The translations under genes were made by a program, and so were the position numbers. A stretch of 64,000 nucleotides of DNA from Acutalibacteraceae bacterium (GTDB lineage: Bacteria > Bacillota > Clostridia > Oscillospirales > Acutalibacteraceae): NCBI GenBank assembly GCA_045642725.1, contig JAZUJJ010000105.1, positions 5,584 through 69,583 of the forward strand, in the 5' to 3' direction. Under the pieces are notes generated by a model, which had not been told where the DNA came from, searched no databases, and was given only the letters and a program-made list of their open reading frames with translations. This document shows positions 1 through 64,000 of the stretch, piece by piece (positions within the stretch are counted from its first letter, which is position 1; the number at the start of each line of letters is the position of its first letter).

Positions 1-2
1 CG

Positions 3-389
3 GGCTTCAGGGTTGAGGGAAAAGATATAAAAACCGTAACCTATTCAGCCGGAAGAGGAAGCTTTTCATACTATTCGGTAAAAGGAAACGATTTCGGAGA
101 TGTTACCACCGAATTCACAAGCGGCAGTGATGAATCGTCTGAGCGTAAACCCTATGCAACAAAAACAACAATAAGCGATATAGGTGAAAATGAAATCATT
201 GAACTGAATTATAACCCGGAGGAGGCCATTGATACAATTCTTAAAGCACAATCAGCAGACTTTGATTTTTCATCCCTGCCGACAGACATCATTACCATCT
301 CCGTTGAATTCACAAACGGTGAAAAAGGCGAAAAATCCATACAGATTTCATTCAGCGAAGACGGATATATGCTGATGAAAAACAAATAA
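3..389 (+). CDS. Partial hypothetical protein (3' end only; runs in from before the window)
   Basis: Frame open from position 3 to TAA 387-389 (GFRVEGKDIKTVTYSAGRG...DGYMLMKNK*), followed by a hairpin; absent from the ORF track because its start is outside the window. Confidence 0.7.
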   Translation, partial: GFRVEGKDIKTVTYSAGRGSFSYYSVKGNDFGDVTTEFTSGSDESSERKPYATKTTISDIGENEIIELNYNPEEAIDTILKAQSADFDFSSLPTDIITISVEFTNGEKGEKSIQISFSEDGYMLMKNK

Positions 390-441
390 AAAAATCGCCC
401 CATTACAGTACAGAACATAAAGAAGACAAAAAGATATAAAT

Positions 442-482
442 AATTCCGGGATTTCAGAAATAACTTCTGCTGTCCCGGAATT
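442..482. terminator. Bidirectional hairpin terminator between convergent genes
   Basis: AATTCCGGGA..CAGAA-loop-TTCTG..TCCCGGAATT with A/T tracts on both sides. Confidence 0.7.
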
Positions 483-491
483 TTATGTTGC

Positions 492-1148
492 TTATCCGAT
501 TTTTTTGAGTATAGCGGGGAATTCCTTTATGCTGTCAATTATATAATCCGGGTCGGCTTTTTCTTTCAGCTCTTCACGGCTGAATGATGTGGTTACGCCG
601 ACACTGATGCACCCCGCTGCCTTTGCGGCTTTTATTCCGTTGACGGAATCTTCAATAACAACACATTTTTGAGGGTCAACGCCGCAGAGCTCGGCACCCT
701 TCAGAAAAATATCGGGGTCCGGTTTCTGCTTTGAAACATCACTGCCCGTTACAAGAGCAGTGAAAAAATCGGGTTTCACACCGATGGCATTGAGGTTGTG
801 ACAGACTTTTATATAGTCGGCGGCAGAGCAGACGGCAGCTTTATATTTTGATTTGACATAGTTTACCGTGTCAAGTACACCGTCATAAACCGCATCGGGA
901 TGGCGGGAGAGGATTTCCGCATAAATATCATAAACGACGGGCTTCATTTCCGGGTCATAGGGTACACCGTTTTTTTCGGCAGGCCCTCCGAGATAGCGGG
1001 TTTCGCCGCCGCCGATATAGGGAATAAAATCCTCGGGAACGGCATTTACCCCGAATTGCTTAAGCCCTTTTATCGCCGCTTCACAGATAAGTGCCTCCGT
1101 GTCAACAAGAACACCGTCCATATCAAATAATACCGCTTCAATGTTCAT
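492..1148 (-). CDS. HAD-superfamily phosphatase (beta-phosphoglucomutase/CbbY-like)
   Basis: Motif I FDMDGVLVD, KPDPDIF, IEDSVNGI. Confidence 0.9.
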   Translation of the reverse strand: MNIEAVLFDMDGVLVDTEALICEAAIKGLKQFGVNAVPEDFIPYIGGGETRYLGGPAEKNGVPYDPEMKPVVYDIYAEILSRHPDAVYDGVLDTVNYVKSKYKAAVCSAADYIKVCHNLNAIGVKPDFFTALVTGSDVSKQKPDPDIFLKGAELCGVDPQKCVVIEDSVNGIKAAKAAGCISVGVTTSFSREELKEKADPDYIIDSIKEFPAILKKIG

Positions 1149-1152
1149 GAAA

Positions 1153-2727
1153 TCAGCCTTTCTTTTTTCTGGAAATTAGAATTGCCGTTACAGCCGCAGT
1201 GGCAGCGAGAATTGCCGCACCGATAAGACAGGCAATAATTATTTTTTTCGGCTCTGTCGGGGCTTTAATATTTTCAGCGGTTGTTTTTTCGGTAACGCTT
1301 TCTTCGGAGACTGGAGCACCGACGGCTCCGGTTTCTTCTTTCTCTTCTTCTTCTTCTTCTGCTTTATTTTCCTTATCCGGATTTATAAAGGCATCAAAAG
1401 AACGGAAAAGGGGACTGGCGTCAAGATAATCCTCATCCATTTTTTCATAATCCATTTGAATCCAGCCGGCGGTATCGCCGTCAATGATGTAATAGAACGA
1501 TTCATCATAGAAGAGACTGCAATATGACTGCACTTTCTTTCCAGCTTCGAGAGTTCCGATTTGCTCTGAGGCTTTGTCCGGCAGAGTGTATATCGGCAGG
1601 GTGCCGTTGCGGAGTGTGATTTTCGGATATGAGGATGTACGGGAAACAGAGCGCATTCTGCTTGCGGTCCAGCACTGCTCACCTTCGTAATCAACAAGAC
1701 TCCAGGCGTAGCAGTTTTCCATATCCGAGTCATCATCTGTATATAAAACATAATAATCCGCATAGCTTCTGAGAAATGTATAAGCGGGAATTACCTTGTC
1801 GGTTTTGCTTTCAATATCACCGCGTTCCGTGTAAACATAGGCATCATCACTTGATATCATATATGAGTCACGGTAAGTGATGACCCAGCTTGTGTAGGCG
1901 CCGGGATATTGGCCGTCAAATGTAACCCAGCCTTTTATTCCGTTATATTCGGTGTAAGCTTCAGCATCTTTGGGGTTCTCAAGAAATTCCGTAAATGTAA
2001 GCTCGGTTCCGATTGGAATGGACTCACTCAGTTCCTGTTCGTCATAGCTGTCGCCTTCCGCGTAGACGTTTTTAAGATGAACATTGTTTGTGTTAACTAT
2101 TATTTTACCTGTGTAATCACTTGTGGAAACAAGGCTTGAAAGAGTATAATTTCCGTCAAAGGGGTAGTAGTATATCCAGCCTTCTTTGCCGTTGCCTTTT
2201 GCATAAAAATAGCAGTTTGTTTCATTCTCGATATGAGTTATCGTAATGATTTCATCCTTTTCAAATCTGCCCGTTACGTCAAACAGCTTTGACGGACCCG
2301 AAAGAATGTCAATGCCCTCATCGGGAACAACTCTTTTCTTTTGCGGTATGGAATATTTGGTTATGTCGGTTTTATAGTTTTGATTATTGAGTACGGCAAT
2401 ATCCGCCATACTGACATATCCATTTTTCTTACCGAGGCTCACATAGCCGACGCCTTTTTCACCTTCCGGAATAACGATTTCCTGTAAGAAATAACCGGTA
2501 TATTCACCGGTGAGAGTCAGTTTTGTACCGTAAGAAAGATGTTCCTTGTCCGTATCATAATTATGAGTGCTTTCATTATAGTGTTCGCAATACAAATCGG
2601 TACCGTCGGGGTTTGAAACCATACATTCATATTCGCGGAAAACGGGGCCGCCGACATCCGCAAAAGCCGGTATGCAGAGTGCGGAGATCATGAGAACGGA
2701 AAAAAGCAAAGCAAGAAGTTTTTTCAT
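1153..2727 (-). CDS. Exported protein with about 5 SH3b-like repeats, acidic linker and C-terminal TM anchor
   Basis: Signal peptide MKKLLALLFSVLMISALCIPAFA; repeats ending KNGYV, KEGWI, IKGWV, EQCWT, TAGWI; poly-E linker; hydrophobic tail plus RKKKG. Confidence 0.65.
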   Translation of the reverse strand: MKKLLALLFSVLMISALCIPAFADVGGPVFREYECMVSNPDGTDLYCEHYNESTHNYDTDKEHLSYGTKLTLTGEYTGYFLQEIVIPEGEKGVGYVSLGKKNGYVSMADIAVLNNQNYKTDITKYSIPQKKRVVPDEGIDILSGPSKLFDVTGRFEKDEIITITHIENETNCYFYAKGNGKEGWIYYYPFDGNYTLSSLVSTSDYTGKIIVNTNNVHLKNVYAEGDSYDEQELSESIPIGTELTFTEFLENPKDAEAYTEYNGIKGWVTFDGQYPGAYTSWVITYRDSYMISSDDAYVYTERGDIESKTDKVIPAYTFLRSYADYYVLYTDDDSDMENCYAWSLVDYEGEQCWTASRMRSVSRTSSYPKITLRNGTLPIYTLPDKASEQIGTLEAGKKVQSYCSLFYDESFYYIIDGDTAGWIQMDYEKMDEDYLDASPLFRSFDAFINPDKENKAEEEEEEKEETGAVGAPVSEESVTEKTTAENIKAPTEPKKIIIACLIGAAILAATAAVTAILISRKKKG

Positions 2728-2738
2728 GGTTATCCTCC

Positions 2739-3092
2739 TCAGATAAATTTATTTATGATAAGCCCGAGCAAATAGGAAATACCGTTGAGAATAAGTGAAA
2801 GGGGGAGAGCGGATATCTTCTTATAAGTCAGGCATTTCTTATATATCAATGCTTCGGCGGCAACGGCAAGAATTTCAAGCACGGCCAGAGAAATATGGCG
2901 CATTTCAATGCCGTAAAATATGTTGACCGCCGAGGAAACGGAAACGACGATGGGATTTGTGACAATCTGTGCAAGTATTACGGTTATGACATCCTCTTTT
3001 TTTCTCACGCCGAGAATCAGTGCAGCTGCGGTTTCGATAAGGATTGTCAGCAGCAGAGCACGGAGCATATACAAAGGAAGCAGATTTATCAT
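2739..3092 (-). CDS. Small multi-pass membrane protein (117 aa)
   Basis: Hydrophobic segments with embedded Glu (TILIE, TNP, LEILAVAAEALIY); ATGA overlap with the upstream sORF. Confidence 0.75.
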   Translation of the reverse strand: MINLLPLYMLRALLLTILIETAAALILGVRKKEDVITVILAQIVTNPIVVSVSSAVNIFYGIEMRHISLAVLEILAVAAEALIYKKCLTYKKISALPLSLILNGISYLLGLIINKFI

Positions 3093-3235
3093 TTTTTGCC
3101 CCTCTTTTTAAGCTCACGGGCAACCATTATTGCCGTGATAACGATAATTACGGCACATATTGCGGCAAGAATTAAAGGCGCACTCCCCGCATTTCTGAAA
3201 AACACTCTGTCAGTGAGAATTTCAATATCATTCAA
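3089..3235 (-). CDS. Unannotated 48-aa single-TM protein
   Basis: TTG start, (M)NDIEILTDRVFFRNAGSAPLILAAICAVIIVITAIMVARELKKRGKK*; start overlaps the upstream stop and stop overlaps the downstream ATG. Confidence 0.65.
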   Translation of the reverse strand: MNDIEILTDRVFFRNAGSAPLILAAICAVIIVITAIMVARELKKRGKK

Positions 3236-4301
3236 CGCTTTTTTCATCCTTTCTCAATGTGATTGCAAAGGCGGCGGCGCAGAGCAGTGTCAATACGGTG
3301 ATGACAATGCAGTTTGACCGCAGGGAGGAAAGACGGAAGAAAAAAATGGGAGCAGAGCCGAGAAAAAGGCCTATGGTGGTAAGACCGAAAGCAAGCCCGG
3401 GAGCATTATTCAGCACACTTACAAGCAGGGCAAGCGTTATTGACATAGTCATACTGAAAAGGAAAACTCCGAAAAGGGAAATAATCATATGCTCATTGCC
3501 GCACAGCAGAAAAGGAAGGGCGGCAAGAGAGCTTATGAGAGCGGTTTTCTTAACTCCGAAAAGGTCTGCACATACTCCGCCGAGGGCTTTACCGAAGCCC
3601 ATGGAGAAATACAGCAGAACTGTCTGAAAAACGGTTTTGTTCCAGGAAGTAGGTATTCCGTAGCCCATATAGCCTCTGACCGCAACGATCGTGACGGCAA
3701 GGATGATAATAATGGCAGGTGAAAGCTTTTCGGAATGATAAGCAAAGCCGGAGCAAGGAGCTATGCTTTTTTCATCAGCTTCTTTGCGGGAGTATTCCGC
3801 AAGCAGAACAAAGGGTATCGCGGTCAGGGCAAGAACGGCAAGCACCCACTGAGGCAAAAAAGAATTTGCCAGTAATTTGCCGCTGATAACTCCGAAGGAA
3901 CCGCCGGCAACAAAAATTGCACTGTGGGACAACTTGCCTTCCGATGAACGCAGAGTTACCTCGGCTCCGTTTATGTGGGTGCAGACATTTCCGAGGCACA
4001 TCATGACAAGGGGCAGATATTTTCCGCCGACTCCGAAACTGAACATGAGCGTGGAAACCGAAAGAAGAAATATTCCCGGTAAGCCTGCCGGAATTTTCGG
4101 AAATCTGTCGCTGAATCTGCCGATTAAGGATTGCGGCATAAAAGCAAGAGCATCGTAAAGCAGGGGAGTAAACCAGATTACGATGCTGTCACCGCTGACC
4201 CTTGAAAGCTGATAAAAGCAAAGCACCTCGGTGACAAAATGAACATAAAAATACAAAAATGCACAGCCGATATTTTTTGTTATGGCTGTTTTTTTATTCA
4301 T
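3228..4301 (-). CDS. MFS-like multi-pass membrane protein
   Basis: About 11-12 hydrophobic segments; GRFSDRF and GGVCADLFG resemble the MFS loop motif in each half. Confidence 0.65.
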   Translation of the reverse strand: MNKKTAITKNIGCAFLYFYVHFVTEVLCFYQLSRVSGDSIVIWFTPLLYDALAFMPQSLIGRFSDRFPKIPAGLPGIFLLSVSTLMFSFGVGGKYLPLVMMCLGNVCTHINGAEVTLRSSEGKLSHSAIFVAGGSFGVISGKLLANSFLPQWVLAVLALTAIPFVLLAEYSRKEADEKSIAPCSGFAYHSEKLSPAIIIILAVTIVAVRGYMGYGIPTSWNKTVFQTVLLYFSMGFGKALGGVCADLFGVKKTALISSLAALPFLLCGNEHMIISLFGVFLFSMTMSITLALLVSVLNNAPGLAFGLTTIGLFLGSAPIFFFRLSSLRSNCIVITVLTLLCAAAFAITLRKDEKSVE

Positions 4302-4354
4302 GTAATCACCGACCTTTACTATCAGTGTCTCAGAGTACGGTTTTTGTTGCCTTT

Positions 4355-5167
4355 TTATTTTATAATTTCTCTTATTTCGAGCGTTTTTTTAACCACGGCG
4401 GAGAAGGCTTCGGGGGTCAGGGCCTGCTCCGGGTCACTTACGGAGCTGCCGGGGTTTGTGTGGACCTCAAGCATGATTCCGTCTGCTCCTGCCGCGGCGG
4501 CGGCAAAGGTCAGCGACGGAACTGCACAGGCTATGCCCGCCGCATGGCTCGGGTCGGCAATAACGGGCAGATGGGTTTTACTTTTAAGCAGTGATATTGC
4601 GCCTACATCGAGGGTGTTTCTCAGATCATCGCCGAAGGTGCGTATGCCCCTTTCGCAGAGTATGACTTTTTCGTTTCCGCCTGCAAGTATATATTCGGCC
4701 GAGAGCAGGAATTCTTCAAGAGTTGCGCCCATACCCCTTTTGAGCAATACGGGCTTGTCAATTCCGCCGAGCTCCTTGAGAAGCTCGTAATTCTGCATAT
4801 TTCTTGTTCCCACCTGAAGCATATCAATGCTTTCAAACAGCGGGAGCTGACGGGGGTCTGTGATTTCGGAAACTGTGGGCAGACCCGCTTCTTTTCCTGC
4901 GGCGGCAAGAATATCAAGCCCTTCCCTGCCCATTCCCTGGAAGGTGTACGGGGATGTACGTGGCTTAAAGGCACCTGCTCTGAGCATCCCTGCGCCTGCT
5001 TCTTTAACTTTTTTGGCTATTTCAACAGCTGTTTCGTATGATTCAACGGCACAGGGACCGGCGATAAACGAAAAGTTTCCGCCGCCTGCGGAGAAACTGC
5101 CGACGCTGATGACCGTATCTTCTTTTTTGTATTCACGGGAAACCCTGAAAATATCCGTGTTGTTCAT
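4355..5167 (-). CDS. aroF: 3-deoxy-7-phosphoheptulonate (DAHP) synthase, type I-beta, core barrel only
   Basis: IAGPCAVE, AFKPRTSPYTFQG, LLKRG, ILCERGIRT, ADPSH motifs. Confidence 0.92.
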   Translation of the reverse strand: MNNTDIFRVSREYKKEDTVISVGSFSAGGGNFSFIAGPCAVESYETAVEIAKKVKEAGAGMLRAGAFKPRTSPYTFQGMGREGLDILAAAGKEAGLPTVSEITDPRQLPLFESIDMLQVGTRNMQNYELLKELGGIDKPVLLKRGMGATLEEFLLSAEYILAGGNEKVILCERGIRTFGDDLRNTLDVGAISLLKSKTHLPVIADPSHAAGIACAVPSLTFAAAAAGADGIMLEVHTNPGSSVSDPEQALTPEAFSAVVKKTLEIREIIK

Positions 5168-5179
5168 GAAATTCTCCTT

Positions 5180-5464
5180 TTATGCCTCAAAAGCTTTCAG
5201 TTCGGTTGACACAAGATAATCATCCTTAAGTCCTCTCAGAAGCTTCATGTGCTCCTGACCGACATGAGTTTCCTGGTCAGCTTTTGTTTCCCATATTTCA
5301 ACGAGAAGCAATTCGTTTTTGTCGGCATCGGAAAAATAATAATCATACATGATGCAGCCTTTTTCGGCTCTTACCTTTTCGTCAATGCCGAGCTCTTTTA
5401 TTTTTTCAAGGAAAGCTTCACGCTTTCCCTCCTTTGTGTGATAAAAAACATTTAAGTACAGCAT
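5180..5464 (-). CDS. ABM-family (antibiotic biosynthesis monooxygenase/putative quinol monooxygenase) protein
   Basis: 94 aa, RAEKGCIMYDYY, LLVEIWE..DQETH pattern. Confidence 0.8.
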   Translation of the reverse strand: MLYLNVFYHTKEGKREAFLEKIKELGIDEKVRAEKGCIMYDYYFSDADKNELLLVEIWETKADQETHVGQEHMKLLRGLKDDYLVSTELKAFEA

Positions 5465-5533
5465 AAAATAATCCTCCCGTTACGGTGTTTTATCATATTT
5501 GTCAATCGTATTTCCGCTGTGAAATTATTTGTG

Positions 5534-5562
5534 TTGAAAAATTAAAAATTATGTGGTAAAAT
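5534..5562 (+). promoter_or_regulatory. Sigma-A promoter for yfbR
   Basis: TTGAAA-17 bp-TAAAAT. Confidence 0.55.
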
Positions 5563-5587
5563 AAATTTTCAACAGAGAGGTGATAGC

Positions 5588-6169
5588 TTGGAAAACGGAT
5601 TTTTCGCCATGATTTCGAGAATGAAATATATAAACCGTTGGGCTCTTATGAGAAACGAGCACAGCGAAAATCTTGCGGAGCATTCCTTTGAGGTGGCTGT
5701 CATCGCTCATGCTCTGACCGTTATCGGAAACAGGCGTTTCGGAAAAAAGCTTGACAGTGAAAGAGCCGCATTGCTGGGGCTTTATCACGACGCTCCCGAA
5801 ACTTTGACCGGTGATATGCCCACGCCTGTCAAATATTACAGTGATGAGGTCAGAAATGCTTATAAAACGGTGGAAAATGTGGCCTGCGAGAGCCTTGTTT
5901 CCATGCTTCCCGATGACATAAAGGATGCCTATGACGGGCTTTTTTATCCGAAGCCCGGGGATGAGGAGCTTTTGCCCTACATCAAGGCCGCCGATAAAAT
6001 AAGTGCCCTTATAAAATGTATGGAAGAAAAAAAGGCGGGCAACAGCGAATTTGTTTTTGCCGGTGAAAGCACAGCCAAAGCAATAGAGAAGCTCGGCTTG
6101 CCGGAGGCTGATGTTTTCGTAAAGGAATTTCTTCCGCCCTACGGCCTTACTCTTGACGAGCTTAAATAA
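5588..6169 (+). CDS. yfbR: HD-domain 5'-deoxynucleotidase
   Basis: RMKYINRWALMRN, ENLAEHS, YHDAPETLTGDMPTPVKY, AADKISAL; TTG start with GAGG RBS. Confidence 0.9.
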   Translation: MENGFFAMISRMKYINRWALMRNEHSENLAEHSFEVAVIAHALTVIGNRRFGKKLDSERAALLGLYHDAPETLTGDMPTPVKYYSDEVRNAYKTVENVACESLVSMLPDDIKDAYDGLFYPKPGDEELLPYIKAADKISALIKCMEEKKAGNSEFVFAGESTAKAIEKLGLPEADVFVKEFLPPYGLTLDELK

Positions 6170-6244
6170 CCGCTCTATATTATATAGCTTTTTTACAAGA
6201 CATTCAATATAAAATTCAATGAACTATGAAAAGGAGAAGAAAAA

Positions 6245-7990
6245 ATGAAAAAATCCCGCTTCACGGTATTTGTTGCCCTGCTTCTTGCTCTTGTGACCTT
6301 CACTCTGAGCGTTTCGGGCGCAAATAACCAGACCTTTGCTTACACCCTTACCGGCACAGGTGCCGGCGGCGTTGATGATGCAATCAAAATCAGCGATGCC
6401 ACTGCAAGATGGGCAGGCATTACAAATTCTTATCTTTTCAAGAACGGCACAGGTTATACCGCCGTTGATAAGAATGCCAATGACATTATTGTTACGGAGT
6501 ATGATGCCAATTTCAATCAGCTCTCAGCCAAAAAGGTTGCAATGGAGCTTCCGATTTTCGGTGCTTTCTATGCGGCAAGCGATTATAACTACATCCTTTT
6601 CGGTCAGAAAAACACTGCCGAAAGCAAGGATACCGAGGTTCTGAAGCTTGTCAAGTATTCCAAGAGCTTTGAAAAGGTCAAGGAAGGCACCGTAAAGGAT
6701 TGCTATACCGTTGAGCCCTTCCAGGCAGGTACCGCTTCCATAGGCGAAAGCAACGGCAAAATCATCGTTCACACCTCAAGAAAGAGATACACAACCGACG
6801 ACGGTAAAAATCATCAGTCACAGCTCACCGTTATTTTTGACAAGGAAACACTTGCAGTTGAAAATAATGTGGGTGAAAATCAGGATAACCATGTAAGCCA
6901 TTCCTTCAATCAGATCGTAAAGGCCGACGGCAAGAATCTTATCCTTATTGACCACGGTGATGCTTATCCCCGTTCAATTCTTCTTTCCGAATATTCAACG
7001 GAAACAAAGAAATTCAACAAGATCACCATGAAAGAAATTCCCGGCACAGTCGGCGCAAACTGCACCGGTATTGTTGTGGGCGGTCTTGAAGCAAGCAGCA
7101 GCTCCTACATTGTTGCCGCAAACAGCGTTGACCATTCAAAGGTTACATCATATACCTCAACAAAGCTTGAAGGCCTCAGCCTTGACGAAAGAAACGCAGT
7201 TCTTTATGTTAAGGCAAAGAACACCAAGGATGCCGCAAAGCAGATTACCCTTACCGATTATGTCGGCAAGAAGCTGACCGCAAGCAGACCTTATATCGCA
7301 AAGGTCGATACCGATAAATATGTTGTTTGCTGGCAGGAATTCCAGTACGGTGACAATAATACCTACACTAACAACGGTATGAAATTTGTTATCGTTGACG
7401 GCACGGGCACAAAGATCACCGCCATACTTTCCTCAAAGGGCGTTCTTTCAAACGATTGCCAGCCCATTATTGACGGCGATTACCTTATCTGGTATGTTAA
7501 CACGAATGCAACCGAGAGAAAGTTCTATAAGGTTTCACTTACCAAGGAATCCTCAACCCTTGCTTCCACCTCAACAGACCCCACGAGCTCAACCAACCCC
7601 ACAAATCCGACAAATCCCACCAATCCCACTTCTTCAACAGAGTCAACCTCTTCCGTTGCTCCCTCTGTTATTTTCACTCAGCATATTCTGTCGGTCAACA
7701 TCGGTAAAACGGTTGCTCCCGCATACACCTGCAAGGGCGGTAAGGCAGTTTTCAAATCATCAAACGAAAAGATTGCCACTGTTGATTCCAACGGCGTTAT
7801 TACCGGTAAAGCCGAAGGTACGGTTACAATTACCGTTACGGTTGACGGCACAAAGGTTTCCGATACCTGCTTTGTTACGGTAAACGGAAGCGATGACTGG
7901 ATCAAGACCGTCGGCAAGCTCGTTCAGCTTTTCTTTGACCTGCTCAAGCGTCTGTGGGCATTCTACACCGAGGTTTATCTTGCAGACTGA
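6245..7990 (+). CDS. Exported protein: unknown N-terminal beta-rich domain, Ser/Thr/Pro linker, Big_2 Ig-like domain, amphipathic C-terminal tail
   Basis: Signal peptide; STNPTNPTNPTNPTSS repeat; FKSSNEKIATVDSNGVITGKAEGTVTITVT (Big_2). Confidence 0.75.
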   Translation: MKKSRFTVFVALLLALVTFTLSVSGANNQTFAYTLTGTGAGGVDDAIKISDATARWAGITNSYLFKNGTGYTAVDKNANDIIVTEYDANFNQLSAKKVAMELPIFGAFYAASDYNYILFGQKNTAESKDTEVLKLVKYSKSFEKVKEGTVKDCYTVEPFQAGTASIGESNGKIIVHTSRKRYTTDDGKNHQSQLTVIFDKETLAVENNVGENQDNHVSHSFNQIVKADGKNLILIDHGDAYPRSILLSEYSTETKKFNKITMKEIPGTVGANCTGIVVGGLEASSSSYIVAANSVDHSKVTSYTSTKLEGLSLDERNAVLYVKAKNTKDAAKQITLTDYVGKKLTASRPYIAKVDTDKYVVCWQEFQYGDNNTYTNNGMKFVIVDGTGTKITAILSSKGVLSNDCQPIIDGDYLIWYVNTNATERKFYKVSLTKESSTLASTSTDPTSSTNPTNPTNPTNPTSSTESTSSVAPSVIFTQHILSVNIGKTVAPAYTCKGGKAVFKSSNEKIATVDSNGVITGKAEGTVTITVTVDGTKVSDTCFVTVNGSDDWIKTVGKLVQLFFDLLKRLWAFYTEVYLAD

Positions 7991-8030
7991 TTAGCGGCAG
8001 CTGCCCGAAAAGTAAAATAAGATATTTTAA

Positions 8031-8073
8031 GGAGAGACGGTTTCCGGAATTATTCCGCAAAAATCGCCTCTCC
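8031..8073. repeat. REP-like hairpin/terminator, family copy 1
   Basis: GGAGAGACGGTTT-CCGGAATTATTCCG-CAAAAATCGCCTCTCC; homologous to 12234-12272 and 15792-15835. Confidence 0.65.
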
Positions 8074-8312
8074 GTGTTGTTTTTCAATGCTTACGGGCAT
8101 TTTTCCGGATTTTTTGCATACTGTTTTTTTGATAAAATCCCTCAAATTTTAGTGTTAAAAAAGAAATAATGGACTAAAAATCAGAAAAATCGCCTTTTTG
8201 ACTAAAAAATCATCAATTTTGGTTTCATAATTCGTAATTAAGCTAAAAAATATATTGACAAAAGAAAAAAATTGATATAATATAATCAAGAATAGGTGAA
8301 AAGGAGACAGCA

Positions 8313-8885
8313 ATGTCAAAGGAACAAATGACCGATTCACAGATAGTTTCCCTTGTCGAAAAGGCATCCGCAGGTGATGACGGTGCCATGGCACAGCTCA
8401 TTGCCGTAATAATGCCTTTTGCAAAGGCAAAGGCCGTAAGACATAAGACCGACTCCTCAAGAATACCCGAAGAGGATCTTATTCAGGAGGGTATGATAGG
8501 CTTTCTGAGCGCGGTCAAAAGCTTTGACAGTTCAAAGGGAGTTCCTTTTGTGGCTTTTGCAAATCTCTGCATAGAGCGCAGGATTCTTTCCGTGCTTCGC
8601 AGCTATTCAAGCGACGGAAACCGTTTGCTGACCAATGCCGTTTCCATTGACGAAAATGACGGCACCGGCGGTGACCCGATAAAAAATGTTGACTCCGCCA
8701 TTGAGGTCGAGCGCATTATTTCCGTTGCAAACAGCAGCTTTTCAAAGCTTGAAAAGGATGTTTTCACCTGCCGTCTGACGGGCCTTGACCGTGCGGAAAT
8801 CGCCGCAAAGCTCGGCTGCAGCGAAAGAGCGGTTGACAATGCCCTTCAGAGAGTTAAGCGAAAGCTGAGACCTAAAATCAAGTAA
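8313..8885 (+). CDS. sigH: SigH-family RNA polymerase sigma factor (divergent)
   Basis: EDLIQEGMIG, FANLCIERRI, VDNALQRVKRKL match SigH regions 2 and 4; AGGAG RBS. Confidence 0.7.
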   Translation: MSKEQMTDSQIVSLVEKASAGDDGAMAQLIAVIMPFAKAKAVRHKTDSSRIPEEDLIQEGMIGFLSAVKSFDSSKGVPFVAFANLCIERRILSVLRSYSSDGNRLLTNAVSIDENDGTGGDPIKNVDSAIEVERIISVANSSFSKLEKDVFTCRLTGLDRAEIAAKLGCSERAVDNALQRVKRKLRPKIK

Positions 8886-8888
8886 ATG

Positions 8889-8904
8889 AAGCACTGCGGT
8901 GCTT
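8889..8904 (+). terminator. Short hairpin after sigH
   Basis: AAGCAC-TGCG-GTGCTT followed by TATATA. Confidence 0.4.
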
Positions 8905-8911
8905 TATATAT

Positions 8912-8977
8912 GCCCCCGTAGCTTAAAGCAGAGCGTTGTACATAACAAAGGTGACGGTGCGATTCCGTCCAAGGGCA
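8912..8977 (+). ncRNA. tRNA-like cloverleaf (minimised or pseudo-tRNA, central CAT)
   Basis: GCCCCCG-TA-GCTT/GAGC D-arm, TTGT-ACATA-ACAA short anticodon arm, GACGG-TGCGATT-CCGTC T-arm, CAAGGGCA; 66 nt, no encoded CCA. Confidence 0.6.
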
Positions 8978-9004
8978 AAAATTTATTCATGCGAGGTTAT
9001 AAAC

Positions 9005-9286
9005 ATGTACGAAGACAAGACTCTCATCTGCAAGGAATGCGGAAATGAATTCGTTTTCACCGCCGGTGAACAGGAATTCTATGCTGAAAAAGGCTTTGTA
9101 AATGAGCCTCAGCGTTGCAAGGCTTGCCGTGATGCACGCAAGAACGCAACCCGTGGCGAGCGTGAATGGTTTGAGGCAACTTGTGATTCCTGCGGTGGAG
9201 TTGCAAAAGTTCCCTTTAAGCCGCGTGAGGACAGACCTGTTTATTGCAGCGAATGCTTTGCAAAGAAACAGCAGGAAGAAGCATAA
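9005..9286 (+). CDS. Zinc-ribbon plus CxxC-x17-CxxC domain protein (93 aa)
   Basis: MYEDKTLICKECGNEFVFTAGEQEFYAEKGF...CKAC...CDSCG..17..CSEC; GAGG RBS supports ATG 9005 rather than 8936. Confidence 0.85.
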   Translation: MYEDKTLICKECGNEFVFTAGEQEFYAEKGFVNEPQRCKACRDARKNATRGEREWFEATCDSCGGVAKVPFKPREDRPVYCSECFAKKQQEEA

Positions 9287-9305
9287 TTCCGTCCGAACAA
9301 AAGTG

Positions 9306-9335
9306 ACCGACCCGTTTCCGGGTCGGTTTTTCTTT
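9306..9335 (+). terminator. Rho-independent terminator
   Basis: ACCGACCCG-TTTC-CGGGTCGGT then TTTTCTTT. Confidence 0.85.
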
Positions 9336-9438
9336 GGGCTGCCTCTTCATGCAAACCGGAAATATGTAAATAACATATAAATCAATCCGGAGCGGCAGAG
9401 GTTGTCTGCTATAAAATGATAAAAAATAAAAAAAAGTC

Positions 9439-9467
9439 TTTACAAAGAGAAATCTTTGTGCTATAAT
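9439..9467 (+). promoter_or_regulatory. Strong sigma-A promoter of rpsO
   Basis: TTTACA-17-TATAAT, extended TG, upstream A-tract. Confidence 0.85.
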
Positions 9468-9473
9468 CCCGTT

Positions 9474-9572
9474 TGCATGTGCCCGGTACACGGTTGACGG
9501 AGTAAGCCTCACTGAGGAAATCACCTGCCGCTTACTGAGTCCGAGGCAAATATTTTAATGAGGTGAAAGATT
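9474..9572 (+). promoter_or_regulatory. Structured rpsO leader (probable S15 autoregulatory RNA)
   Basis: Nested helices TGCCCGG/CCGAGGCA, GAC/GTC, AGTAAGC/GCTTACT between promoter and RBS; S15 leaders are established in Firmicutes. Confidence 0.55.
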
Positions 9573-9836
9573 ATGACACAGGCAGAAAAACAGGCAATCA
9601 TGAAAGAATATGCAACTCACGAGGGCGACACAGGTTCACCCGAAGTACAGATTGCTGTTCTTACCAAGAGAATCAACGACCTTAACGCTCATCTTACCGT
9701 ACACAAGAAGGATCACCACAGCCGCAGAGGCCTTCTTATGATGGTCGGTCACAGAAGAAACCTCCTTGCTTACCTTCAGAAGGTTGACATCGAGCGTTAC
9801 CGTTCAATCGTTGCAAGACTTGGTCTGCGTAAATAA
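9573..9836 (+). CDS. rpsO: 30S ribosomal protein S15
   Basis: [25 protein letters not shown]. Confidence 0.98.
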
Positions 9837-9847
9837 TTGCAAACAGA

Positions 9848-9877
9848 AAGCAGGCAGGAGGTCTCTTGCCTGCTTTT
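9848..9877 (+). terminator. Hairpin between rpsO and pnp
   Basis: AAGCAGGCAGGAG/CTCTTGCCTGCTT followed by TT. Confidence 0.75.
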
Positions 9878-10018
9878 CAAACTTTTTATTATCAACAATC
9901 CGACAGGCGAATATCGGTATTTTTAGCGGTAAATCGGGAGCAAATGAACCATTTACTTCGGATTTATTGCTAAAAGCCGTTCAGACCTGCGGAAATAAAT
10001 AAAAGAAGAGGTAAAAGT

Positions 10019-12199
10019 ATGTTTTTTGAAGCTTTCAAAAAGTATGAAACCGAAATCGCAGGCAGACCTTTTGTCGTAGAAGTCGGCAAAATGGCTCAGC
10101 TCGCAGGCGGCTCCTGCCTTGTTCGTTACGGTGAAACCAACGTTCTCTGTACCGCAACAATGGCTCCCAAGCCCCGTGAAGGCGTGGATTTCTTCCCCCT
10201 TTCCGTTGACTATGAGGAAAAGCTCTATTCAGTAGGCAGAATTCCCGGCTCATTCCAGCGCCGTGAAGGCAAGGCAAGCGAAAAGGCCACCCTTGCTTCC
10301 AGAGTTATCGACAGACCCATCCGTCCTCTTTTCCCCAAGGATATGAGAAACGATGTCGGCGTTGTAGCCACCGTTATGTCAGTTGACCCTGACTGCGAGC
10401 CCGGTATCACCGCAATGCTCGGTGTTTCCATTGCAATTTCAATTTCCGAAATTCCCTGGGACGGCCCCGTTTCCGGTGTTGTTGTAGGCCTTGTTGACGG
10501 TCAGTATGTCATCAACCCCACTCTCGAGCAGAGAGCAAAGAGCGAAATGTATGTTACCGTTGCTTCCACAAGTGACCTTGTTGCCATGATCGAAGCAGGC
10601 GCAAACGAGATTTCCAACGACGATATGTACGACGGAATCATGTTCGCTCACAAAGAAAATCAGAGAATAGTTGAGTTCATCAACAAGATTAAAGAGGAAT
10701 GCGGCAAAGAAAAGGTCGATTTCCCCTCCAACGATCCCGACCCCGAAATGTATGAGGCTATCAAGGACTTCGCCATTGAGGATATCCGTGCCGCTCTTGA
10801 CACAGATGACAAGAGAATCCGTGACGACAGACTTAAGCCTGTTTATGATAAGGTTCACGAGAAGTTCGACGAGATTTACCCCGAAATGGAAGTAAAAATC
10901 GAAGAATGTCTTTACAAGGTTCAGAAGTATGTTGTCCGCCGCTGGCTTCTTGATGACGGCAAGCGTGTTGACGGCAGAGGAATCAACGAAATCCGTCCTC
11001 TTAATGCCGAAGTTGACCTTCTTGACAGAGTTCACGGCTCAGGTATGTTCACAAGAGGTCAGACCCAGGTTCTTTCCGTAACCACACTCGGCCCCATGAG
11101 CGATGCACAGCTTCTTGACGGCCTTGATGAAGAAGAATCCAAGAGATATATCCATCATTATAATTTCCCCTCATACTCCGTTGGTGAAACAAAGCCCAGC
11201 AGAGGCCCCGGCAGAAGAGAAATCGGCCACGGCGCACTTGCAGAGCGTTCACTTGTTCCCGTTCTTCCTTCAGTTGAAGAGTTCCCCTATACCATCAGAG
11301 TAGTTTCCGAGGTTCTTTCCTCCAACGGTTCCACCTCTCAGGGCTCAGTCTGCGGCTCAACCCTTTCACTTATGGCTGCCGGCGTTCCCATCAAGGCTCC
11401 CGTTGCAGGTATTTCCTGCGGACTTATCACCGAGGGCGACCGCTTCATGACCATGGTTGACATTCAGGGTCTTGAAGACTTCTTCGGCGATATGGACTTT
11501 AAGGTTGCAGGTACAAAGAAGGGTATCACCTCCATTCAGATGGACCTTAAGGTACACGGCCTTACCCCCGCTATCATCAGAGAAGCTCTTGAAAAGACAT
11601 ATAAAGCACGCTGCTACATCATTGATGAAATCATGACTCCCGTTATTGCCGAGCCTCGCAAGGAGCTTTCAAAGTGGGCTCCCAAGATGCTTACCACCAA
11701 GATTGACCCCGAAAAGATCGGTGATGTTATCGGCAAGCAGGGCAAGGTCATTCAGAAGATATGTGCCGAGTGCGACTGCAAGATCGATGTTCAGGAAGAC
11801 GGTAATGTATTCATTTCCTCTACTGATATTGAAAATGCAAAGAGAGCAATCTTTATTGTTGAAACCATTGCCAACGGTCCCGAAGTCGGTTCAATTTACA
11901 ACGGTGTTGTTACCCGTCTTATGAGCTTCGGTGCTTTCGTTGAGATAGCTCCCGGTGTTGAAGGTATGGTTCACATCAGCCAGCTTGATGTCAAGAGAAC
12001 CGAAAAGGTTGAGGATGTTGTTGCCGTCGGTGACAGCGTAATGGTTAAGGTTCTTCCCAAGGATGACCAGGGCAGACTTAATTTCTCACGCCGCGAAGCT
12101 CTTATTGAAGTAAAGGGTCTTGTTCCCGAAAATACTGTTTCCGATGCACCCCGCAAGGAATTCAGAGGCAACAGAAGAGCTCCCAAGCATAATGACTGA
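10019..12199 (+). CDS. pnp: Polyribonucleotide nucleotidyltransferase (PNPase)
   Basis: DFFPLSVDYEE, RREIGHGALAER, DMDFKVAGT, KH and S1 domains. Confidence 0.98.
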   Translation: MFFEAFKKYETEIAGRPFVVEVGKMAQLAGGSCLVRYGETNVLCTATMAPKPREGVDFFPLSVDYEEKLYSVGRIPGSFQRREGKASEKATLASRVIDRPIRPLFPKDMRNDVGVVATVMSVDPDCEPGITAMLGVSIAISISEIPWDGPVSGVVVGLVDGQYVINPTLEQRAKSEMYVTVASTSDLVAMIEAGANEISNDDMYDGIMFAHKENQRIVEFINKIKEECGKEKVDFPSNDPDPEMYEAIKDFAIEDIRAALDTDDKRIRDDRLKPVYDKVHEKFDEIYPEMEVKIEECLYKVQKYVVRRWLLDDGKRVDGRGINEIRPLNAEVDLLDRVHGSGMFTRGQTQVLSVTTLGPMSDAQLLDGLDEEESKRYIHHYNFPSYSVGETKPSRGPGRREIGHGALAERSLVPVLPSVEEFPYTIRVVSEVLSSNGSTSQGSVCGSTLSLMAAGVPIKAPVAGISCGLITEGDRFMTMVDIQGLEDFFGDMDFKVAGTKKGITSIQMDLKVHGLTPAIIREALEKTYKARCYIIDEIMTPVIAEPRKELSKWAPKMLTTKIDPEKIGDVIGKQGKVIQKICAECDCKIDVQEDGNVFISSTDIENAKRAIFIVETIANGPEVGSIYNGVVTRLMSFGAFVEIAPGVEGMVHISQLDVKRTEKVEDVVAVGDSVMVKVLPKDDQGRLNFSRREALIEVKGLVPENTVSDAPRKEFRGNRRAPKHND

Positions 12200-12233
12200 T
12201 CCGGCTGCCGAAAGCAACTGAAATAAAACGAAT

Positions 12234-12280
12234 GAGAGATGATTTACGGAAATTCCGTTAAAATCATCTCTCTGTTTTTT
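12234..12280. repeat. REP-like hairpin/terminator, family copy 2
   Basis: GAGAGATGATTT-ACGGAAATTCCGT-TA-AAATCATCTCTC then TGTTTTTTT. Confidence 0.75.
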
Positions 12281-12347
12281 ATGTAATATTATTGACGAAA
12301 ACCGATTTTCATATATAATAAAGGTATCAAAATACCGGGAGGCAATT

Positions 12348-13202
12348 ATGGAAAAGATTACTTCTTTCTTTACGACTCTGACCCTGATTTTCTCTTATAT
12401 TTTCGGCTTTTCGTCACCCACGGTGACGGGCCCTGTCAGAATAACCGCAAAGGATTCCCTTGTGGGCTTTGCCGCTCTTTATGCGGGGCAGGGGATTGCC
12501 GCCGACGAGGAGCATTACTACACCTCGGGTTCGGTTTTTAATCAGAAAAGCGGTATCGGTCTGCAGTTCCTTGCCAAATGGACTGCCGACGGCTTCAAAA
12601 GAGAAAAAATAAATCTTTCTCCCATACCGAAAGAATATAAAAAGAATTACGGCAGCGGTCACATCGGCGGCATAAGCTGCTGTGACGGAGTGATTTATGC
12701 TCCGGTCGAAGGTACGGATTACAGCATCAATTTCATTTTCCTTTATGATGCGGATGACCTTTCGCTGATAAAGGCTTATGATGTGAGCTGTGAGGAGTTG
12801 ACCGACGGTATTCCCTGGGTGGCGGTTGACAGAGAAAACGGTTTTGTTTACACCTCAAAATGGGGAGAAACGGACTGCCTGCTCCGCTTCAATCTTGATG
12901 ATATGACCCCGGCGGGCAAGGTTGAGCTTTCCGAGCCGATTTCCCGCATTCAGGGCGGAGACTTTTATAACGGAATTCTCTATCTTTCACGGGATAACAG
13001 CGATTCAACAGAAGAAAAAATTCTTGCCGTCAATACGGAAAACGGTGAAATTTCAACGGCATTTGTGCCTCAGATGACGGGTTATGACAACGAATCCGAG
13101 GATATGACGGTTTTCCCGAGAGCCGACGGAAGCCTTTTTCATGTGCTTAATTATGACAAGCTTATCGGCCTTAATATAATGCACTATGCTGAAGAAAACT
13201 GA
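12348..13202 (+). CDS. Hypothetical, probable beta-propeller surface protein
   Basis: Repeated blade-like motifs (GQGIAAD, HIGGIS, IPWVAVD, IQGGDF, ESEDMTV); Phe-rich N-terminus. Confidence 0.55.
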   Translation: MEKITSFFTTLTLIFSYIFGFSSPTVTGPVRITAKDSLVGFAALYAGQGIAADEEHYYTSGSVFNQKSGIGLQFLAKWTADGFKREKINLSPIPKEYKKNYGSGHIGGISCCDGVIYAPVEGTDYSINFIFLYDADDLSLIKAYDVSCEELTDGIPWVAVDRENGFVYTSKWGETDCLLRFNLDDMTPAGKVELSEPISRIQGGDFYNGILYLSRDNSDSTEEKILAVNTENGEISTAFVPQMTGYDNESEDMTVFPRADGSLFHVLNYDKLIGLNIMHYAEEN

Positions 13203-13210
13203 TAATACGG

Positions 13211-13239
13211 TTGAAAATAACGGCGTTTGGTGCTACAAT
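13211..13239 (+). promoter_or_regulatory. Sigma-A promoter
   Basis: TTGAAA-17-TACAAT with extended TG. Confidence 0.6.
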
Positions 13240-13268
13240 ATCAGCATATTTTTTTCGGAGGAGATACC

Positions 13269-14603
13269 ATGTTTTCATTCACTAATTTTTTTGCACAGTT
13301 CATGAGTAAATTCCTTACGGGATTCTTTACCCTTGAATTCAGTATTTTTTCACTTTTCGGCGGTGTAGGCCGTGAGCTTCCCAAAACCCCGTCCGATTTC
13401 ACCCCCGTGCTTCGCTTTGCCGTTTGCAGTGATGTTCACCTCAGAGGCGAAACCGAATCCGAAGGCGGAAAGAAAACCGCAGAGCATTTTGAAAAAATGC
13501 TTAAGGGCGTTAATGCTTATGCAGAGGAATGCAGCTATGACAAGCTTGACGCACTTATGGTTGTGGGCGATATGACAAGCGGCGGCGCTCCCGAGGAGTA
13601 TGAGCAGTTCAACGCAATTCTTGACGAAAATCTTAAGGATGAAACCCAGAGATTGATTATTCTCGGCAATCACGAATTTATTGATTACCGTGATTATGAC
13701 CCGACTATCGGTTATGATATGTTCAAAAAGTATATCAGAGAAGATGTTGATGATCACCGCGTTATCAACGGTTATCACTTCATCGGCGTTTCTTATTCCG
13801 ATGATGCTAAGACCTTTAACGGCAAGACAGCATGGCTTAAGAGCGAGATTAAAAAGGCCGTTGCCGATACCGGCGACAAGCCCGTTTTCGTTTATCAGCA
13901 TCCGCAGCCCTTCAATACTGTTTACGGCAGTGTTAACTGGGGTTCATTTGAAATGAAGACCGCTCTTGTGGGCTTCCCTCAGGTTGTTGATTTTTCGGGC
14001 CATTCCCATTACGCCAACACTGACCCCCGCTCAATCTGGCAGGGCGCATTTACCGCAATCGGCACGGGCTCAACGGCGGCACTTATGGGTAATCTCAATT
14101 ACATCAGCGGCGATGAAGATGCTCCCGGTGAATCCGGTGCCTGCTGGATTGTTGAGGTTGATGCAGACGGCAATATCCGCCTTCAGGTTTATGATGTTGT
14201 CAACGATAAATTCTTTGAAAATAACGAATACTATCTTTCCGATGTTGCAAAGCAGAGTGCTCACAGATACACATGGGGCAATCTGAAATCCCATGACACG
14301 GCTCCCGTTTTCCCCGAAAATGCTCAGATCGGTGCGGTCAGAAACGAAAACGGCAATGTCAGCCTTACCTTCCCCGATGCTCAGTGCTTCTGGGGTGCCG
14401 AAAACTATAAGATAGTTGTCAAAAACGGCGGCAGTGAGGTCTATGCCGGAACGGTAATCTCAAACTATGTCCGCACGGTTTCCGACGGAATGAGCGCCGA
14501 TATCGGCAACATTCCCGCAGGCGAATATAAAGTCAGTATCACTCCTTACAGCCCCTACGCCAAAGGCGGAAAAGCAATCAGCGGAACGATTACGGTGGAA
14601 TAA
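13269..14603 (+). CDS. Calcineurin-like metallophosphoesterase with C-terminal Fn3-like domain
   Basis: SDVH, VGDMT, GNHE, FSGHSH; GGAGG RBS supports ATG 13269. Confidence 0.85.
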   Translation: MFSFTNFFAQFMSKFLTGFFTLEFSIFSLFGGVGRELPKTPSDFTPVLRFAVCSDVHLRGETESEGGKKTAEHFEKMLKGVNAYAEECSYDKLDALMVVGDMTSGGAPEEYEQFNAILDENLKDETQRLIILGNHEFIDYRDYDPTIGYDMFKKYIREDVDDHRVINGYHFIGVSYSDDAKTFNGKTAWLKSEIKKAVADTGDKPVFVYQHPQPFNTVYGSVNWGSFEMKTALVGFPQVVDFSGHSHYANTDPRSIWQGAFTAIGTGSTAALMGNLNYISGDEDAPGESGACWIVEVDADGNIRLQVYDVVNDKFFENNEYYLSDVAKQSAHRYTWGNLKSHDTAPVFPENAQIGAVRNENGNVSLTFPDAQCFWGAENYKIVVKNGGSEVYAGTVISNYVRTVSDGMSADIGNIPAGEYKVSITPYSPYAKGGKAISGTITVE

Positions 14604-14655
14604 GCTCCGTGCTGCAAATGCGGAAGTCCGAATAAATCAACAGGAGTAAAAAGAT

Positions 14656-15777
14656 ATGAAAAAATCATTAAAACTTCTCTCTGTATTTCTTTGCTTTGTG
14701 CTTGTTCTGTGTTCATTTTCCGTTGCGGCAAATGCCGATTCAAAGCCTAAAGATAACCTGAAAGTAACTGTTACAACAAACAAAGAAAGCTACGGCCTGT
14801 TTGAAAAACCTGTCATCACGTTGACGGTTGAAAACAAGGGCAATGTTGCCGTTTCCGGTGTCAGAGCAGGTATTTCCGGCGGCAACTATCTTCCCCTTAA
14901 AGGCAGCAGAATAAATTGCAGTGCGGCTGTGCTTATGCCGGGTCAGACCTGCAGCGTTTCATTTACCGCCGTTCTTTCACCCGAAACAAAAGGTCTGAGC
15001 TTTATCGGATCGATTCTTCTCAAATTCAGAAATCTGTTTGTAAAAACCGATATTATTCCGCTGACGGGTATAAGCCCCGAATACGCCGTATATACAAATA
15101 CAAAAACAACTCACGGAAAAGTAAATGCAAGTATATCCGCTTATGCTGTCTGCGGTGATGCATTGACCGTTGCCGAGGGTGAAGATGCTGCAGAGCTTCT
15201 TTCTCTCTATAACAGCGCCGTAATCAATACCAACGAAAACGGCGATGTAACCGGAACTCAGAGATTGGCGGTCAATGATATAAAGGCCGGCGGAAGTATG
15301 GGAAAAATTATCGAAACCGCCCTTCCCGTCATAGAAAGCACATTGAAAAATACGCAGGGGGAACAAAGCGGGGTTCCCGGTAAAGGTCTGCTGACAACGG
15401 ATGATATTGAAGCTATTGCAAGTGTAAAAGATGAAGAAAGCACAAAAATCATCATTAAAGTCAAGGACCAGCTTGACGGCTTTAATGCAGATGGTGAAAA
15501 CGGCGGCCCCGTTTCAAGAGCTATCGAAACATTAGGCTCCATTTCTGCCGCATTTGAGGCTCTCGGTGCAGAGGTGAAATCCGGTGCGGAAACCCTCAGC
15601 CTCAATTATAATGATGCTTACATAATCTGCGAAATCGATAATGACGGATTTATTACAGGCGGTACATGGCACTATAATGTTGATATGTCCATAGGTAATA
15701 TGACCGCCGATATGCAGGGAATAAATTTAAGCTTCAAAGATTTGTCGGCAAATATGGACTGGTTTGTTGAAATATAA
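14656..15777 (+). CDS. Exported hypothetical protein with CARDB/Ig-like N-terminal domain
   Basis: Signal peptide; VITLTVENKGNVAVSGV..LMPGQTCSVSF pattern. Confidence 0.6.
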   Translation: MKKSLKLLSVFLCFVLVLCSFSVAANADSKPKDNLKVTVTTNKESYGLFEKPVITLTVENKGNVAVSGVRAGISGGNYLPLKGSRINCSAAVLMPGQTCSVSFTAVLSPETKGLSFIGSILLKFRNLFVKTDIIPLTGISPEYAVYTNTKTTHGKVNASISAYAVCGDALTVAEGEDAAELLSLYNSAVINTNENGDVTGTQRLAVNDIKAGGSMGKIIETALPVIESTLKNTQGEQSGVPGKGLLTTDDIEAIASVKDEESTKIIIKVKDQLDGFNADGENGGPVSRAIETLGSISAAFEALGAEVKSGAETLSLNYNDAYIICEIDNDGFITGGTWHYNVDMSIGNMTADMQGINLSFKDLSANMDWFVEI

Positions 15778-15791
15778 AACGAAAAAAAAAC

Positions 15792-15840
15792 ACAGAGAGA
15801 AGATTTCAGGGTCAAATTCCGAATCATCTCTCTGTTTATT
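15792..15840. repeat. REP-like hairpin/bidirectional terminator, family copy 3
   Basis: ACAGAGAGA..AATTCCG-AATCATCTCTCTGTTT; the 16-mer AATCATCTCTCTGTTT is identical to 12262-12277. Confidence 0.7.
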
Positions 15841-15868
15841 TTTATTATTTTTTGCCGTAATCCGGCAC

Positions 15869-16534
15869 TTAAAGCTTTTCTTCCTCCAGCCCGTTTACCT
15901 TCGGCAGATTCCAGCGAAAAACGGTAGCGAGGATTCTGATGATGAGAATGAGCAGAGCGGAGATAATAAATGCCGTTGTTTCGCTGACAGCGGAATATTC
16001 CGTCATAAGCTGATAGACAAGGCAGCCGACAAGGGCGGCAAGTGCATAAATTCTCTTTTTGAGTATCATGGGTATTTTGCCCGCCATAATGTCTCTCATA
16101 ACTCCTCCGCCGACAGCCGTAAGCAAACCGACAAAAACGGAAAGATAGGCGTTTTCGCCGAAGCCGCAGGCGTGGGCACGGTTTACACCGTCAATGGCGA
16201 AAATTGCAAGTCCCATTGAGTCAATTATGTTTATTATTCTTGAATAAGAGTCAAAATGCGGCTGAATTTCCTTTCCGCGGAAATAAGCAACGGTGAATAC
16301 CGCCGTTGAAACGAGAAGCGCCGTAAAGGAAAAAACGGGCTCTCTGAAGGCAACGGGCGGAGTGTCGCCGAGAATCAGGTCACGGATTATTCCGCCGCCT
16401 ACGGAGGTGACAAGGCCGAGAACAAGGGCACCGAAAATGTCAAGCTTCCGGGTGAGTGCGGTAATGACGCCGCTGACGGCAAAGGCTGCCGTTCCGATGA
16501 CTTCAAGTATAAAAATGAGGTTATCAATTATCAT
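15869..16534 (-). CDS. TRIC cation-channel family (UPF0126) membrane protein
   Basis: Duplicated GGGIIRD / GGGVMRD motifs; likely start 16534. Confidence 0.88.
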   Translation of the reverse strand: MIIDNLIFILEVIGTAAFAVSGVITALTRKLDIFGALVLGLVTSVGGGIIRDLILGDTPPVAFREPVFSFTALLVSTAVFTVAYFRGKEIQPHFDSYSRIINIIDSMGLAIFAIDGVNRAHACGFGENAYLSVFVGLLTAVGGGVMRDIMAGKIPMILKKRIYALAALVGCLVYQLMTEYSAVSETTAFIISALLILIIRILATVFRWNLPKVNGLEEEKL

Positions 16535-17009
16535 TGTTTTCCACACTTTTCTTTGTGTTCTTTGATTTGCGCAGATCAATGAAAAACTCACTGAGCAGGG
16601 CAGAGCATTCCTCCTGCATAAATCCGCTCACGACCTCGGGCTTATGATTGTAGGGCAAATCAAAAAGATTTATTACCGAGCCGCAGGAGCCTGCTTTTGT
16701 GTCGGCTGCGCCGTAAACCAGGCGGCGTATGCGTGAGTTTATAATGGCCCCCGTGCACATGGGGCACGGCTCAAGGGTGACAAACATTTCGCACTCCCAG
16801 AGCCGCCATCCGCCGAGCTTTTTGCAGGCAAGGTCAATGGCTTCAAGCTCCGCATGAGCGAGAGCGTTTTTACCGTTTTCACGCCTGTTTCTGCCAACTG
16901 AAACAATTTCTCCGTGCTTTGTTATTACGGCTCCCACGGGCACTTCAAGCTCCGCAGCGGAGAGCTTTGCCTGTTCAAGGGCAAGCATCATAAAATCATT
17001 ATCTGTCAT
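16524..17009 (-). CDS. tadA: tRNA-specific adenosine deaminase
   Basis: EVPVGAV, HAE, TLEPCPMCTGA. Confidence 0.92.
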   Translation of the reverse strand: MTDNDFMMLALEQAKLSAAELEVPVGAVITKHGEIVSVGRNRRENGKNALAHAELEAIDLACKKLGGWRLWECEMFVTLEPCPMCTGAIINSRIRRLVYGAADTKAGSCGSVINLFDLPYNHKPEVVSGFMQEECSALLSEFFIDLRKSKNTKKSVENNDN

Positions 17010-19405
17010 TATTTAAGTCCCCAGATGTCAGAGGCGTATTCGTCAATGGAGCGGTCTGCGCTGAAAATTCCGGCTCCCGCCGTGTTCATCAGCGACATTC
17101 TGTTCCAGCGTTCTCTGTCGGTCCACGCCTTTTCAATATTGCGCTGAGCCTGTCTGTAATCGGCAAAGTCCGCAAGAACCATATAGGGGTCGTGGTTGAT
17201 TATTGAGCCGCCGATTTCGCCGAAATGCTTTCCGCAGATTCCCTTGTTGATAAATTCGATAACCTCGCGGATTTCGAGGTTGTTGTTATAATAATTGACG
17301 GGGTTGTAGCCGACCTTTTTAAGCTCGTTGACCTCAGGGGTCGTAAGACCGAAAATGAAAATATTATCGTCGCCCACAGCATCGTGGATTTCAATATTTG
17401 CGCCGTCCATGGTGCCGAGGGTGATTGCACCGTTTATCATAAGCTTCATGTTTCCCGTGCCGCTGGCTTCCGTTCCGGCAAGGGAAATCTGCTCGCTGAT
17501 TTCGGCGGCGGGCATGAGCATTTCCGCCTTTGTGACGCAGTAATCCTCAATGAAAAGCACGCGGAGTTTATCGTTAACCTGAGGGTCATTGTTGATAAGC
17601 TTTCCGAGATAGCAGATGAACTCCATTATTTTCTTTGCCATAAAGTAGCCGGAGGCCGCTTTTGCACCGAAAATGTAGGTGTGAGGAACATAGTCGCCGT
17701 TGGGGTTATTTTTAATCTCAATGTATTTTGCAAGAATCTGAAGAGCGTTGAGCTCCTGCCTTTTATACTCGTGAAGTCGTTTTACCTGAACATCAAAGAT
17801 TGAGGCGGGGTCAATGACTTCTCCGGTTCTCTTTTTGATGAGATTTGCAAATTCGGCTTTGTTTGCCGATTTGATTTCACCGATTTTTTCGAGAACGGAA
17901 ATATCATCCGCAAATTCTCTGAGCTTTGAAAGCTGAGAAGCATCATGAATGAAGCCGTTGCCGATGAGTTTGCCGATATAAGAGGTAAGGCGGGGGTTTG
18001 CCTGGCAGAGCCATCTGCGGTAGGCGATGCCGTTTGTAACATTGGTGAATTTGTCGGGCTCAAGGGTGTAAAAATCATTAAAGGTGGAGTCCTTGAGTAT
18101 CTGGCTGTGAAGGGCGGAAACTCCGTTTACCTTGTGGCAGACGGCAACGCAGAGGTTTGCCATTCTGACAACACCGTTTGAGATGATTGCCATTCTTTCA
18201 ACTCTGCCTGCGTCATAGGTGAGATCCCATATTTTCTTTCTGAAACGATTGTCGATTTCCTTGACTATCTGATAAATACGGGGCAGAAGACGGCTGAAAA
18301 GCTCCTCGCTCCAGCATTCAAGAGCCTCGGCCATAACCGTGTGATTGGTGTAAGCACAAACCTTTTCAACAATGGCAAAGGCATCATCCCAGCCGTAGCC
18401 GCACTCGTCAAGCAGCACTCTCATAAGCTCGGGTATTGCCATGGTGGGGTGAGTGTCGTTGATGTGAATGGCATTCTTTTCGGCAAAGTTGTCAAGTGAG
18501 CCGTAAACACGAAGATGCCAGGAAACTATATCCTGAACGGAGGCGGAAACAAGAAAATACTGCTGACGCAGACGAAGGCTCTTGCCCTCCTGATGATTGT
18601 CGGCAGGGTAGAGCACCTTGCTGATAACCTCCGCCATGGCTTTTTCCTCCATGGCTCTGATATAATTGCCTTCGTTGAAGGATGTCATATCTATTTCATC
18701 GGCCTTTGCGCTCCACAGACGCAGAACGGCAACGCCTTTTCCGTCTTTTGAGGGCACCATCATATCATAGGGAATGGCCTTTACGGTTTTGCATTCCCTT
18801 TGATTTACATAGTGATAATCCTCGTGCCAGCCTTCTTCAACATAGCCTTCAAATTTAACGGTAACGGTTTTTTCTTCACGGGGAACAAGCCATACATCAC
18901 CGCCGGGAAGCCAGAAATCGGGCATTTCCGTCTGCCAGCCGTCAACGATTTTTTGCTTGAATATACCGTATTCATAGAGAATTGAATAGCCTATGCCGTG
19001 ATAGCCTTCGTTTGCAATGGCGTCAAGATAGCAGGCGGCAAGGCGGCCGAGACCGCCGTTTCCCAGACCAGCATCCGGCTCAAGCTCATAAAGCTTATCA
19101 AGTGAGATGCCGAAGCTCTTGAGAGCCTTGCGTGCAACTTCGGTTATGCTGAGATTATAGAGCGTGTTTTTGAGACTTCTTCCCATAAGGAATTCCATGC
19201 TCATATAGTAAATTCTTTTTTCACCGTTTTCCTTGCCCTCGGTGTCAAACTGTCTGCGCTTTTCTCTTGCAAGGTCACGGGCTATGCCCGATATGACCTC
19301 ATAAAACTGCTCGTCTGTCGCTTCTTTCGGTGTGATACCGTAAAGATGCGAAAAACGGGTTATCATCATTTCTTCAAGCTTTTCGGATGTTATGCTTTTG
19401 CTCAT
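17009..19405 (-). CDS. glgP: Glycogen/starch phosphorylase
   Basis: GLGNGGLGRLAAC, INDTHP, QVKRLHEYKRQ, EASGTGNMK; AGGAG RBS supports start 19405. Confidence 0.97.
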   Translation of the reverse strand: MSKSITSEKLEEMMITRFSHLYGITPKEATDEQFYEVISGIARDLAREKRRQFDTEGKENGEKRIYYMSMEFLMGRSLKNTLYNLSITEVARKALKSFGISLDKLYELEPDAGLGNGGLGRLAACYLDAIANEGYHGIGYSILYEYGIFKQKIVDGWQTEMPDFWLPGGDVWLVPREEKTVTVKFEGYVEEGWHEDYHYVNQRECKTVKAIPYDMMVPSKDGKGVAVLRLWSAKADEIDMTSFNEGNYIRAMEEKAMAEVISKVLYPADNHQEGKSLRLRQQYFLVSASVQDIVSWHLRVYGSLDNFAEKNAIHINDTHPTMAIPELMRVLLDECGYGWDDAFAIVEKVCAYTNHTVMAEALECWSEELFSRLLPRIYQIVKEIDNRFRKKIWDLTYDAGRVERMAIISNGVVRMANLCVAVCHKVNGVSALHSQILKDSTFNDFYTLEPDKFTNVTNGIAYRRWLCQANPRLTSYIGKLIGNGFIHDASQLSKLREFADDISVLEKIGEIKSANKAEFANLIKKRTGEVIDPASIFDVQVKRLHEYKRQELNALQILAKYIEIKNNPNGDYVPHTYIFGAKAASGYFMAKKIMEFICYLGKLINNDPQVNDKLRVLFIEDYCVTKAEMLMPAAEISEQISLAGTEASGTGNMKLMINGAITLGTMDGANIEIHDAVGDDNIFIFGLTTPEVNELKKVGYNPVNYYNNNLEIREVIEFINKGICGKHFGEIGGSIINHDPYMVLADFADYRQAQRNIEKAWTDRERWNRMSLMNTAGAGIFSADRSIDEYASDIWGLK

Positions 19406-19460
19406 GGTATTCTCCTTATACAGCCGGATTTTCCGACATTTCATATAAATTATCATATTA

Positions 19461-19489
19461 ATTATATGACAAGTTGCACAATAATACAA
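19461..19489 (-). promoter_or_regulatory. Sigma-A promoter of glgP-tadA-TRIC
   Basis: Minus strand TTGTAT-17-TATAAT. Confidence 0.55.
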
Positions 19490-19530
19490 TAAAATATCTC
19501 AAATCAAAATAAAATTGTAGGGTTATATAC

Positions 19531-19559
19531 TTGTAACGGTCTTTATTTTAATCTATAAT
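19531..19559 (+). promoter_or_regulatory. Sigma-A promoter of CPBP-rlmD
   Basis: TTGTAA-17-TATAAT. Confidence 0.6.
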
Positions 19560-19600
19560 GTTAAAAATGACTAAGAAATATTGATACGGAGCAGAATATA

Positions 19601-20596
19601 ATGAATAATTCCATTTATACGATGGGTATGGACCCAGCCGAAATATATATGCAAGGTCAGGCACAGCGCAAGGGTATAGCCTCAGTCGGCATTGTGTCGG
19701 GAATCTGCGCCATTGCTTATACCGTGCTTCAGATTGTCATTCCCTGGCCGATAACGCACATTCGTTTTCTTTACAGAATATATTTCAGCAACGGAAATTT
19801 TGAAAACATCCTGCTGATTTTTCTTTCGGTTTTTTCTCTGCTTATGCCTTTTGCAATCGGCGGATTATGGCTGAAAAAGAAAAACGGCAAAGACCCGTTT
19901 ATATTTGAAAAGCCAAAGGACCCGTATATCTCCGTGCTTGCGGTGGCTTTCGGTGTTTTTGTCTGCCTTGCGGGCAACTGGATTGCTTCAATGATAACCC
20001 TGCTTTCGGAAAGTGCGGGCTTTGAGCTTACAGCCCCCGAATATTCGGTGCCCTCGGGTGTTCCGGGCAGAATACTTTACACGGTTGCCATTGCGGTCGT
20101 GCCTGCACTTGCGGAGGAAACCGCTTTTCGCGGGGTGGTTTTACAGCACCTTCGCCCCTACGGTGACAGCTTTGCCATTGTCATGTCATCTGCGGTTTTT
20201 GCCATACTTCACGGTAATCTTATTCAGGCGCCCTTTGCGATGATAGTCGGTCTTTCACTCGGCTATATCTGCTGCCTTACAAACAGCTTGTGGCCCTCGA
20301 TTGCCGTTCACTGCATCAACAATCTTTATTCCGTTGCAACTGAATTCATGCTTGAGGATGTTCAGAGTGAGGAACAGCTGAATAAAATATACTACGGAAC
20401 CTTTTTCTTCCTGCTCATTATTTCTGTAATCGGTTCGGTTATTTTCTTTATATGTAAGGGAAATCTGAAAATCCGAAAGAGATTTTCTTACCTTACGACG
20501 GGGCAGAAGCTGGCGGCTTTTTTCCTCAATGTGCCAATGATAATCGCCATACTCATTATGCTTAAAATTACATCTGAATTTGTGACAAGGGTTTGA
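19601..20596 (+). CDS. CPBP (CAAX protease/Abi) intramembrane glutamic endopeptidase
   Basis: PALAEETAFRG, FAILH, AVHCINN. Confidence 0.9.
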   Translation: MNNSIYTMGMDPAEIYMQGQAQRKGIASVGIVSGICAIAYTVLQIVIPWPITHIRFLYRIYFSNGNFENILLIFLSVFSLLMPFAIGGLWLKKKNGKDPFIFEKPKDPYISVLAVAFGVFVCLAGNWIASMITLLSESAGFELTAPEYSVPSGVPGRILYTVAIAVVPALAEETAFRGVVLQHLRPYGDSFAIVMSSAVFAILHGNLIQAPFAMIVGLSLGYICCLTNSLWPSIAVHCINNLYSVATEFMLEDVQSEEQLNKIYYGTFFFLLIISVIGSVIFFICKGNLKIRKRFSYLTTGQKLAAFFLNVPMIIAILIMLKITSEFVTRV

Positions 20597-20600
20597 TATA

Positions 20601-22229
20601 ATGCTAAAAAAGAATGACATCATTCCGCTTAAAATCGAAAACTGCGGCCTTGACGGCAGCGGAATCGGCCGCCACGAGGGCATGGCGATTTTTGTGCCCT
20701 GCGCGGCAAAGGGTGACGAAATAAACGCCCGTATTCTTAAGGTCAAAAAGACTTACGCCTATGCAAAAATCGAAGAAATAACAAAGCCTTCCGCTCAAAG
20801 AACGCAGGCGCTTTGTCCCGTTTTTCTTAAATGCGGAGGCTGTTCCTTCGGCCATATAAAATACGAAGCCGAAACAAAAATCAAAGAGGACCATGTTAAG
20901 GAGTGCTTTCGCCGTATCGGCGGCCTTGAGCCGCAATTTGAGAGCATAACCGTTGCCGAAAAGATTTACGGTTACAGAAACAAGGCTCAGTTTCCCGTTG
21001 AAATCAATGGCGATGAAATAAAAATCGGTTTTTATTCAAGCCATACCCACAGGGTCGTTCATTGCCCTGACTGCGCCTTGCAGCCGCCTGAATTTTCCGT
21101 TATTTTAAGAGCATTTGAACAATATATAAGAGAAAATAAAATAACCTCTTACGATGAAACCACCGGAAAAGGCCTGCTCAGACATATTTATATCCGCAAG
21201 GGTACAAAAAGCGGAGAAATAATGGTTTGCCCTGTCATAAACGCAGACAGACTTCCCGATGAAAAAGGGCTTGTTTCCCGGCTTCTCGCCGCCTGTGATA
21301 AAATCACCGATATTGAGGTTAACATCAATAAGGAAAACACCAATGTGATTATGGGCAAAAAGTGCCGCACCCTTTACGGTAAAGGCTATATTGAGGATAT
21401 TCTCTGCGGCCTGCGTTTCCGCCTGTCACCGCTTTCGTTTTATCAGGTGAACAGAGATCAGGCCGAAAAGCTTTATTCAAAAGCCGCCGAATATGCCGGA
21501 CTTACGGGCACGGAAAATGTGCTTGATCTTTACTGCGGCACGGGAACCATCGGGCTTTCCATGGCAAGAAATGCGGGAACGGTAACAGGCGTTGAAATTA
21601 TACCCGCAGCTATTGAAGACGCGAAAATAAACGCAGAAGCAAACGGAATAAAGAATGCAAGGTTTATCTGCGGCGATGCCGCAGATGCGGCCTCGGAGCT
21701 TGAAAAGGACGGCATTGCACCCGATGTGATTATTCTTGACCCGCCGCGTAAGGGCTGCGCAAAGGAATTGCTTGAAACCGCAGTCCGCATGAGCCCGGAA
21801 AGAATAGTTTACGTTTCCTGCGACCCCGCAACCCTCGCAAGGGACTGCGCCATTCTCACACAGCTCGGCTATACCGTAAAAAAAGTTGCCCCGACGGAAA
21901 TGTTTCCGCGCACAGGGCATGTTGAGAGTGTTGTTCTTTTAGTCAAACTTCCGCCGGATGATGTAGTCAACATAGAGCTTGATCTGACAAAGCTGCCGGT
22001 GTCAATCCACGACGGTGATGCAACATATGATGAAATCAAGAAATATGTTCTTTCTCACCACGGCCTGAAAGTATCATCTCTTTATATCTCACAGATTAAA
22101 CGTAAATATGGATTAAAAGTAACAGAAGCATATAACAAACCCAAATCCGAAAACTCCCGCCAACCCCAATGCCCGCCGGAGAAAGAGAAGGCGATTACAG
22201 AGGCGTTGAAATATTTTAAGATGATATAG
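20601..22229 (+). CDS. rlmD: 23S rRNA (uracil-1939-C5)-methyltransferase with about 95-aa foreign C-terminal extension
   Basis: TRAM domain, CPVFLKCGGC Fe-S motif, LDPPRKG, YVSCDPATLARD, MFPRTGHVE; extension ATYDEIKKY..SSLYISQIKRKYG..QCPPEKEKAI. Confidence 0.95.
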   Translation: MLKKNDIIPLKIENCGLDGSGIGRHEGMAIFVPCAAKGDEINARILKVKKTYAYAKIEEITKPSAQRTQALCPVFLKCGGCSFGHIKYEAETKIKEDHVKECFRRIGGLEPQFESITVAEKIYGYRNKAQFPVEINGDEIKIGFYSSHTHRVVHCPDCALQPPEFSVILRAFEQYIRENKITSYDETTGKGLLRHIYIRKGTKSGEIMVCPVINADRLPDEKGLVSRLLAACDKITDIEVNINKENTNVIMGKKCRTLYGKGYIEDILCGLRFRLSPLSFYQVNRDQAEKLYSKAAEYAGLTGTENVLDLYCGTGTIGLSMARNAGTVTGVEIIPAAIEDAKINAEANGIKNARFICGDAADAASELEKDGIAPDVIILDPPRKGCAKELLETAVRMSPERIVYVSCDPATLARDCAILTQLGYTVKKVAPTEMFPRTGHVESVVLLVKLPPDDVVNIELDLTKLPVSIHDGDATYDEIKKYVLSHHGLKVSSLYISQIKRKYGLKVTEAYNKPKSENSRQPQCPPEKEKAITEALKYFKMI

Positions 22230-22275
22230 GTAGAAGATGTACTAAATAATAACAGGAAATATGGAGAGGTAAATT

Positions 22276-24066
22276 ATGGAGCAAATATTTAGTAATACTA
22301 CGCTGACCGTAAATCAGCTGATTGAAAAAATAGATACAGGAGAACTTGGCCTCCCAGAATTGCAGCGCCCTTTCATTTGGAAAGACTCAAAGGTGCGTGA
22401 TCTGTTCGATTCCATGATGCGTGGTTATCCGATTGGATATCTGATGCTGTGGGAGTGCCCGGAGCTGGAAAAGAAAAAGACCATAGGCGTTGATCCGCAT
22501 AGTTACAGTGCACCGAAGGAAGTTATTATTGACGGACAACAGAGACTTACCTCACTGTATGCCGTTATGAAAGGTAAGAAAGTCATAAATTCAAACTACT
22601 CTGAGCGGAACATCGTTATTTCCTACAACCCGCTTCAGAACAAATTTGAAGTTGGCTATCAGGCTACTAAGAAAGATCCGGAGTGGATTTATAACATCAG
22701 CGACCTTTTCACAACCACAAGCTCGCGTAAGTTTATCAATGCCTTTATTGACAACTTGGCAGAATCTCGCAAAGCTAAAGGAGAAGAACTGACTGACGAG
22801 GAAGAAGATACTATCTCCAATAACATCGACGAGGTGGCAAATCTCAGCAAACACATTCTGCCGGTATTTGAGATAAAAGCAAATGCCGAGGAAGAAGATG
22901 TGTCCGAAATCTTTGTGCGCGTCAATTCTGGTGGTGTATCACTGAAACAGAACGACTTTATTCTGACATTGCTTTCTCTGTATTGGGATGAAGGGCGTAA
23001 GCAAATTGAACAATTCAGCATGGAATCGACCTACCCGGCCAAGGACAAGGTTACTTCCTACAATCAGATCACCGAGGTATCCGCGCAAGATATTATCCGC
23101 GTTGTTATGGCATATGCCTTTGACAGAGCGCGTCTGAAATATGGATATAAGCTCTTACGCGGTGCCGATTTTGATAAGAAAGGTGTTATTGACCTTGAGT
23201 TGCGAGACCAGCGTTTTGATGAGCTCAAAGAAAAGTTGCCGGATGTTATCAATGTTCATAACTGGCATGAATTCCTGAAAGCTATTCTGAATGCGGGGTA
23301 CTTATCCGGAGATATGATTTTGTCTGGAAACGCGATTTACTACACCTATGCTTTCTATCTGATTGCAAAATATCGTTTTAACGCTTCCTACAATGACAAT
23401 ATGCATCTCACATCACTGTGGTTTTTCTATGCGTCGCTGGTTTCTTTATATACCGGGTCGTTTGAATCGACAGTAGAAAACCACCTCAATTCCATCAAGG
23501 AACTGAAAACGCTGGATGAGTATAAAAGCTTTATTTTATCCAGAGTGGATGAGCGCTTGACCAACGACTACTTCGACATTACCTTGCTCGGTTCTGAGGG
23601 CTTAGCCGTCTCCGGACGAGGCAACAATGCATGGAATGCTTATGTTGCATCCTTGAACATTCTTGATGCAAAAATACTGTTCTCAAAGAGCAATCTGTTG
23701 GTCGCAAAACTGTTTGAACCCGGAACAGACGGAAAACGCAAGTCGCTGGAGAAACATCACTTATTCCCGAAGGCTTATCTAAAGACGCTTGGCTATAATG
23801 ATTCAAAAATCAACCAGATGGCAAACTACGCTTACATCGATTGGAAGGATAATATGGAAATCCTTGATGAAGCTCCGTCTATTTATTACCCGGTCGTTTG
23901 CGCAGGAAAGACCGAGGAGCAGATTCTTACTATGGAAAAAGAAAACGCTCTACCGCACGGCTGGGAGAAAATGACTTACGAAGACTTCCTCGTTGAGCGG
24001 CGTAAGTTGATGGCGGCAAAAATTAAAGCGGCCTTTGAGATTCTCAAGAAGAACGTGACAGGGTGA
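22276..24066 (+). CDS. GmrSD-like DUF262 + DUF1524 nuclease (putative type IV modification-dependent restriction)
   Basis: LPELQRPFIW, IIDGQQRLTSL, IFVRVNSGG (DUF262); EKHHLFP..INQMANY (DUF1524/HNH-like). Confidence 0.85.
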   Translation: MEQIFSNTTLTVNQLIEKIDTGELGLPELQRPFIWKDSKVRDLFDSMMRGYPIGYLMLWECPELEKKKTIGVDPHSYSAPKEVIIDGQQRLTSLYAVMKGKKVINSNYSERNIVISYNPLQNKFEVGYQATKKDPEWIYNISDLFTTTSSRKFINAFIDNLAESRKAKGEELTDEEEDTISNNIDEVANLSKHILPVFEIKANAEEEDVSEIFVRVNSGGVSLKQNDFILTLLSLYWDEGRKQIEQFSMESTYPAKDKVTSYNQITEVSAQDIIRVVMAYAFDRARLKYGYKLLRGADFDKKGVIDLELRDQRFDELKEKLPDVINVHNWHEFLKAILNAGYLSGDMILSGNAIYYTYAFYLIAKYRFNASYNDNMHLTSLWFFYASLVSLYTGSFESTVENHLNSIKELKTLDEYKSFILSRVDERLTNDYFDITLLGSEGLAVSGRGNNAWNAYVASLNILDAKILFSKSNLLVAKLFEPGTDGKRKSLEKHHLFPKAYLKTLGYNDSKINQMANYAYIDWKDNMEILDEAPSIYYPVVCAGKTEEQILTMEKENALPHGWEKMTYEDFLVERRKLMAAKIKAAFEILKKNVTG

Positions 24067-24109
24067 AAAGCGATATTACAACTATGACGCTAAAACCAGA
24101 GGTAATTAA

Positions 24110-25144
24110 ATGAAGAATTTGTTTATCGATACAAATGTATGGCTATCGCTATATCATTTTACAAACGATGATCTTGCACAGTTTAGTAAACTCAAAGACC
24201 TCATAGGCTCTGAAATTCGGCTCTTTGTGCCTCAACAAGTCAGCGATGAAATTAGCAGAAATCGTGAGGCGAAATTGAAAGATGCTTTTAAAATGTTTGA
24301 ATTGAAAAGCATTCAATTCCCGGCATTCTGCAAAGCTTATGAGGAATACGAGTCTTTTAGTAAAGATTACGTGAGCATTTTATCAAGATATAAACAGTGG
24401 AAAAAGAAAATAGACGCAGATATTCTAAGCGAATCTTTACCTGCCGATATCATCATTACTGATTTTCTGGAACTTACAGAAACGATTTCTACAGAAGAAT
24501 ATGTAGATGCTGCCTATATGCGGTATCGAATAGGTAATCCTCCGGGAAAAGGTAACAAGTATGGTGACGCTGTTAATTGGGAGTGTCTTCTTCATGTTGT
24601 CCCGGATGGAGAAGATCTATACATAATTAGCACGGATAAAGATTATCGTTCCGAACTCTCAGATAATGAATTTAATCCGTTTTTGAAAAAAGAATGGGAA
24701 CAGAAAAAAGGGTCCAAAATTGTTTTTTATAGAAACCTTGTACCGTTTCTAAATGAACATATTAAAGATGTTCAGCTAAAAACGGAGCAAGAAAAGCAGG
24801 AACTTATCAAAAAACTATCTGATAGCTGTAACTTTGAAACTACCCATGGCCTTATTACAATGCTTGGAAAACATACGGGCTGGACAGAATCACAGATTGA
24901 AGAAATGTGTTCCATTGCTGAAGAAAATACGCAAGTTGCATGGATTCTTGGGGACCCAGATGTGCAATCATTTTACAGTAGATTATTATCAAAGATAAAT
25001 TACGAGGAGTTACCGGATTGTGCAACAAAACGCACGATGGAAAAACTCTTTGGTGATGCAATTGCAGCAGAAGCAGAAGCTAATGCAAGATCAGATTTTG
25101 AAGCTGACAGAGACGAAGCTTACGAAGAATACTATAAGCACTAA
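24110..25144 (+). CDS. PIN-like domain protein (DUF4935/PIN_8 type)
   Basis: LFIDTNVWL, GDAVNWECLL, ISTDKDY acidic PIN motifs. Confidence 0.8.
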   Translation: MKNLFIDTNVWLSLYHFTNDDLAQFSKLKDLIGSEIRLFVPQQVSDEISRNREAKLKDAFKMFELKSIQFPAFCKAYEEYESFSKDYVSILSRYKQWKKKIDADILSESLPADIIITDFLELTETISTEEYVDAAYMRYRIGNPPGKGNKYGDAVNWECLLHVVPDGEDLYIISTDKDYRSELSDNEFNPFLKKEWEQKKGSKIVFYRNLVPFLNEHIKDVQLKTEQEKQELIKKLSDSCNFETTHGLITMLGKHTGWTESQIEEMCSIAEENTQVAWILGDPDVQSFYSRLLSKINYEELPDCATKRTMEKLFGDAIAAEAEANARSDFEADRDEAYEEYYKH

Positions 25145-25164
25145 TTAAAAAAAGGGTCGGGTGC

Positions 25165-25555
25165 ATGGCACCGTTCACGGGAACATGTCACCGTGGACTT
25201 GTTACCTGAATGTACGGGCAGGGTTGAGACGATGGCGATCTTGACACATTTTCGCTGCGGGTATTATATAGTAGCGCGAGGTGTTGGTAGACCTGTTCCC
25301 GCGAACACACAAGGTTTAGGCGCCGAAATAGATGTCGCCTGATTTGGCAGTTGATATGTTTCCGCGTACACGGCAAAAATCTGACATCAATCTCGGCCTG
25401 TCGAGCCATGTAGAAACTGTGGCGTTGATGTTGAGAACAAAAGCCGGTGGATATTGACCAATACGACATTGGCAGAAATAAAGGCCACCTATGACAAAAT
25501 CAAAACCTTTGTTTGGAAATATGAGGAAGTGTAGGTGCTGTCATTGGATATTAAA
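25165..25555 (+). pseudogene. Cluster of decayed rlmD 3'-end fragments (att-like scars) plus decayed C-terminal extension
   Basis: Translates as VDLLPECTGRVETMAIL (25193), VDLFPRT (25287), VDMFPRT (25350), HVETVALM (25407), KATYDKIKTFV (25481), *VLSLDI (25532). Confidence 0.8.
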
Positions 25556-25627
25556 CATCAGTTACCATATTTCTTTAACAAAGATGTTTAATAAGAGTTG
25601 AGTGGGAATAATACAGTAATATTTTGA

Positions 25628-25660
25628 TTCCTTGTCGGATTGTTCCGACAAGGAATTTTT
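25628..25660 (+). terminator. Rho-independent terminator
   Basis: TTCCTTGTCGGA-TTGT-TCCGACAAGGAA then TTTTT. Confidence 0.85.
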
Positions 25661-25742
25661 CTCCTTTGCAAAGCATAGAAAATTTTTACCAGACCATTCT
25701 GATGTGACGGTTACGGAAAAGTTGATTGAATAACTCAACAAC

Positions 25743-25771
25743 TTGACATAAATTACTCAATATGATATAGT
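25743..25771 (+). promoter_or_regulatory. Sigma-A promoter of the radical SAM operon
   Basis: TTGACA-17-TATAGT with extended TG. Confidence 0.85.
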
Positions 25772-25830
25772 ATATTGAATAATTGGGATAGAATGTATAT
25801 TTTTAATAAAAAAGAAAAGATGATTAATAG

Positions 25831-26226
25831 ATGAGGTTCTATTTTGGACTTTGGTGCATTTCAATATTGGCGGTTTTTTCGTCAGTTGTATATTTTACAA
25901 TTTCGTTGCTTAACGGAAATATGCCGAGTGGAAATGTTTGTTATATATTTTTGGCTCAGGTAATTCTATTTTCGGCTTCATGTTATAAAATGAGATTTGC
26001 CGAGGGATATACATTATTTCATTGTGTAATTTTTGTGTTTATTTGTAAATCAAAAGGACTTAAGGTTGATAACTGCCCCAAAAAATATATTCTTGAAACC
26101 GTAATGCCTGAAATAAAAATTTTAGCTTCAAAGTTCTATTTTTCTAAAGATCTGACCGAACTGCAATTATATTCGATGATTAAACGAGGTAACTCATTTA
26201 TCAGAGGAAAAAAGGCAGAGAAATAA
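25831..26226 (+). CDS. Hypothetical membrane protein (131 aa)
   Basis: First ORF after the promoter; hydrophobic N-terminal half. Confidence 0.6.
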   Translation: MRFYFGLWCISILAVFSSVVYFTISLLNGNMPSGNVCYIFLAQVILFSASCYKMRFAEGYTLFHCVIFVFICKSKGLKVDNCPKKYILETVMPEIKILASKFYFSKDLTELQLYSMIKRGNSFIRGKKAEK

Positions 26227-26235
26227 GGTGTTCAG

Positions 26236-27027
26236 TTGATGATATATGAAGTGAAAATACTTATCTCGTTTTTGATTTGTATATTGTTTTTTTCGCTTTA
26301 CGGTAGGAAGTTCGGCTTACCGTTAATACAATCTGCCGTTATTTCTTCTTTGGCCTGTGAAGTTTTGACTGTTGTCGGAGAGGTGTTCTATAATTTCAAT
26401 ATACATGATGAGTATTTATACCGTTTCAATAAATATACTTTGGCAATGATAATTTCAGGCTTACTTGTTGCTGTAACTCAGACATGTATATTAAAATTCA
26501 ATTTATTGCATTCTTTTGATTTCTTTGCACCGCTTCCGCTGTTGATTTATTCAATAGGACATACCGGATGTTATTTCGAGGGATGTTGCCACAGTTTCAA
26601 ATTCAGTGATAATTCGATAATAAATAAACTATTTCCTTTTTTTATAAAAGACGGAATCTTTTTTCAACAACTTCTGGAATGCATTTTTACTTTTATTTTG
26701 TTCTTGATAATAGTTTTACTTACCAGGAAAAAGAAGTATGATTTTGGTGGAAAAATGTTTCCTGTAATGATGATGTTATTCGGATTACATCTTTTTTTGT
26801 GGAACATAATCAGAGATGATGAAAAAATTATTAAAATATGTAAAATTGCCAATGCACAAAGTTCTGAATTCGGAGGGCCCGCTTATTTGGGAATTTCCGA
26901 TACGTCAATAAAGGCAATATTATTCATTATTTTAGGTGTTGTTTTATACATTACGATATTTATATATAATAGCAGCAGAGCCAAGCGGCAAAGAAATGGT
27001 TCCCATGAACAGGAGGGAAAAATTTGA
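26236..27027 (+). CDS. Lgt (prolipoprotein diacylglyceryl transferase)-like membrane protein with degenerate catalytic residues
   Basis: IGHTGCYFEGCC ~ GRxGCFxxGCC; FQQLLE ~ HPTQLYE; FGLHLFLWNIIRDD ~ YGxxRFxxEFFR. Confidence 0.7.
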   Translation: MMIYEVKILISFLICILFFSLYGRKFGLPLIQSAVISSLACEVLTVVGEVFYNFNIHDEYLYRFNKYTLAMIISGLLVAVTQTCILKFNLLHSFDFFAPLPLLIYSIGHTGCYFEGCCHSFKFSDNSIINKLFPFFIKDGIFFQQLLECIFTFILFLIIVLLTRKKKYDFGGKMFPVMMMLFGLHLFLWNIIRDDEKIIKICKIANAQSSEFGGPAYLGISDTSIKAILFIILGVVLYITIFIYNSSRAKRQRNGSHEQEGKI

Positions 27028-28940
27028 AAAATATATATTTTGTACAGGCAAATGTTTTATACGGCAATACTATTTATTTGCCGTATGCTGCAGGAGCAAT
27101 TGCATCTTATGCTTTTCAAAATGAAACGATAAAGGCAGAATATTCACTGAAAAGAATTATTTACTATCGTGAAAATGTTGATGAAGCTTTAGAATCTTTT
27201 GAAGAACCGTTTTTGATTGCATTTTCATGTTACATATGGAATTATGAATATAACAAAGCTCTTGCAAAAAAAGTGAAAGAGAAATGGCCTCACTGTAAAA
27301 TAGTTTTCGGAGGGCATAATGTTTCATCAAATTCACCGGAACTTTTAAATGAGCTTTCTTATGTTGATTTCCTTCTTCATGAAGAAGGAGAGGTGCCTTT
27401 TGAAAGATTACTTCTTACATTGATTGGAAAATACTCTTTTTCTGATGTTCCGAATTTATCATACAGAGATGAATCGGGTTCAATTAAAAAGAATGAGAAC
27501 CAAATATTTGATGTTGCAGATTTTCCGTCACCTTATCAGACAGGTATATTTGATGAAATAATAAACAGTACAGATTTGGTTTTGAACGGTATGTTTGAAA
27601 CAAACAGAGGCTGTCCGTTTGGCTGTGCATTTTGTGATTGGGGTATATATAAATCAAAAGTAAGACAGTTTCCTGAGGAACGAATAAAAAAAGATATAGA
27701 GTGGTTTGTTAAACATAAGATTGAATTTTGTACCTGTGCTGATGCAAATTTTGGTATTCTTGAAAGAGATAAAAAAATTGCCGATTGGATAATTGAGTCA
27801 AAAAAGAAATATGGTTACCCTTCAAAAATACAATTTTGCTATACCAAAGGCAGAAATGATGTGGTTTTTGACCTCAATAAAAGAATGAATGAAGTCGGGC
27901 TCAGTAAAGGAGCAACACTTTCTTTACAGACTTTTTCAAATACTGCATTAAAAAATATAGGCAGAAGTAATCTTTCTTATGAGCAGTTTTGTTCAGAAGT
28001 AAAAAGATATAACGAATCAGATATTCCCACATATACGGAAATAATTCTCGGCATGCCCGGTGAAACCTATGAAAGCTACTGTGAGGGACACAATAAGCTG
28101 TTAAAAGCCGGTCAGCACAATTCAGTTATTGTTTTTAATTGTGAGTTGTTGATGAATTCACGAATGGGTCAACCGGAAACAATAGAGGCATTTAAAATAA
28201 AGAGCTCAAAAACACCGTATAAACAGCATCATTGTGTTCCGCTTAATGATGATGTATGTGAATATTCTCATATTGTAACTTCAACATACAGCATGTCAAC
28301 TGAGGATTGGATTAAATCATGTTTATTTACGGTTTGTGTCGGATGCTTCCATAATCTCGGTTTGCTTCAGTGCTTTGCAATATATATGTATCAGGAACGC
28401 GGAATGGAATATTCTGATTTTTATAAATCACTTTTGTCATGGATATTTTCTGATCCGGATACATTGTGCGGAACGATATTTACAGATATACAGCATAGAT
28501 TGAAGCTTATAAGTGAAGAAAAGGGAGATTGGAAATATGTTAATCCCGTTTTCGGTGAAATAACATGGCCTTATGAAGAAGGCGCTTTCCTGAATATCAT
28601 TTTGGAAAAAGAAAGATTCTATAATGAAATAGTTTCATTTTTGGATTCTCTGAATATTCCCGATAAAATATATGCTGACTTAATTCAGTTTCAAAAGTTT
28701 ACTGTTAAGCATCCAATGCAAAAGAACATAAGATTTGAAACAAATTATAATTTAGCAGATTATTTTGTCAGTGCTTTAAACGGAGAAAAGATCGAATTAA
28801 CAGAAAAGCCAACCGTTTTGACGATGGAGGATAATAATATACCCGAGAAATGGGAAGATTATGCAAGAGAAATGGTTTGGTATGGTAAACGCGGCAGTAA
28901 AATAATAAATATCCGCTCGTTTAATATTTCTTATAAATAA
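27024..28940 (+). CDS. B12-binding radical SAM enzyme, paralogue 1
   Basis: N-terminal B12-binding domain (FSCYIWN, VFGGHN, EEGE) and ETNRGCPFGCAFCDWG; TTG start overlapping the previous stop. Confidence 0.92.
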   Translation: MKNIYFVQANVLYGNTIYLPYAAGAIASYAFQNETIKAEYSLKRIIYYRENVDEALESFEEPFLIAFSCYIWNYEYNKALAKKVKEKWPHCKIVFGGHNVSSNSPELLNELSYVDFLLHEEGEVPFERLLLTLIGKYSFSDVPNLSYRDESGSIKKNENQIFDVADFPSPYQTGIFDEIINSTDLVLNGMFETNRGCPFGCAFCDWGIYKSKVRQFPEERIKKDIEWFVKHKIEFCTCADANFGILERDKKIADWIIESKKKYGYPSKIQFCYTKGRNDVVFDLNKRMNEVGLSKGATLSLQTFSNTALKNIGRSNLSYEQFCSEVKRYNESDIPTYTEIILGMPGETYESYCEGHNKLLKAGQHNSVIVFNCELLMNSRMGQPETIEAFKIKSSKTPYKQHHCVPLNDDVCEYSHIVTSTYSMSTEDWIKSCLFTVCVGCFHNLGLLQCFAIYMYQERGMEYSDFYKSLLSWIFSDPDTLCGTIFTDIQHRLKLISEEKGDWKYVNPVFGEITWPYEEGAFLNIILEKERFYNEIVSFLDSLNIPDKIYADLIQFQKFTVKHPMQKNIRFETNYNLADYFVSALNGEKIELTEKPTVLTMEDNNIPEKWEDYAREMVWYGKRGSKIINIRSFNISYK

Positions 28941-28954
28941 AGATGGTGTGAAAT

Positions 28955-30871
28955 ATGTCCTGTGAAAAAAAGAAAGTATATCTTGTTCAGGTATCTGCTG
29001 CTTTCGGTGGAACAAGCTTTATCCCTTATACGGTAGGGTGCATTGCAGCCTATGCATGGTCAAAGGAAAATATAAAGCAGGATTATTTTCTTCCTGAATT
29101 TATTTATAAAAGAGATGATCTTGAAGAAGTTGTTAATTCTATTTCAGATCCTTTTATTGTGGGATTTTCGACTTATGTTTGGAATTTTGAATACAACTTA
29201 AAGCTTGCCGAAAGAATTAAAAGTGAGTATAAGAATTGTTATATTGTTTTTGGCGGCCATGATATTCCTCTTGACGGTTCAATGCTTAATGAATATCGGT
29301 TTATTGATTTCCTTATGCATGACGAAGGCGAAATTGCATTTGCTGAGCTTTTAACGACTTTAAGTCAGGGCGGAAAAATTGAAAATGTCAGAAACATTTC
29401 ATTCAGGAATTCTGATGGCGTAGTAACCAATCCTATTATCAGTTCAGAAACAATAGATTTTCCTTCTCCTTATTCAAGCGGAATGTTTGACAATCTTGTT
29501 GGGGAAAACGGAAAAGATTTTGTTGCAACATTTGAAACAAATCGCGGATGTCCTTTTAAGTGTGCTTACTGTGATTGGGATACAATAAAGGATGGATTAC
29601 GCCAATTCCCAATGGAAAAAATAAAATCTGAAATTGATTGGATAGCTGAGCATAAAATAGAGTTTACATGGTTGATCGATGGTAATTTCGGAATTCTGCC
29701 AAGAGACGAGGAAATCATTGATTATTTGATAAAGGTAAAAAGTGAAACGGGCTATCCCAAAAGAACGAATCTTTTCTTTACCAAGAATGATCCGGAGCTT
29801 GTTTTCAGACTTAATAATAAGCTTGATAAGGCCGGCTTGAGCAAAGGCGCATGTATTTCTTTTCAGAGTATGTCACCTTCAGTTCTTAAAAACATTGGGC
29901 GTCAGAATATTTCCAATGAAAAGTTCCGTGAGCTTATGACGATGTATAATAAGAATAATATTCCGACTTTTTCTGAAATAATCGTTGGGCTGCCGGGAGA
30001 AACCTATGAGAGCTTTTGCGATGGTATAGGTCAGCTTCTTGAAGCCGGGCAGCATTATTCGTTTTATGTTTATCCATGTGAATTACTGAAAAATTCAATT
30101 ATGGCTCAGCCGGAATACCTTAATCAGTTCGGTATAAAATATGTTATAACTGCTCTGAACCAACATCACCGTGAAGTGCCTAAGGATGGTATAGAAGAGT
30201 ATTCACGGATTGTTGTCGGAACAAATTCAATGACACCGAATATGTGGGTCAAATCGTGCTTGTTCGGAATCTGCGTAAGAACTTTTCATAGTCTTGGATT
30301 ACTTCAATATTTTGCTTTGTATCTTCGCCATGAAAAAGATATTGCTTATGTAAGCTTTTATAATGATCTTCTTGAATGGATGCTGAATAACAGAGAAAGT
30401 GTTTGCGGTAAAGTTTTTAATGATTTGAAAGACAGGTACGAGAAAATTATCAGTGGTTCAGGTTCTTTTTTATATGCGTTTCCGAAATACGGTGATGTGG
30501 TTTGGCCATTTGAAGAAGGAGCTTTTCTGGAAATAATTTCTGATTTCGATTTGTTTTTTGATGAAATAAAAAGCTTTTTATCAAAATATGATATTGATGA
30601 CGGCATCAGGTGTGAATTACTTGAATATCAGAAAAGTATGATAAAAATTCCGGCCAAGAAATCTTTTTCACTTAAATTGAATTATGATTTTCCGACATTT
30701 GTCAGAAAGATTCTGACAAATGAAGCTGATTCATTGCAGCAAAAAAATACAGTTGTTTCTTTTACCGGTTCCGACATACCGAAAGATTGGGAGACTTTTG
30801 CAAGAGAAGTTGTATGGTATGGACGAAAGGGCGGAAAAACTTTACTTGAAACCGAGGTAAGCATTTCTTGA
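28955..30871 (+). CDS. B12-binding radical SAM enzyme, paralogue 2
   Basis: FSTYVWN, VFGGHD, DEGE; ETNRGCPFKCAYCDWD. Confidence 0.92.
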   Translation: MSCEKKKVYLVQVSAAFGGTSFIPYTVGCIAAYAWSKENIKQDYFLPEFIYKRDDLEEVVNSISDPFIVGFSTYVWNFEYNLKLAERIKSEYKNCYIVFGGHDIPLDGSMLNEYRFIDFLMHDEGEIAFAELLTTLSQGGKIENVRNISFRNSDGVVTNPIISSETIDFPSPYSSGMFDNLVGENGKDFVATFETNRGCPFKCAYCDWDTIKDGLRQFPMEKIKSEIDWIAEHKIEFTWLIDGNFGILPRDEEIIDYLIKVKSETGYPKRTNLFFTKNDPELVFRLNNKLDKAGLSKGACISFQSMSPSVLKNIGRQNISNEKFRELMTMYNKNNIPTFSEIIVGLPGETYESFCDGIGQLLEAGQHYSFYVYPCELLKNSIMAQPEYLNQFGIKYVITALNQHHREVPKDGIEEYSRIVVGTNSMTPNMWVKSCLFGICVRTFHSLGLLQYFALYLRHEKDIAYVSFYNDLLEWMLNNRESVCGKVFNDLKDRYEKIISGSGSFLYAFPKYGDVVWPFEEGAFLEIISDFDLFFDEIKSFLSKYDIDDGIRCELLEYQKSMIKIPAKKSFSLKLNYDFPTFVRKILTNEADSLQQKNTVVSFTGSDIPKDWETFAREVVWYGRKGGKTLLETEVSIS

Positions 30872-31632
30872 AAAAGTCATTTTATGACATCAGTAATTTG
30901 TATTCAGAATTCAAATCAGTATCTGTTGTTATTTGCATTACTGATGAAACCGATAGCTTAAGAACAAATCTTGATAAACTTATTTTGTCATGTAATGCGG
31001 AGGATTTGGTTCAGATTTTACTTTGTACTCATGAAAGGACTGCTGTTCAGACAATAAAAATTGCAGAGGAATACAAGCAGAGATATCCTTTTGTTGAAAT
31101 ATATTCACAGCAAATCAAATCATCAGGTTATATTTTACTTAAAGAGACATTGCCTCTTGTTAAAGGAACTCATGTAATATATGCTGCGGCAGATAATGCT
31201 ACAGATTTATCTGTGGTTGGTGAGTTTGTTTCAAAGCAAAAAGAAAATTCAAATTGTGTTCCCTGCGTTTCGAGATGGATAAACGGAGGAAAATTAGTTG
31301 GATACGGGTTCATTCGCAAATTACTGAGCCATCTTTTTCAGCGTTTTATCTCTGTGCTGTATAACAATAAGTACACAGAATTTTCTTTTCCTTATCAGAT
31401 TGCTTCGGTCAGATTATATGACGCTTTGATTTTAAATGAAAACGGTGTGTTTTCATTTTTTGAAGCCAAAATGAAAATGCTGAAACTGAATGTTGCCTTT
31501 TCAGAACTGCCAATGACATGGCGTGACAGAACAGACGGAAGAAAACATTTCAGACCATTGAGGGTCTTGGCTTATTTCAGAATTGCTTTTAAAGTTCGGT
31601 TTATGAAAATGAAAGAGTGTATTAATATTTAA
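30868..31632 (+). CDS. GT2 glycosyltransferase, polyprenol-phosphate (DPM-synthase-like) type
   Basis: GTHVIYAAADNATD, SRWINGG, ELPMTWRDRTDG; the DxD motif is degenerate. Confidence 0.75.
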   Translation: MKKSFYDISNLYSEFKSVSVVICITDETDSLRTNLDKLILSCNAEDLVQILLCTHERTAVQTIKIAEEYKQRYPFVEIYSQQIKSSGYILLKETLPLVKGTHVIYAAADNATDLSVVGEFVSKQKENSNCVPCVSRWINGGKLVGYGFIRKLLSHLFQRFISVLYNNKYTEFSFPYQIASVRLYDALILNENGVFSFFEAKMKMLKLNVAFSELPMTWRDRTDGRKHFRPLRVLAYFRIAFKVRFMKMKECINI

Positions 31633-31649
31633 CAAAGAAGGGAATTGAA

Positions 31650-33569
31650 ATGAAAAAGGTTTATTTTGTTCAACCGGGCAATTGCATCGGGAATAATGTG
31701 TATTTACCATATTCTGTTGGTTCAATAGCTGCGTATGCTTGGAGTAACGAGTCAATAAAAGAAACTTATGAACTGGCTGATTTGCTTTTTCTTTTTGAAG
31801 ATATCGACAAGCAGATTCAGTCAATGGATTCTCCTTTTCTGGTCGGCTTTTCCTGCTATATCTGGAATTATGAATATATTTTAAGGTTTGCAGAAAAATT
31901 AAAGAAAGCATATCCGGAATGTTATATTCTTTTTGGCGGACACAATGTTAATTCTTATAATGCAAAACAGTTAGAAGAATTTCCGTTTGTTGATTTTTTA
32001 ATTCATGATGAAGGTGAAATACCGTTCCGCGATTTGCTTCTTGCATTAAAAAACGGTACTGATTTTTCAAAAATAACTAATTTTTCATACAGAGATCAAA
32101 ACGGAAACATATGCAAAAACGAATCCGTAATATATGATGTCGATGATCTTCCTTCCCCTTACAGTATGGGGATCTTTGATAAAATAATGAAAAATTATGA
32201 TTATAATTTTTCTGTTATACTTGAAACTAACAGAGGCTGTCCTTATGGCTGCTCATACTGTGACTGGGGAATATACAAGTCAAAGATCCGCTGCTTCCCG
32301 TTGGAAAGGGTGTATTCCGATCTTCAATGGTTTTCCGATAACAAGATAGACTATTGCCTGTGCTCCGATGCGAATTTCGGTATCATAAAAAGAGATATGG
32401 AAATCGCAGAAAAGCTTATTGAAATCAGGAACAAATCGGGATTTCCCAATAAAGTTAATTTCTGCACTGCCAAGAGCGGAGAAAACTTCGTGTATGAAAT
32501 CAGCAAAAAGCTTAATGATGCAGGTGTTTTGAAAAGCGCTTCTTTATCAATACAGACACTTAATCCTGATGCATTAAAAAATATCGGACGCACAAATTTC
32601 ACAAAAGAGAAATTTCAGGAAATGGATCAGATGTACAGGAAAGTCGGAGTTTCAACTCTTGCAGAGCTTATACTCGGACTGCCCGGCGAAACGTTGAAAA
32701 GCTTTTGCGAAAATATCTGTTTGTTTTTTGAGGTTGGACATCATATACCCATCAGCGTATATAATTGCCAGCTTTTGATGAATTCAAAAATGTCTCAACC
32801 CGATTATATAAAACGGCACGGAATCAAATCGGTAAAAATGCCGCTCTCATTTCATACCAACAAAGAGGAACAGGACAAATATCCGGAATACATTGATATT
32901 GTTATTGAAACAAATACGCTTAGTAAAGAGGATTGGGTTTCGGCAAATTTGTTTTATTTTCTCACCTATGCTTTTCACGGAATGGGATTGATGCAATTTT
33001 TTGCCCAATATATACATTATGAGCTTAATGTATCATACTATGATTTTTATTCAAAGCTGTATGAATATGTTTTTGAAAATAAGAATACGGTTGCCTTTTC
33101 AGTCTTTAATAAAATACGAAATATTCATTTAGAACTGCTTCAGGGAAAAGGATCATATGGATGCGAATTGGATTGGGCCGGCGATGTAATATGGCCGTTT
33201 ACGGAATTTGCATATTTAAGTATTGCTCATGATAAAGATTTGTTTTACGAGGAAATGAAACCGTTTTTAAAACAATTCAACATTAAAGATGATATATTTG
33301 AGGAACTGTTTCTTTATCAGAAGAGTATGGTTAAATATCCGGGCCTGAAGGGATTTGAAATAAATCTGAAAAAAGATTGGCATACATATTTTTGCCACAT
33401 TTTTGATAATGTTTATATTCCTTTACCGGAATTGGAAAATGTTTTGACTGTTTCGTGTCCTAATACTCCTGATGATTGGAAAACATTTTCAAGAGATATG
33501 GTTTGGTATGGCAGACGCGAAAGAAGAATGCTTTGTGTAAATCAAGCAGTTGTTAAATATATTTATTAA
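31650..33569 (+). CDS. B12-binding radical SAM enzyme, paralogue 3
   Basis: FSCYIWN, LFGGHN, DEGE; ETNRGCPYGCSYCDWG. Confidence 0.92.
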   Translation: MKKVYFVQPGNCIGNNVYLPYSVGSIAAYAWSNESIKETYELADLLFLFEDIDKQIQSMDSPFLVGFSCYIWNYEYILRFAEKLKKAYPECYILFGGHNVNSYNAKQLEEFPFVDFLIHDEGEIPFRDLLLALKNGTDFSKITNFSYRDQNGNICKNESVIYDVDDLPSPYSMGIFDKIMKNYDYNFSVILETNRGCPYGCSYCDWGIYKSKIRCFPLERVYSDLQWFSDNKIDYCLCSDANFGIIKRDMEIAEKLIEIRNKSGFPNKVNFCTAKSGENFVYEISKKLNDAGVLKSASLSIQTLNPDALKNIGRTNFTKEKFQEMDQMYRKVGVSTLAELILGLPGETLKSFCENICLFFEVGHHIPISVYNCQLLMNSKMSQPDYIKRHGIKSVKMPLSFHTNKEEQDKYPEYIDIVIETNTLSKEDWVSANLFYFLTYAFHGMGLMQFFAQYIHYELNVSYYDFYSKLYEYVFENKNTVAFSVFNKIRNIHLELLQGKGSYGCELDWAGDVIWPFTEFAYLSIAHDKDLFYEEMKPFLKQFNIKDDIFEELFLYQKSMVKYPGLKGFEINLKKDWHTYFCHIFDNVYIPLPELENVLTVSCPNTPDDWKTFSRDMVWYGRRERRMLCVNQAVVKYIY

Positions 33570-33585
33570 GCTATAAGGAGATGAG

Positions 33586-36069
33586 ATGCGCTTGAAGTTT
33601 TGGGATTATATTATACTTACCGCTGCAAATAATAACCAAGCTGAAGCTTTCAGGCAGCATCTTATTTCTAAACAGAGAGATGGTCAGATAGACGATGCAA
33701 CATGTTGCATCGTCATTTCTGATGGTGACAGAAGTATTGGTTCGGGATGCGCTTTCCTTAAGGCTTTAGAAGAAATATATTGCATTGAAGGCACTCATGT
33801 ATTCCCAAAGGATAAAAAAATACTTTTAATAAATTCGGGGGGGGAAAGCAGAAGAATACCTCAGTATTCTGTTTGCGGTAAGGCCTTCGCTCCGTGGCCA
33901 TTTGATAATTGTGATTTTTTTGATAAAATTTTAGAATCATTCAATCATTTGACATCTTTTTTTGATGGTGGAATGATTATATCCACAAGCGATATCCTTT
34001 TGGATACAAATATTGATTTCCATTTTTTGTATAATAACACGGCTTTTGCTGTTAAAACCGTTGCTGAAAATGGTGTTAACCACGGAGTGTTTAAATGTGA
34101 AGGCTCAAAGGTGATTGATTTTTTACATAAAAAGCCGATAGATGTTCTGAAAAATCAAGGTGCTGTTAATTCGGCGGGAGAAGTATTATTAGATACAGGA
34201 GCTGTTTATTTTACACCGACTTGTTTGGAACGAATATACAACACATTATGCTGCCATAAAAAAATAAATACGGAATTTGCAGATGTTAAATTAAATTTTT
34301 ACAGTGATTTTTTGTATCCGTTGGCAACTAAAGGAAATTTGAATGATTATTTAAGTCAGTCCGGGGAGACAGAAGTAAATGATCGCTTGATTCAAGCAAG
34401 GGGAAAAATATACGATTGTCTCTTTAATCAGGAAGAATTGTTCGTTAACATCTTGCCTGATCAGAGATTTATTCATATCGGAACTACAAAAGAAGTACTT
34501 GAATTGTTCACAGATTTGAATGGTTATAAATCCTATAACAGCATTATCGATTCTAAAGCTGAAATAGGTAAAGGAACATACATTGAAAATTGTATTATAA
34601 GGAACGGCTGTTCAATCGGTAACAACTGTTTTATTTCCTCCGCAGAACTTGCTGATGTCAATATTCCCGATAATACCGTTGTCCATTGCATCAGATTGAA
34701 CAACCGGAAATATACGGCAAGAGTTTTTTCTGTTGACGGATTTGATAAAACTCGTGATTTTTGGAGTAAAAAGCAGTACGGGGTTTACGATTCACGTTTG
34801 GAGGCTGTCAAGGCATCTTTGAAAGGAATAAATGGTTGTGTCAGTTTAGAATCAGGCTTTTCGGATGCGGATTTTACAGAACCGTTTGAATGGAAAAGTT
34901 GGATTGCATTTTTATCCGATTTTAATTCATATGAAAAAATCAGTAATCAGATAGTAAAAAATACTATAAAAAAAATAGATTATTCAGAGCGTGTTGCCCT
35001 GAATAAAAGCACTTCAGTATGCAGATTACCGGTCAGAATAAATTTTGGAGGAACTTGGTCGGATGCAGCTCCTTATTGTATTGATTTTGGAGGAGCTGTT
35101 TTGAATGCGACTGTGTCTATTGATGGTAATCTGCCTATAAGCGCAGCAGTAAAAAGAATAAATAAAGATCGTATTATTTTACGCTGCGAAGATATGAATT
35201 CAGAGCATTCGTTTTTTGATGTTCAAAGCTTGACGGATTTTAGTAATGTGAATGATGTTTTTGCTTTGCATAAGGCAGCTTTGGTTGTAAGTGGTATAAT
35301 TCCTTTATCAGCAAAATGCAACATGAATGAGATACTGAAAAAACTCGGAGGAGGATTTGTGCTGTCAACTTGTGCTGAAAATCTTCCAAAGGGATCTGGA
35401 TTGGGAACGAGCAGTCTTTTATTAAGTGCCGCTATAAAAGCATTGTATGATATTACCGGAAGGGAGTTAAGCGAAAAAGCACTCTTTGAAAAAGTTTTTT
35501 GTGCTGAGCAATTAATGAAAACCGGTGGCGGTTGGCAAGACCAGGTTGGTGGCTTTATTAATGGATTTAAATTGATTACCACAGATAAAGGAATAGATCA
35601 AAATATAAAATACGAATTATTTAAACCCAGCGAACAGATCCTGAATTTATTAAAGCATAAAGCGGTTTTAATTTACACCGGAGAACGTTTTTATGGCAGA
35701 TTTATTCTCAGCGATATTATGAAAAGATGTTCTTACGGTGATGGAGAAACTTTAGAAACAATATGTGAATTAAAAAAGCTTGCATTATTTGAAAGGGAAG
35801 TATTTGAAAACGGTAATGCTGAAATGTTTATCAACTGTATAAACAGGCATTCGGAATTATTGAAAAAGCTTTCCGGCAAAATTGAAAATGAATCGTATCA
35901 AAAAATTACAAACAAATTTTCCGAATTGATTGAATGTTGTTGCATTTGCGGTGCCGGAGGAGGAGGATTTGCATTTTCAATATTAAAAAAAGATGTTGAA
36001 CGTGAATGGTTTATTGAAATGGCCCATAAAAATAATATTAAGATATACAAACCGGAATTTATTCTGTAA
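33586..36069 (+). CDS. fkp: Bifunctional L-fucokinase / fucose-1-phosphate guanylyltransferase-like protein
   Basis: LLINSGGESRRIPQYSVCGKAF, NHGVF, LDTG, FIHIGTT (pyrophosphorylase); LPVRINFGGTWSD, PKGSGLGTSS, TGGGWQDQ, CGAGGGGF (GHMP kinase). Confidence 0.85.
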   Translation: MRLKFWDYIILTAANNNQAEAFRQHLISKQRDGQIDDATCCIVISDGDRSIGSGCAFLKALEEIYCIEGTHVFPKDKKILLINSGGESRRIPQYSVCGKAFAPWPFDNCDFFDKILESFNHLTSFFDGGMIISTSDILLDTNIDFHFLYNNTAFAVKTVAENGVNHGVFKCEGSKVIDFLHKKPIDVLKNQGAVNSAGEVLLDTGAVYFTPTCLERIYNTLCCHKKINTEFADVKLNFYSDFLYPLATKGNLNDYLSQSGETEVNDRLIQARGKIYDCLFNQEELFVNILPDQRFIHIGTTKEVLELFTDLNGYKSYNSIIDSKAEIGKGTYIENCIIRNGCSIGNNCFISSAELADVNIPDNTVVHCIRLNNRKYTARVFSVDGFDKTRDFWSKKQYGVYDSRLEAVKASLKGINGCVSLESGFSDADFTEPFEWKSWIAFLSDFNSYEKISNQIVKNTIKKIDYSERVALNKSTSVCRLPVRINFGGTWSDAAPYCIDFGGAVLNATVSIDGNLPISAAVKRINKDRIILRCEDMNSEHSFFDVQSLTDFSNVNDVFALHKAALVVSGIIPLSAKCNMNEILKKLGGGFVLSTCAENLPKGSGLGTSSLLLSAAIKALYDITGRELSEKALFEKVFCAEQLMKTGGGWQDQVGGFINGFKLITTDKGIDQNIKYELFKPSEQILNLLKHKAVLIYTGERFYGRFILSDIMKRCSYGDGETLETICELKKLALFEREVFENGNAEMFINCINRHSELLKKLSGKIENESYQKITNKFSELIECCCICGAGGGGFAFSILKKDVEREWFIEMAHKNNIKIYKPEFIL

Positions 36070-36095
36070 CAAGTCTTAATTATAAGCTGTGAGGC

Positions 36096-37019
36096 GTGAA
36101 AATGAAAGCAAAGAAAATAGCAAAAAGAGTGGTACTTACTCTTGTTTCTCTTATTCTTGCGGGGGTAGTCATTATGACGGGCATTATGTTTTTCCACTAT
36201 CCGCATTACAGAAAAAATAAAAGGCAGCTTGAGCTTAAAGGCCCTGATACCGCAGGTGAAATAAGAGTTATGAGCTGTAATGTACGCTGTATCAATCCTC
36301 TTGATACCGGGAAAAAGAGCTGGTTTTACAGAGCTGATTTACTGCTTAAGGGCATAGAAAATGAATGCCCCGGTGTAATCGGTTTTCAGGAAGTGACAAA
36401 ATGGCAGTACAATTATCTGACCGCAGCACTGCCTCAGTTTGATTCGGTGATAACCTACCGTGATAAGATGATCAATTCTGAGGGCTGTCCCGTTTTTTAC
36501 AGAACCGATATGTATAAGCTCATTGATAAGGGCTCCTTCTGGCTTTCGGAAACCCCCGAAAAAATGAGTAAGGATTGGGGAGCAGCCTGCTACAGAATTT
36601 GCAGCTATGTTATTCTTGAAGAGCTCGGTACGGCAAAACAATTCGTGGTGTTTAATGTTCACCTTGACCATATCAGCGACGAAGCGAGAATAAACGGAAT
36701 AAATGTTGTTCTTGATAAAATCAAAGCTTTCGGTTCGCTGCCGTCGGTAATAATGGGAGATTTCAATGCGGAAGAGGATTCGGAAACCTATGCGGCGGTA
36801 ACCGAAAACTTCCTTGATGCAAAATATCAGACCGAAAACACCATGACAAGCTGTACCTATCAGAATTGGGGCGCCGGACTTGACAATAACTGTATTGATT
36901 ATTTCATGATTTCCAAGGACGGCTTTGATGTAAAGGAATACAAGGTGCTTACGGATACCTATGACGGAGTCTATGCCAGTGACCACTTCCAGCTGCTCAC
37001 CGTTCTTAATCTGAAGTAA
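36096..37019 (+). CDS. Endonuclease/exonuclease/phosphatase (EEP) family protein with N-terminal membrane anchor
   Basis: MSCNVR, GFQEV, NVHLD, MGDFN, IDYF, SDH. Confidence 0.9.
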   Translation: MKMKAKKIAKRVVLTLVSLILAGVVIMTGIMFFHYPHYRKNKRQLELKGPDTAGEIRVMSCNVRCINPLDTGKKSWFYRADLLLKGIENECPGVIGFQEVTKWQYNYLTAALPQFDSVITYRDKMINSEGCPVFYRTDMYKLIDKGSFWLSETPEKMSKDWGAACYRICSYVILEELGTAKQFVVFNVHLDHISDEARINGINVVLDKIKAFGSLPSVIMGDFNAEEDSETYAAVTENFLDAKYQTENTMTSCTYQNWGAGLDNNCIDYFMISKDGFDVKEYKVLTDTYDGVYASDHFQLLTVLNLK

Positions 37020-37051
37020 CTTCTGAAGCAACTCTATAATTGAATAAAATC

Positions 37052-37086
37052 AAGAGGTGACTTCCCGTTCGGAAGTCACCTCTTTT
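37052..37086. terminator. Bidirectional terminator
   Basis: AAGAGGTGACTTCC-CGTTC-GGAAGTCACCTCTT-TT. Confidence 0.88.
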
Positions 37087-37116
37087 ATGCTGTTTGTAAT
37101 TATTTATTTAACCTTA

Positions 37117-38487
37117 TCAGTCGTAATCTCTTATCCATTTGAAGATTGTGCCGATCGAGGTTGAGAAAAGATTAACGATGGTGTAAATCAAATCAATGTT
37201 GCCGATAAGCTCTTTGAACTGAGCGATAAGATTCTTGAATCCGTCAGAGGAGAAGAGAGCCTTGATCTGCTCAATGGTTGAAAGCTTGAGCTCGTTCTTT
37301 TCGGTGGAAATTGTAAGCTTGTAATCGTCGCTTCTGTAGTTTGAGCCGGCGGAAATCTTGATGTAATATGTGCCCGGTTCAAAAGCGTTGAAGTTGATGG
37401 TTGCAGCTTGAGTTGCGGATACATTGCCTTCAAAAACATTTACAACGCCGTCGGCAGAGGGCTTGAATACTTCAACCTTCCATACGGCATCGGTGGTGGA
37501 AAGTGCGGCGTTGATAACTACCTTGTAGGTGTTGCTGAAGGTCTTTGTGTTTTCGGTGGTTCTGTTTTCTGCATGAACGATTTTGAACATATCAACATCG
37601 TCTTTTGCGGTGATAGCGCCGAAGAGTAAGCCGTCTGCCTTGATTTCGTTGGCATAAGCAACAACGTCGTTATATTCGGCTTCGGTAGAAGAATCGGCCT
37701 TTGCAAAAATTCTGAGGCAATAGCTGCCGCAGCTGCCGTCAACGCCGCTTACCTTTACATAATATGTGCCGGCATTGGAACCGATTTCGGAGCCGTAAAC
37801 AAGGTCCTTGGATGATTCGGTGTAATCAAAGGAAGCAAATATTTTTTCTTCTTTGCCGACAAGCTGAATGACCTCAAATCTGAAATTGCCTCTTTTGCCA
37901 TCGGTCTTTTTGCAGTCAATGCTGAAAAGGCCCTGCTTTGCGGTAAATGAATAATAGTCTACATCGCCTTTGCCGACAGCGCCGTAATACCATGTGTCAA
38001 GAGAGGCAGCGGTGGCGGTTGATGTGGTGTTGTTGCTTTCGATTTCTGTTTTTGCATCGGCAACGGGAGCAACAGCAATAAGGGTTACGCTGTATTTGTC
38101 TTCAACGAAAGCGGAACCGGCGGCAACCTTTACATAATAGGTACCGATACCGACATAAAAATCGGGAGAAACCGCTTCAACATCGTTACCGTCAACGTTG
38201 AAAGAAAGAACATCCTTTTTGTCGGGGCCGGAAACGGTTACGGTGTAATAGGGGATTTCCGAGCCTGTGCCGGGGGTGGTGAACTTAACCTTTGCGAAGC
38301 CTGCTGCCGTGAAAGCGAAGGAATAGCAGTCAACCTCATCAAGAGCGGAAAGGTTGCCTTCGGATGCAGTGCCGACTGTTCCGGCAACAGCGGAATCCTC
38401 GGGGTCAGCCGCATAAGCGACAGTGAGTGCACCAAATGCCATCAGAACTGCGAGTAGAACTGAAAGAGTGCGCTTGAAAGTTTTCAT
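37117..38487 (-). CDS. Exported protein with three PPC-like beta-sandwich repeats and amphipathic C-terminal tail
   Basis: Signal peptide; repeats DEVDCYSF, EIESNNT..GDVDYYSF, EAEYND..DDVDMFKI; GGAGG RBS supports start 38487. Confidence 0.7.
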   Translation of the reverse strand: MKTFKRTLSVLLAVLMAFGALTVAYAADPEDSAVAGTVGTASEGNLSALDEVDCYSFAFTAAGFAKVKFTTPGTGSEIPYYTVTVSGPDKKDVLSFNVDGNDVEAVSPDFYVGIGTYYVKVAAGSAFVEDKYSVTLIAVAPVADAKTEIESNNTTSTATAASLDTWYYGAVGKGDVDYYSFTAKQGLFSIDCKKTDGKRGNFRFEVIQLVGKEEKIFASFDYTESSKDLVYGSEIGSNAGTYYVKVSGVDGSCGSYCLRIFAKADSSTEAEYNDVVAYANEIKADGLLFGAITAKDDVDMFKIVHAENRTTENTKTFSNTYKVVINAALSTTDAVWKVEVFKPSADGVVNVFEGNVSATQAATINFNAFEPGTYYIKISAGSNYRSDDYKLTISTEKNELKLSTIEQIKALFSSDGFKNLIAQFKELIGNIDLIYTIVNLFSTSIGTIFKWIRDYD

Positions 38488-38703
38488 TTTTTGTCCTCCA
38501 ATCATAGTTTTTGAGATTAGACTTTTGTATTATAACATACTTTTTTTTATTTTTCAAATTATTTATTCAATAATTTATGAAAAATTCGTAAATTGTCTTT
38601 TCGATATATTTGTGTTTCCTATTGATTTTTTTGCTTTCTTTATGTATTATGTATTTATATTCATACATTGTGCATACAAAGAAATTCGGAAGGAGAATAT
38701 ATT

Positions 38704-39588
38704 ATGGCAAATTGCCCAAAATGCGGTCATAAGCTTTCCGTGTTCAATATCAGCCAATATTGCCCGAAATGCGGTGTAAACATAATGTTTGCCGATTTTG
38801 AGCCGAGGTTTGAGAAAGACAGACGGGTTGCCGAAATGTCGCTGGCATCTTTCCGCATAAATGTGGAAAAATTCAAAAGTGCTTTTGTTTCCGGATTGCC
38901 TCAGAAATTAAAAATAGCGGCGGCGTTCCTGCCTGCTCTGGCGGTCGTTATTCCTTTCGGAAGCTTTGCCGTCAACACTCCGGTTTATTCGCATTCCCTG
39001 AGCTTTAATGCCATTGATATGGTGTATTCCGCTTTTTTCGGCAGTGACCTGTTTGCAAAGGTTTTAGCCCTTGCGGGAACCGAGCCTTTCGGTGTGGTCG
39101 CAGATGCGGTAACAAGGCTGATGCTCTGCCTGCTTGCGGCGACTGTGTTTGCCGTTTTAATTCTTTTGACAGAGCTTCTTTGTTTTATCGGTAATAAAAA
39201 AACGGGTATTTCCATGGCCATATTCGGCTTCGGAGGTGCCGCTTCTGTTGCCGCTGCGGCAATTTCGGCTTTTTCGCTGAAAAAGGTGAGCGGTAATTTT
39301 GCCGATGCTTTTCAATGCAGCGTAAATCCTCTGTTTATTGCCGGAATAATTCTTTTCGCTGCTGCCGCCGGCGCGGCACTTTGGAATCTTAAAGTGCCTC
39401 CCGTGAGAAATTATCAGCCGGAGGATATAATCCGCGAGGAATACCGCAAAAAATATAAATCCGGTAAGATAGCTCTTATGGATATTCCCGCACCTATTGC
39501 GGAAACGGAAAGCGAACGCGCCGAAAGAGAAAAGCTTGTCAGAGAAGCTTACCGTATTGAGGAAGAGGAGGCAACGGACAATGAATGA
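38704..39588 (+). CDS. Membrane protein with N-terminal double-CxxC zinc ribbon
   Basis: CPKCG..CPKCG then about 4 TM helices and a charged tail; GGAG RBS supports ATG 38704. Confidence 0.7.
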   Translation: MANCPKCGHKLSVFNISQYCPKCGVNIMFADFEPRFEKDRRVAEMSLASFRINVEKFKSAFVSGLPQKLKIAAAFLPALAVVIPFGSFAVNTPVYSHSLSFNAIDMVYSAFFGSDLFAKVLALAGTEPFGVVADAVTRLMLCLLAATVFAVLILLTELLCFIGNKKTGISMAIFGFGGAASVAAAAISAFSLKKVSGNFADAFQCSVNPLFIAGIILFAAAAGAALWNLKVPPVRNYQPEDIIREEYRKKYKSGKIALMDIPAPIAETESERAEREKLVREAYRIEEEEATDNE

Positions 39589-40978
39589 AAAAGATATCCG
39601 CGCATCCCTTACCGATGAAGAACGGCTTCGACTTGAAAAAATAGATAAGCTTGACTCGAATCAGAATCGGAAAAAAGTTATTTTAGCCTGCGTTACCGTT
39701 GCTCTCATTGCCATTTTTGCTCTCGGTACGGTTTTCGGAGCAAGGTACATTCTCAGCTATGAGGGCACGGCACCGATGCCGGATGATAATAAATCGGAAA
39801 TAATACTGCCGACGGACAAGGCGGAAATTCTCTCGCTTGTTTCCGGAATGGAAGCGACCGTGAAAAATGAAACGGGAATCAAGCTTAACAGAAATTCCGA
39901 TGTTTCTCTTGATTCCGACTCCGTTACCGTTGAGGGCGGCAGTAAGGATTTACCGGGCTATTTTGATTTTATTAAATCTTCTCTTACGGATATTATCAGG
40001 GACAGAAAAAATGAAAAAGCATTTTCCGGCTCTTTCGGTGAGGATATTTCCTCTCATGTTCCCTCCGTGAGCTTTGAGCAGACGGATGTATCAAAAGCCG
40101 AATGCAGGATAAATGAAGAAAATGAAAGTGAAACGGAATACGAAATAGTCTTCAATGATTTTTCTTCCGATGAAATTCCTTCACTTTCCTTTACCGGAAG
40201 CTTCGGCCTTGATGACAGCAGTGCCGTTCTTGACTATCTCAAAGAAAAATTTGCTCCGGCTGCGGATATTACGGAAGTAACACTTGATTATACCGAGCCT
40301 GTTTTTACGGCAAAGGCAAAATCGGAAAACGCTGCACCCGTTTCGTTCACAGCCGAATGTAAATGTAAGGTTTCCGCCTTGCTCACCTTTAAGGGAATCT
40401 ACGAAAAATTAGGCAGCGCACGCATCGGGTTTATCCTCAATCAGAAAGAAAGCTATGATTTCACTTATGCCGGGCTCAGCTTTAATTCCGATGTTTTCTA
40501 TATTTCCAAAGGTGATTCGGATGAGCTTAAATATTCCGTTACTTCCGATCTTTCTCCTGCGGAAATTCAGATAAAGTGGCTGTCCTCAGACCCGTCGGTT
40601 CTTTCGATTGACGGCAATTTCTATAAAGCTCACAAGGTCAGTAATGAGCCCGTAACGGTTACGGGAGAATTCAGCTACTGCGGCGAAACCTATAAGGCAG
40701 AGTGCCTTTACTGGGTCAGAAAAGAGCTTGAGGATATTAAACTTTCCTCAAAGGAAATCACCGTTTCGGTGGGCTCGTGCGAAACTATTACCCCCGAATT
40801 CAAGCCCGCAGATGCCACCGTTAAAAATGTCAGATGGTTTACGGAAAATGAAAAAACGGCTTCGGTCGATGAAAACGGAAGGGTTACGGGAATTGCTCCC
40901 GGCAAAACGGTTGTTTATCTTATTTCCGAGGACGGAAATTTCAAACGCGCCTGCACCGTGACAGTAAAGGAGGGATAA
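39581..40978 (+). CDS. Membrane-anchored protein with C-terminal Big_2 Ig-like domains
   Basis: Single TM (VILACVTVALIAIFALGTV), then WLSSDPSVL and WFTENEKTASVDENGRVTGIAPG. Confidence 0.7.
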   Translation: MNEKDIRASLTDEERLRLEKIDKLDSNQNRKKVILACVTVALIAIFALGTVFGARYILSYEGTAPMPDDNKSEIILPTDKAEILSLVSGMEATVKNETGIKLNRNSDVSLDSDSVTVEGGSKDLPGYFDFIKSSLTDIIRDRKNEKAFSGSFGEDISSHVPSVSFEQTDVSKAECRINEENESETEYEIVFNDFSSDEIPSLSFTGSFGLDDSSAVLDYLKEKFAPAADITEVTLDYTEPVFTAKAKSENAAPVSFTAECKCKVSALLTFKGIYEKLGSARIGFILNQKESYDFTYAGLSFNSDVFYISKGDSDELKYSVTSDLSPAEIQIKWLSSDPSVLSIDGNFYKAHKVSNEPVTVTGEFSYCGETYKAECLYWVRKELEDIKLSSKEITVSVGSCETITPEFKPADATVKNVRWFTENEKTASVDENGRVTGIAPGKTVVYLISEDGNFKRACTVTVKEG

Positions 40979-40981
40979 TCT

Positions 40982-42592
40982 GTGGCAGAGTCTTCAACAA
41001 AAGAAAAACTCGTTAACCGGTTTCTGAAAGCGGATGATTATTCAGCCGCCGCCATGGATGATAAGATTCTTCGCAAATATGAAGATCTTGCCGTGGATGT
41101 TTACAGCACAAGACAGGTTTCGATTTCCGAAACGGCGTGGATGATGGTTCAGCATTTCTCACGCTCTCTTAAATCCGGTCTTGACCTTTACGCAAATATG
41201 TATTACACAAAGGTGCTGAAAATCGACCTTATCTATGTTACGGTCATCAAGGCACTTATCAGCGTTTATGACACTCTGAATGACCCGCTTATGGGTATTA
41301 TTTATGATAAAACGAGAACCCGCTGGGGTAAGGCAAGACCTTATATTCTTTTTACTCCGCTGCCTTATTTCCTGTCAACGGCGATTCTGTATTGCGGGGC
41401 GCTGTTTATGGGTGATACCGGTCTGAATGACCCGAAAAAGATAATTTTCGTGTTTATAACCTTGTTTGCTCAGGAAACATTTTCAACCATATTCAACATA
41501 CCCGCGGATAACTATCCGACCTTGCAATCGCCGTGCCCGACGGACAGAATAAATGTTGCTCTCGCCAAGAGCTACGCGGGCGAATACGGCAGTGATTTGA
41601 TTGCGGCAATTTATGTTCCCATAATGACACTTAACAATTTCGGTGCCATAACCGTTTCTCAGCCCATGCTTTTTGCTGTTATCGGAATTATCACAAGCGT
41701 ACTCGGTGCCGTCGGCACAATGGGTGTTGCGGTGAAATGTCCCGAAAGAGTTATTCTGCAGCCGAAGCCCGCTCCCATAACCAAGACAATGTTCTATGTT
41801 CTCAAAAACAAATATGCATTGAGAAAAGTCGGTGCGGAATTCCTCGTAAGCTGGTGGAGCAACGGCGGATATTCATGGGATGTAATTACTCAGCTTGAAA
41901 TTTTCGGCGGAGCCCTTCACATGGCCCCCATGTATGCCTTCTACCATATCTGCAATCTTATTTCGATTAAATTCATAAAGCCCTGGAAAGAACGTTTCAA
42001 GAGCTACCGCAACCTTGTTATCACGCTCAGAGCGTGGGACTTTTCTCTCAGTGTTCTCTGGGTCATCTTCGACTGGATAGTTATGCCCAAGAAAAAATGG
42101 TGGCTTGCCGGGCTTGTTTTCACCTTCTGCTACGGCCTCAACGGTCTTAATAACGCCCCCGCAAAGGCTTATGAAGGCGAAATCAACAGAGAAATCAACG
42201 ATTATACAGAGTATCTTACCGGCGAACGCCCTGACGGAACAATGTATCTGATTGTCAACTATATTAAAAAGCTGACTCAGCCGCTCAACACTCTTATGGC
42301 CATTGCGGTCATAAAATGGACGGGATATGACACAACTCTCGAATCCACATACTGGGCACAGGATTCCGTTAATGTTTACCGTAAGGTGTTTGCTCTCTAT
42401 GCGGCGGGAAGCTTCCTGCCCGATATCATAAATACGGTTCCTCTGTTCTTTTATGACCTTGACGGGCAGAAGAAAATAGATATGTACAAGGCTCTCAATG
42501 AGCGCCGCGCCATGCTTGCAAAGGAAAACCAGGGCAGGCTTTCCGAGGATATGTCGGAGCTTGTTGAAATGCTCAGTGAAGATAAGGGATAA
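40982..42592 (+). CDS. GPH-family (MelB-like) MFS sugar transporter
   Basis: YDTLNDPLMGIIYDKTRTRWGKARPY, GERPDG. Confidence 0.88.
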   Translation: MAESSTKEKLVNRFLKADDYSAAAMDDKILRKYEDLAVDVYSTRQVSISETAWMMVQHFSRSLKSGLDLYANMYYTKVLKIDLIYVTVIKALISVYDTLNDPLMGIIYDKTRTRWGKARPYILFTPLPYFLSTAILYCGALFMGDTGLNDPKKIIFVFITLFAQETFSTIFNIPADNYPTLQSPCPTDRINVALAKSYAGEYGSDLIAAIYVPIMTLNNFGAITVSQPMLFAVIGIITSVLGAVGTMGVAVKCPERVILQPKPAPITKTMFYVLKNKYALRKVGAEFLVSWWSNGGYSWDVITQLEIFGGALHMAPMYAFYHICNLISIKFIKPWKERFKSYRNLVITLRAWDFSLSVLWVIFDWIVMPKKKWWLAGLVFTFCYGLNGLNNAPAKAYEGEINREINDYTEYLTGERPDGTMYLIVNYIKKLTQPLNTLMAIAVIKWTGYDTTLESTYWAQDSVNVYRKVFALYAAGSFLPDIINTVPLFFYDLDGQKKIDMYKALNERRAMLAKENQGRLSEDMSELVEMLSEDKG

Positions 42593-42596
42593 ATAA

Positions 42597-43385
42597 ATGA
42601 AGCTTTGTTTTTCAACTCTCGGCTGTACCGAAAAAAATCTTGATGAAATACTTGTGCTTTGCCGTAAATATGACATTCCGTTTCTCGAAATAAGAGGTAT
42701 TGACGGCGAGCTTGACAACCGGATGATAACTGATTTTTCGGAAGAAAATATGGAAAACACCCGTGAAAAGCTGAAAAAAGCCTGCGTTAAGCCTTTGATT
42801 CTCGGCACATCCTGCTCTTTTCATGATGAAGATAATTTTGAAAAAGCCGTTGCCGAAGGAAAAGCGGCGGTACTTACCGCAGAAAAACTCGGTGCAAAGG
42901 GCATAAGAGTTTTCGGCAACAATCTCGGAAGCGACCCGTCGGAAAGCACATGCAGGGTCATAAGCGGTATAAAAACGCTTTGTGATTTTGCTTTCGGAAA
43001 GGGTGTTGACATTCTTCTTGAGGTTCACGGGGATTTCAATACCGCAGAGGCTCTTTCACCCGTTGCCGTGGCGCTGAAAAACGAAAAAAACTTCGGTCTT
43101 ATATGGGATATTTGCCACACGCAGGCTCCGTACGGCGAAAACTGGCTCGAATTTTATGAGAAAATGCGCCCGTTTATACGCCATGTGCATATTAAGGATT
43201 TGAAAAACGGGGTGCTTCTGCTTCCCGGTGATGGCGAAATACCGATAAAACCCATTGTATCGAAAATGCTTTCTGACGGATATGAAGGGGCATTTTCCCT
43301 TGAATGGGAAAAGAAATGGCACCCGGAGCTGCCGGAGTTTGAAGAAGCAATGCAAAAATTTCTTAAGGTTATGATTCTTGAATGA
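42597..43385 (+). CDS. Sugar-phosphate isomerase/epimerase (xylose-isomerase-like TIM barrel)
   Basis: LLEVHG, IWDICH, HVHIKD, SLEWE. Confidence 0.85.
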   Translation: MKLCFSTLGCTEKNLDEILVLCRKYDIPFLEIRGIDGELDNRMITDFSEENMENTREKLKKACVKPLILGTSCSFHDEDNFEKAVAEGKAAVLTAEKLGAKGIRVFGNNLGSDPSESTCRVISGIKTLCDFAFGKGVDILLEVHGDFNTAEALSPVAVALKNEKNFGLIWDICHTQAPYGENWLEFYEKMRPFIRHVHIKDLKNGVLLLPGDGEIPIKPIVSKMLSDGYEGAFSLEWEKKWHPELPEFEEAMQKFLKVMILE

Positions 43386-44383
43386 AAACATTTATTGCAA
43401 TAGAAAATGATGAAACAAGGGCGAGCTTTCTGACAGACGAAAATATGGATTTTCTCGGCAAATGCGGAGAGGTTAAGGAAATAAGCGGTGAACTGACAAA
43501 GGAAAACATTGCCGCTCAGATAAGTGACGCACAGGTATATATGACCTGTTGGGGCTCACCGAGGCTTGACAAAACGATACTTGACGCCGCTCCGTGCCTT
43601 AAACTGCTTGTGCATCTCTGCGGCACTCCGGCGCCCTTTGTTTCGGAAGAAATGTTCAAAAGAGGAATTAAAGTCATATCGGGAAATGCGTTTTTTGCCG
43701 AATCAACGGCAGAGGGCGCACTTTCCTGCATCCTTGCGGCACAAAGAAATATTCCGTTTTACAGCACGGAGCTTAAAAATAACCGCAAATGGAAAGAGGA
43801 CAATGCACGCAATAAAGGTCTTATCGGAAAAACCGTCGGTATAGTCAGCTTCGGGGCTGTGGCAAAAAATCTTGTGAGAATGCTGGCACCTTTCCGTGTA
43901 AAGCTTCTTGTTTATGATATTGTACCCGTGCCCGATGAATACAAAGAAAAATACGGCATAACTCAGGTGAGCCTTGAAGAGCTTTTTTCGTGTTCGGATA
44001 TAATCAGTGTGCATACGCCTCTTAACACGGAAACCCACGGCCTTATCGGTAAATCCCTTTTTGAGCTGATTAAGCCGGATGCTCTTTTCGTGAACACATC
44101 AAGAGGAGAAATAATCGACCAGCAGGCCCTCACCGATTTTCTTATGCAGGGCAGATTCAGAGCGGTACTTGATGTTTATGAAAAAGAACCCCCCGAAAAG
44201 GATTGCGGACTTTATGATGCTCCCGGCCTTATTATGATGCCCCATATGGGCGGGCCGACCTTTGACCTGAGAAGTGAAATCGCAAAAGCCCTCATTGAAG
44301 AGAGCCGCAGATATATTGATGAAGGTCTGCCGCCGGAAAACGAAATTCCGGCAGAGGTCTGCAAAAAAATGTCCGAGTATTGA
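43382..44383 (+). CDS. D-2-hydroxyacid dehydrogenase (NAD-binding)
   Basis: VGIVSFGAVA, FVNTSRG, LDVYEKEP, MPHMGG. Confidence 0.9.
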   Translation: MKTFIAIENDETRASFLTDENMDFLGKCGEVKEISGELTKENIAAQISDAQVYMTCWGSPRLDKTILDAAPCLKLLVHLCGTPAPFVSEEMFKRGIKVISGNAFFAESTAEGALSCILAAQRNIPFYSTELKNNRKWKEDNARNKGLIGKTVGIVSFGAVAKNLVRMLAPFRVKLLVYDIVPVPDEYKEKYGITQVSLEELFSCSDIISVHTPLNTETHGLIGKSLFELIKPDALFVNTSRGEIIDQQALTDFLMQGRFRAVLDVYEKEPPEKDCGLYDAPGLIMMPHMGGPTFDLRSEIAKALIEESRRYIDEGLPPENEIPAEVCKKMSEY

Positions 44384-44396
44384 GAAAGGCAGAATC

Positions 44397-46283
44397 ATGC
44401 TTGAATCACCGTATAAAAAGCCGTTTGTTATTCCGCCGCATGAGCATCCGAGACTTATGCTCAGAAGGGCGGATATTCCGAAAATAAAAGAAAGCCTCGA
44501 AAATCCGGAATTTTCCGAGGCAAAGGATGTTTTTGAAGAGCTTTGTTTACGCCCGGTTACGGGCAGGGGAGCAACGCCGGAATACGGCAGCTATGACCTT
44601 GCCGAGGTGCTGACGGCGGAGGCTCTTGCTTTTCGTGCTCTTCTTTCGTCTGAAAAAGCCGATGCCGAAAAAGCCGTCGGTACGCTGATGTTTCTTCTTG
44701 ACTCGTTTGTTATTACAGGCGGAAATATGGGCGCAAGGTGGGGCGGACATCTGATTTTTACCGCCTCACAGGTTTATGACTGGTGTTATTCTTTTTTGTC
44801 GGAAGAGCAAAAAGATTATATAATTTCAAAGTGTGAGTCAATAGCCGCCGCTTATTTTGAAATGGGTTATCCTCCCGTAAAGCAGTCACCCGTTTCGGGT
44901 CACGGTACGGAGGCACAGCTTCTTCGTGACCTGCTTGCTTTTTCGGTTGCGGTTTATGATGAAAGACCCGATATATACGATTTCTGCGCCGGAAGAATTT
45001 GCGGCGAATATATTGAACCCGTGCGCCGCCTGCTTGACGGCGGAGCTCACAATCAGGGTCCGACTTACGGAAGCTACCGTTGGCTGAGCCTTGCCTGGGC
45101 AGAGTTGATTTTTACCGCCATGAGCGGTAAGGGCGTTTTTCTGCGCCTTGAAAAGACTGCCGATTGGTTTATGTATATGACCAGACCAGACGGTCAGACG
45201 GTACGCCTCGGTGACGATTTCAATGAAAACAAGAGCGATTATAACAGACTTGCGCCTTTTACGGTGCCCTTCTTTTTCGCTTATGCTCTTACAGGCAGAA
45301 GGGATTTTTATTCTGCTTTCCGCAGGGGCTTCTGCCGTGAATTTCTGCTTCCGCTTCATCACGGTATGGACTATTATACGGAAGGTTCCTGGGGTGAAGG
45401 ACTTTTTTCTGCCGTCAGTATGCTGATTTTCGGCAGCAAAATAAAAATGAAAGACAGTGTACCTCTGCCGGAATGCAGATATTTCGGCTCTCCCGTAGGT
45501 GAAACCGTATTCAAAAGCGGCGACACTCACATACTTTTCAAGGGAGGAGAATACTGGGGGGCAAATCACGACCATCTTGACACGGGATGCTTTCAGATTT
45601 TTTGCGGGGCTCCGCTTCTTACGGACTCGGGAATTTATGACAGCTATCACAGCCCTCACAGAAGACAGTATCTTACAAAAACCTCTGCTCACAACTGCCT
45701 TACGGTCGAAATGCCAGGTAAGCCTCTTTTCGGTGAATGGGATGAAGATATAAAATATGACGGAGGCACAAGGCGGCCTGCCGACGGAGATGAAGCGGAC
45801 AGCGTTGAAGAGCTCCTTTCCGAAAAATATCTTATGGCTCATATTCTCGGCCACAGCGAAAGCGAAAACGGGTGCGAGCTGAGTGTTGATATGTCTCCGG
45901 CTTACATCCATTCCTGCAAAAGCGTTGTCAGAAAAATGAAATATGACCATATAAACCGTGTTGTTACGGTCAGAGATGAAGTAACCGCACTGAATGCGCA
46001 GAGCAGAAAAACCTTTCATCTGCATTGTCAGAAGGAGCCCGAAATACACGGAAACACCGTGATTTTTGAAAACGGCGGTCATAAGGCTGTCTGCCGGGTG
46101 CTTTTGCCGGAAAATGCGGTTATTACGAAAACCGGAGGGGAAGGACATCAGTTCATATCAGACGGCAAGAATTTCCCGCCAAAGCCGCCTTACAACGGAG
46201 AAGAGGGCTGGGGCGAGGTTAAAATATCACCGTGTGTTCAATCGGTTACGGATGTATTTCTTGTGGAGATAAAAATCATATAA
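44397..46283 (+). CDS. Heparinase II/III-domain oligosaccharide lyase-like protein, no signal peptide
   Basis: NHDHLDTGCFQI, LLTDSGIY, TSAHNCLTV; alpha-helical N-terminal half; start 44397 after GAAAGG. Confidence 0.8.
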   Translation: MLESPYKKPFVIPPHEHPRLMLRRADIPKIKESLENPEFSEAKDVFEELCLRPVTGRGATPEYGSYDLAEVLTAEALAFRALLSSEKADAEKAVGTLMFLLDSFVITGGNMGARWGGHLIFTASQVYDWCYSFLSEEQKDYIISKCESIAAAYFEMGYPPVKQSPVSGHGTEAQLLRDLLAFSVAVYDERPDIYDFCAGRICGEYIEPVRRLLDGGAHNQGPTYGSYRWLSLAWAELIFTAMSGKGVFLRLEKTADWFMYMTRPDGQTVRLGDDFNENKSDYNRLAPFTVPFFFAYALTGRRDFYSAFRRGFCREFLLPLHHGMDYYTEGSWGEGLFSAVSMLIFGSKIKMKDSVPLPECRYFGSPVGETVFKSGDTHILFKGGEYWGANHDHLDTGCFQIFCGAPLLTDSGIYDSYHSPHRRQYLTKTSAHNCLTVEMPGKPLFGEWDEDIKYDGGTRRPADGDEADSVEELLSEKYLMAHILGHSESENGCELSVDMSPAYIHSCKSVVRKMKYDHINRVVTVRDEVTALNAQSRKTFHLHCQKEPEIHGNTVIFENGGHKAVCRVLLPENAVITKTGGEGHQFISDGKNFPPKPPYNGEEGWGEVKISPCVQSVTDVFLVEIKII

Positions 46284-46295
46284 CGGTAAAAATAA

Positions 46296-46329
46296 TTCCG
46301 GCATGGTTCAGAACCGAACCGTGCCGGAA
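46296..46329. terminator. Bidirectional hairpin between convergent genes
   Basis: TTCCGGCATGGTTC/GAACCGTGCCGGAA; shares TAATTCCGG..TTCAGAA..CCGGAA with the 442-482 hairpin. Confidence 0.8.
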
Positions 46330-46333
46330 AAAT

Positions 46334-48205
46334 TTATTTTGACTTGATATTCATAATGAAATTATAAATCACATAGAAAATATGAGCAAAGAACGCTTTG
46401 AAATTCAGCCTGCCGCTTTTTACGGCGGGAATATCGGGAATTGTCGTGCTTTCCGTGCTTACTCCGTCGTAAAGAATACCGTCAAGGTTTTCATTGTCAA
46501 CAAAACGGAAGCTCTGAATTCTGTCTTTACCTATTGTAACACTTTCTTTTTCGTCGGTAAATTCAATTTTTACCTTGAATGTGCTCATGTTTCCGGGGAG
46601 CTTGCCGACCACATCTGCCGCAAAGCTTTCGCCGGGGGCAAGCTTTGTGCAGACCTTGTAGCTGAAATCAATATCCGCACCGATACAGGAAATCGAATTG
46701 ATATAAACCGTGTCTTTTCTGGAAACATTGGTAATGTTGAGTTTTGAGGAATAGGGGGTCAAATAGCCCTCGGCACAGTTGTCAAAGGAGCAGTATAAAC
46801 CGCGGCATCTGTTTTGCGAAGCAATGAACTGAGGATATTCGGCAGAAGAATGAACATCTTTTATTTCTTCGCTTGTGAGCAGAGTCATCATCAGCTCATT
46901 TACTTTTGTTTCATTTACGCCGAGACCGTGGTACATATTTTCGATATACCATGTGTTTTCGGGCAGATAACCGACAGAGGCATCAACCGTATTTGCGGGA
47001 GAAATATGGCAGTGCTCAGTGCAGGCCTGCTGCTTGTAATCCTTTGAAAGTGCCTTACCAGGGGCGGCACAGAAGGCTCCGGCGGCAGAGGCAAGGTCAA
47101 TAACGCCGTCTGAATTTGTGCCGCAGGAAACAACGGGCTCACAGCCGTAACCGGCAATTATGGAAATATCAACGCCCTCGCTCTTAAGCTTTTCAAAGGT
47201 TTCTTTTCTTTTTGCGGCTATTTCAAAATGATAAATATCGCTCTTTCTGATTATTTCACCGTGAGTTCCATCGGTGAGCAGCTTGTCACGCAGGGCGGCA
47301 TATTCGCTGACGGGTACAAGGTCCCAAACGCTTCCGAAATTAAGGAAGAAGTCAAGAAGCTCATAGTTAATGAAATCCATAAGGAATTCATCAAGGAAAG
47401 AAATGCTGATAAGGTCGGTGATTACGGAATATTCCTGCTCAACCTTGTCGTATGAACAGTAAAGGTCAAGGGCGTCGGACCAGGCAACGGTAACATCGCC
47501 TTTAAGAAGCTCGGAAGCAATGGTGCTGCCGTCAAGGGCGGGGCAGTGCAGAACAACATTGTTGACTTTTTCGCCGCCGTAAAGGGAAAGATAGCTCGCA
47601 ACGACCTGACCGCCGAAGCTGACACCCATCAGACTGACTTTTTCTTTGCCCGTTGCTTCAAGCAGCTCGTTGATATAATCGTTGAGCACGGCGGCATTGT
47701 CAACCTGACCGAGACGCCAGTCAAGCGTACAGCAGTAAACATTTTCGTCTCCCGCTTTTTCACCGAGATTCATAAGAGAATCGTGGTCGGGATAATATTT
47801 TATTTCTTTAAGTCTGTCAAGGCGCGTGTCCTCAACACTGTGGGGATAAAGCTCAACATCATATTTTGATGTTCCGTCATCGTTGAGCTGCATATATTCG
47901 ATAAGGTCGTTCACATAGGGCTGAAGTGTTTTGAAAAGAGGCTTGTTTATGCCTGCAATTGCAAGACCTGCCCCGGCAACAACTCCGGGAATTTCGGCTT
48001 TTACGGCGTCAAGCACCTTTTCCGCCACATCCTGCTTCCAGACCTTTACTTCGTTTTCCGTGCCTCTGTTTACAAACATCTGTGAGCTTGTGTAGCCTGC
48101 CACGAAAACTACCGGGAAGTTTTCCTCGGCACTTGCCGACGGTATTATTACCGCAGTAAGTACCAGGCAGAGCAGCACACAGAGAAGCTTTTTGCAAATT
48201 TTCAT
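46334..48205 (-). CDS. Exported alpha/beta hydrolase (LCAT/lipase-like) with C-terminal Ig-like domain
   Basis: Signal peptide; VFVAGYT, LDWRLG, GVSFGG nucleophile elbow. Confidence 0.8.
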   Translation of the reverse strand: MKICKKLLCVLLCLVLTAVIIPSASAEENFPVVFVAGYTSSQMFVNRGTENEVKVWKQDVAEKVLDAVKAEIPGVVAGAGLAIAGINKPLFKTLQPYVNDLIEYMQLNDDGTSKYDVELYPHSVEDTRLDRLKEIKYYPDHDSLMNLGEKAGDENVYCCTLDWRLGQVDNAAVLNDYINELLEATGKEKVSLMGVSFGGQVVASYLSLYGGEKVNNVVLHCPALDGSTIASELLKGDVTVAWSDALDLYCSYDKVEQEYSVITDLISISFLDEFLMDFINYELLDFFLNFGSVWDLVPVSEYAALRDKLLTDGTHGEIIRKSDIYHFEIAAKRKETFEKLKSEGVDISIIAGYGCEPVVSCGTNSDGVIDLASAAGAFCAAPGKALSKDYKQQACTEHCHISPANTVDASVGYLPENTWYIENMYHGLGVNETKVNELMMTLLTSEEIKDVHSSAEYPQFIASQNRCRGLYCSFDNCAEGYLTPYSSKLNITNVSRKDTVYINSISCIGADIDFSYKVCTKLAPGESFAADVVGKLPGNMSTFKVKIEFTDEKESVTIGKDRIQSFRFVDNENLDGILYDGVSTESTTIPDIPAVKSGRLNFKAFFAHIFYVIYNFIMNIKSK

Positions 48206-48206
48206 T

Positions 48207-49088
48207 TTATTCACCTTTTTTATCAAGCAGTTCGGTGTACTGATAAATCTTTACATAGTCAACCATGAATTCGGCGGGCAGCGTGGGGCTGTCTTTGGTC
48301 ACTTTGCCGGACCAGCCGTAAAAAGCCTTACCGTTCACGCCGTCGATTTCCGTTGACAGAATGACATATTCGGGCACCTCGGAAACGCCTCCGAAACGGC
48401 TTCTTCCGGTTTCAATCCCGTTGATATAGAAAATATAACCGTCTTTGTTCCATTCAACGCCGTAGGTGTTGAATTCGGTGTACGGATTATCCGGGGCCTG
48501 TACGGCAACATTTTTATATCTGTGACCGAGAGCATAGCCGCCGTAATGAATATTGGAAGTGACAAGCCCGTTGTCTTTACCGTTTTTGACACGGTAATAA
48601 AGCGGAGATTCAAAAACATCGATTTCCGTGCCCTGTTTTCCGGGAACAAAATCCTTGATGTTTCTTGTGAAAAGCCAGAATGCCGACCAAAGACCCGTGG
48701 AGGCCGGCAGCTTACAGCGGCACTCAAAATATCCGTAACGCTGTTCGAATTTCTTCATGGTGTCAATACGGTCGGTGTAAAAGCCTTCACCGTATTTTCC
48801 GTCGGCCTTGTATTCACTTCTGATTACGACACAGCTGTCACGCACGCTTGTCTGTTCGCAGTCCCAGTAGCCGCCCTTGCGCAATCCCTGACCGAAATGA
48901 CCCCATTTATTTTCATCAAGGGTATCTCCGTCAAAATCATCCTCAAAGGTGAGTGTGAATTTTGAAAGGTCGAGCTTCCTGCCTGATTTCGGCTTCCAGG
49001 GACGGCGGTAAACGGTAATGCCTCTGTGAATGACATCTATGAGAACATTTATGAATTTATCAAAAGCAATGTTTGCCTTGCCTGCCAT
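48207..49088 (-). CDS. Glycoside hydrolase family 16
   Basis: FEDDFDG, GLWSAFW, EIDVFE catalytic motif, VDYVKIYQ. Confidence 0.9.
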   Translation of the reverse strand: MAGKANIAFDKFINVLIDVIHRGITVYRRPWKPKSGRKLDLSKFTLTFEDDFDGDTLDENKWGHFGQGLRKGGYWDCEQTSVRDSCVVIRSEYKADGKYGEGFYTDRIDTMKKFEQRYGYFECRCKLPASTGLWSAFWLFTRNIKDFVPGKQGTEIDVFESPLYYRVKNGKDNGLVTSNIHYGGYALGHRYKNVAVQAPDNPYTEFNTYGVEWNKDGYIFYINGIETGRSRFGGVSEVPEYVILSTEIDGVNGKAFYGWSGKVTKDSPTLPAEFMVDYVKIYQYTELLDKKGE

Positions 49089-49120
49089 AAATTAACCTCC
49101 GGAAATTTGATGAGAAGGAA

Positions 49121-50146
49121 TTATTCTGCTTCGGATGTGTTAAGAATATCAAATATTCTTTCCGGGTGATCCGACATAAGAACATCGGCACCGTTATAGA
49201 TGAGTGTTTCGGCATCCTCCGGCTTGTCAACTGTCCAGTACTGAACGGAAATGCCGTATTTGTGAGCATAGTCTATGAGCTTGGTTTTACCGAGATTTGA
49301 AACCAGGAGAAGGCCGTTATCCCAGTAATAGGGCATCTGGAGTGACATATATTTGATGTTTTGCTTTGAAAGGTCATCGTTTCTCATGGCACAGCCGAAG
49401 AAATCAACGATTTCAAAGGGATTTGCGGAGCGCATGAGCCTGCCTGCATAGTGATTGTCAATGTAGTGACCCACATCGTTCCAGAAGCTGCCGATGATAA
49501 CGCGGTCTGTCAGCTTGCGTTCATCAAGAATTTTGAAGAGCTTGTCAACCATTTTCGGTGCCCAGGGGTGAGGATATTTAATTTCAACTATGTATCTGAA
49601 CTGACCGGGTGCGGCGGCCTCAATGGTATCAAAAACATCGGAGACCTTTGCAATTCTCAGGTCATCGGGGATTTCGTCACCGCGCAGACCCTTATACGGA
49701 TAGGAGTCACCCTGCTTGAAGGTTTCACCGAAATTAAGCTCACGGAGCTGAGCATAGGTCTTTGAAAAAACAGGTGTGTTCTTTCTGCCGAAATGCTCGG
49801 CGGCATCACTCTTTTCGTCAACAAAAAGGCTGTGATAGAGAACGAGCTCTCCGTCTTTTGTTATCTGAATATCCATTTCAAAGATGTCGGGCTGCTCGTC
49901 ACTTGTGAGGCAGTTTTTAATTGCCATCATTGTGTTTTCGGGTGCGCTTCCTTTTCCCGAACGGTGAGCGGCAACAAGAGTTTCGCCGTAATCGGGAAGA
50001 AAGTATTTGCCCGTGTCGCTGTTTTTGACTGTGGGCTCCGCTTTCTCAACCGCCGTAAAGGATGAAAGGCACATTATGCCTGCCACAAAGAATAAAACGG
50101 TTTTTCTGAGTATCATGTGAATGATGTTATAGAATACGGATAACAT
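49121..50146 (-). CDS. Glycerophosphodiester phosphodiesterase
   Basis: AAHRSG..APENT, EMDIQITKDG, WTVD, MSDHP. Confidence 0.9.
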   Translation of the reverse strand: MLSVFYNIIHMILRKTVLFFVAGIMCLSSFTAVEKAEPTVKNSDTGKYFLPDYGETLVAAHRSGKGSAPENTMMAIKNCLTSDEQPDIFEMDIQITKDGELVLYHSLFVDEKSDAAEHFGRKNTPVFSKTYAQLRELNFGETFKQGDSYPYKGLRGDEIPDDLRIAKVSDVFDTIEAAAPGQFRYIVEIKYPHPWAPKMVDKLFKILDERKLTDRVIIGSFWNDVGHYIDNHYAGRLMRSANPFEIVDFFGCAMRNDDLSKQNIKYMSLQMPYYWDNGLLLVSNLGKTKLIDYAHKYGISVQYWTVDKPEDAETLIYNGADVLMSDHPERIFDILNTSEAE

Positions 50147-50180
50147 ACAGACGCCTCTTTCCTTTTATTATGTTAAAATC

Positions 50181-50209
50181 ATAATATCATACACTTTTTT
50201 TACAGTCAA
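50181..50209 (-). promoter_or_regulatory. Sigma-A promoter of GDPD-GH16-lipase
   Basis: Minus strand TTGACT-17-TATTAT with extended TG. Confidence 0.6.
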
Positions 50210-50216
50210 CAGACAA

Positions 50217-51071
50217 TTAATCCAAGTGGTTGCTTAATACACCAAGCTTTTCACTGAATTTCTCATAAAAAGCCATGCCGAGAAGAGTGCAGGAAAATGA
50301 AATGATTGCGCCCATTGTAACATCACTGAGATAGTGGGCACCCATCACAAGACGGGTAACGGCAACAACGGCGGTAAAAGCAAAGGCAATAAAGAAAAGA
50401 GCAGTCTTGTGCTTTCTGCATTTTTCGCTTGCGTAGGGGAGGAGCATGAGCTGATAACTGACCGCGGCTCCTGCGGTGTGACCGCTGGGGAATGAGTGTG
50501 AGCCGTTAAAGCCGTTGATTACATACCAGGGGGTAAATTCGGCGTAAGGTGCCTCCATGCTTCTGAAACGCACGCGGCCCCAAAGACCCTTCATTGCGGA
50601 AACGAGCAGGGTGCCGAGACCTCCGGCAAAAAGACCCACAAAGGCAATTACAAGCAAAGGCTTTCTCATTTTTTCCGGTATGGTAATGAAGTGCATTACG
50701 AAAATAACGGTAAGGCCGAAGCCGACGCCGAAAATTATGCCGTAGGCATCCTGAAATTCATTTTCCGCAAAAAGTCTGTCGCCGAACCAGTGGCCGAAAT
50801 ATCCGCCTGCGCCGACACATCCGATTGCTGCAACGACTTTCATCCATTTCGGGTTTGCGGTTTTGAGAATGAAACCCATGGCAACGGTGATGAGCAGGCT
50901 TGACGGCATTTCTCCCGTCTGTTCAAACCAGCTTGCGATAAGATTTGAGGAATTGTTGAGGAAAATGTCGATTTTAAGGTCGGCAAAGGAAGCGGCAATG
51001 AGCGAAACAGCCGCAAGCGCATAAAAGAAAATTATTTCTTTACGGTAGCTTTTCAGAAGTGAATTTTTCAT
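50217..51071 (-). CDS. PAP2-family membrane phosphatase
   Basis: KGLWGRVRF, SFPSGH, TRLVMGAHYLSDV. Confidence 0.9.
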   Translation of the reverse strand: MKNSLLKSYRKEIIFFYALAAVSLIAASFADLKIDIFLNNSSNLIASWFEQTGEMPSSLLITVAMGFILKTANPKWMKVVAAIGCVGAGGYFGHWFGDRLFAENEFQDAYGIIFGVGFGLTVIFVMHFITIPEKMRKPLLVIAFVGLFAGGLGTLLVSAMKGLWGRVRFRSMEAPYAEFTPWYVINGFNGSHSFPSGHTAGAAVSYQLMLLPYASEKCRKHKTALFFIAFAFTAVVAVTRLVMGAHYLSDVTMGAIISFSCTLLGMAFYEKFSEKLGVLSNHLD

Positions 51072-51109
51072 TTTCTCACCTTTTCGTTTGTGAATGTTAT
51101 AAAATTAAA

Positions 51110-51180
51110 AGACGGCCTTAAAGAAAGGTGAATGCCCGTAATCCGGTTATGAGTACTCACCTGATAAAGACCGCCCGAAA
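51110..51180 (-). terminator. Long irregular hairpin after the ior/paa operon
   Basis: GACGGCCTT..AGGTGA/TCACCT..AAGACCGCC with a T-run on the minus strand. Confidence 0.45.
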
Positions 51181-51183
51181 AAA

Positions 51184-51573
51184 TTATTTGCCGATTATTT
51201 TTTCTATATCCTCATCGGTGCCTATACGGAAAACCATCTGAGCATTTCCGTTTACCTCACCGAAGATGGAATACATATATTCAATGCCGATGCCTGCCGC
51301 AGAGAGCTTTTTGAGAACCCCGTCAAGGCCTCCGACTTCGTTGGGAACATCTACCACCTGAACAGGAGTAACAGTAACGATAAAGCCCTCTTCGCTGAGC
51401 ACTCCGGCGGCTTTTCTCTCATCGTCAACAATGAGACGCAGAACACCGTAGTCCATGGTTTCGGCGATATTCAGCGCAATAAGGTTTATGCCGTTCTGAG
51501 CAAGAATGCCCGTGATTTCGCAGAGCATACCATTGCGGTTTTCAAGAAAAACGGATAACTGATTCTTTGTCAT
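51184..51573 (-). CDS. Tandem ACT-domain protein (PaaK-associated type)
   Basis: QLSVFLENRNG..INLIALNIAET..GVLRLIV; GGAGG RBS supports start 51573. Confidence 0.88.
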   Translation of the reverse strand: MTKNQLSVFLENRNGMLCEITGILAQNGINLIALNIAETMDYGVLRLIVDDERKAAGVLSEEGFIVTVTPVQVVDVPNEVGGLDGVLKKLSAAGIGIEYMYSIFGEVNGNAQMVFRIGTDEDIEKIIGK

Positions 51574-51586
51574 AATAACGGCCTCC

Positions 51587-52885
51587 TCAGATTTTTCTCT
51601 TGTCAATTACTCTTACGGATTTGCCTTCGCTTCTTTCGATGGTGCGCGGAGCCACGATACGGACCTTGGCGTGAATGCCGAGCATGGCTTTGAGTGCCAC
51701 AACAAGGGATTTTTCCATTTCCGTAATCTTACCGAGGTTATCGGAGAAGTTGCTCTCGGACATTTCAACCATGACTTCAATAGTATCGGAGTTGTTGACT
51801 CTGTCAACAACTATCTGATAGTTGGCGGGGTAACCCTGCTCAATGAGTACGGTTTCAATCTGTGACGGGAAGACATTGACACCCTTGACAATAAGCATAT
51901 CGTCACTGCGTCCTCTGGGCTTGCACATTTTGATGAATGTACGCCCGCAGGAGCATTTTTCTTCACTGAGCTCACATATATCCCTTGTTCTGTATCGGAG
52001 CAGAGGGAAAGCTTCCTTGTCAATGCAGGTGAAAACAAGCTCGCCTTCACTGCCTGCGGGAAGCACCTCTTCGGTTTCGGGGTCAATGATTTCGGCTATG
52101 AAATGGTCTTCGTTAATGTGCATTCCGTTCTGCTCACTGCATTCGAAAGCAACACCGGGGCCGCTGATTTCCGTAAGACCGTATATATCATAGGCCTTTA
52201 TGCCGAGCTTATCTTCAATGCTGTGACGCATTTCTTCGCTCCATGCCTCTGCACCGAAAATACCCGCTTTAAGCTTGATCTGGTCAAGCAGACCTCTTTC
52301 CTCAATGCTTTCCGCAAGGTATGCGGCATAGGAGGGGGTGCAGCAGAGAATTGTGGAATTGAGATCGGTCATGAACTGAAGCTGACGGTCGGTATTGCCG
52401 GAGGACATGGGCAGGGTAAGACAGCCTGCCTTATGGCTTCCGCCGTGGAAGCCCGCTCCGCCCGTGAAAAGGCCGTAGCCGTAGCACACCTGACAGACAT
52501 CATCCTTTGTGCCGCCTACGGCAACAATGGCTCTGGCACAGCAATCCTCCCAGAGGTCAACGTCATTCTGAGTGTAAAATGCAACAACTCTTTTTCCCGT
52601 TGTGCCGGATGTGGAATGGATTCTTACGCAGTTTTTGAGGTCTGTTCCGAGCAGGCCGTAAGGATAGGCATCTCTCAGGTCTGCTTTTGAAATGAACGGA
52701 AGCTTGTTAAGGTCATCAAGACTTTTGATGTCGTCGGGGGTGATGCCCTTTTCTTCCATTTTTTTACGGTAATAGGGAACATTATCCCAAACGTGCTTTA
52801 CCTGTTTGAGAAAGCGTTCGTTCTGAAGCTTTTTAATATCTTCACGGGAGGCGCACTCTATATCTTTCTGATAATAGTTTTCCAT
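51587..52885 (-). CDS. paaK: Phenylacetate-CoA ligase family
   Basis: IHSTSGTTGK, YDIYGLTE, LLRYRTRD, GRSDDMLIVKGVNVFPSQIE. Confidence 0.92.
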   Translation of the reverse strand: MENYYQKDIECASREDIKKLQNERFLKQVKHVWDNVPYYRKKMEEKGITPDDIKSLDDLNKLPFISKADLRDAYPYGLLGTDLKNCVRIHSTSGTTGKRVVAFYTQNDVDLWEDCCARAIVAVGGTKDDVCQVCYGYGLFTGGAGFHGGSHKAGCLTLPMSSGNTDRQLQFMTDLNSTILCCTPSYAAYLAESIEERGLLDQIKLKAGIFGAEAWSEEMRHSIEDKLGIKAYDIYGLTEISGPGVAFECSEQNGMHINEDHFIAEIIDPETEEVLPAGSEGELVFTCIDKEAFPLLRYRTRDICELSEEKCSCGRTFIKMCKPRGRSDDMLIVKGVNVFPSQIETVLIEQGYPANYQIVVDRVNNSDTIEVMVEMSESNFSDNLGKITEMEKSLVVALKAMLGIHAKVRIVAPRTIERSEGKSVRVIDKRKI

Positions 52886-52899
52886 AAAAATTACCTTCG

Positions 52900-53475
52900 T
52901 CAATCGGAATTTTTGCCGAGTGCAAATGCTTTTTTGTTGATTTCAAGGAATTTGGGAGGAACTGATTCTTCAATCGCCTTGAGCCAGTCCTCCTCGGTGA
53001 AATCAAAATATGCGGAAAGTCTGCCGAGCAGAACAAGGTTTACTGCTTTGGCTGAGCCTGCCTCAACGGCAAGTGAAAGAGCGTCAAGGCAATCTGCTTT
53101 TGCTCCGGCTTCGGCAATCTTTTTGTCAAGATTTTCGGGGTAAACGGCTGCACCCGTAATTACGGGCATGGGATTTGTTTGCTGTGTATTGGTGATTATA
53201 ATGCCGTCGGGGGCAAGGAATTCCATCCATCTGGCGGCTTCAAGGAGCTCAAAGGAGAGAATGATGTCTGCTTCGCCCTTGTCGATAATGGGTGAATAGA
53301 CCTTGTCGCCGTAGCGGACATAGGTAACAACGCTGCCGCCGCGCTGGCTCATACCGTGAACCTCGCTGACCTTTACATCATAACCTTTTGAAAGGAGAAT
53401 ACGGCCGAGAAGCTTACTTGCAAGGAGGGTGCCCTGACCGCCTACACCGACTATCATTATGTTTTTTGTTTTCAT
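52900..53475 (-). CDS. iorB: Indolepyruvate:ferredoxin oxidoreductase beta subunit
   Basis: GVGGQG, SEVHGMSQRGGSV. Confidence 0.93.
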   Translation of the reverse strand: MKTKNIMIVGVGGQGTLLASKLLGRILLSKGYDVKVSEVHGMSQRGGSVVTYVRYGDKVYSPIIDKGEADIILSFELLEAARWMEFLAPDGIIITNTQQTNPMPVITGAAVYPENLDKKIAEAGAKADCLDALSLAVEAGSAKAVNLVLLGRLSAYFDFTEEDWLKAIEESVPPKFLEINKKAFALGKNSD

Positions 53476-53487
53476 ATCGGTTCCTCC

Positions 53488-55218
53488 TTACTTACCAAGT
53501 GCATCTTTGGGGCAAAGCTGTGCGCAGACACCGCAGCCCGTACAGAGTGTTGAATCTATAACGGCTTTTCCGTCAACAATGCTGATGGCGGGGCAGCCGA
53601 TTCTCATGCAGGACTTACAGCCGATACATTTGTCGGCCTTTGCGGTGATGGGGCCGGGATGCTTGACATATTTAAGCAGAGCACAGGGCCTGCGGGAGAT
53701 TATGACAGAGGGCTCCTCTGCCGCAAGCTCTTCCTTGAGAGCCTTGTCGCATTCATCAAGATTGTACGGGTCAACAACTCTGACTCTTCTTATACCGACG
53801 GCATGGCAGAGTGCCTCAAGGTCAATCTTTGTGCAGGGGTCGCCCTTAAGATTGAAGCCTGTTGTGGGGTTCTGCTGATGACCCGTCATACCGGTAATGG
53901 AATTGTCAAGAATGATTACGGTGGAGTTTGATTCATTATATGCAATGTTTACAAGTCCGGTAATGCCCGAGTGCATAAAGGTGGAGTCACCGATAACGGC
54001 AACGCTCTTGCCTTCGTGCTCCTTGCCGGAGAGCTTGTTGAAGCCGTGAAGACCCGAAACGGAAGCACCCATGCAGATAACGCTGTCAACGGCGTTAAGG
54101 GGAGCGACCGCACCGAGGGTGTAACAGCCGATGTCACCGATAACATTGACTTTATTCTTTTTGAGAATATAGTACAGACCTCTGTGAGGACAGCCTGCGC
54201 ACATAACGGGAGGACGGTTGGGGATGATTTCCTCTGTTTTTACTCCGCATTTTGTTTCAATGCCGAGCTTTTCCGCAATGAGATTCTGGCTGAATTCACC
54301 GATACAGCCGAAGAGCTCTTTTCCGGTAACCTCAACGCCTATCTTTTTGCAGTGGGTTTCAATAACATCGTCAAGCTCTTCAACAACGATTACTTTGCCG
54401 ACTTTTCCGGCAAAGTCTTTGATTTTCTTAACCGGCAGGGGATTTATCATGCCGAGCTTAAGAACGGGATACTTATCACCGCAGACCTCTTTTACATACT
54501 GATATGAGGTGGATGAGGTGATGATGCCGAGAGAGCTGTCGCTTCCCTCTTCAACCCTGTTTATCTCTGCGGTTTCCGCATATTCGGTGAGGGCTTTTGT
54601 TCTCTCTTCAACAATGGGATGCCTTGCCTTGGCAAAGCCCGGCATCATAATGTATTTCGGGCCGTTCTTTTCATATTTCTTTATATCGGCTTCGATTCTG
54701 TTGGTGGTATCAACGATGCTCTGTGAATGAGCAACTCTCGTACACATTTTCATTATGACGGGAGCGTCGAATTTTTCGGAAAGCTCATAGGCAAGCTTTG
54801 CAAAAGCCTTTGCTTCGGCGGAATCGGAGGGCTCAAGCATAGGAAGCTTTGCGGCTATGGCATAGTGGCGGGAATCCTGCTCATTCTGTGAGGAATGCAT
54901 ACCGGGGTCGTCGGCAACGGCAATTATCATGCCTGCATTTACTCCGGTGTATGAGATTGTGAAAAGAGGGTCGGCGGCAACATTGAGGCCGACATGCTTC
55001 ATTCCGCAAAAGCTTCTGTGACCTGCAAGGGAGGCACCGAAAGCGGATTCCATGGCAACCTTTTCATTCGGTGCCCATTCGGCATAGATTTCGGGATATT
55101 TTGCCGCACACTCGGTTATTTCGGTACTGGGTGTTCCGGGATAGGATGAAACGAAAGCACAGCCGGCCTCAAAAAGACCTCTTGCAAAGGCTTCGTTTCC
55201 CAGCATAAGAGTTTTCAT
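53488..55218 (-). CDS. iorA: Indolepyruvate:ferredoxin oxidoreductase alpha subunit
   Basis: YPGTPSTE, MKHVGLNVAAD, CAGCPHR, GDIGCY, GDSTF, two C-terminal 4Fe-4S motifs. Confidence 0.95.
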   Translation of the reverse strand: MKTLMLGNEAFARGLFEAGCAFVSSYPGTPSTEITECAAKYPEIYAEWAPNEKVAMESAFGASLAGHRSFCGMKHVGLNVAADPLFTISYTGVNAGMIIAVADDPGMHSSQNEQDSRHYAIAAKLPMLEPSDSAEAKAFAKLAYELSEKFDAPVIMKMCTRVAHSQSIVDTTNRIEADIKKYEKNGPKYIMMPGFAKARHPIVEERTKALTEYAETAEINRVEEGSDSSLGIITSSTSYQYVKEVCGDKYPVLKLGMINPLPVKKIKDFAGKVGKVIVVEELDDVIETHCKKIGVEVTGKELFGCIGEFSQNLIAEKLGIETKCGVKTEEIIPNRPPVMCAGCPHRGLYYILKKNKVNVIGDIGCYTLGAVAPLNAVDSVICMGASVSGLHGFNKLSGKEHEGKSVAVIGDSTFMHSGITGLVNIAYNESNSTVIILDNSITGMTGHQQNPTTGFNLKGDPCTKIDLEALCHAVGIRRVRVVDPYNLDECDKALKEELAAEEPSVIISRRPCALLKYVKHPGPITAKADKCIGCKSCMRIGCPAISIVDGKAVIDSTLCTGCGVCAQLCPKDALGK

Positions 55219-55259
55219 TTGACAACACTTCTTCCTTTAGACATATCGGGTTCCGATTA

Positions 55260-56897
55260 TCAGCTCTTTATCTGTGCTTCAACAAGTCTGCCGTGGCAGT
55301 ATCTCTGACGAAGCACGGGGTTTTCGATTTTGCCGGTGGGATTTCTGGGAACATCGGCAAAAATAATCTTTCTTGGTCTCTTGTATCTGGGCAGCTCGGT
55401 GCAGAATTCATTGATTTCTTCTTCCGTGCACTCCATGCCTTCTTTGATTTCGATAATTGCGGTGGCAATTTCACCCAGACGCGGGTCGGGCATGCCGATA
55501 ACGGCAACATCCTTTATCTTGTCATTCTTGCGAAGGAAGGCTTCTATCTGAACGGGGTAAAGATTTTCGCCGCCGGAAATGATAACATCTTTCTTTCTGT
55601 CAACAAGTGTGATAAAGCCGTCCTCGTCGATTTCGGCCATATCTCCGGTAAAGAGCCAGCCGTCCTTGAGAATTTCTGCGGTGGCATCGGGATTCTTATA
55701 GTAACATTTCATTACGCCGGGGCCCTTGACTGCAAGCTCACCGACCTCGCCGACGGCAACTTCATCGCCCTCGTCGTTGATGACTTTGGTTTCCCAAAGG
55801 TAGCCAGCTTTGCCGATGGCACCGACCTTATGAACATTCTCAACACCGAGATGAACGCAGCCCGGCCCGAGAGATTCGCTGAGGCCGTAGTTTGTGTCAT
55901 ACTGATGGTTGGGGAAGTATTTGAGCCAGCGGTGAATGAGTGAGGGGGGAACGGGCTGAGCACCGATGTGAAGAAGTCTCCACTGCTCAAGCAGATAATG
56001 GTCCATATTTATTTTGCCCGATTCAATGGCGTCGAGCATATCCTGAGCCCAGGGAACGAGAAGCCAGACTATTGTGCATTTTTCTTCGGTTACGGCGCGG
56101 AGTATCCATTCGGGCTTGACACCTCTGAGCAGAACGGCCTTGCTGCCTGAGAAAAGTGAACCGAACCAGTGCATTTTTGCACCTGTATGGTAAAGGGGAG
56201 GAATGCAGAGGAAAACATCGTCACGGGTCTGACCGTGGTGAGCCTGCTCGGTTACGCAGGAGCAGTAAAGACCCTTGTGGTCATGAAGAATGGCCTTGGG
56301 GAAGCCTGTTGTGCCGGATGAAAAATAAATGGCCGCATAGTCATCCTCTCTGATGTCAACGGGAGGACAGAGTGAGGAGCAGAATCTCATGAGAGACCAG
56401 CAGTCCTCGGTGTATTCGGGGCCGTTTTTGCCGACGAAGAACATGGTTTTGATTTTCGGAACATCGTTGTGAATGGCATCCATTCTTGTGACGAATTCGG
56501 GCCCGAAAAGAAGAATTTCAATATCGGCAAGATCAACGCAGTATTGAATTTCATCTGCGGAATATCTGAAATTGAGAGGCACGGCAATACAGCCGGATTT
56601 GAGAATACCGAAATAGAGCGGAAGCCACTCAATGCAGTTCATAAGGAGTATGCCGACTTTTGTTCCCTTTTTGACACCTCTGCTCAGAAGCAGATTTGCA
56701 AAGCGGTTTGCTTTTCTGTCAAAGCTTGACCAGGAAAGGTCTCTGCGGTAGGGAGCGTCGGGATTTGTGATTCCGATAAGGCTTGCTTCACGCCAGGTCG
56801 TGGCCTTATCTCTTTCGTCTGAGGGATTTATCTCAACCAGTGCGATGTCATCCCTGTAAAGGCGTGCGTTTCTTTCGAGCAGTTCTGTAATTAACAT
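55260..56897 (-). CDS. Acyl/aryl-CoA ligase (AMP-binding, class I adenylating enzyme)
   Basis: YFSSGTTGFPK, YGLSE, FTGD, DRKKDVIISGGEN, PTGK. Confidence 0.9.
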   Translation of the reverse strand: MLITELLERNARLYRDDIALVEINPSDERDKATTWREASLIGITNPDAPYRRDLSWSSFDRKANRFANLLLSRGVKKGTKVGILLMNCIEWLPLYFGILKSGCIAVPLNFRYSADEIQYCVDLADIEILLFGPEFVTRMDAIHNDVPKIKTMFFVGKNGPEYTEDCWSLMRFCSSLCPPVDIREDDYAAIYFSSGTTGFPKAILHDHKGLYCSCVTEQAHHGQTRDDVFLCIPPLYHTGAKMHWFGSLFSGSKAVLLRGVKPEWILRAVTEEKCTIVWLLVPWAQDMLDAIESGKINMDHYLLEQWRLLHIGAQPVPPSLIHRWLKYFPNHQYDTNYGLSESLGPGCVHLGVENVHKVGAIGKAGYLWETKVINDEGDEVAVGEVGELAVKGPGVMKCYYKNPDATAEILKDGWLFTGDMAEIDEDGFITLVDRKKDVIISGGENLYPVQIEAFLRKNDKIKDVAVIGMPDPRLGEIATAIIEIKEGMECTEEEINEFCTELPRYKRPRKIIFADVPRNPTGKIENPVLRQRYCHGRLVEAQIKS

Positions 56898-56920
56898 GAT
56901 TTCCTCCTTGCTTCCGGGAA

Positions 56921-57200
56921 ATAAAAAAGCCCCCGGAGCTTTGATAATAGCTCTGAGGACGAGTCAAGCCCGTGGTACCACCTCAATTTACCGCTGAAAA
57001 CGGCCTCGATGAGCAACTGACATTGCTCTCACGCTGTAACGGGCGCCCCCGTCACCGCCTACTTTTCGTCAGATTTTTCAATCTCCGTGTTCGGGGTGCG
57101 GCTCGGAAAGGTATTCGGTTATCCTGCTTCTGCCTGCTCGCACCGGCCGCCGGCTCTCTGAAGAAGCAAATGATGACTTACTGTTTTTCGTCAAAGCCTT
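56921..57200 (-). promoter_or_regulatory. T-box riboswitch, Tyr (UAC) specifier
   Basis: Minus strand: AGTA, AGAGA, GGTG boxes; GAA-TAC (57116-57111); AATTGAGGTGGTACCACG antiterminator; overlapping terminator followed by TTTTTT. Confidence 0.9.
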
Positions 57201-57212
57201 TTTATTAGTGGT

Positions 57213-57241
57213 ATTCTATCACCGTAAAATCCGTTTGTCAA
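57213..57241 (-). promoter_or_regulatory. Sigma-A promoter upstream of the T-box
   Basis: TTGACA-17-TAGAAT with extended TG. Confidence 0.85.
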
Positions 57242-57290
57242 TGTTTTTCTGTGCTGTTGCCGCAGAAAAAGCCGAAATATCCGAAAATCC

Positions 57291-57319
57291 TTGATTTATC
57301 TTTTATATAATGTTATACT
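57291..57319 (+). promoter_or_regulatory. Sigma-A promoter of the recJ operon
   Basis: TTGATT-17-TATACT with extended TG. Confidence 0.7.
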
Positions 57320-57345
57320 AATCAAATATTGAAAGGAATGATACA

Positions 57346-59385
57346 GTGAAACGAAAGAAGTGGATCGTCTCGAAGGGCAACAAGGAGCTGGCTTCTCTTG
57401 CTTCTCAGGAGCTCGGTATAGACCCCCTTGCGGCTTTGCTCGTTACCTCGCGTGGGTTTGAAGACACAGAGTCGCTGGCAGAGTTTTTTGATACCGATGC
57501 ACCTTTGTCTCTTGACCCGTTTTCAATAAAAGATATGGATGCTGCCGCCGCGCGTATAAACGCCGCTGTTGACGGCTTTGAAATGATATGCGTTTTCGGT
57601 GATTATGACTGTGACGGTGTAACGGCAACGGCTCTTACCTACGCTTATCTCGAAAGCCGCGGTGCCAATGTCATAAGATATATTCCCGACAGAATTTCAG
57701 AGGGCTACGGTCTCAACAAAAATGCCGTTAAAGAGCTTCACGATATGGGCGTTAAGCTCATTGTTACCGTTGATAACGGAGTTTCCGCCATTGAAGAGGT
57801 TGAGTATGCCTATTCTCTCGGTATGCAGGTCGTTGTTACCGACCACCATAAGGCGGGCGATGTGCTTCCTGTCTGCGAAGCTGTTGTTGACCCTCACAGA
57901 AGTGACTGCCCCAGCCCGTTCAAGGAGCTTGCGGGTGTCGGCGTTGCCTTCAAGCTTGTCTGTGCTCTTGAAGGCTGTGATGAAGATGAGCTTCTGGAGG
58001 AATACGGTGAATTTGTTGCTCTGGGTACCATCGGTGATGTGGTTTCTCTTACCGGGGAAAACAGAGTGCTTGTCAGCAGGGGAATAAGATATATAAACGA
58101 GCATCCCGGTATAGGCGTTGCCGCCCTCATAGAAGCATCGGGGCTTAAAGATAAAACCTTTACATCTTCAAGTGCCGCCTATTCACTTTGCCCGAGGATA
58201 AATGCCGCCGGCAGAATGGGCAGTGCCGACAAGGCTCTTGAACTTCTTCTCTGTGATGACCCGGATGAAGCCGGATATATCGCTTCGGAAATCAGCTCAA
58301 TGAATTCCGAGCGTCAGGGCACGGAAAATGAAATATACAAAAAAGCACTTGCAATCATACAGGATAACCCGGAAATCGGAAACGGAAAAATCATCGTTGT
58401 TGACGGTGAAGACTGGCATCAGGGCGTTGTGGGCATAGTTGCCGCAAAGCTTACGGAGCATTTCGGAAGACCTTCCGTCGTTATTTCCCGTTCCGGTGAT
58501 GATGCCAAGGGTTCCTGCCGCAGTATAGAAGGCTTCTCGATTTTCGATGCCATTGAAGCGGTTTCCGATTGCCTGACTCATTACGGCGGCCACACCCTGG
58601 CCGCAGGTGTGGGTATGAAGCCGGAGATGATACCGGAATTCAGAAGAAGAATAAACGAATATGCCGCCGATAAAGAGGTTCCCTTTGCGGTGCAGAGAGT
58701 TGACTGCAGAATACAGCCCTCATCCGTCAGCCTCAGCCTTCTGCCGGGCGTGTCGGTTCTCGAGCCCTACGGCGCGGGTAATCCTCAGCCCTGCTTCGGG
58801 CTTTTCGGGGTGACGATAGAAGATATTTCCGGTCTTTCCGAAGGAAAGCATACAAGAATTCTTGTTTCAAAGAACGGAGTCAAGACAAGCACCGTGTTTT
58901 TCGGTATGCCCGACAAGCGTTTTCCCTTTGAAAAAGGTGATGTTGTTGACCTTGCCGTAAACCTTGAAAAGAATGTTTACAACGGTGACGAAAGAGTTTC
59001 GGCGGTGGTCAGAGGTGTAAGACCTTCAGTTACAGACGAAGAAAAGGTTCTTTCCGCCATTTCTCTTTACGATAAATTCACAAGAAACGAAAAGCTTACT
59101 CAGAGTCAGGCCGCTGCACTTACACCGGACAGAAGCACTCAGGTGGATGTATTCAGAGCCATTAAAGCAAAGCCTCTGAAGGACGGTTACTGTGAGCAGC
59201 TTTGCGTAAGACTGGGTGATGACGGCACAAAGCTTGCCGCATATATGGTTACGGTAAACATGATGACGGAAATGGGCGTGCTTGCCGTTGATGAGGATAA
59301 CAGAATATATGCTCCGGAAAGTCAGGGTAAGGTCAACCTTGAGGATTCCTCCGCAATGAAAAAATTACGCTGTTTGCAGGTGTGA
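57346..59385 (+). CDS. recJ: ssDNA exonuclease RecJ
   Basis: FGDYDCDG, TVDNG, TDHH, GTIGD, PRINAAGR, GGHTLAAG. Confidence 0.96.
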   Translation: MKRKKWIVSKGNKELASLASQELGIDPLAALLVTSRGFEDTESLAEFFDTDAPLSLDPFSIKDMDAAAARINAAVDGFEMICVFGDYDCDGVTATALTYAYLESRGANVIRYIPDRISEGYGLNKNAVKELHDMGVKLIVTVDNGVSAIEEVEYAYSLGMQVVVTDHHKAGDVLPVCEAVVDPHRSDCPSPFKELAGVGVAFKLVCALEGCDEDELLEEYGEFVALGTIGDVVSLTGENRVLVSRGIRYINEHPGIGVAALIEASGLKDKTFTSSSAAYSLCPRINAAGRMGSADKALELLLCDDPDEAGYIASEISSMNSERQGTENEIYKKALAIIQDNPEIGNGKIIVVDGEDWHQGVVGIVAAKLTEHFGRPSVVISRSGDDAKGSCRSIEGFSIFDAIEAVSDCLTHYGGHTLAAGVGMKPEMIPEFRRRINEYAADKEVPFAVQRVDCRIQPSSVSLSLLPGVSVLEPYGAGNPQPCFGLFGVTIEDISGLSEGKHTRILVSKNGVKTSTVFFGMPDKRFPFEKGDVVDLAVNLEKNVYNGDERVSAVVRGVRPSVTDEEKVLSAISLYDKFTRNEKLTQSQAAALTPDRSTQVDVFRAIKAKPLKDGYCEQLCVRLGDDGTKLAAYMVTVNMMTEMGVLAVDEDNRIYAPESQGKVNLEDSSAMKKLRCLQV

Positions 59386-61649
59386 AAATGAATAAATTCA
59401 GCGAAACGGATACCGAAAGCTTTTCAACCCCCGAAGAAGGAATTGAAAAACTGCTTGCCATGGCGGCGGAAACCTTTTCCGCCGAAGAGCTTGAAAAAAT
59501 AAAAAAGGCTTATGATGTTGCTTCTGCAGCCCACGGAAATCAGCTCAGACTTTCCGGAGAGCCTTATATAATTCATCCGCTGAATGTTGCGATGATAACC
59601 GCAAGGCTGGGTATGGACCCGGCCTCGGTCGTTGCGGCTCTTCTTCACGATACCGTGGAGGATACGGGCATGACCGTGGAGGAAATAAAAGAAGGCTTCG
59701 GCGAAACGGTTGCGGAGCTTGTGGACGGCTTGACGAAAATCCGTCAGGTTCCCACCAAAACCGAGGAAAGAAAAGACGACAGTATTTTTATTGACCCCAC
59801 AAGCACAAAGCAGCAGCAACAGGCGGAAACCATCCGCAAAATGCTGCTTGCAATGTCGAAGGATATAAGAGTTATCATTGTCAAGCTTGCGGACAGGCTT
59901 CACAATATGAGAACTCTTGAATTCAAGCGTGAACAGCGCAGACGCGAAATTGCTCTTGAAACCATTGAAATTTATGCCCCCATAGCTCACCGTCTCGGTA
60001 TCAGACCCATAAAAGAGGAGCTGGAGGACCTTTCGATAAGCTATCTTGACCCCGTTGCTTATCAGGATATTGCCGATTCCCTCGAAAAGCAGGGAAAGGC
60101 AAGGCAAGAATTTCTTGATAATATCAAAGAGCGTATTTCCGAAAGAGCCAAAGAAATGGTTCCCGATGCGCAGGTCAGCGCAAGAATAAAATCAGTTCAC
60201 GGCATATACAGAAAGATGTATATGCAGAATAAGAATTTTGATGAAATTTACGATATTTACGCCGTAAGAATAATTGTTGACACGGTTATTGACTGCTACA
60301 ACTGTCTTGGTATAATCCACGATATGTTCAAGCCCATTCCGGGCAGATTCAAGGATTATATTTCAAACCCCAAGGCCAATATGTATCAGTCACTTCACAC
60401 CACCGTTCTCGGCAAAGAGGGTATTCCCTTTGAAGTTCAGATACGAACCTGGGATATGCACCGCACCGCCGAATACGGTGTTGCCGCTCACTGGAAATAC
60501 AAGCTGGGTATGGGCAGCAAGTCCGACCCCGGTGACCAGCATCTTGCCTGGGTGCGCCAGCTTCTTGAAACCCAGAAGGAAAACGAAGGCGTTGAGGACA
60601 TAGTCACCACCATAAAGAGTGACCTTGTGCCCGAGGAGGTTTTTGTTTTCACTCCGAGAGGCGATGTATTCAATCTTCCCAGCGGTTCTACGGTCATTGA
60701 CTTTGCTTACGCCATTCATTCAGCCGTCGGCAATAAGATGATAGGCGCAAAGGTTGACGGGCGAATCGTTCCCATAGACTATGTTGTAAAAACGGGCGAA
60801 ATCATAGAAATACTCATTTCCTCTCAGCAGGGCAAGGGTCCGAGCCGTGACTGGCTGAAGATAGTCAAGACAAGTCAGGCAAGAAGCAAAATCAGACAGT
60901 GGTACAAGAAAGAGCGCAGAGAGGAAAACATTGCCGAGGGCAAGGGCGAGCTTGAAAGAGAATTCAAGAGAAACTTCATCCGCCTTACGGATGAAGAGTA
61001 CGAGCCCTTCGTTATGAAAATGGCTGAGCGTCAGCATTGCAAAAATATTGAGGAATTTTATGCGGCCATCGGTTACGGCGGAATTTCTCTGTCGAAGCTC
61101 ATGCCGAGGGCCAAGGATGATTATCTTAAGCTCACGAAGCTCAATGAACCTGCTCCCGTAAAAACCGTTCCCGTCAAGAAAAAGACAAAATCCAACGACG
61201 GTGTTATCGTTGAAGGTATCGACAACTGCCTTATCAAGTTTTCACGATGCTGCAATCCTCTGCCGGGTGATGAAATCATCGGATTTATCACAAGAGGTCA
61301 CGGCGTTTCGGTTCACACGAAAAAATGTCCGAATGTGCCTGATGATATTTCATCCTGCGACGAGCCTGAAAGATGGGTCGCCGCTTACTGGGACACAAAT
61401 ATCCGTGAGGAATTCAAATGTACACTTCAGCTGTACTGTCTTAACCGCATAGGACTGCTTGCCGATGTTTCGGGCCTTCTTGCAAACCTTCACATAAATA
61501 TTACCGAGATAAATTCAAGAAGCATGAAGGACGGCAGAACTACGATTTTTGTTACCGTTTGTGTAAACGGTGTTGAGCATCTCAACGGGCTTACCGCAAG
61601 ACTTGAAAAGATTGACGGCGTTCTCAGCATAGAACGCTCCGGAATATAA
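59382..61649 (+). CDS. relA: Bifunctional (p)ppGpp synthetase/hydrolase (RelA/SpoT family)
   Basis: GEPYIIHP, LLHDTVED, KLADRLHNMRTL, YQSLHT, EVQIRT, TGS and ACT domains. Confidence 0.97.
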   Translation: MKMNKFSETDTESFSTPEEGIEKLLAMAAETFSAEELEKIKKAYDVASAAHGNQLRLSGEPYIIHPLNVAMITARLGMDPASVVAALLHDTVEDTGMTVEEIKEGFGETVAELVDGLTKIRQVPTKTEERKDDSIFIDPTSTKQQQQAETIRKMLLAMSKDIRVIIVKLADRLHNMRTLEFKREQRRREIALETIEIYAPIAHRLGIRPIKEELEDLSISYLDPVAYQDIADSLEKQGKARQEFLDNIKERISERAKEMVPDAQVSARIKSVHGIYRKMYMQNKNFDEIYDIYAVRIIVDTVIDCYNCLGIIHDMFKPIPGRFKDYISNPKANMYQSLHTTVLGKEGIPFEVQIRTWDMHRTAEYGVAAHWKYKLGMGSKSDPGDQHLAWVRQLLETQKENEGVEDIVTTIKSDLVPEEVFVFTPRGDVFNLPSGSTVIDFAYAIHSAVGNKMIGAKVDGRIVPIDYVVKTGEIIEILISSQQGKGPSRDWLKIVKTSQARSKIRQWYKKERREENIAEGKGELEREFKRNFIRLTDEEYEPFVMKMAERQHCKNIEEFYAAIGYGGISLSKLMPRAKDDYLKLTKLNEPAPVKTVPVKKKTKSNDGVIVEGIDNCLIKFSRCCNPLPGDEIIGFITRGHGVSVHTKKCPNVPDDISSCDEPERWVAAYWDTNIREEFKCTLQLYCLNRIGLLADVSGLLANLHINITEINSRSMKDGRTTIFVTVCVNGVEHLNGLTARLEKIDGVLSIERSGI

Positions 61650-61660
61650 GGTGATAATGA

Positions 61661-62119
61661 ATGAAAGCTGTTGTTCAGCGTGTTTCCGCTTCAAAGGTTA
61701 CGGTTGACGGGGAGCTTAAGGGCAAAATCGGCCGCGGCTTCAATGTGCTTGTCTGCGTAATGAACGGTGACGAAAAAAGCGATGCGGAGATACTTGCCGC
61801 AAAAATTTCAAAGCTCAGGGTTTTTGAGGACCCCGACGGCAAAATGAATCTTGATATCCACGATGTTGACGGTGAGGTGCTGGCAATCTCCCAGTTTACT
61901 CTTGCCGCCGACCTGAAAAAAGGAAACAGACCGTCTTTCTTTTCCTCCGCTCCGCCGGAGTTTGCCGAGAATATGTATGAGTATTTCTGCTCGCAGCTTC
62001 TTGCAAACGGAGTCAAAAAAGTGGAAAAAGGCGTTTTCGGTGCCGATATGAAGGTGGATATTCACAATGACGGACCCGTAACGATAATTATGGATACCGA
62101 AATCTGGAAAAAGAAGTGA
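61661..62119 (+). CDS. dtd: D-aminoacyl-tRNA deacylase
   Basis: MKAVVQRV, SQFTL, NDGPVT. Confidence 0.96.
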   Translation: MKAVVQRVSASKVTVDGELKGKIGRGFNVLVCVMNGDEKSDAEILAAKISKLRVFEDPDGKMNLDIHDVDGEVLAISQFTLAADLKKGNRPSFFSSAPPEFAENMYEYFCSQLLANGVKKVEKGVFGADMKVDIHNDGPVTIIMDTEIWKKK

Positions 62120-62772
62120 TACAGATGAAAATTACAAAGCTTGAGCTTGAATACGAATCCCTTGCGAACTGTTATCTGCTTACCGATGAGGAAAGCGGGG
62201 AATCGGTTGTGATTGACCCGGGCTGTTATATGGATGTGCTTAAAAATGCCGTCTTTGCCGACGGTATAAAGCTGAAATACATTCTGCTTACCCACGGCCA
62301 TTTTGACCATATTCTCGGAGCCTCTTATCTGAGCGAAGCAAGCGGAGCTCCCATTGCCGTTCACCCGGCTGACGAAGAATGCCTCAGAAGCAGAGAGCTG
62401 AGCCTTATGAACAGATTCAATGTTATGGCAGAGCTTTACCCCGGCAAGGGAGAAATAAGTATTGACGAGGGCAGCGAAATCAAATTCGGAAATACGGTTC
62501 TTAAGGTTATGCACACACCCGGTCATTCCGAGGGCTGTGTATGCTTCATAAATGAAAAAGACAGAGTGATTTTCAGCGGCGATACCCTTTTCCGCGCTAC
62601 CGTCGGCAGAACGGATGCCATAGGCGGCAGTGACGAAAAGCTTGCCGGGTCGGTAAAAAGGCTCATTGACCTTGATGGGGATTATGAGATTTATCCCGGT
62701 CACGGCCCTTCGACCACCCTTGCCAATGAAAGAGTTCGTAATATTTATGTCAGAAGGATGATTAAAAGGTGA
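62116..62772 (+). CDS. Metallo-beta-lactamase-fold hydrolase (glyoxalase II-like)
   Basis: THGHFDHI, HTPGHS, SGDTLF, PGHG. Confidence 0.92.
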   Translation: MIQMKITKLELEYESLANCYLLTDEESGESVVIDPGCYMDVLKNAVFADGIKLKYILLTHGHFDHILGASYLSEASGAPIAVHPADEECLRSRELSLMNRFNVMAELYPGKGEISIDEGSEIKFGNTVLKVMHTPGHSEGCVCFINEKDRVIFSGDTLFRATVGRTDAIGGSDEKLAGSVKRLIDLDGDYEIYPGHGPSTTLANERVRNIYVRRMIKR

Positions 62773-64000
62773 TTCTTCGCATATCGGGTCACGATTTCCA
62801 CTATGAGTGTGAAAATCTGTGCAGAGTTTTCTTCCCCAATGAAAAAATAAATATTGTTTATGACGGCTCCGGAGAAGACCCGGTCACGGTCGTGACGGAA
62901 TATTCCGTAGGCAGAGCCTGCGTTTCGGCAGAGATAAACGGCGAAAAAAAGGCACTTGAGCGGGAATGTGATGACGAAAGTGCAGAGCTTACCGTTGCAA
63001 AGCTCATCTTTTCTGCTCTTTCGGAGCTTACGGGCTATGTTCCCCCCTGGGGCGTGCTTACGGGCGTAAGGCCCTCAAAGCTCATGCTTCGTCTTATTGC
63101 GGATATGGGCGAGGAAGAGGCCGTTAAGTATTTTACCGACGACCTTCTTGTAAGCAGGGCTAAGACCGAGCTTGCCGTGACCGTTGCAAAGGCAGAGCAG
63201 GAAATAGTCGCTTCCTCAAAGCCGGAGTCATTCAGCCTTTATGTTTCAATTCCTTTTTGCCCGTCAAGATGCAGCTATTGCTCATTCGTGAGCCATTCCA
63301 TTGCCAACTCCAACGCCAAAAAGCTTTTCCCCGAGTACATAGAAAAGCTTGCCGAGGAGCTTGAATATACGGGCAGAATAGCAAAGGAAACGGGGCTGCG
63401 CCTTGAAAGCATTTATTTCGGCGGCGGCACTCCCGGTGTGCTGGAGGCTTCGCAGCTTGATATGCTCCAGTGTACCATTGAAAAGAGCTTTGACCTTTCC
63501 AATCTCAGGGAATATACCGTTGAAATGGGCCGGCCGGACACCGTTACACCTGAAAAGCTCCGTGTTCTCAAGCTTCACAATACAGACAGAATAAGCATAA
63601 ATCCCCAGACCTTCAATCAGAAGACTCTTGATGAGGTCGGCAGAAAGCATACGGTTGACCAGGCTATTGAGGCTTACCGCCTTGCAAGGTCATACGGCTT
63701 CAAGTGCATAAATATGGATTTGATAGCGGGCCTGCCGGGAGAGAAATTTGAAGATTTCCGTGACAGCCTTGATACTGCGGTGTCGCTTTCGCCCGAAAAT
63801 ATTACGGTTCATTCCCTCGCTCTTAAGCGTTCATCCACGCTCAGCTATGAGGGAGCGGAGGTTGCCGACGGCAACGAAGCGAAAAAAATGCTGGATTATG
63901 CTCTTGACAAACTCACTTCTTCCGAGTATTCTCCTTATTACATGTACCGCCAGAGCAAATGCGTCGGAAATCTCGAAAATGTGGGCTGGTGCAGAAACGG
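62769..64000 (+). CDS. hemZ: HemZ-type radical SAM protein (partial; runs off the window)
   Basis: GTG 62769; PPWGVLTGVRPSK, LYVSIPFCPSRCSYCSF, YFGGGTP; typical rel-dtd-MBL-hemZ synteny. Confidence 0.88.
   Translation, partial: MILRISGHDFHYECENLCRVFFPNEKINIVYDGSGEDPVTVVTEYSVGRACVSAEINGEKKALERECDDESAELTVAKLIFSALSELTGYVPPWGVLTGVRPSKLMLRLIADMGEEEAVKYFTDDLLVSRAKTELAVTVAKAEQEIVASSKPESFSLYVSIPFCPSRCSYCSFVSHSIANSNAKKLFPEYIEKLAEELEYTGRIAKETGLRLESIYFGGGTPGVLEASQLDMLQCTIEKSFDLSNLREYTVEMGRPDTVTPEKLRVLKLHNTDRISINPQTFNQKTLDEVGRKHTVDQAIEAYRLARSYGFKCINMDLIAGLPGEKFEDFRDSLDTAVSLSPENITVHSLALKRSSTLSYEGAEVADGNEAKKMLDYALDKLTSSEYSPYYMYRQSKCVGNLENVGWCRN

What the first reader, a model, noticed from the sequence alone, without database searches (positions are those of the whole stretch)
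8912..8977. Minimised tRNA mimic in the leader of a zinc-ribbon gene
Seen: a 66-nt cloverleaf with an intact 5-bp T-stem and 4-bp D-stem. The D-loop is 6 nt and lacks GG, the T-loop is TGCGATT (G in place of psi55), the anticodon arm is shortened to 13 nt around CAT, the acceptor stem has two C.A mismatches, and there is no CCA. It ends 28 nt before the ATG of the CxxC zinc-ribbon gene. Inference: the D-loop and T-loop changes look matched rather than random, so this may be a cis-regulatory or RNase P/Z processing element, or a small RNA, rather than a decayed tRNA-Met.
Basis: partly seen in the sequence, partly recalled or inferred. Interest (0 to 1): 0.6.

Follow-up and report, generated by a model that had tools for sequence, protein, structure and literature searches.

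The report
Conserved tRNA-shaped leader before zinc-ribbon gene
A 66-base RNA that keeps the folded body of a tRNA but cannot decode sits between a sigH-like gene and a small zinc-ribbon gene in many gut Clostridia. It is kept by selection, most likely as a cutting site for the tRNA-trimming enzyme RNase P, which would free and cap the zinc-ribbon message.

Summary
Window 8912-8977 (+) is a cloverleaf that scores 39.7 bits on Rfam tRNA (cut-off 29), while ARAGORN rejects it.

It is not a decayed tRNA:
- The same element lies between a sigH-like gene and the zf_Tbcl zinc-ribbon gene in most Acutalibacteraceae sampled and in many other families of the order. Reduced forms occur in other Clostridia orders.
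- Covariation supports all four stems: 13 of 20 pairs have changes on both sides, and 0 of 500 shuffles reach the observed score.
- The anticodon arm is always shrunken and variable, and no CCA is encoded.

The evidence points to RNase P:
- The four bases before G1 (AUAU) match the leader of the genome's own 38 tRNAs and the published optimum A(-2)U(-1)/G+1.
- The acceptor/T-arm stack and the T-loop U54/A58 are invariant.
- The sigH stop codon often lies only 2-10 nt upstream, which forces co-transcription.
- RNase P RNA is present. RNase Z was not found here, and matched at or near its cut-off in only 4 of 101 genomes of the order.

Best reading (about 0.55): RNase P separates the zinc-ribbon mRNA from the sigH message and leaves a structured 5' end. 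Cleavage is inferred, not shown.

I found no paper describing this element. This scan met it twice before on other DNA. The isotype of origin looks like tRNA-Arg rather than Met or Thr.

The parts
8255..8283 (+). Sigma-70-type promoter-like site upstream of the sigH-like gene (TTGACA-17-TAATAT). It is the only such + strand site upstream of the element.
8313..8885 (+). sigH-like sigma factor gene (190 aa). It is a divergent SigH: best NCBIfam hit spore_sigH at 86 bits, below the cut-off of 295. It lies upstream in the same orientation in nearly all loci that carry the element.
8889..8904 (+). Hairpin AAGCAC-UGCG-GUGCUU directly after the sigH stop codon. It is followed by UAUAUAU rather than a U-run, so the scan does not call it a + strand terminator. 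If RNase P cuts before G1, this hairpin would sit near the 3' end of the sigH message.
8907..8911 (+). 5' leader UAUAU (positions -5 to -1). Across 54 copies: A(-4) in 46, U(-3) in 43, A(-2) in 50, U(-1) in 49. The 38 real tRNA genes of this genome show the same signature.
8912..8977 (+). tRNA-like element. It comprises acceptor strands 8912-8918/8970-8976, D-arm 8921-8934, shrunken anticodon arm 8936-8948, variable loop 8949-8952, T-arm 8953-8969 and discriminator A at 8977. No CCA is encoded.
8978..8992 (+). A/U-rich unstructured linker. Positions 74-76 are AAA in more than 90% of copies. Linker length varies among relatives, and no conserved pairing with the element or the ribosome-binding site was found.
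8993..8996 (+). Shine-Dalgarno GAGG. It lies within the context (A)AGCGAGGU, which is conserved before this gene across Clostridia whatever leader type precedes it.
9005..9286 (+). Zinc-ribbon gene (93 aa; Pfam zf_Tbcl PF13451 plus zf_Tbcl_2 PF23477; NCBIfam CxxC-x17-CxxC). It is 60-88% identical across Clostridia and its function is unknown.
9305..9335 (+). Strong intrinsic terminator after the zinc-ribbon gene (10-bp stem plus a T-run). It ends the sigH / element / zinc-ribbon unit. rpsO downstream has its own promoter-like site at 9439-9467.

Best explanation
The element is a tRNA-derived processing signal inside a two-gene transcript (sigH-like gene, element, zinc-ribbon gene).

Inferred steps:
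1. Transcription starts upstream, either at the sigH promoter or inside sigH, and runs through the element.
2. The element folds into a tRNA-like L-shape that has lost the decoding loop.
3. RNase P recognises the acceptor/T-arm stack and the tRNA-type A(-2)U(-1)/G+1 junction, and cuts just before G1 (8912).
4. This separates the sigH message from the zinc-ribbon message. The zinc-ribbon message then begins with a base-paired, structured 5' end that should resist 5' decay.
5. Because RNase Z is not found and no CCA is encoded, the element probably stays attached as a 5' cap. Release by another endonuclease in the AAA-rich linker is not excluded.

Shown here: conservation, structure, the tRNA-type leader, co-transcription geometry and enzyme presence or absence.
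Inferred: the cleavage itself, the stabilising effect and the fate of the 66-nt piece.
For: (1) The element lies in the same slot (sigH-like gene, element, zinc-ribbon gene) in about 27 of 30 genera of the family sampled, in all 29 top hits from other genomes of the order, and in 50 (strong) plus 8 (weak) of 80 further species.

(2) Covariation supports the cloverleaf, including the 5' acceptor strand. 87% of cells are paired and 13 of 20 pairs have changes on both sides. The covariation score is 0.214 against 0.04-0.06 for slid partners, and 0 of 500 shuffles reach it. The RNA therefore starts upstream of G1.

(3) The leader A(-4)U(-3)A(-2)U(-1) is conserved in 43-50 of 54 copies. It matches the leader of the genome's 38 real tRNAs, where U(-1) occurs in 33, A(-2) in 24, U(-3) in 25 and A(-4) in 23. 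It also matches the published optimum A(-2)U(-1)/G+1 for bacterial RNase P (PMC10731613).

(4) The parts RNase P reads are the most constant: G1-C72 and the top four acceptor pairs, the 7+5 stack, G52-C62 and G53-C61 (53/53), and U54 and A58 (54/54). The anticodon arm, which RNase P ignores, varies from 8 to 41 nt.

(5) The sigH stop codon lies 2-35 nt before G1 in most loci, and only 4-5 nt before it in several (TGA UAUAU G). That leaves no room for a promoter or terminator. The window has only 26 nt there and no promoter-like site.

(6) Copies without sigH upstream (L010, L014) have a canonical TTGACA-17-TAnnnT promoter about 20 nt before G1, like a tRNA gene.

(7) In relatives the element decays in the order expected for an RNase P substrate. 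It goes from a full cloverleaf, to an acceptor plus T-arm minihelix, to a bare acceptor-like hairpin. In the reduced forms read (for example L108, L137) an A/U leader and an A-rich trailer remain.

(8) In other orders the same slot holds a real tRNA-Gly(CCC), spaced as in a tRNA cluster.

(9) RNase P RNA class A is present at 275.6 bits.
Against: - No cleavage data exist. The public RNA runs that hold this stretch are kept as contigs of relatives and show no ends.
- The element lacks the 3' RCCA that class A RNase P pairs with, although every real tRNA of this genome encodes it.
- In this family the D-loop/T-loop elbow pair (G18G19 with U55C56) is lost. That removes a contact of the RNase P specificity domain.
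- The acceptor stem carries a conserved internal mismatch: pair 5-68 is unpaired in 42 of 53 distinct copies.
- The near-invariant D-arm and core (U8, A9, A14, A21-G26, A44-G46) are more than a minimal RNase P substrate needs. Something else may read the fold.
- 16 of 69 sigH-linked loci in the family sample do without a recognisable element.
Confidence: 0.55

Rival explanations
1. The element is a protein-binding tRNA mimic that regulates the zinc-ribbon gene. The zinc-ribbon protein itself, or another tRNA-binding protein, would bind the L-shaped leader and tune translation or decay. This would resemble operators that mimic a protein's RNA ligand.
For: The D-arm and tertiary core are conserved almost base for base over a whole order, more than a cleavage signal needs. 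The acceptor mismatch at pair 5-68 is kept. The gene product is a two-module zinc protein of unknown function that could bind nucleic acid. In other families a different structured RNA (raiA) sits in the same place before the same gene.
Against: The protein is 60-88% identical across Clostridia, but the leader differs between lineages: tRNA-like, real tRNA, raiA RNA, plain promoter, or nothing. The protein therefore does not need this leader. The element lies 27 nt from the ATG, and no conserved pairing or overlap with the ribosome-binding site was found. The anticodon arm, which is the part mimicked in E. coli thrS, is the least conserved part. No structural or sequence relative points to tRNA binding.
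Confidence: 0.13
2. The element is a small RNA in its own right. A roughly 66-nt tRNA-shaped RNA would be cut out at both ends and act in trans, with the zinc-ribbon gene merely sharing its promoter.
For: Sequence conservation is as high as for a real tRNA. The trailer A74-A76 is conserved and could mark a second cut. The gene also follows other stable RNAs, tRNA-Gly and raiA, in other lineages.
Against: RNase Z is not found, no CCA is encoded, and no terminator lies between the element and the gene. The element is always immediately before this one gene and is single-copy. In many relatives it shrinks to a minihelix or hairpin, which a trans-acting RNA with a specific partner would not tolerate.
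Confidence: 0.1
3. The element is only a 5' structure that stabilises the mRNA or insulates it from upstream translation. RNase P plays no part, and the tRNA shape is historical.
For: In some relatives a bare hairpin occupies the slot. Structured 5' ends are known to stabilise mRNAs in Firmicutes (my own knowledge, not tested here).
Against: This does not explain the tRNA-type AUAU leader immediately before G1, which is conserved even where it overlaps the sigH stop codon. It does not explain the invariant T-loop U54/A58. It also needs a 5' end at G1, and with sigH only 2-10 nt upstream that end can only come from cleavage.
Confidence: 0.1
4. The element is a neutral, decaying tRNA pseudogene left between two genes.
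For: It has lost the anticodon loop, the GG/UUC elbow and the CCA. ARAGORN rejects it.
Against: It is conserved across more than 100 species-level genomes in many families, with compensatory changes that keep the stems. The zinc-ribbon gene is 60-88% identical over the same span while the sigH-like neighbour has drifted to 30-40%.
Confidence: 0.02

Closest known systems
t-elements of plant mitochondria (Forner et al. 2007, PMC1920247) and the tRNA punctuation of mitochondrial transcripts
   Same: They are tRNA-like folds that no longer decode and lie next to protein-coding sequence. The tRNA end-processing enzymes use them to define mRNA ends.
   Different: Those are organellar and use both RNase P and RNase Z. 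This element is on a bacterial chromosome, is conserved across an order, lies in a lineage where RNase Z was not found, and is tied to one particular gene pair.
MALAT1 mascRNA and MEN-beta tRNA-like structures (Rfam RF01684, same clan as tRNA)
   Same: Both are tRNA-like with a reduced anticodon arm, embedded in a longer transcript. RNase P cleavage 5' of the mimic separates two products.
   Different: Those are eukaryotic, RNase Z and the CCA-adding enzyme release the small RNA, and the upstream product is the functional one. Here the downstream mRNA is the likely beneficiary, and release of the small RNA is doubtful.
Bacterial tRNA-mRNA co-transcripts and RNase P cleavage of operon mRNAs (E. 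coli thrU-tyrU-glyT-thrT-tufB; the his operon; reviewed in PMC10731613)
   Same: In both, a protein gene is transcribed behind tRNA-shaped RNA and RNase P acts on the mRNA precursor. In other Clostridia orders the zinc-ribbon gene really does follow a functional tRNA-Gly(CCC).
   Different: In those cases the tRNA is a working tRNA, or the site is a simple hairpin. Here a dedicated tRNA-shaped RNA that cannot decode is kept by selection.
E. coli thrS operator and other tRNA-mimic regulatory leaders
   Same: Both place a tRNA-like shape in an mRNA leader.
   Different: The thrS operator mimics the anticodon arm and overlaps the ribosome-binding site. Here the anticodon arm is the degenerate part and the ribosome-binding site is free.

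Membership tests
Functional decoding tRNA (Rfam RF00005) | Cloverleaf scoring above the family's gathering score | tested here: met
   39.7 bits against 29. It is the lowest of 38 hits in the genome.
Functional decoding tRNA (Rfam RF00005) | A 5-bp anticodon stem with a 7-nt loop carrying U33 and an anticodon | tested here: not met
   The stem is 4 bp and the loop 5 nt in the window. The arm is 8-16 nt in 52 of 54 copies, and 20 and 41 nt in the other two. The loop sequence is not conserved. ARAGORN finds no tRNA.
Functional decoding tRNA (Rfam RF00005) | Elbow pairs G18-U55 and G19-C56 | tested here: not met
   The window's D-loop is AAAGCA and its T-loop is UGCGAUU. GG is present in only 8 of 54 copies.
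Functional decoding tRNA (Rfam RF00005) | A 3' CCA, as encoded in all tRNA genes of this genome | tested here: not met
   All 38 real tRNAs end in CCA. The element has A73 followed by AAA.
Bacterial RNase P substrate | Acceptor plus T-stem stack of 12 pairs, closed by a T-loop | tested here: met
   The stack is 7+5 positions. G1-C72, pairs 2-4, G52-C62 and G53-C61 are near-invariant or invariant, with covariation at pairs 2-71, 4-69, 7-66, 49-65 and 51-63. U54 and A58 are present in 54 of 54 copies. Pairs 5-68 and 6-67 are often mismatched.
Bacterial RNase P substrate | Favourable cleavage-site context U(-1), A(-2), G(+1) | tested here: met
   U(-1) in 49 of 54 copies and A(-2) in 50 of 54. 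G(+1) is invariant in the 24-sequence alignments and pairs with position 72 in 48 of 53 distinct copies. The real tRNAs of the genome show the same signature. The published optimum is in PMC10731613.
Bacterial RNase P substrate | A 3' RCCA that pairs with loop L15 of RNase P RNA | tested here: not met
   The trailer is AAAA(U).
Bacterial RNase P substrate | The enzyme is present in the organism | tested here: met
   RNase P RNA class A, 275.6 bits.
Bacterial RNase P substrate | Cleavage at -1/+1 observed | not testable with these tools
   Only contigs of relatives were available from RNA runs, and they show no ends.
RNase Z substrate (CCA-less tRNA precursor) | RNase Z is encoded in the genome | tested here: not met
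   TIGR02651 gives at best 44 bits against a cut-off of 293 in this 97.5%-complete genome. It matched at or near the cut-off in only 4 of 101 genomes of the order.
Known cis-regulatory RNA families (T-box, riboswitches, ribosomal leaders) | A match to a curated Rfam model other than tRNA | tested here: not met
   A permissive scan of 8700-9400 gave only the tRNA hit above threshold.
Anticodon-arm operator of the thrS type | A conserved mimic of an anticodon arm overlapping the ribosome-binding site | tested here: not met
   The anticodon arm is variable. No conserved pairing or overlap with the Shine-Dalgarno sequence was found.

The most novel reading that the evidence does not exclude
The zinc-ribbon protein may be an RNA-binding partner of the structured RNA encoded just before its gene. 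That RNA is the tRNA-like element in Oscillospirales and the orphan raiA RNA in other Clostridia families. If so, the element would be one half of an undescribed small ribonucleoprotein or autoregulatory pair, and the protein would be a candidate for the missing protein partner of raiA RNA.
Probability: 0.1. Interest if true: 0.85.

Novelty: new variant of a known kind. Interest (0 to 1): 0.62.

Why it matters
If RNase P cuts here, this would be a widespread bacterial counterpart of the mitochondrial t-element and of mascRNA: a tRNA body kept purely as a processing and capping signal for an mRNA.

- It comes with a natural series of reduced forms (cloverleaf, minihelix, hairpin). That series shows what the enzyme needs in vivo in a lineage that lacks RNase Z and encodes CCA in the tRNA genes checked.
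- It would add a defined, testable mRNA substrate to the short list known for bacterial RNase P.
- It would explain how a low-level sigma factor gene and a highly conserved small protein gene can share one transcript yet be expressed differently.
- It warns annotators that Rfam's tRNA model picks up these elements above its threshold.
- It draws attention to an abundant, uncharacterised zinc protein of gut Clostridia.

Tried and rejected
- **Conserved ATAT as a -10 promoter box.** Rejected. No hexamer register keeps both A at position 2 and T at position 6. Compensatory changes in the acceptor stem show the 5' strand is RNA. Real tRNAs carry the same four bases.
- **Expression data.** The four runs found hold only contigs, mostly from relatives. 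They cover the zinc-ribbon coding region heavily but show no ends, so nothing can be said about cleavage.
- **RNase Z processing.** Rejected because the enzyme was not found.
Of the 20 best real-tRNA matches to the element's model, 13 are tRNA-Arg CCG/CCU, 4 Phe, and one each Thr, Asp and Gly. The alignment shows the shared GAGCGUUGG...CCAAAGGU of tRNA-Arg CCG. The origin remains uncertain.
- **Sequestration of the ribosome-binding site by the element.** RNAalifold on the whole leader finds no such pairing.
- **Function of the protein.** Pfam and NCBIfam give only zinc-domain names. The PDB sequence search, Foldseek on a confident model (pLDDT 89) and the ESM Atlas gave nothing informative.
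- **Literature.** No paper was found on a bacterial tRNA-like leader of this gene.
- **raiA RNA in this genome.** Not found, but the control genomes did not ring either, so the result is uninformative.

Full report
**1. What is there**

It has a 7-position acceptor stem with C.A mismatches at 5-68 and 6-67, and a 4-bp D-stem with a 6-nt loop lacking GG. The anticodon arm is 13 nt, the variable loop 4 nt, and the T-stem 5 bp with loop UGCGAUU. The discriminator is A and no CCA is encoded. The ATG of the next gene is at 9005.

Rfam's tRNA model scores it 39.7 bits (gathering score 29, E 7.7e-7). ARAGORN finds no tRNA anywhere in the window. The genome (2.65 Mb, 97.5% complete) has 38 ordinary tRNAs by ARAGORN. 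RF00005 also gives 38 hits, of which this element is the lowest and the only one at a place where ARAGORN called no tRNA. The element is single-copy. Its folding energy alone is unremarkable (z -0.74).

**2. Context**

Upstream lies a 190-aa sigma factor gene (8313-8885) that resembles SigH but falls far below the SigH cut-off. Downstream lies a 93-aa protein with two zinc modules (Pfam zf_Tbcl and zf_Tbcl_2; NCBIfam CxxC-x17-CxxC).

The only sigma-70-like + strand site upstream is at 8255-8283, before the sigma gene. A strong terminator follows the zinc-ribbon gene at 9305-9328. rpsO and pnp further on have their own promoter-like site.

Between the sigma stop codon (8883-8885) and G1 (8912) there are 26 nt. 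These form a hairpin followed by UAUAUAU, which the scan does not call a + strand terminator.

**3. Conservation**

- The zinc-ribbon gene was found in 112 of 120 other genomes sampled from the family, one per genus.
- In about 27 of 30 loci fetched, the 140 nt upstream carries the same element.
- A covariance model built from 24 copies finds it in many families of the order. All 29 top hits from other genomes lie just upstream of the zinc-ribbon gene, and a sigH-like gene was detected upstream in 25 of them.
- Record titles place the family as Acutalibacteraceae and relatives as Oscillospiraceae/Ruminococcaceae.
- In 80 further species, 50 have a strong hit and 8 a weak one at the same distance from the ATG. 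These include the cultured Faecalispora sporosphaeroides DSM 1294.

**4. Structure**

On a 54-copy alignment fitted to the model, 87% of cells are paired and 13 of 20 pairs have changes on both sides. The covariation score is 0.214 against 0.04-0.06 when partners are slid, and no shuffle of 500 reaches it. The alignment is fitted to the structure, which favours it. Even so, clear compensatory changes are visible by eye:

- acceptor pairs 2-71 (C-G to A-U), 4-69 (C-G to G-C) and 7-66 (G-C to A-U or U-A)
- D-stem pair 11-24 (C-G to U-A)
- anticodon stem UUG/CAA to CAG/CUG
- T-stem CGG/CCG to UGG/CCA

Because the 5' acceptor strand covaries with the 3' strand, it is part of the RNA.

Pair 5-68 is unpaired in 42 of 53 distinct copies, and pair 50-64 in 25. 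U54 and A58 are invariant. Position 55 is G in 36 copies, U in 15 and C in 3. The anticodon arm is 8-16 nt in all but two copies. The tertiary-core positions U8, A9, A14, A21-G26 and A44-G46 are near-invariant, so an L-shaped fold is probably kept.

**5. Signs of RNase P**

- The four bases before G1 are A, U, A, U in 46, 43, 50 and 49 of 54 copies.
- The genome's own tRNA genes show the same pattern at -4 to -1 (23, 25, 24 and 33 of 38), while positions further upstream are unpatterned.
- A review of bacterial RNase P specificity names A(-2)U(-1)/G(+1), a 12-pair acceptor/T stack, the T-loop and the 3' RCCA as the optimum (PMC10731613). The element has all of these except RCCA.
- RNase P RNA class A is present.
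- RNase Z is not found in this genome and matched at or near its cut-off in only 4 of 101 genomes of the order. This fits the fact that all 38 tRNA genes here encode CCA.

A canonical 3' cut after the discriminator is therefore unlikely, and the element probably remains on the mRNA.

**6. Co-transcription**

In most of the 54 loci the upstream ORF ends 2-35 nt before G1. In several it ends only 4-5 nt before G1, so the stop codon runs into the leader as TGA UAUAU G. No promoter or terminator fits there.

Two copies that lack an upstream sigH (L010, L014) have a textbook TTGACA-17-TAnnnT promoter ending 20-23 nt before G1, as a tRNA gene would. Loci where the gene has moved away and lost the element (L020, L175, L181) have a plain promoter.

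**7. A series of reduced forms**

Within the family and in other orders the slot between sigH and the gene holds progressively smaller derivatives:

- cloverleaves with a replaced D-arm
- acceptor plus T-arm minihelices (L104, L108, L141)
- bare acceptor-like hairpins (L137, L138)
- nothing at all (L074)

In the reduced forms read (for example L108, L137) an A/U leader and an A-rich trailer remain. In four loci of other orders a genuine tRNA-Gly(CCC) sits there. It is followed at tRNA-cluster spacing by a tRNA-like copy (L076, L078), a minihelix (L072) or a hairpin (L080).

Among 40 class-level loci, tRNA, tRNA-like or reduced forms appear only where sigH is upstream. None of the 21 loci without sigH has one. 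Inside the family the link is looser. These genomes are related to one another, so the counts are descriptive.

**8. What it is not**

- No other Rfam family matches.
- No conserved pairing links the element or linker to the ribosome-binding site.
- The Shine-Dalgarno context AAGYGAGG is conserved before this gene across Clostridia whatever the leader, so it belongs to the gene and not to the element.
- The CAU in the window's loop is not conserved.
- The real tRNAs that score best on the element's model are mostly tRNA-Arg CCG/CCU (13 of 20), then Phe. An alignment shows that tRNA-Arg CCG shares GAGCGUUGG...CCAAAGGU. An Arg-like ancestor is the best guess, not Met or Thr, but this is weak.

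**9. The protein**

It is 60-88% identical across Clostridia. The model is confident (pLDDT 89) and shows two small zinc modules, each a beta-hairpin followed by helices. It has no informative relative in the PDB or the ESM Atlas. A paper on Methanosarcina small proteins shows that CxxC-x17-CxxC proteins bind zinc and speculates about a role in transcription (PMC12704099). The function remains unknown.

**10. Mechanism**

The best reading (about 0.55) is a tRNA-derived punctuation signal. RNase P would cut before G1, detaching the zinc-ribbon mRNA from the sigH message. The mRNA would then carry a base-paired 5' monophosphate end that should slow 5' decay. The sigH message would end just after its hairpin.

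Against this reading are the missing RCCA, the lost elbow pair in this family, the conserved acceptor mismatch, and a core that is more conserved than a cleavage signal needs. Rivals are a protein-binding mimic (0.13), a released small RNA (0.10), a stabiliser without RNase P (0.10) and neutral decay (0.02).

**11. Novelty**

I found no description in the paper library. The nearest printed analogues are plant mitochondrial t-elements (PMC1920247) and mascRNA.

This scan met the same element twice before on other genomes: e1-5295123 and e1-5275704. My tests agree with their processing and cap reading. They add the tRNA-type leader, the absence of RNase Z, the stop-codon overlap and the reduction series. 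They do not support the tRNA-Thr origin.

Noticed in passing
L082:654-863, L084:523-861, L087:118-393, L088:495-697(-); L209 (G454): In other Clostridia families the orthologous zinc-ribbon gene is directly preceded by a raiA motif RNA (Rfam RF03072, 163-183 bits). The RNA ends about 37 nt before the ATG in three of the four loci. In G454 the gene order is recD2-like helicase, comFC-like gene, raiA RNA, zinc-ribbon gene, amino-acid ABC transporter. The two raiA/ModT papers searched for 'zinc' (PMC10861870, PMC11706538) returned no mention of this neighbour.
   Followed up: partly
L072:451-524(-), L076:721-794, L078:712-785, L080:428-501(-): In four loci of other orders a genuine tRNA-Gly(CCC) lies between the sigH-like gene and the zinc-ribbon gene. 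It is followed by a second, degenerate tRNA-like copy (L076, L078), a minihelix (L072) or a bare hairpin (L080).
   Followed up: partly
whole genome G000 and 100 genomes of the order: All 38 tRNA genes of this genome encode CCA. RNase Z (TIGR02651) was not found here and matched at or near its cut-off in only 4 of 101 genomes of the order.
   Followed up: partly
window 8313-8885 versus 9005-9286: The sigH-like gene evolves fast (26-42% identity among relatives, and far below the SigH equivalog cut-off). The adjacent zinc-ribbon gene stays about 80% identical. The pair is syntenic across much of the class Clostridia.
   Followed up: partly
window 9032-9153: Contigs from three animal-gut metatranscriptomes pile up on the zinc-ribbon coding region, with summed word depth up to about 12,000. 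Most are from relatives. Summed contig depth is a poor measure of expression, so this was noted only and no habitat or expression level is claimed.
   Followed up: no
L021:1799-1901(-): One copy of the element carries a 41-nt anticodon arm with an extra GC-rich hairpin, where other copies have 8-16 nt. The rest of the cloverleaf is intact and its acceptor stem is fully paired.
   Followed up: no
L010:1331-1500: One orthologue has an insertion rich in Ser, Asn, Gly and Tyr right after the start of the zinc-ribbon protein. Its element is driven by its own extended -10 promoter instead of lying behind sigH.
   Followed up: no
window 9439-9467 and 9573-12199: rpsO and pnp follow, with a near-consensus promoter-like site (TTTACA-17-TATAAT with TG) about 100 nt before rpsO. 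They form a separate unit from the element.
   Followed up: no

Follow-up and report, generated by a model that had tools for sequence, protein, structure and literature searches.

The window, that is, the whole stretch of 64,000 nucleotides analysed here, belongs to contig C105 (JAZUJJ010000105.1) of an Acutalibacteraceae bacterium. It contains an rlmD gene at 20601–22229 that encodes 542 aa, of which the methyltransferase profile covers the sequence only up to residue 449. The order glgP–CAAX–rlmD upstream of this point is common to the window and its relatives, as judged by synteny. Two genes, a non-coding module and a broken copy of the rlmD extension follow downstream. The features are listed below, with asterisks denoting stop codons and a vertical bar the breakpoint.

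20601–21923, plus strand: host part of rlmD, up to ..EMFPRTGHV (TRAM and U5-methyltransferase; Pfam PF05958 and PF01938)
21924–21925, plus strand: left crossover GA, inside the GAG of HV|E (identity to C119 changes from 59.8% to 92.2% here)
21924–22229, plus strand: left end of the element (attL, P' arm), a 101-codon extension in frame with rlmD
22276–24066, plus strand: cargo gene 1, GmrSD-type (DUF262) nuclease, HEC-05-like (PF03235, 6.4e-34; PADLOC HEC-05, 4e-39, full length)
24110–25144, plus strand: cargo gene 2, PIN_12 domain protein (PF16289, 2.6e-19; partial PADLOC PDC-S34 match)
25150–25412, plus strand: conserved right-end module (P side), non-coding, 263 bp (homology to L125, L113 and C42; core pattern)
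25173–25189, minus strand: inverted DMFP-like motif inside the module (17-nt inverted repeat with 25290–25306, 88% complementary)
25193–25249, plus strand: attB-like repeat 1, VDLLPECTGRVETMAILTH, with the VET motif GGTTGAGACGATGG (VET corresponds to block R2 of the group A modules)
25287–25320, plus strand: attB-like repeat 2, VDLFPRTHKV* (GTT TAG replaces GTT GAG)
25350–25412, plus strand: DMFP repeat 3 and core, CTGACATCAAT..TCGAGCCATGT, up to the crossover (core pattern; nhmmer E=1.4e-17)
25413–25414, plus strand: right crossover GA (homology to L125 and to all group A modules stops exactly here)
25413–25555, plus strand: left end of a further element, preserved as a decayed, cut-off extension, ETVALMLRTKAGGY*..LAEIKATYDKIKTFV.. 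(nhmmer E=1.8e-4; tblastn)
25626–25662, plus strand: intrinsic terminator of the rlmD-cassette transcription unit (14-bp stem, then a T run)

The rlmD insertion site and the left end

Elements of the vanG/ICE-r family target a GA dinucleotide about 10–11 codons before the rumA stop codon; their left end carries a start-less ORF of about 100–115 codons that is fused in frame to rumA, and their recombinase gene spans the right end and is fused to the rumA tail (PMC4120198). Insertion of vanG and ICE-r in tandem has been described (PMC4120198; Srinivasan et al. 2014), and rumA/rlmD is a hotspot for ICEs and prophages in streptococci and Erysipelothrix (PMC7168690, PMC12785378). The window has the target site and the left end of this family: the breakpoint is the GA at 21924–25 within HV|E, after which uninterrupted rlmD genes of relatives continue for 8–12 residues, and the 101-codon extension occupies 21924–22229. 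Both the insertion site and the extension are already known from rumA serine-recombinase elements, and the first-pass annotation had been right to place an rlmD/rumA integration junction here.

The breakpoint is seen most clearly in comparison with a rumA-type paralogue on contig C119 of the same genome, which is 53% identical to the window RlmD overall and 94% identical over the last 97 residues. At the nucleotide level, the identity is 59.8% in the 240 nt 5' of GA, 92.2% from GA to the stop codon, and 48.6% beyond it, which is the random level; homology ends at the stop codon. The cargo 3' of the extension is unlike in the two places, with GmrSD and PIN genes in the window and a 950-aa PrimPol-helicase protein on C119.

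The C119 locus (34773–39107, outside the window) holds a 481-aa rumA-type gene with the same extension (94% at the amino acid level), and the 950-aa protein, which combines PrimPol, helicase and PLD-like parts, gives strong PADLOC PrimPol and PbeA-like matches. Since the same cargo is also found behind the true rlmD in a relative (G005, locus L043), the element family targets both paralogues.

The extension is carried by 16 of the 25 genomes of the genus and by none of 16 genomes from the order's other families. The same extension is present in a Streptococcus suis YS162 record, with partial matches in records of S. gallolyticus '_rum' prophages. At two loci (L040 and L045), it forms the C-terminus of bona fide large serine recombinases (..LRWDKDTTV|ETVCLLSKLNTKHH..), and at L041 and on contig C42 of the present genome, large serine recombinase genes finish with the short RlmD-type tail. 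These two kinds of fusion indicate that large serine recombinases use this crossover.

Two of the relatives' loci are of interest in their own right. At L085 (G019:C70, 4088–5551), rlmD ends in a cut-off extension (..DEPDLTDAEKKAIRQENKKHQSTSE*), which is another decayed left end at the rlmD site. At L040 (G023:C9, 5326–9320), a gene matching PADLOC PDC-S56 (795 bits) and a stub, ..RMSLDNDEHV|ETVCLLSRAI*, lie in this order behind the recombinase–extension fusion. The locus is thus a tandem array, and of the recombinase gene of its downstream element only about 10 codons remain.

A 263-bp right-end module that moves as a block

The cassette, 3,489 bp long, is delimited by the GA dinucleotides at 21924 and 25413, and the GmrSD and PIN genes are the sole genes between them. 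Judged by conjugation and phage genes, both absent, it is not self-transmissible. The first-pass annotation had read the cargo between the arms as defence genes without a recombinase, a reading that is supported here. Homologues of the GmrSD protein with 82–86% identity are common in human-gut metagenome contigs (L127–L204); in 76 of the 80 loci kept from such contigs, the fetched flanks contain no module, rlmD or PIN gene, which implies that the gene circulates in other island types too. Exact-protein look-ups with the rlmD extension and with the GmrSD protein returned no identical record.

The segment at 25150–25412, which closes the cassette, is a single module moving as a block. It aligns to positions 8576–8840 of a human-gut metagenome contig (L125) with 87.2% identity over 266 columns, as against 48% in the 100 nt before the block and 52% in the 60 nt after GA. 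On L125, the module lies behind a GmrSD gene that is 95.6% identical to that of the window at the nucleotide level, and the second gene, the flanks and the upstream region differ. In a horse-gut Clostridia MAG (L113), 90% identity is found to window positions 25290–25423, which represent the module's 3' 134 nt, and the second unit there retains the string THKV*AP.*MSP.LAVD.FPRT. Within the genome itself, 25295–25420 matches C42:49270–49396 with 77% identity (E=6e-22); as this match spans DMFP copies 2 and 3, the spacer and HVE, all of these are parts of one unit. An nhmmer core profile made without this genome detects 25348–25431 (E=1.4e-17), and its only other match in the genome is on C42. 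There, a 1,633-nt stretch with an ORF and its module copy shares 99.7% identity with a locus in another genus of the family (L121); the identity runs to FP-b, and divergence begins inside the module. Near-identical modules with different cargo make up group A, and near-identical cargo plus module is also found in different genera, as in the C42/L121 pair.

Counted from GA, the FP motifs of the window module lie at −60 and −123, the VE motif at −191 and the minus-strand FP motif at −235, which is a typical layout. The VETM motif (25220) and the inverted motif at 25173–25189 lie within the block shared with L125 and match conserved blocks of the group A modules, which are about 250 nt long. The FP and VE pairs in the module resemble whole attB sites.

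We searched for the module family with the core pattern TGTTTCCG-N12-35-TGACATC-N10-16-TCGAGCCAT, which matches 24 species genomes and two IMG/VR viral contigs. The module occurs in other genera of the same family, in further Clostridia including Eisenbergiella, Moryella, Butyricicoccus and Ruminiclostridium, in Bacilli including Ruoffia, Heyndrickxia and Ornithinibacillus, and in Dielma and Lancefieldella rimae; one module-bearing MAG carries the unconfirmed label Cloacimonadota, its locus being almost identical to that of a Clostridium sp. Every module ends in ..TCGAGCCATGT followed by GA-G ACN GTN, that is, HV|E, after which comes either a short RlmD-type tail (e.g. ETVVLMSRVKE*) or the extension. 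The 27 distinct modules contain 51 DMFP-like motifs (GATATGTTYCCG) where shuffled sequences predict 1.2, at offsets from GA of −60 and of −100 or −132, and 31 VET-like motifs (GGTTGAGRCGAT) where 0.9 are expected, at −110, −192/−198 and −240. Nearly all copies of both motifs lie on the same strand, in modules from several phyla. The DMFP- and VET-like repeats are a fixed, intrinsic feature of the module family, and their number, orientation and position are conserved in a wide range of bacteria.

The strings from which the first-pass annotation had started are all in place, namely the inverted motif at 25165–25189, VDLLPECTGRVETMAILTH at 25193, VDLFPRT at 25287, VDMFPRT at 25350 and HVETVALM at 25407, as is the broken copy of the extension, LAEIKATYDKIKTFV..*VLSLDI, from about 25463. 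It had the left arms breaking off immediately behind the Thr codon; this is true of the copy at 25350, which leaves rlmD after ACA CGG, but not of that at 25287, which is colinear through Val and TAG (for GAG). A chance origin of the motifs was ruled out by genome-wide motif counts, profile E-values and shuffles: translated in six frames, the 2.65-Mb genome contains VD[ML]FP.T only 4 times, once in the rlmD paralogue on C119, twice in the window and once on C42.

Whether cargo genes are delimited by arms had been proposed as a check, and the module bounds recombinase-less cargo at rlmD at four loci (L108, which is Lancefieldella rimae ATCC 49626, L113, L115 and L118). Each shows the full layout of rlmD with a replacement short tail, cargo, module and second tail; the cargo measures 1–5 kb and lacks a recombinase, and rlmD is intact. 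L113 carries two such cassettes in tandem. Besides the window's own, GmrSD genes stand beside modules at four loci (five genes), and the other cargo comprises type I HsdR, Mrr with a PD-(D/E)XK nuclease, McrBC (two loci), PvuRts1I-SRA and Fic, so that the genes beside modules are mostly anti-phage. At its left end, the window cassette has a long extension, in contrast to the short tails with which most module cassettes of other loci begin; it might be a hybrid that arose from two elements by deletion.

A different arrangement is found in a Proteiniclasticum MAG (L103, 1187–6344), where a module closes a six-gene run that begins after a fragment of another serine recombinase. Judged by eye, the genes of this run are resistance- or modification-like (MFS transporter, nucleotidyltransferase, hexapeptide acetyltransferase, methyltransferase and GNAT).

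The second element, the recombinases and the origin of the repeats

The extension sequence that follows the second GA covers positions 14–169 of the 312 positions of the model, about half its length, and is like the HVETVVQLSQRKADAYIDI-type extensions. A DNA profile built from extensions at 16 loci of other genomes detects it at 25420–25550 (E=1.8e-4) as the third match in the genome, behind both intact extensions. As this decayed left end adjoins the second GA directly, the locus represents a tandem array with two members. Tandem arrays at this site, which the first-pass annotation had also anticipated, are thus represented both by this junction and by the paired cassettes of L113.

A strong promoter at 25743–25771, with a near-consensus extended −10 element (11/12 matches), lies 80 nt past the terminator and heads an AT-rich radical-SAM/Fkp operon (25831–37019; 30–37% GC). 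The GC content is back at the host level at about 37200, and its profile suggests foreign DNA to about 37100. A search for a right-hand junction near this position found none. The radical-SAM/Fkp operon could be cargo of the second, decayed element. A native rlmD tail (B') was sought downstream in the window and not found, which counts against the cassette reading; synteny gave no right border for the whole island, as the genes 3' of rlmD vary from species to species within the genus.

The region 20601–25900 encodes no recombinase of any type, and PF07508 has no match on contig C105, so that the cassette differs from the vanG/ICE-r family, whose members have a recombinase gene across their right end. 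The first-pass annotation had already noted that such a gene is missing and suggested looking for large serine recombinases elsewhere in the genome. There are three such genes, on C42, C108 and C81, and the one on C42 is an intact enzyme of the rlmD type.

On C42 (49155–52686, minus strand), the recombinase of 557 aa (51013–52686) ends in an RlmD-type tail, ..LCLTDESTL|ETVVLMSRVKE*, and is followed by a 428-aa ORF without a family match and then by the second module copy. An IS transposase gene lies at the end of this contig. This contig may represent the right part that the C119 island lacks.

With a P' arm on the left and the P-side module on the right, both of which stop at GA, and with neither recombinase nor transfer genes, the cassette has the build expected of a non-autonomous element. 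From the GA core, the fusions at the same junction and the intact C42 recombinase adjoining a module cassette, we infer that cassettes of this kind are moved by a large serine recombinase acting in trans, for which the C42 enzyme is a candidate. The P arm of the module is unlike the P arms within the recombinase genes examined in that its TGAC motif lies about 11 nt further from GA, and this difference keeps the match of the C42 enzyme to the module at the level of a candidate. The last 16 codons of the module equal the recombinase tail of L041 in length, and a degraded recombinase 3' end was considered as their source, yet the DNA motifs are about 11 nt apart. In 7 of the 24 module-bearing genomes, no large serine recombinase gene is found, and many module copies may therefore be stranded.

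Taken as a whole, 21924–25414 is probably one recombinase-less rlmD cassette with the module as its right end, followed by a second, decayed element and served by a recombinase in trans. The sequence comparisons establish how the cassette is built, where its two breakpoints lie, that the module moves as a block and is conserved across taxa, and that the cassette carries defence genes but no recombinase. A left module of about 300 bp gives rlmD a new 101-codon C-terminus, and the rlmD extension, the GmrSD gene, the PIN gene and the 263-bp module follow one another in this order. The repeats, built into the module, imitate both halves of the rlmD target and may act as extra binding sites for the recombinase. 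The recombinase of a full-size rlmD-targeting element would then insert, excise and stack the cassette in trans.

The repeats need not be functional today. The right end might be an ancient fossil, derived from accretion and deletion at an ancestral junction, with repeats that are now functionless and carried along with the cargo. All reading frames of the module are broken, the number of repeats varies from 1 to 3 (L108 has one FP), the FP and VE pairs look like whole attB sites, some host genomes have no large serine recombinase, and the C42/L121 pair diverges after FP-b as a mosaic would. A fossil of this kind nevertheless appears rather unlikely to us, as the FP and VE motifs have stayed near consensus while the intervening sequence drifts, their orientation is uniform and their offsets recur, and both edges of the module are sharp across phyla.

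The first-pass annotation itself had proposed that four or more separate att relics were heaped up here by repeated integration and deletion of different donors. The copies do use different synonymous codons, a real second-element junction exists at 25413, and tandem insertion at rumA is documented (PMC4120198). The conclusion drawn from the codons does not follow, since similar motifs in different codons need not imply different donors, and the repeats are intrinsic to one module, so that the chain from different codons to different donors to four events fails. The whole 263-bp block recurs with the same motif order and sharp edges in the unrelated contig L125 (87% identical), its 3' part in L113 shows that it is inherited as a block, and the same layout is found on C42 and in the 27 modules of diverse taxonomic origin. 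The B arm, moreover, cannot be multiplied by conservative attP x attB recombination, and a heap of independent relics is very improbable. A structured RNA or regulatory 3' UTR element in place of a recombination site can be set aside as the least credible option: the module is indeed transcribed with rlmD and the cassette, as the terminator follows only at 25626, and contains inverted repeats, but Rfam gives no family at E<=1 except sub-threshold matches on the terminator, the RNAalifold consensus is weak (−16 kcal/mol) with compensatory change in 0 of 35 pairs and an unfavourable covariation term, and conservation stops exactly at the GA crossover.

Relation to known elements and implications

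The cassette resembles the vanG/ICE-r elements in the GA within the HV|E codon, the in-frame fusion at the left end and the stacking in tandem. It differs from them in that they measure 45–110 kb and carry a recombinase, whereas the cassette measures 3.5 kb, has none, and ends in a non-coding 263-bp repeat module. In the literature searched on rumA/rlmD elements, we found no description of a recombinase-less cassette with such an end module.

Small elements without their own recombinase are known from other systems. SCC and pseudo-SCC elements of staphylococci are serine-recombinase elements at the 3' end of rlmH (orfX) that form composite tandem islands, and Ccr supplied in trans presumably moves those members that have no recombinase. 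The likeness, an analogy only, is that in both cases a gene for an rRNA methyltransferase offers its 3' end as the landing site; the SCC target is rlmH, the enzymes are CcrAB or CcrC, and SCC elements have neither an in-frame swap of the C-terminus nor a multi-repeat end module. The CIMEs of streptococcal ICEs (ICESt1/ICESt3) are small, att-bounded elements without recombination or transfer genes that are accreted beside a full element. The CIMEs known so far depend on tyrosine integrases and lie at other sites (fda, tRNA genes), whereas the ends in the window fit serine-recombinase junctions at rlmD. By analogy, the cassette appears to behave as a non-autonomous derivative comparable to a pseudo-SCC element or a CIME.

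The first-pass annotation had also spoken of an integron-like platform. Like integron cassettes, those described here are small, mostly of one or two genes, co-oriented, without their own recombinase and stacked 3' of a fixed site. The comparison is an analogy and goes no further, as the cassette lacks an IntI tyrosine recombinase, attI and attC hairpins, and ends of its type (about 70–300 bp on the left, 130–260 bp on the right) are unrelated to attC. The chemistry of its junctions is instead consistent with the GA cores of serine recombinases. The broader proposal of the first-pass annotation, in which defence cassettes accumulate at rlmD and the recombinase is encoded in another place, is plausible and has partial support.

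To our knowledge, several target-like repeats in an attachment site fall outside the standard attP/attB picture. It is possible, though we hold this idea only tentatively, that the 130–260-bp module is a portable multi-site end which, together with a left end, makes small gene sets into capturable cassettes. If so, the rlmD-specific serine recombinases of passing ICEs and prophages could capture, stack and swap such cassettes, and the attB-like repeats, unlike ordinary attL or attR sites, would recruit extra recombinase subunits or give fresh landing sites. For defence genes, the system would then play the part of an integron that works with serine recombinases, extending over classes of Firmicutes and Actinobacteria.

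The rlmD/rumA hotspot, known for large resistance ICEs and prophages, thus also harbours miniature cassettes without a recombinase, whose cargo consists mostly of modification-dependent nucleases and other anti-phage genes. The module offers a sequence handle by which defence cassettes next to rlmD can be found in Gram-positive genomes and metagenomes.

Follow-up and report, generated by a model that had tools for sequence, protein, structure and literature searches.

A putative sugar-tailoring operon with three TokK-like radical SAM enzymes in an Acutalibacteraceae bacterium

What would be made by an operon in which three cobalamin-dependent radical SAM (rSAM) enzymes are encoded together with a glycosyltransferase-like protein, a putative sugar-activating enzyme, and two membrane proteins? 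This question is raised by positions 25831-36069 of the window, the 64,000-nt stretch of Acutalibacteraceae DNA analyzed here.

Architecture of the operon

An ORF check of the window confirmed seven intact ORFs (g1 to g7) at 25831-36069, all on the + strand, in agreement with an earlier note on this DNA that had described seven packed, AT-rich genes. The spacing between the ORFs ranges from −4 to +17 nt, with a 4-nt overlap at two junctions, and their GC content (0.32-0.35) is lower than that of the flanks (about 0.44-0.49). The operon is carried by an uncultured gut Clostridium and, based on this low GC content, is probably accessory and horizontally acquired. At the 5′ side, a terminator-like hairpin with a 13-14-bp stem and a T-run (25626-25657, + strand) ends the upstream unit and precedes a sigma-70-type promoter-like site, TTGACA-17-(TG)TATAGT (25743-25771, + strand), located 60 nt 5′ of the first ATG. 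With 11/12 matches and a TG extension, this site is the top-scoring one of the region. The AT-rich stretch shows no overall enrichment of promoter-like sites (57 versus 46.6 expected), so that a single promoter for the whole operon is only plausible. At the 3′ side, no + strand terminator is found in the 26-nt gap (between 36069 and 36096) that separates the operon from a gene for a membrane-anchored endonuclease/exonuclease/phosphatase-family protein (36096-37019, + strand; PF03372, 2.2e-10). This gene may be co-transcribed with the operon, its membership being uncertain. Its GC content is closer to the host level than that of the operon, and homologues lie close to rSAM arrays at only three other loci. 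Next to the AT-rich island itself lie an rlmD integration hot spot and genes for defence.

Three TokK-like radical SAM enzymes

Radical_SAM and B12-binding Pfam domains are assigned in g3 (rSAM1; 27024-28940, + strand, 638 aa), g4 (rSAM2; 28955-30871, + strand, 638 aa), and g6 (rSAM3; 31650-33569, + strand, 639 aa). The PF02310 B12-binding scores are 37.5, 28.8, and 32.7 bits (gathering threshold 32.1), so that two of the three pass and the remaining one lies slightly under; the B12 domain of TokK can be aligned with all three proteins. The three B12 radical SAM enzymes described in the earlier note are thus borne out by homology to TokK, which is essentially full length: g6 matches the TokK structure (7kdx) with an E value of 2.5e-86 over query residues 3-581 of 639, a span that includes the substrate-binding C-terminal domain, and CysS (9n1b) with 5.7e-51. 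In an alignment of the three window enzymes and seven relatives, the cysteine residues of the CxxxCxxC motif for the [4Fe-4S] cluster (C197, C201, and C204) are invariant, as are W72 and W206, the equivalents of W76 and W215 in TokK. In TokK, W76 lies under the corrin and W215 between the cobalamin and the cluster, and a hydrophobic Trp beneath the corrin is reported to be typical of radical methylases (PMC12931638). From these features, g3, g4, and g6 are identified as homologues of class-B radical SAM methylases.

The best NCBIfam model for the window rSAMs is the KedN5 C-methyltransferase family (NF033712). As the score falls under the cut-off (210-248 bits versus 700) and the match is confined to the N-terminal 380-440 residues, they are classed as a subfamily separate from, but related to, the KedN5 family. 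To our knowledge, the characterised close relatives TokK, ThnK, CysS, and KedN5 all function in antibiotic tailoring on pantetheine- or carrier-linked substrates, and never on sugars. TokK and ThnK (carbapenem C6 side-chain methylases, 7KDX/7KDY) and CysS and KedN5 (iterative methoxy methylation) share with the window enzymes an architecture in which a B12 Rossmann domain and a radical SAM barrel are followed by a C-terminal domain. In contrast to these proteins, to which their identity is low, the window rSAMs belong to a gut Clostridium rather than to an actinomycete or myxobacterium, and they stand in arrays of paralogues in a sugar context rather than in a beta-lactam, NRPS, or PKS context. 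Each related locus encodes 2-9 rSAMs, every one from a distinct orthologous subgroup. A tree of 168 rSAMs and 8 distant outgroup sequences resolves about 45 clades, nearly all with a single member per locus, and it places g3, g4, and g6 in the distinct orthologous subgroups R19, R16, and R25, respectively. The three enzymes are accordingly judged to be non-redundant.

C-methylation of sugars by B12-dependent rSAMs is known from GenK, GenD1, Fms7, and MoeK5, the last of which belongs to a pathway for lipid-linked saccharides (PMC9204698). These aminoglycoside and moenomycin sugar C-methylases offer a precedent for methylation of sugar carbons, but they form a different sequence cluster, and none is among the top matches of the window rSAMs. 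They are also single enzymes of antibiotic pathways, with no link to Fkp, HddA, or a polyprenyl-phosphate glycosyltransferase. With regard to the cofactor, neither CobS nor a cobalamin riboswitch was found in the host genome, and the corrinoid must therefore come by import; two further B12-binding proteins are encoded there.

Putative sugar-activation, transferase, and membrane components

The last gene, g7 (33586-36069, + strand), encodes an 827-aa Fkp-like putative sugar-1-kinase/sugar-1-phosphate nucleotidyltransferase. Both domains expected from its description in the earlier note are present: a fucose pyrophosphorylase domain (PF07959, 2.2e-59, residues 75-386) and a GHMP kinase domain (PF00288, GHMP_kinases_N, 2.2e-9, residues 581-654). 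The kinase domain matches that of Bacteroides fragilis FKP (5yys) with an E value of 1.7e-40, and the GGxSRRxP and GHMP motifs are retained. By these comparisons, g7 is a true two-domain Fkp homologue, about 120 aa shorter than the bacterial and plant L-fucokinase/GDP-L-fucose pyrophosphorylases (5YYS). The sugar is another matter. A fucose-like substrate, as proposed in the earlier note, is not established, because Fkp is one of two interchangeable activation modules, the other being an HddA-like kinase with an NTP-transferase/GmhB protein; in addition, g7 scores 294 bits on the Fkp equivalog model (NF009948) against a cut-off of 721. Since a GDP-heptose-type module replaces Fkp in sister loci, the specificity of g7 is probably for a sugar other than L-fucose. 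Fkp-like genes are also present in relatives without rSAM arrays.

The 254-aa product of g5 (30868-31632, + strand) had been called a GT2 glycosyltransferase, a description that the fold supports and Pfam does not: g5 stays under the PF00535 threshold (14.3 versus 23.3 bits, E = 0.041). In a Foldseek search of the PDB with its AF2 model (pLDDT 89.4), the top 19 matches are all DPMS, ArnC, or GtrB proteins (E values 2.5e-12 to 1.4e-8, TMq up to 0.75), with the best match to 5mlz (E = 2.5e-12, TMq 0.75). The predicted fold is therefore nearest to that of polyprenyl-phosphate sugar synthases. The g5 homologue in a related locus (L016) passes the Pfam threshold (29.8 bits, 7e-7), and PF00535 is present in about half of the database relatives of g5. 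In the family alignment, g5 has A-A-D where relatives show D-S-D, and the second Asp (D109) alone is invariant. Neither the sequence nor the AF2 model of g5 contains a TM segment; the C-terminus forms a single amphipathic helix (residues 230-244). This anchor-less form resembles eukaryotic DPM1.

The first two genes encode a 131-aa small membrane protein (g1; 25831-26226, + strand), which has no matches in Pfam or NCBIfam, and a 263-aa divergent Lgt-fold membrane protein (g2; 26236-27027, + strand). Over its C-terminal two thirds, g2 passes the LGT Pfam threshold (PF01790, 1.4e-8); its score on the Lgt equivalog model is 32.7 bits versus 334. Unlike prolipoprotein diacylglyceryl transferase, g2 lacks the signatures GRxGNFxNxE and YGxxRFxxE, which are exchanged for a Cys-rich motif, GHTGCYFEGCCHSF. 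A canonical Lgt is encoded elsewhere in the host genome, and alignment of g2 with it reveals the replacements GRWGNFANQE to GHTGCYFEGCC and YGAERAVVE to FGLHLFLWN as well as the loss of the Lgt N-terminal part and head domain. A pair of the g1-g2 type recurs in a same-genus genome (G005) that has no rSAM array: there, a g2 homologue (28% identity) is preceded by a 168-aa protein that is 25% identical to g1 (E = 2e-5). No further g2 relative was found among 5.8 billion proteins searched. By tblastn, g1 and g2 are missing from 22 other rSAM loci, and they join no cluster in an all-against-all clustering of about 100 rSAM loci. From this distribution, g1 and g2 are placed outside the conserved rSAM system; absent from other rSAM loci and paired independently in G005, they argue against a fixed seven-gene unit.

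In related loci, a different membrane protein is encoded. This 410-aa polytopic protein (M410) has no Pfam matches and is weakly GT-C-like: its model (pLDDT 86.9) finds ArnT (prob 0.98), ALG3, AglB, PglB, AftA, and EmbB in the PDB as weak matches (E values of at least 0.057, TM of at most 0.37). Residues D151, G68, and G76 are invariant. An M410 homologue is absent from the host genome (97.5% complete). The fold of g5 and the GT-C-type resemblance of M410 in related loci recall the three-component glycosylation systems (GtrA/GtrB/GtrC, CsbB/YfhO, ArnC/ArnT, and DPMS with a GT-C enzyme). Unlike the transferases of those systems, g5 has no C-terminal TM helices; furthermore, the weakly GT-C-like gene is missing in the host genome, a GtrA-type flippase is not recognised, and radical SAM arrays are without precedent there.

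Conserved gene combination and proposed function

Conservation was surveyed in the family with one genome per genus (151 genomes). An rSAM gene is present in 9 of these genomes, a GT2-like gene in 8, and both in 7 (Fisher p = 9e-10), and the two genes are adjacent in each of the seven co-occurring genera. The Acutalibacteraceae loci (n = 73) include 34 with a GT2-like gene, 14 with an Fkp-like gene, and 13 with an HddA-like kinase and an NTP-transferase/GmhB protein; rSAM loci adjoin either the Fkp-like gene or the GDP-heptose-type kinase and nucleotidyltransferase module. Two cassettes recur, M410-M350-GT2-FKP-R4-R1-R11-R7 and 2HADH-HddA-cupin-NT/GmhB-R0-..., and the set in the window (R19-R16-R25 with GT2 and FKP) is found again in the closest relative locus (L011), beside which lies an NRPS-like trio of adenylation, condensation, and carrier proteins. 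More distant rSAM homologues (26-34% identity) occur in Proteobacteria, Planctomycetota, Nitrospinota, and DPANN archaea, with HddA-like kinases, SDR epimerase/dehydratases, nucleotidyltransferases, DegT aminotransferases, and Wzt-like ABC ATPases as neighbors. On this evidence, the array of rSAMs, a GT2-like gene, and a sugar kinase/nucleotidyltransferase form a core that is co-conserved across genera and does not include g1 and g2. No characterised pathway or described equivalent was found for the combination of rSAM array, GT2, and sugar activation, consistent with the earlier note, which knew of no such cluster. The locus is assigned, from gene content, to a highly diversified and undescribed 'radical-SAM sugar-tailoring' family of gut Acutalibacteraceae (Oscillospirales). 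Because loci carry different rSAM sets together with either Fkp or the GDP-heptose-type module, this family probably yields diverse surface sugars that differ in their C-alkylation.

With moderate confidence, the context of its genes suggests that the operon serves in sugar activation, radical C-methylation, and lipid-carrier loading for the cell envelope. Fkp-like g7, with both of its domains present, would phosphorylate a free sugar at C1 and then convert it to an NDP-sugar. Each of the three TokK-like rSAMs, judging from homology and gene context, would act on the NDP-sugar or its lipid-linked form in the cytoplasm, adding at least one methyl group to unactivated sugar carbons. Anchor-less g5, as its fold suggests, would place the sugar onto polyprenyl phosphate, from which a membrane transferase would move it to a cell-envelope polymer or lipid. 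M410 may fill this last role in related loci; in the window, g1 and the remodelled Lgt-fold g2 occupy its position. Several observations weigh against this reading: the antibiotic substrates of the characterised close relatives, the low Pfam score, A-A-D motif, and missing anchor of g5, the absence of M410 from the host genome and its weak GT-C resemblance, the dependence on imported corrinoid, and the Fkp-like genes of array-free relatives. If this proposal is correct, the product of the operon is probably an unusual carbon-methylated cell-surface sugar, made by a gene combination that recurs and is so far undescribed.

An unlikely alternative, though the strongest of those considered, is a diffusible secondary metabolite as the product of the operon (a C-alkylated glycoside, a nucleoside-sugar, or a moenomycin-like phosphoglycolipid antibiotic), with the rSAMs tailoring a small molecule as TokK, CysS, and KedN5 do. 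The antibiotic pathways of all characterised close rSAM homologues would fit such a role, as would the sporadic distribution (rSAM in 9 of about 150 genera), the position of the AT-rich island beside defence genes and the rlmD hot spot, the NRPS-like trio at L011, and the action of MoeK5 on a lipid-linked sugar (PMC9204698). However, the loci lack an exporter, resistance gene, scaffold synthase, and regulator, and NRPS-like genes are confined to a single locus. Envelope-type proteins (polyprenyl-phosphate GT-like, polytopic GT-C-like, and GDP-heptose-type) are the conserved partners instead, and the loci of distant homologues, with their Wzt-like ATPases, resemble those for O-antigen or capsule.

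The target of methylation could also be the lipid part, either the polyprenyl carrier or an acyl or alkyl chain of a glycolipid, with the sugar genes merely providing the head group; this is considered doubtful. B12-dependent rSAMs do methylate hopanoids and other lipids, and HpnR, HpnJ, and 'ladder' lipid families are among the weaker NCBIfam matches of the window enzymes, but these matches (E values 1e-11 to 1e-22) fall far below those of TokK and KedN5. Similarly, polyprenyl-phosphate GT-like and membrane proteins are constant partners, and in the window the stop end of Lgt-fold g2 overlaps the start of rSAM1 by 4 nt, indicative of translational coupling; yet conservation with the arrays does not extend to the Lgt-like gene. 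Both recurring cassettes run directly from a nucleotidyltransferase gene to the first rSAM (FKP-R4 and NT/GmhB-R0), and distant homologues are located in soluble NDP-sugar tailoring clusters, which argues for sugar rather than lipid as the substrate.

Equally doubtful is a reading in which the rSAMs, instead of transferring methyl groups, catalyse epimerisation, ring contraction, dehydration, C-C coupling, or a similar radical reaction of the sugar. The class does contain the non-methylases OxsB and BchE, and 2-9 paralogues per locus exceed the plausible methylation sites on one sugar. The similarity to OxsB is nonetheless marginal (E = 4.5e-7 versus 2.5e-86 for TokK), and the methylase-typical Trp under the corrin (W72) is invariant in the window rSAMs. 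Finally, a RiPP cluster, in which the rSAMs would C-methylate a peptide in the manner of PoyC-type enzymes and the precursor would be 131-aa g1 or an unannotated short ORF, is very improbable despite weak matches to the RiPP C-methyltransferase model TIGR03975 (1e-13 to 1e-20) and ApyD: no short ORF, protease, or exporter is conserved with the arrays (about 100 loci, ORFs of at least 70 aa), g1 is a membrane protein that among array loci occurs in the window only and in G005 pairs with g2 in the absence of an rSAM, and the conserved neighbors across phyla are sugar enzymes.

The seven-gene operon and its surroundings

The seven-gene feature of the window is real: all seven tightly packed plus-strand ORFs claimed by the earlier note were found as stated. 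They encode a small membrane protein (g1, 25831-26226, 131 aa), an Lgt-fold protein (g2, 26236-27027, 263 aa), three radical SAM enzymes (g3, 27024-28940, 638 aa; g4, 28955-30871, 638 aa; g6, 31650-33569, 639 aa), a GT2-like protein (g5, 30868-31632, 254 aa) and an Fkp-like protein (g7, 33586-36069, 827 aa), with a spacing of -4 to +17 nt between adjacent genes. The AT-rich character assigned to this block was likewise borne out, its GC content being 0.32-0.35 versus ~0.44-0.49 in the remaining window. Among the sigma-70-like sites of the region, the best is a TG-extended TTGACA-17-TATAGT at 25743-25771, and a strong hairpin with a T-run lies just upstream of it (25626-25657). The gene that follows g7 encodes a membrane-anchored EEP-family protein (36096-37019), and no plus-strand terminator was found between the two. 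An invertible, phase-variable promoter was rejected because flanking inverted repeats are absent. A leader riboswitch was also rejected: the only Rfam family above its gathering score in the window is a T-box leader (RF00230, 111 bits), which is located far from the operon on the minus strand (56952-57203).

On its 5' side, the operon is bordered by rlmD, a GmrSD-type restriction endonuclease (596 aa, PF03235 6e-34) and a PIN_12-domain protein (344 aa). The latter two genes, found between rlmD and the cluster (22276-25144), resemble a small island of defence genes at the variable site that the cluster also occupies. The 3' side carries the EEP protein, a PPC-domain protein and a Big_2 protein. 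A fixed, O-antigen-like chromosomal position for the arrays, as the tandem sets of TokK-like radical SAM genes are called here, was rejected, since the genes that flank the operon in the window were not found beside other arrays, except for the EEP family (3 loci). In a further Acutalibacteraceae MAG, a lone TokK-like gene has three tandem EEP-family paralogues nearby (L073 5303-7917). Related clusters are on average 2.4 GC points lower than their own flanks (lower in 40/45), and clusters of the window type lie 7-11 points below theirs. Based on this deficit, the window operon type was likely acquired recently by horizontal transfer.

TokK-like radical SAM enzymes and their corrinoid

Each of g3, g4 and g6 contains a Radical_SAM and a B12-binding domain. 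In NCBIfam, these enzymes best match the methylcobalamin-dependent C-methyltransferases of the KedN5 family, with a score far under the cut-off, and they fit none of the curated radical SAM subfamilies. In a comparison with the PDB, residues 3-581 of g6 align with TokK (E 2.5e-86), followed by CysS (5.7e-51) and, marginally, OxsB. In an alignment of the radical SAM proteins, the CxxxCxxC cysteines are invariant, and so are two tryptophans whose TokK counterparts lie under the corrin (W76) and between the cobalamin and the cluster (W215). A hydrophobic lower-face residue has been tied to radical methylation (2026 review, PMC12931638). The window enzymes share a class-B clade with TokK, ThnK and CysS, and a like mode of action is predicted from sequence.

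More than 3,300 proteins of this family were recovered from Clostridia MAGs, named only "radical SAM protein" or "hypothetical protein" or left blank. In a scan of one genome per species, the hosts belong to Acutalibacteraceae, "Ruminococcaceae UBA1425/UBA1767" and Ca. Fimenecus, with ruminant and other guts as their sources. Within the genus of the window, TokK-like copies (E <= 1e-100) are present in 15 of 25 genomes, including that of the window itself, and tandem arrays reach ~9 such copies per genome, or 12 matches with weaker radical SAM ones. A maximum-likelihood tree of 168 radical SAM proteins and 8 distant outgroup sequences resolves ~45 clades, nearly all of which have one member per locus; each array is therefore made up of different orthologues and did not arise by recent duplication. 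Recent tandem duplication was similarly rejected for the three window enzymes, which are 41-43% identical to each other and each belong to an orthologous clade common to other loci. Nine radical SAM genes are found within ~15 kb in some loci (L024 and L025; G015:C250, G022:C34), where four TokK-like genes are joined by two extra size classes (~494 aa and ~606-612 aa).

Neither CobS nor a cobalamin riboswitch was found in the window's genome (97.5% complete), which encodes five B12-binding-domain proteins: the three radical SAM enzymes, a 795-aa protein (C91) and a 226-aa protein (C117). Since the two features are missing and two other B12-binding proteins are encoded, this organism probably imports corrinoids and seems auxotrophic for them, relying on uptake.

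Sugar-activation, glycosyltransferase and membrane genes

The assignment of g5 as a GT2 enzyme stands at the level of the fold. The AlphaFold model, built from 13 family members (pLDDT 89.4), is closest to polyprenyl-phosphate glycosyltransferases, namely Pyrococcus DPMS (E 2.5e-12, TMq 0.75), ArnC and GtrB, and one homologue passes the Pfam threshold. In contrast, the Pfam match of g5 itself is not significant (GT2 E 0.041), AAD occupies the position of the DSD of its relatives, and the transmembrane helices of DPMS, ArnC and GtrB are missing. The Fkp claim also holds in part: g7 is a two-domain homologue (PF07959 2.2e-59 plus GHMP) with a kinase domain that matches B. fragilis FKP (1.7e-40), and it retains the GGxSRRxP motif of the nucleotidyltransferase part, but its score is far under the Fkp equivalog cut-off. 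Fkp-like genes are not confined to array carriers, as some relatives have them without arrays.

Beyond the families and folds established for these enzymes, the radical SAM genes are strongly co-conserved with sugar-activation and polyprenyl-phosphate-glycosyltransferase-like genes. When the ORFs of ~100 loci were clustered, the families beside arrays in the 73 Acutalibacteraceae loci were the GT2-like protein (34/73), a 410-aa polytopic membrane protein (M410, 21/73), an SDR epimerase/dehydratase (17/73), the Fkp-like protein (14/73), an HddA-like GHMP kinase and a nucleotidyltransferase fused to a GmhB-type phosphatase (NT/GmhB; each 13/73), and a small cupin (11/73). With R and a number denoting an orthologous radical SAM subgroup and M350 a 350-aa membrane protein, the repeated cassettes include M410-M350-GT2-FKP-R4-R1-R11-R7 and 2HADH-HddA-cupin-NT/GmhB-R0-..., and the window set, R19-R16-GT2-R25-FKP, recurs in L011 (GCA_045640865.1) and partly in L080. 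Across 151 Acutalibacteraceae genomes, one per genus, the radical SAM gene is found in nine and the GT2-like gene in eight; seven have both, adjacent every time (Fisher p = 9e-10). Co-conservation of the gene set extends to the radical SAM, GT2-like and sugar-activation genes, but not to g1 and g2, which among the arrays are found only in the window.

As core parts, g1 and g2 were rejected: tblastn found them in 0/22 related loci and they remained unclustered among the ~100 loci. The earlier note's placement of both in the pathway is accordingly not supported, since they were found in no other array locus and their only clear homologues form a pair (L114 8484-9729, G005:C87), with no radical SAM gene nearby, in a same-genus genome that has no TokK-like array. 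Together, g1 and g2 form a conserved gene pair that also occurs in the absence of radical SAM genes. No family could be assigned to g1. In contrast to the genome's own canonical Lgt, g2, which scores above the Pfam LGT threshold, lacks the N-terminal part and the head domain, and has GHTGCYFEGCC for GRWGNFANQE and FGLHLFLWN for YGAERAVVE. A PDB sequence search with g2 gave no match, and a word-based search of 5.8 billion proteins returned only g2 itself. The motif GH..C.F..CCHSF, common to g2 and its G005 homologue, stands in place of the Lgt GRxGNFxNxE signature, and this Cys-rich motif may bind metal in an Lgt fold turned to another use. A further candidate, that g1 and g2 are diverged forms or remnants of M410 and M350, was rejected (tblastn noise at E >= 0.015; hhalign probability 0.1%). 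For the M410 of sister loci, a model of good confidence (pLDDT 86.9) is most similar in the PDB to GT-C enzymes (ArnT, prob 0.98; ALG3, AglB/PglB, AftA and EmbB), although the matches are weak (E >= 0.057, TM <= 0.37). No M410 homologue was found in the window's genome, nor any M410 remnant within the window.

Candidate pathway, alternatives and wider context

We consider it somewhat probable that the window operon encodes a four-step pathway of activation, C-methylation, lipid loading and envelope delivery. The Fkp-like enzyme would convert a free sugar to an NDP-sugar. In the cytoplasm, the three non-redundant TokK-like enzymes would carry out radical C-methylation of this sugar, as the NDP-sugar or in lipid-linked form, with one or more methyl transfers each. 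The GT2-like enzyme would move the sugar to polyprenyl phosphate, and a membrane transferase would hand it to an envelope acceptor; this transferase would be the GT-C-like protein elsewhere and possibly the g1/g2 pair here. As the Fkp or HddA module points to the likely substrate precursor, the proposal is directly testable in vitro.

Sugar C-methylation by B12-dependent radical SAM enzymes has precedents in GenK, GenD1, Fms7 and MoeK5 (PMC9204698), all of which belong to antibiotic pathways. A diffusible glycosylated metabolite as the product of the window operon is judged unlikely. Quite improbable, and to the same degree, are modification of the lipid part by the radical SAM enzymes and a radical chemistry other than methylation, and a RiPP cluster is very improbable. 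As the earlier note had supposed, no described cluster with this gene combination was turned up: full-text literature searches gave no account of TokK-like enzymes encoded alongside Fkp, GDP-heptose, O-antigen or polyprenyl-phosphate glycosyltransferase genes, nor of any from Acutalibacteraceae.

To our knowledge, radical C-methylation by cobalamin-dependent radical SAM enzymes occurs almost exclusively in antibiotic, cofactor and lipid pathways. If the arrays act on envelope sugars, a large enzyme family (>3,300 database proteins) would gain a new substrate class, undescribed C-alkylated sugars would be predicted on abundant uncultured ruminant and gut Clostridia, and corrinoid availability would be coupled to surface-glycan diversity in a host unable to complete B12 synthesis. 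More tentatively, as many as nine different radical SAM enzymes per modular array could build multiply C-alkylated, branched or chain-extended envelope sugars, a new class of glycan modification in which cassettes provide O-antigen- or capsule-like surface variation. The non-redundant cassette layout supplies ready orthologous groups for the assignment of regiochemistry. Read broadly, such sugars would be built on nucleotide or polyprenyl carriers in gut Acutalibacteraceae and, more distantly, in several other phyla, which would be the first primary-metabolism or envelope role in the TokK clade.

Distant radical SAM homologues (26-34% identity) are found in Alphaproteobacteria, Planctomycetota, Nitrospinota, Leptospirae and DPANN archaea. 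Their neighbours are HddA-like kinases, SDR enzymes, nucleotidyltransferases, DegT aminotransferases, TPP E1 alpha/beta pairs, aldo-keto reductases and Wzt-like ATPases, and these loci are of the sugar-nucleotide or O-antigen type. Loci L085-L110 (e.g. L090, L098, L101, L102), in which TPP E1 alpha/beta, aldo-keto reductase, HddA-like kinase and SDR genes lie beside these distant TokK-like genes, are likely pathways to higher-carbon or branched sugars. A 510-527-aa FAD-dependent oxidoreductase is found inside the arrays of L018, L019, L021, L022 and L067; in all but L067, where it occurs alone, it pairs with an FNR-like protein (342-401 aa, C-terminal 2Fe-2S), and the pair may be a dedicated electron supply or sugar redox module. 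Finally, an NRPS-like trio of genes (329-3514), coding for an adenylation enzyme, a condensation-domain protein and a carrier protein of 74 aa, was seen immediately 5' of the M410 gene in L011 alone, the locus whose cassette is most closely related to that of the window. This trio could matter because the substrates of TokK and CysS are pantetheine- or carrier-linked.
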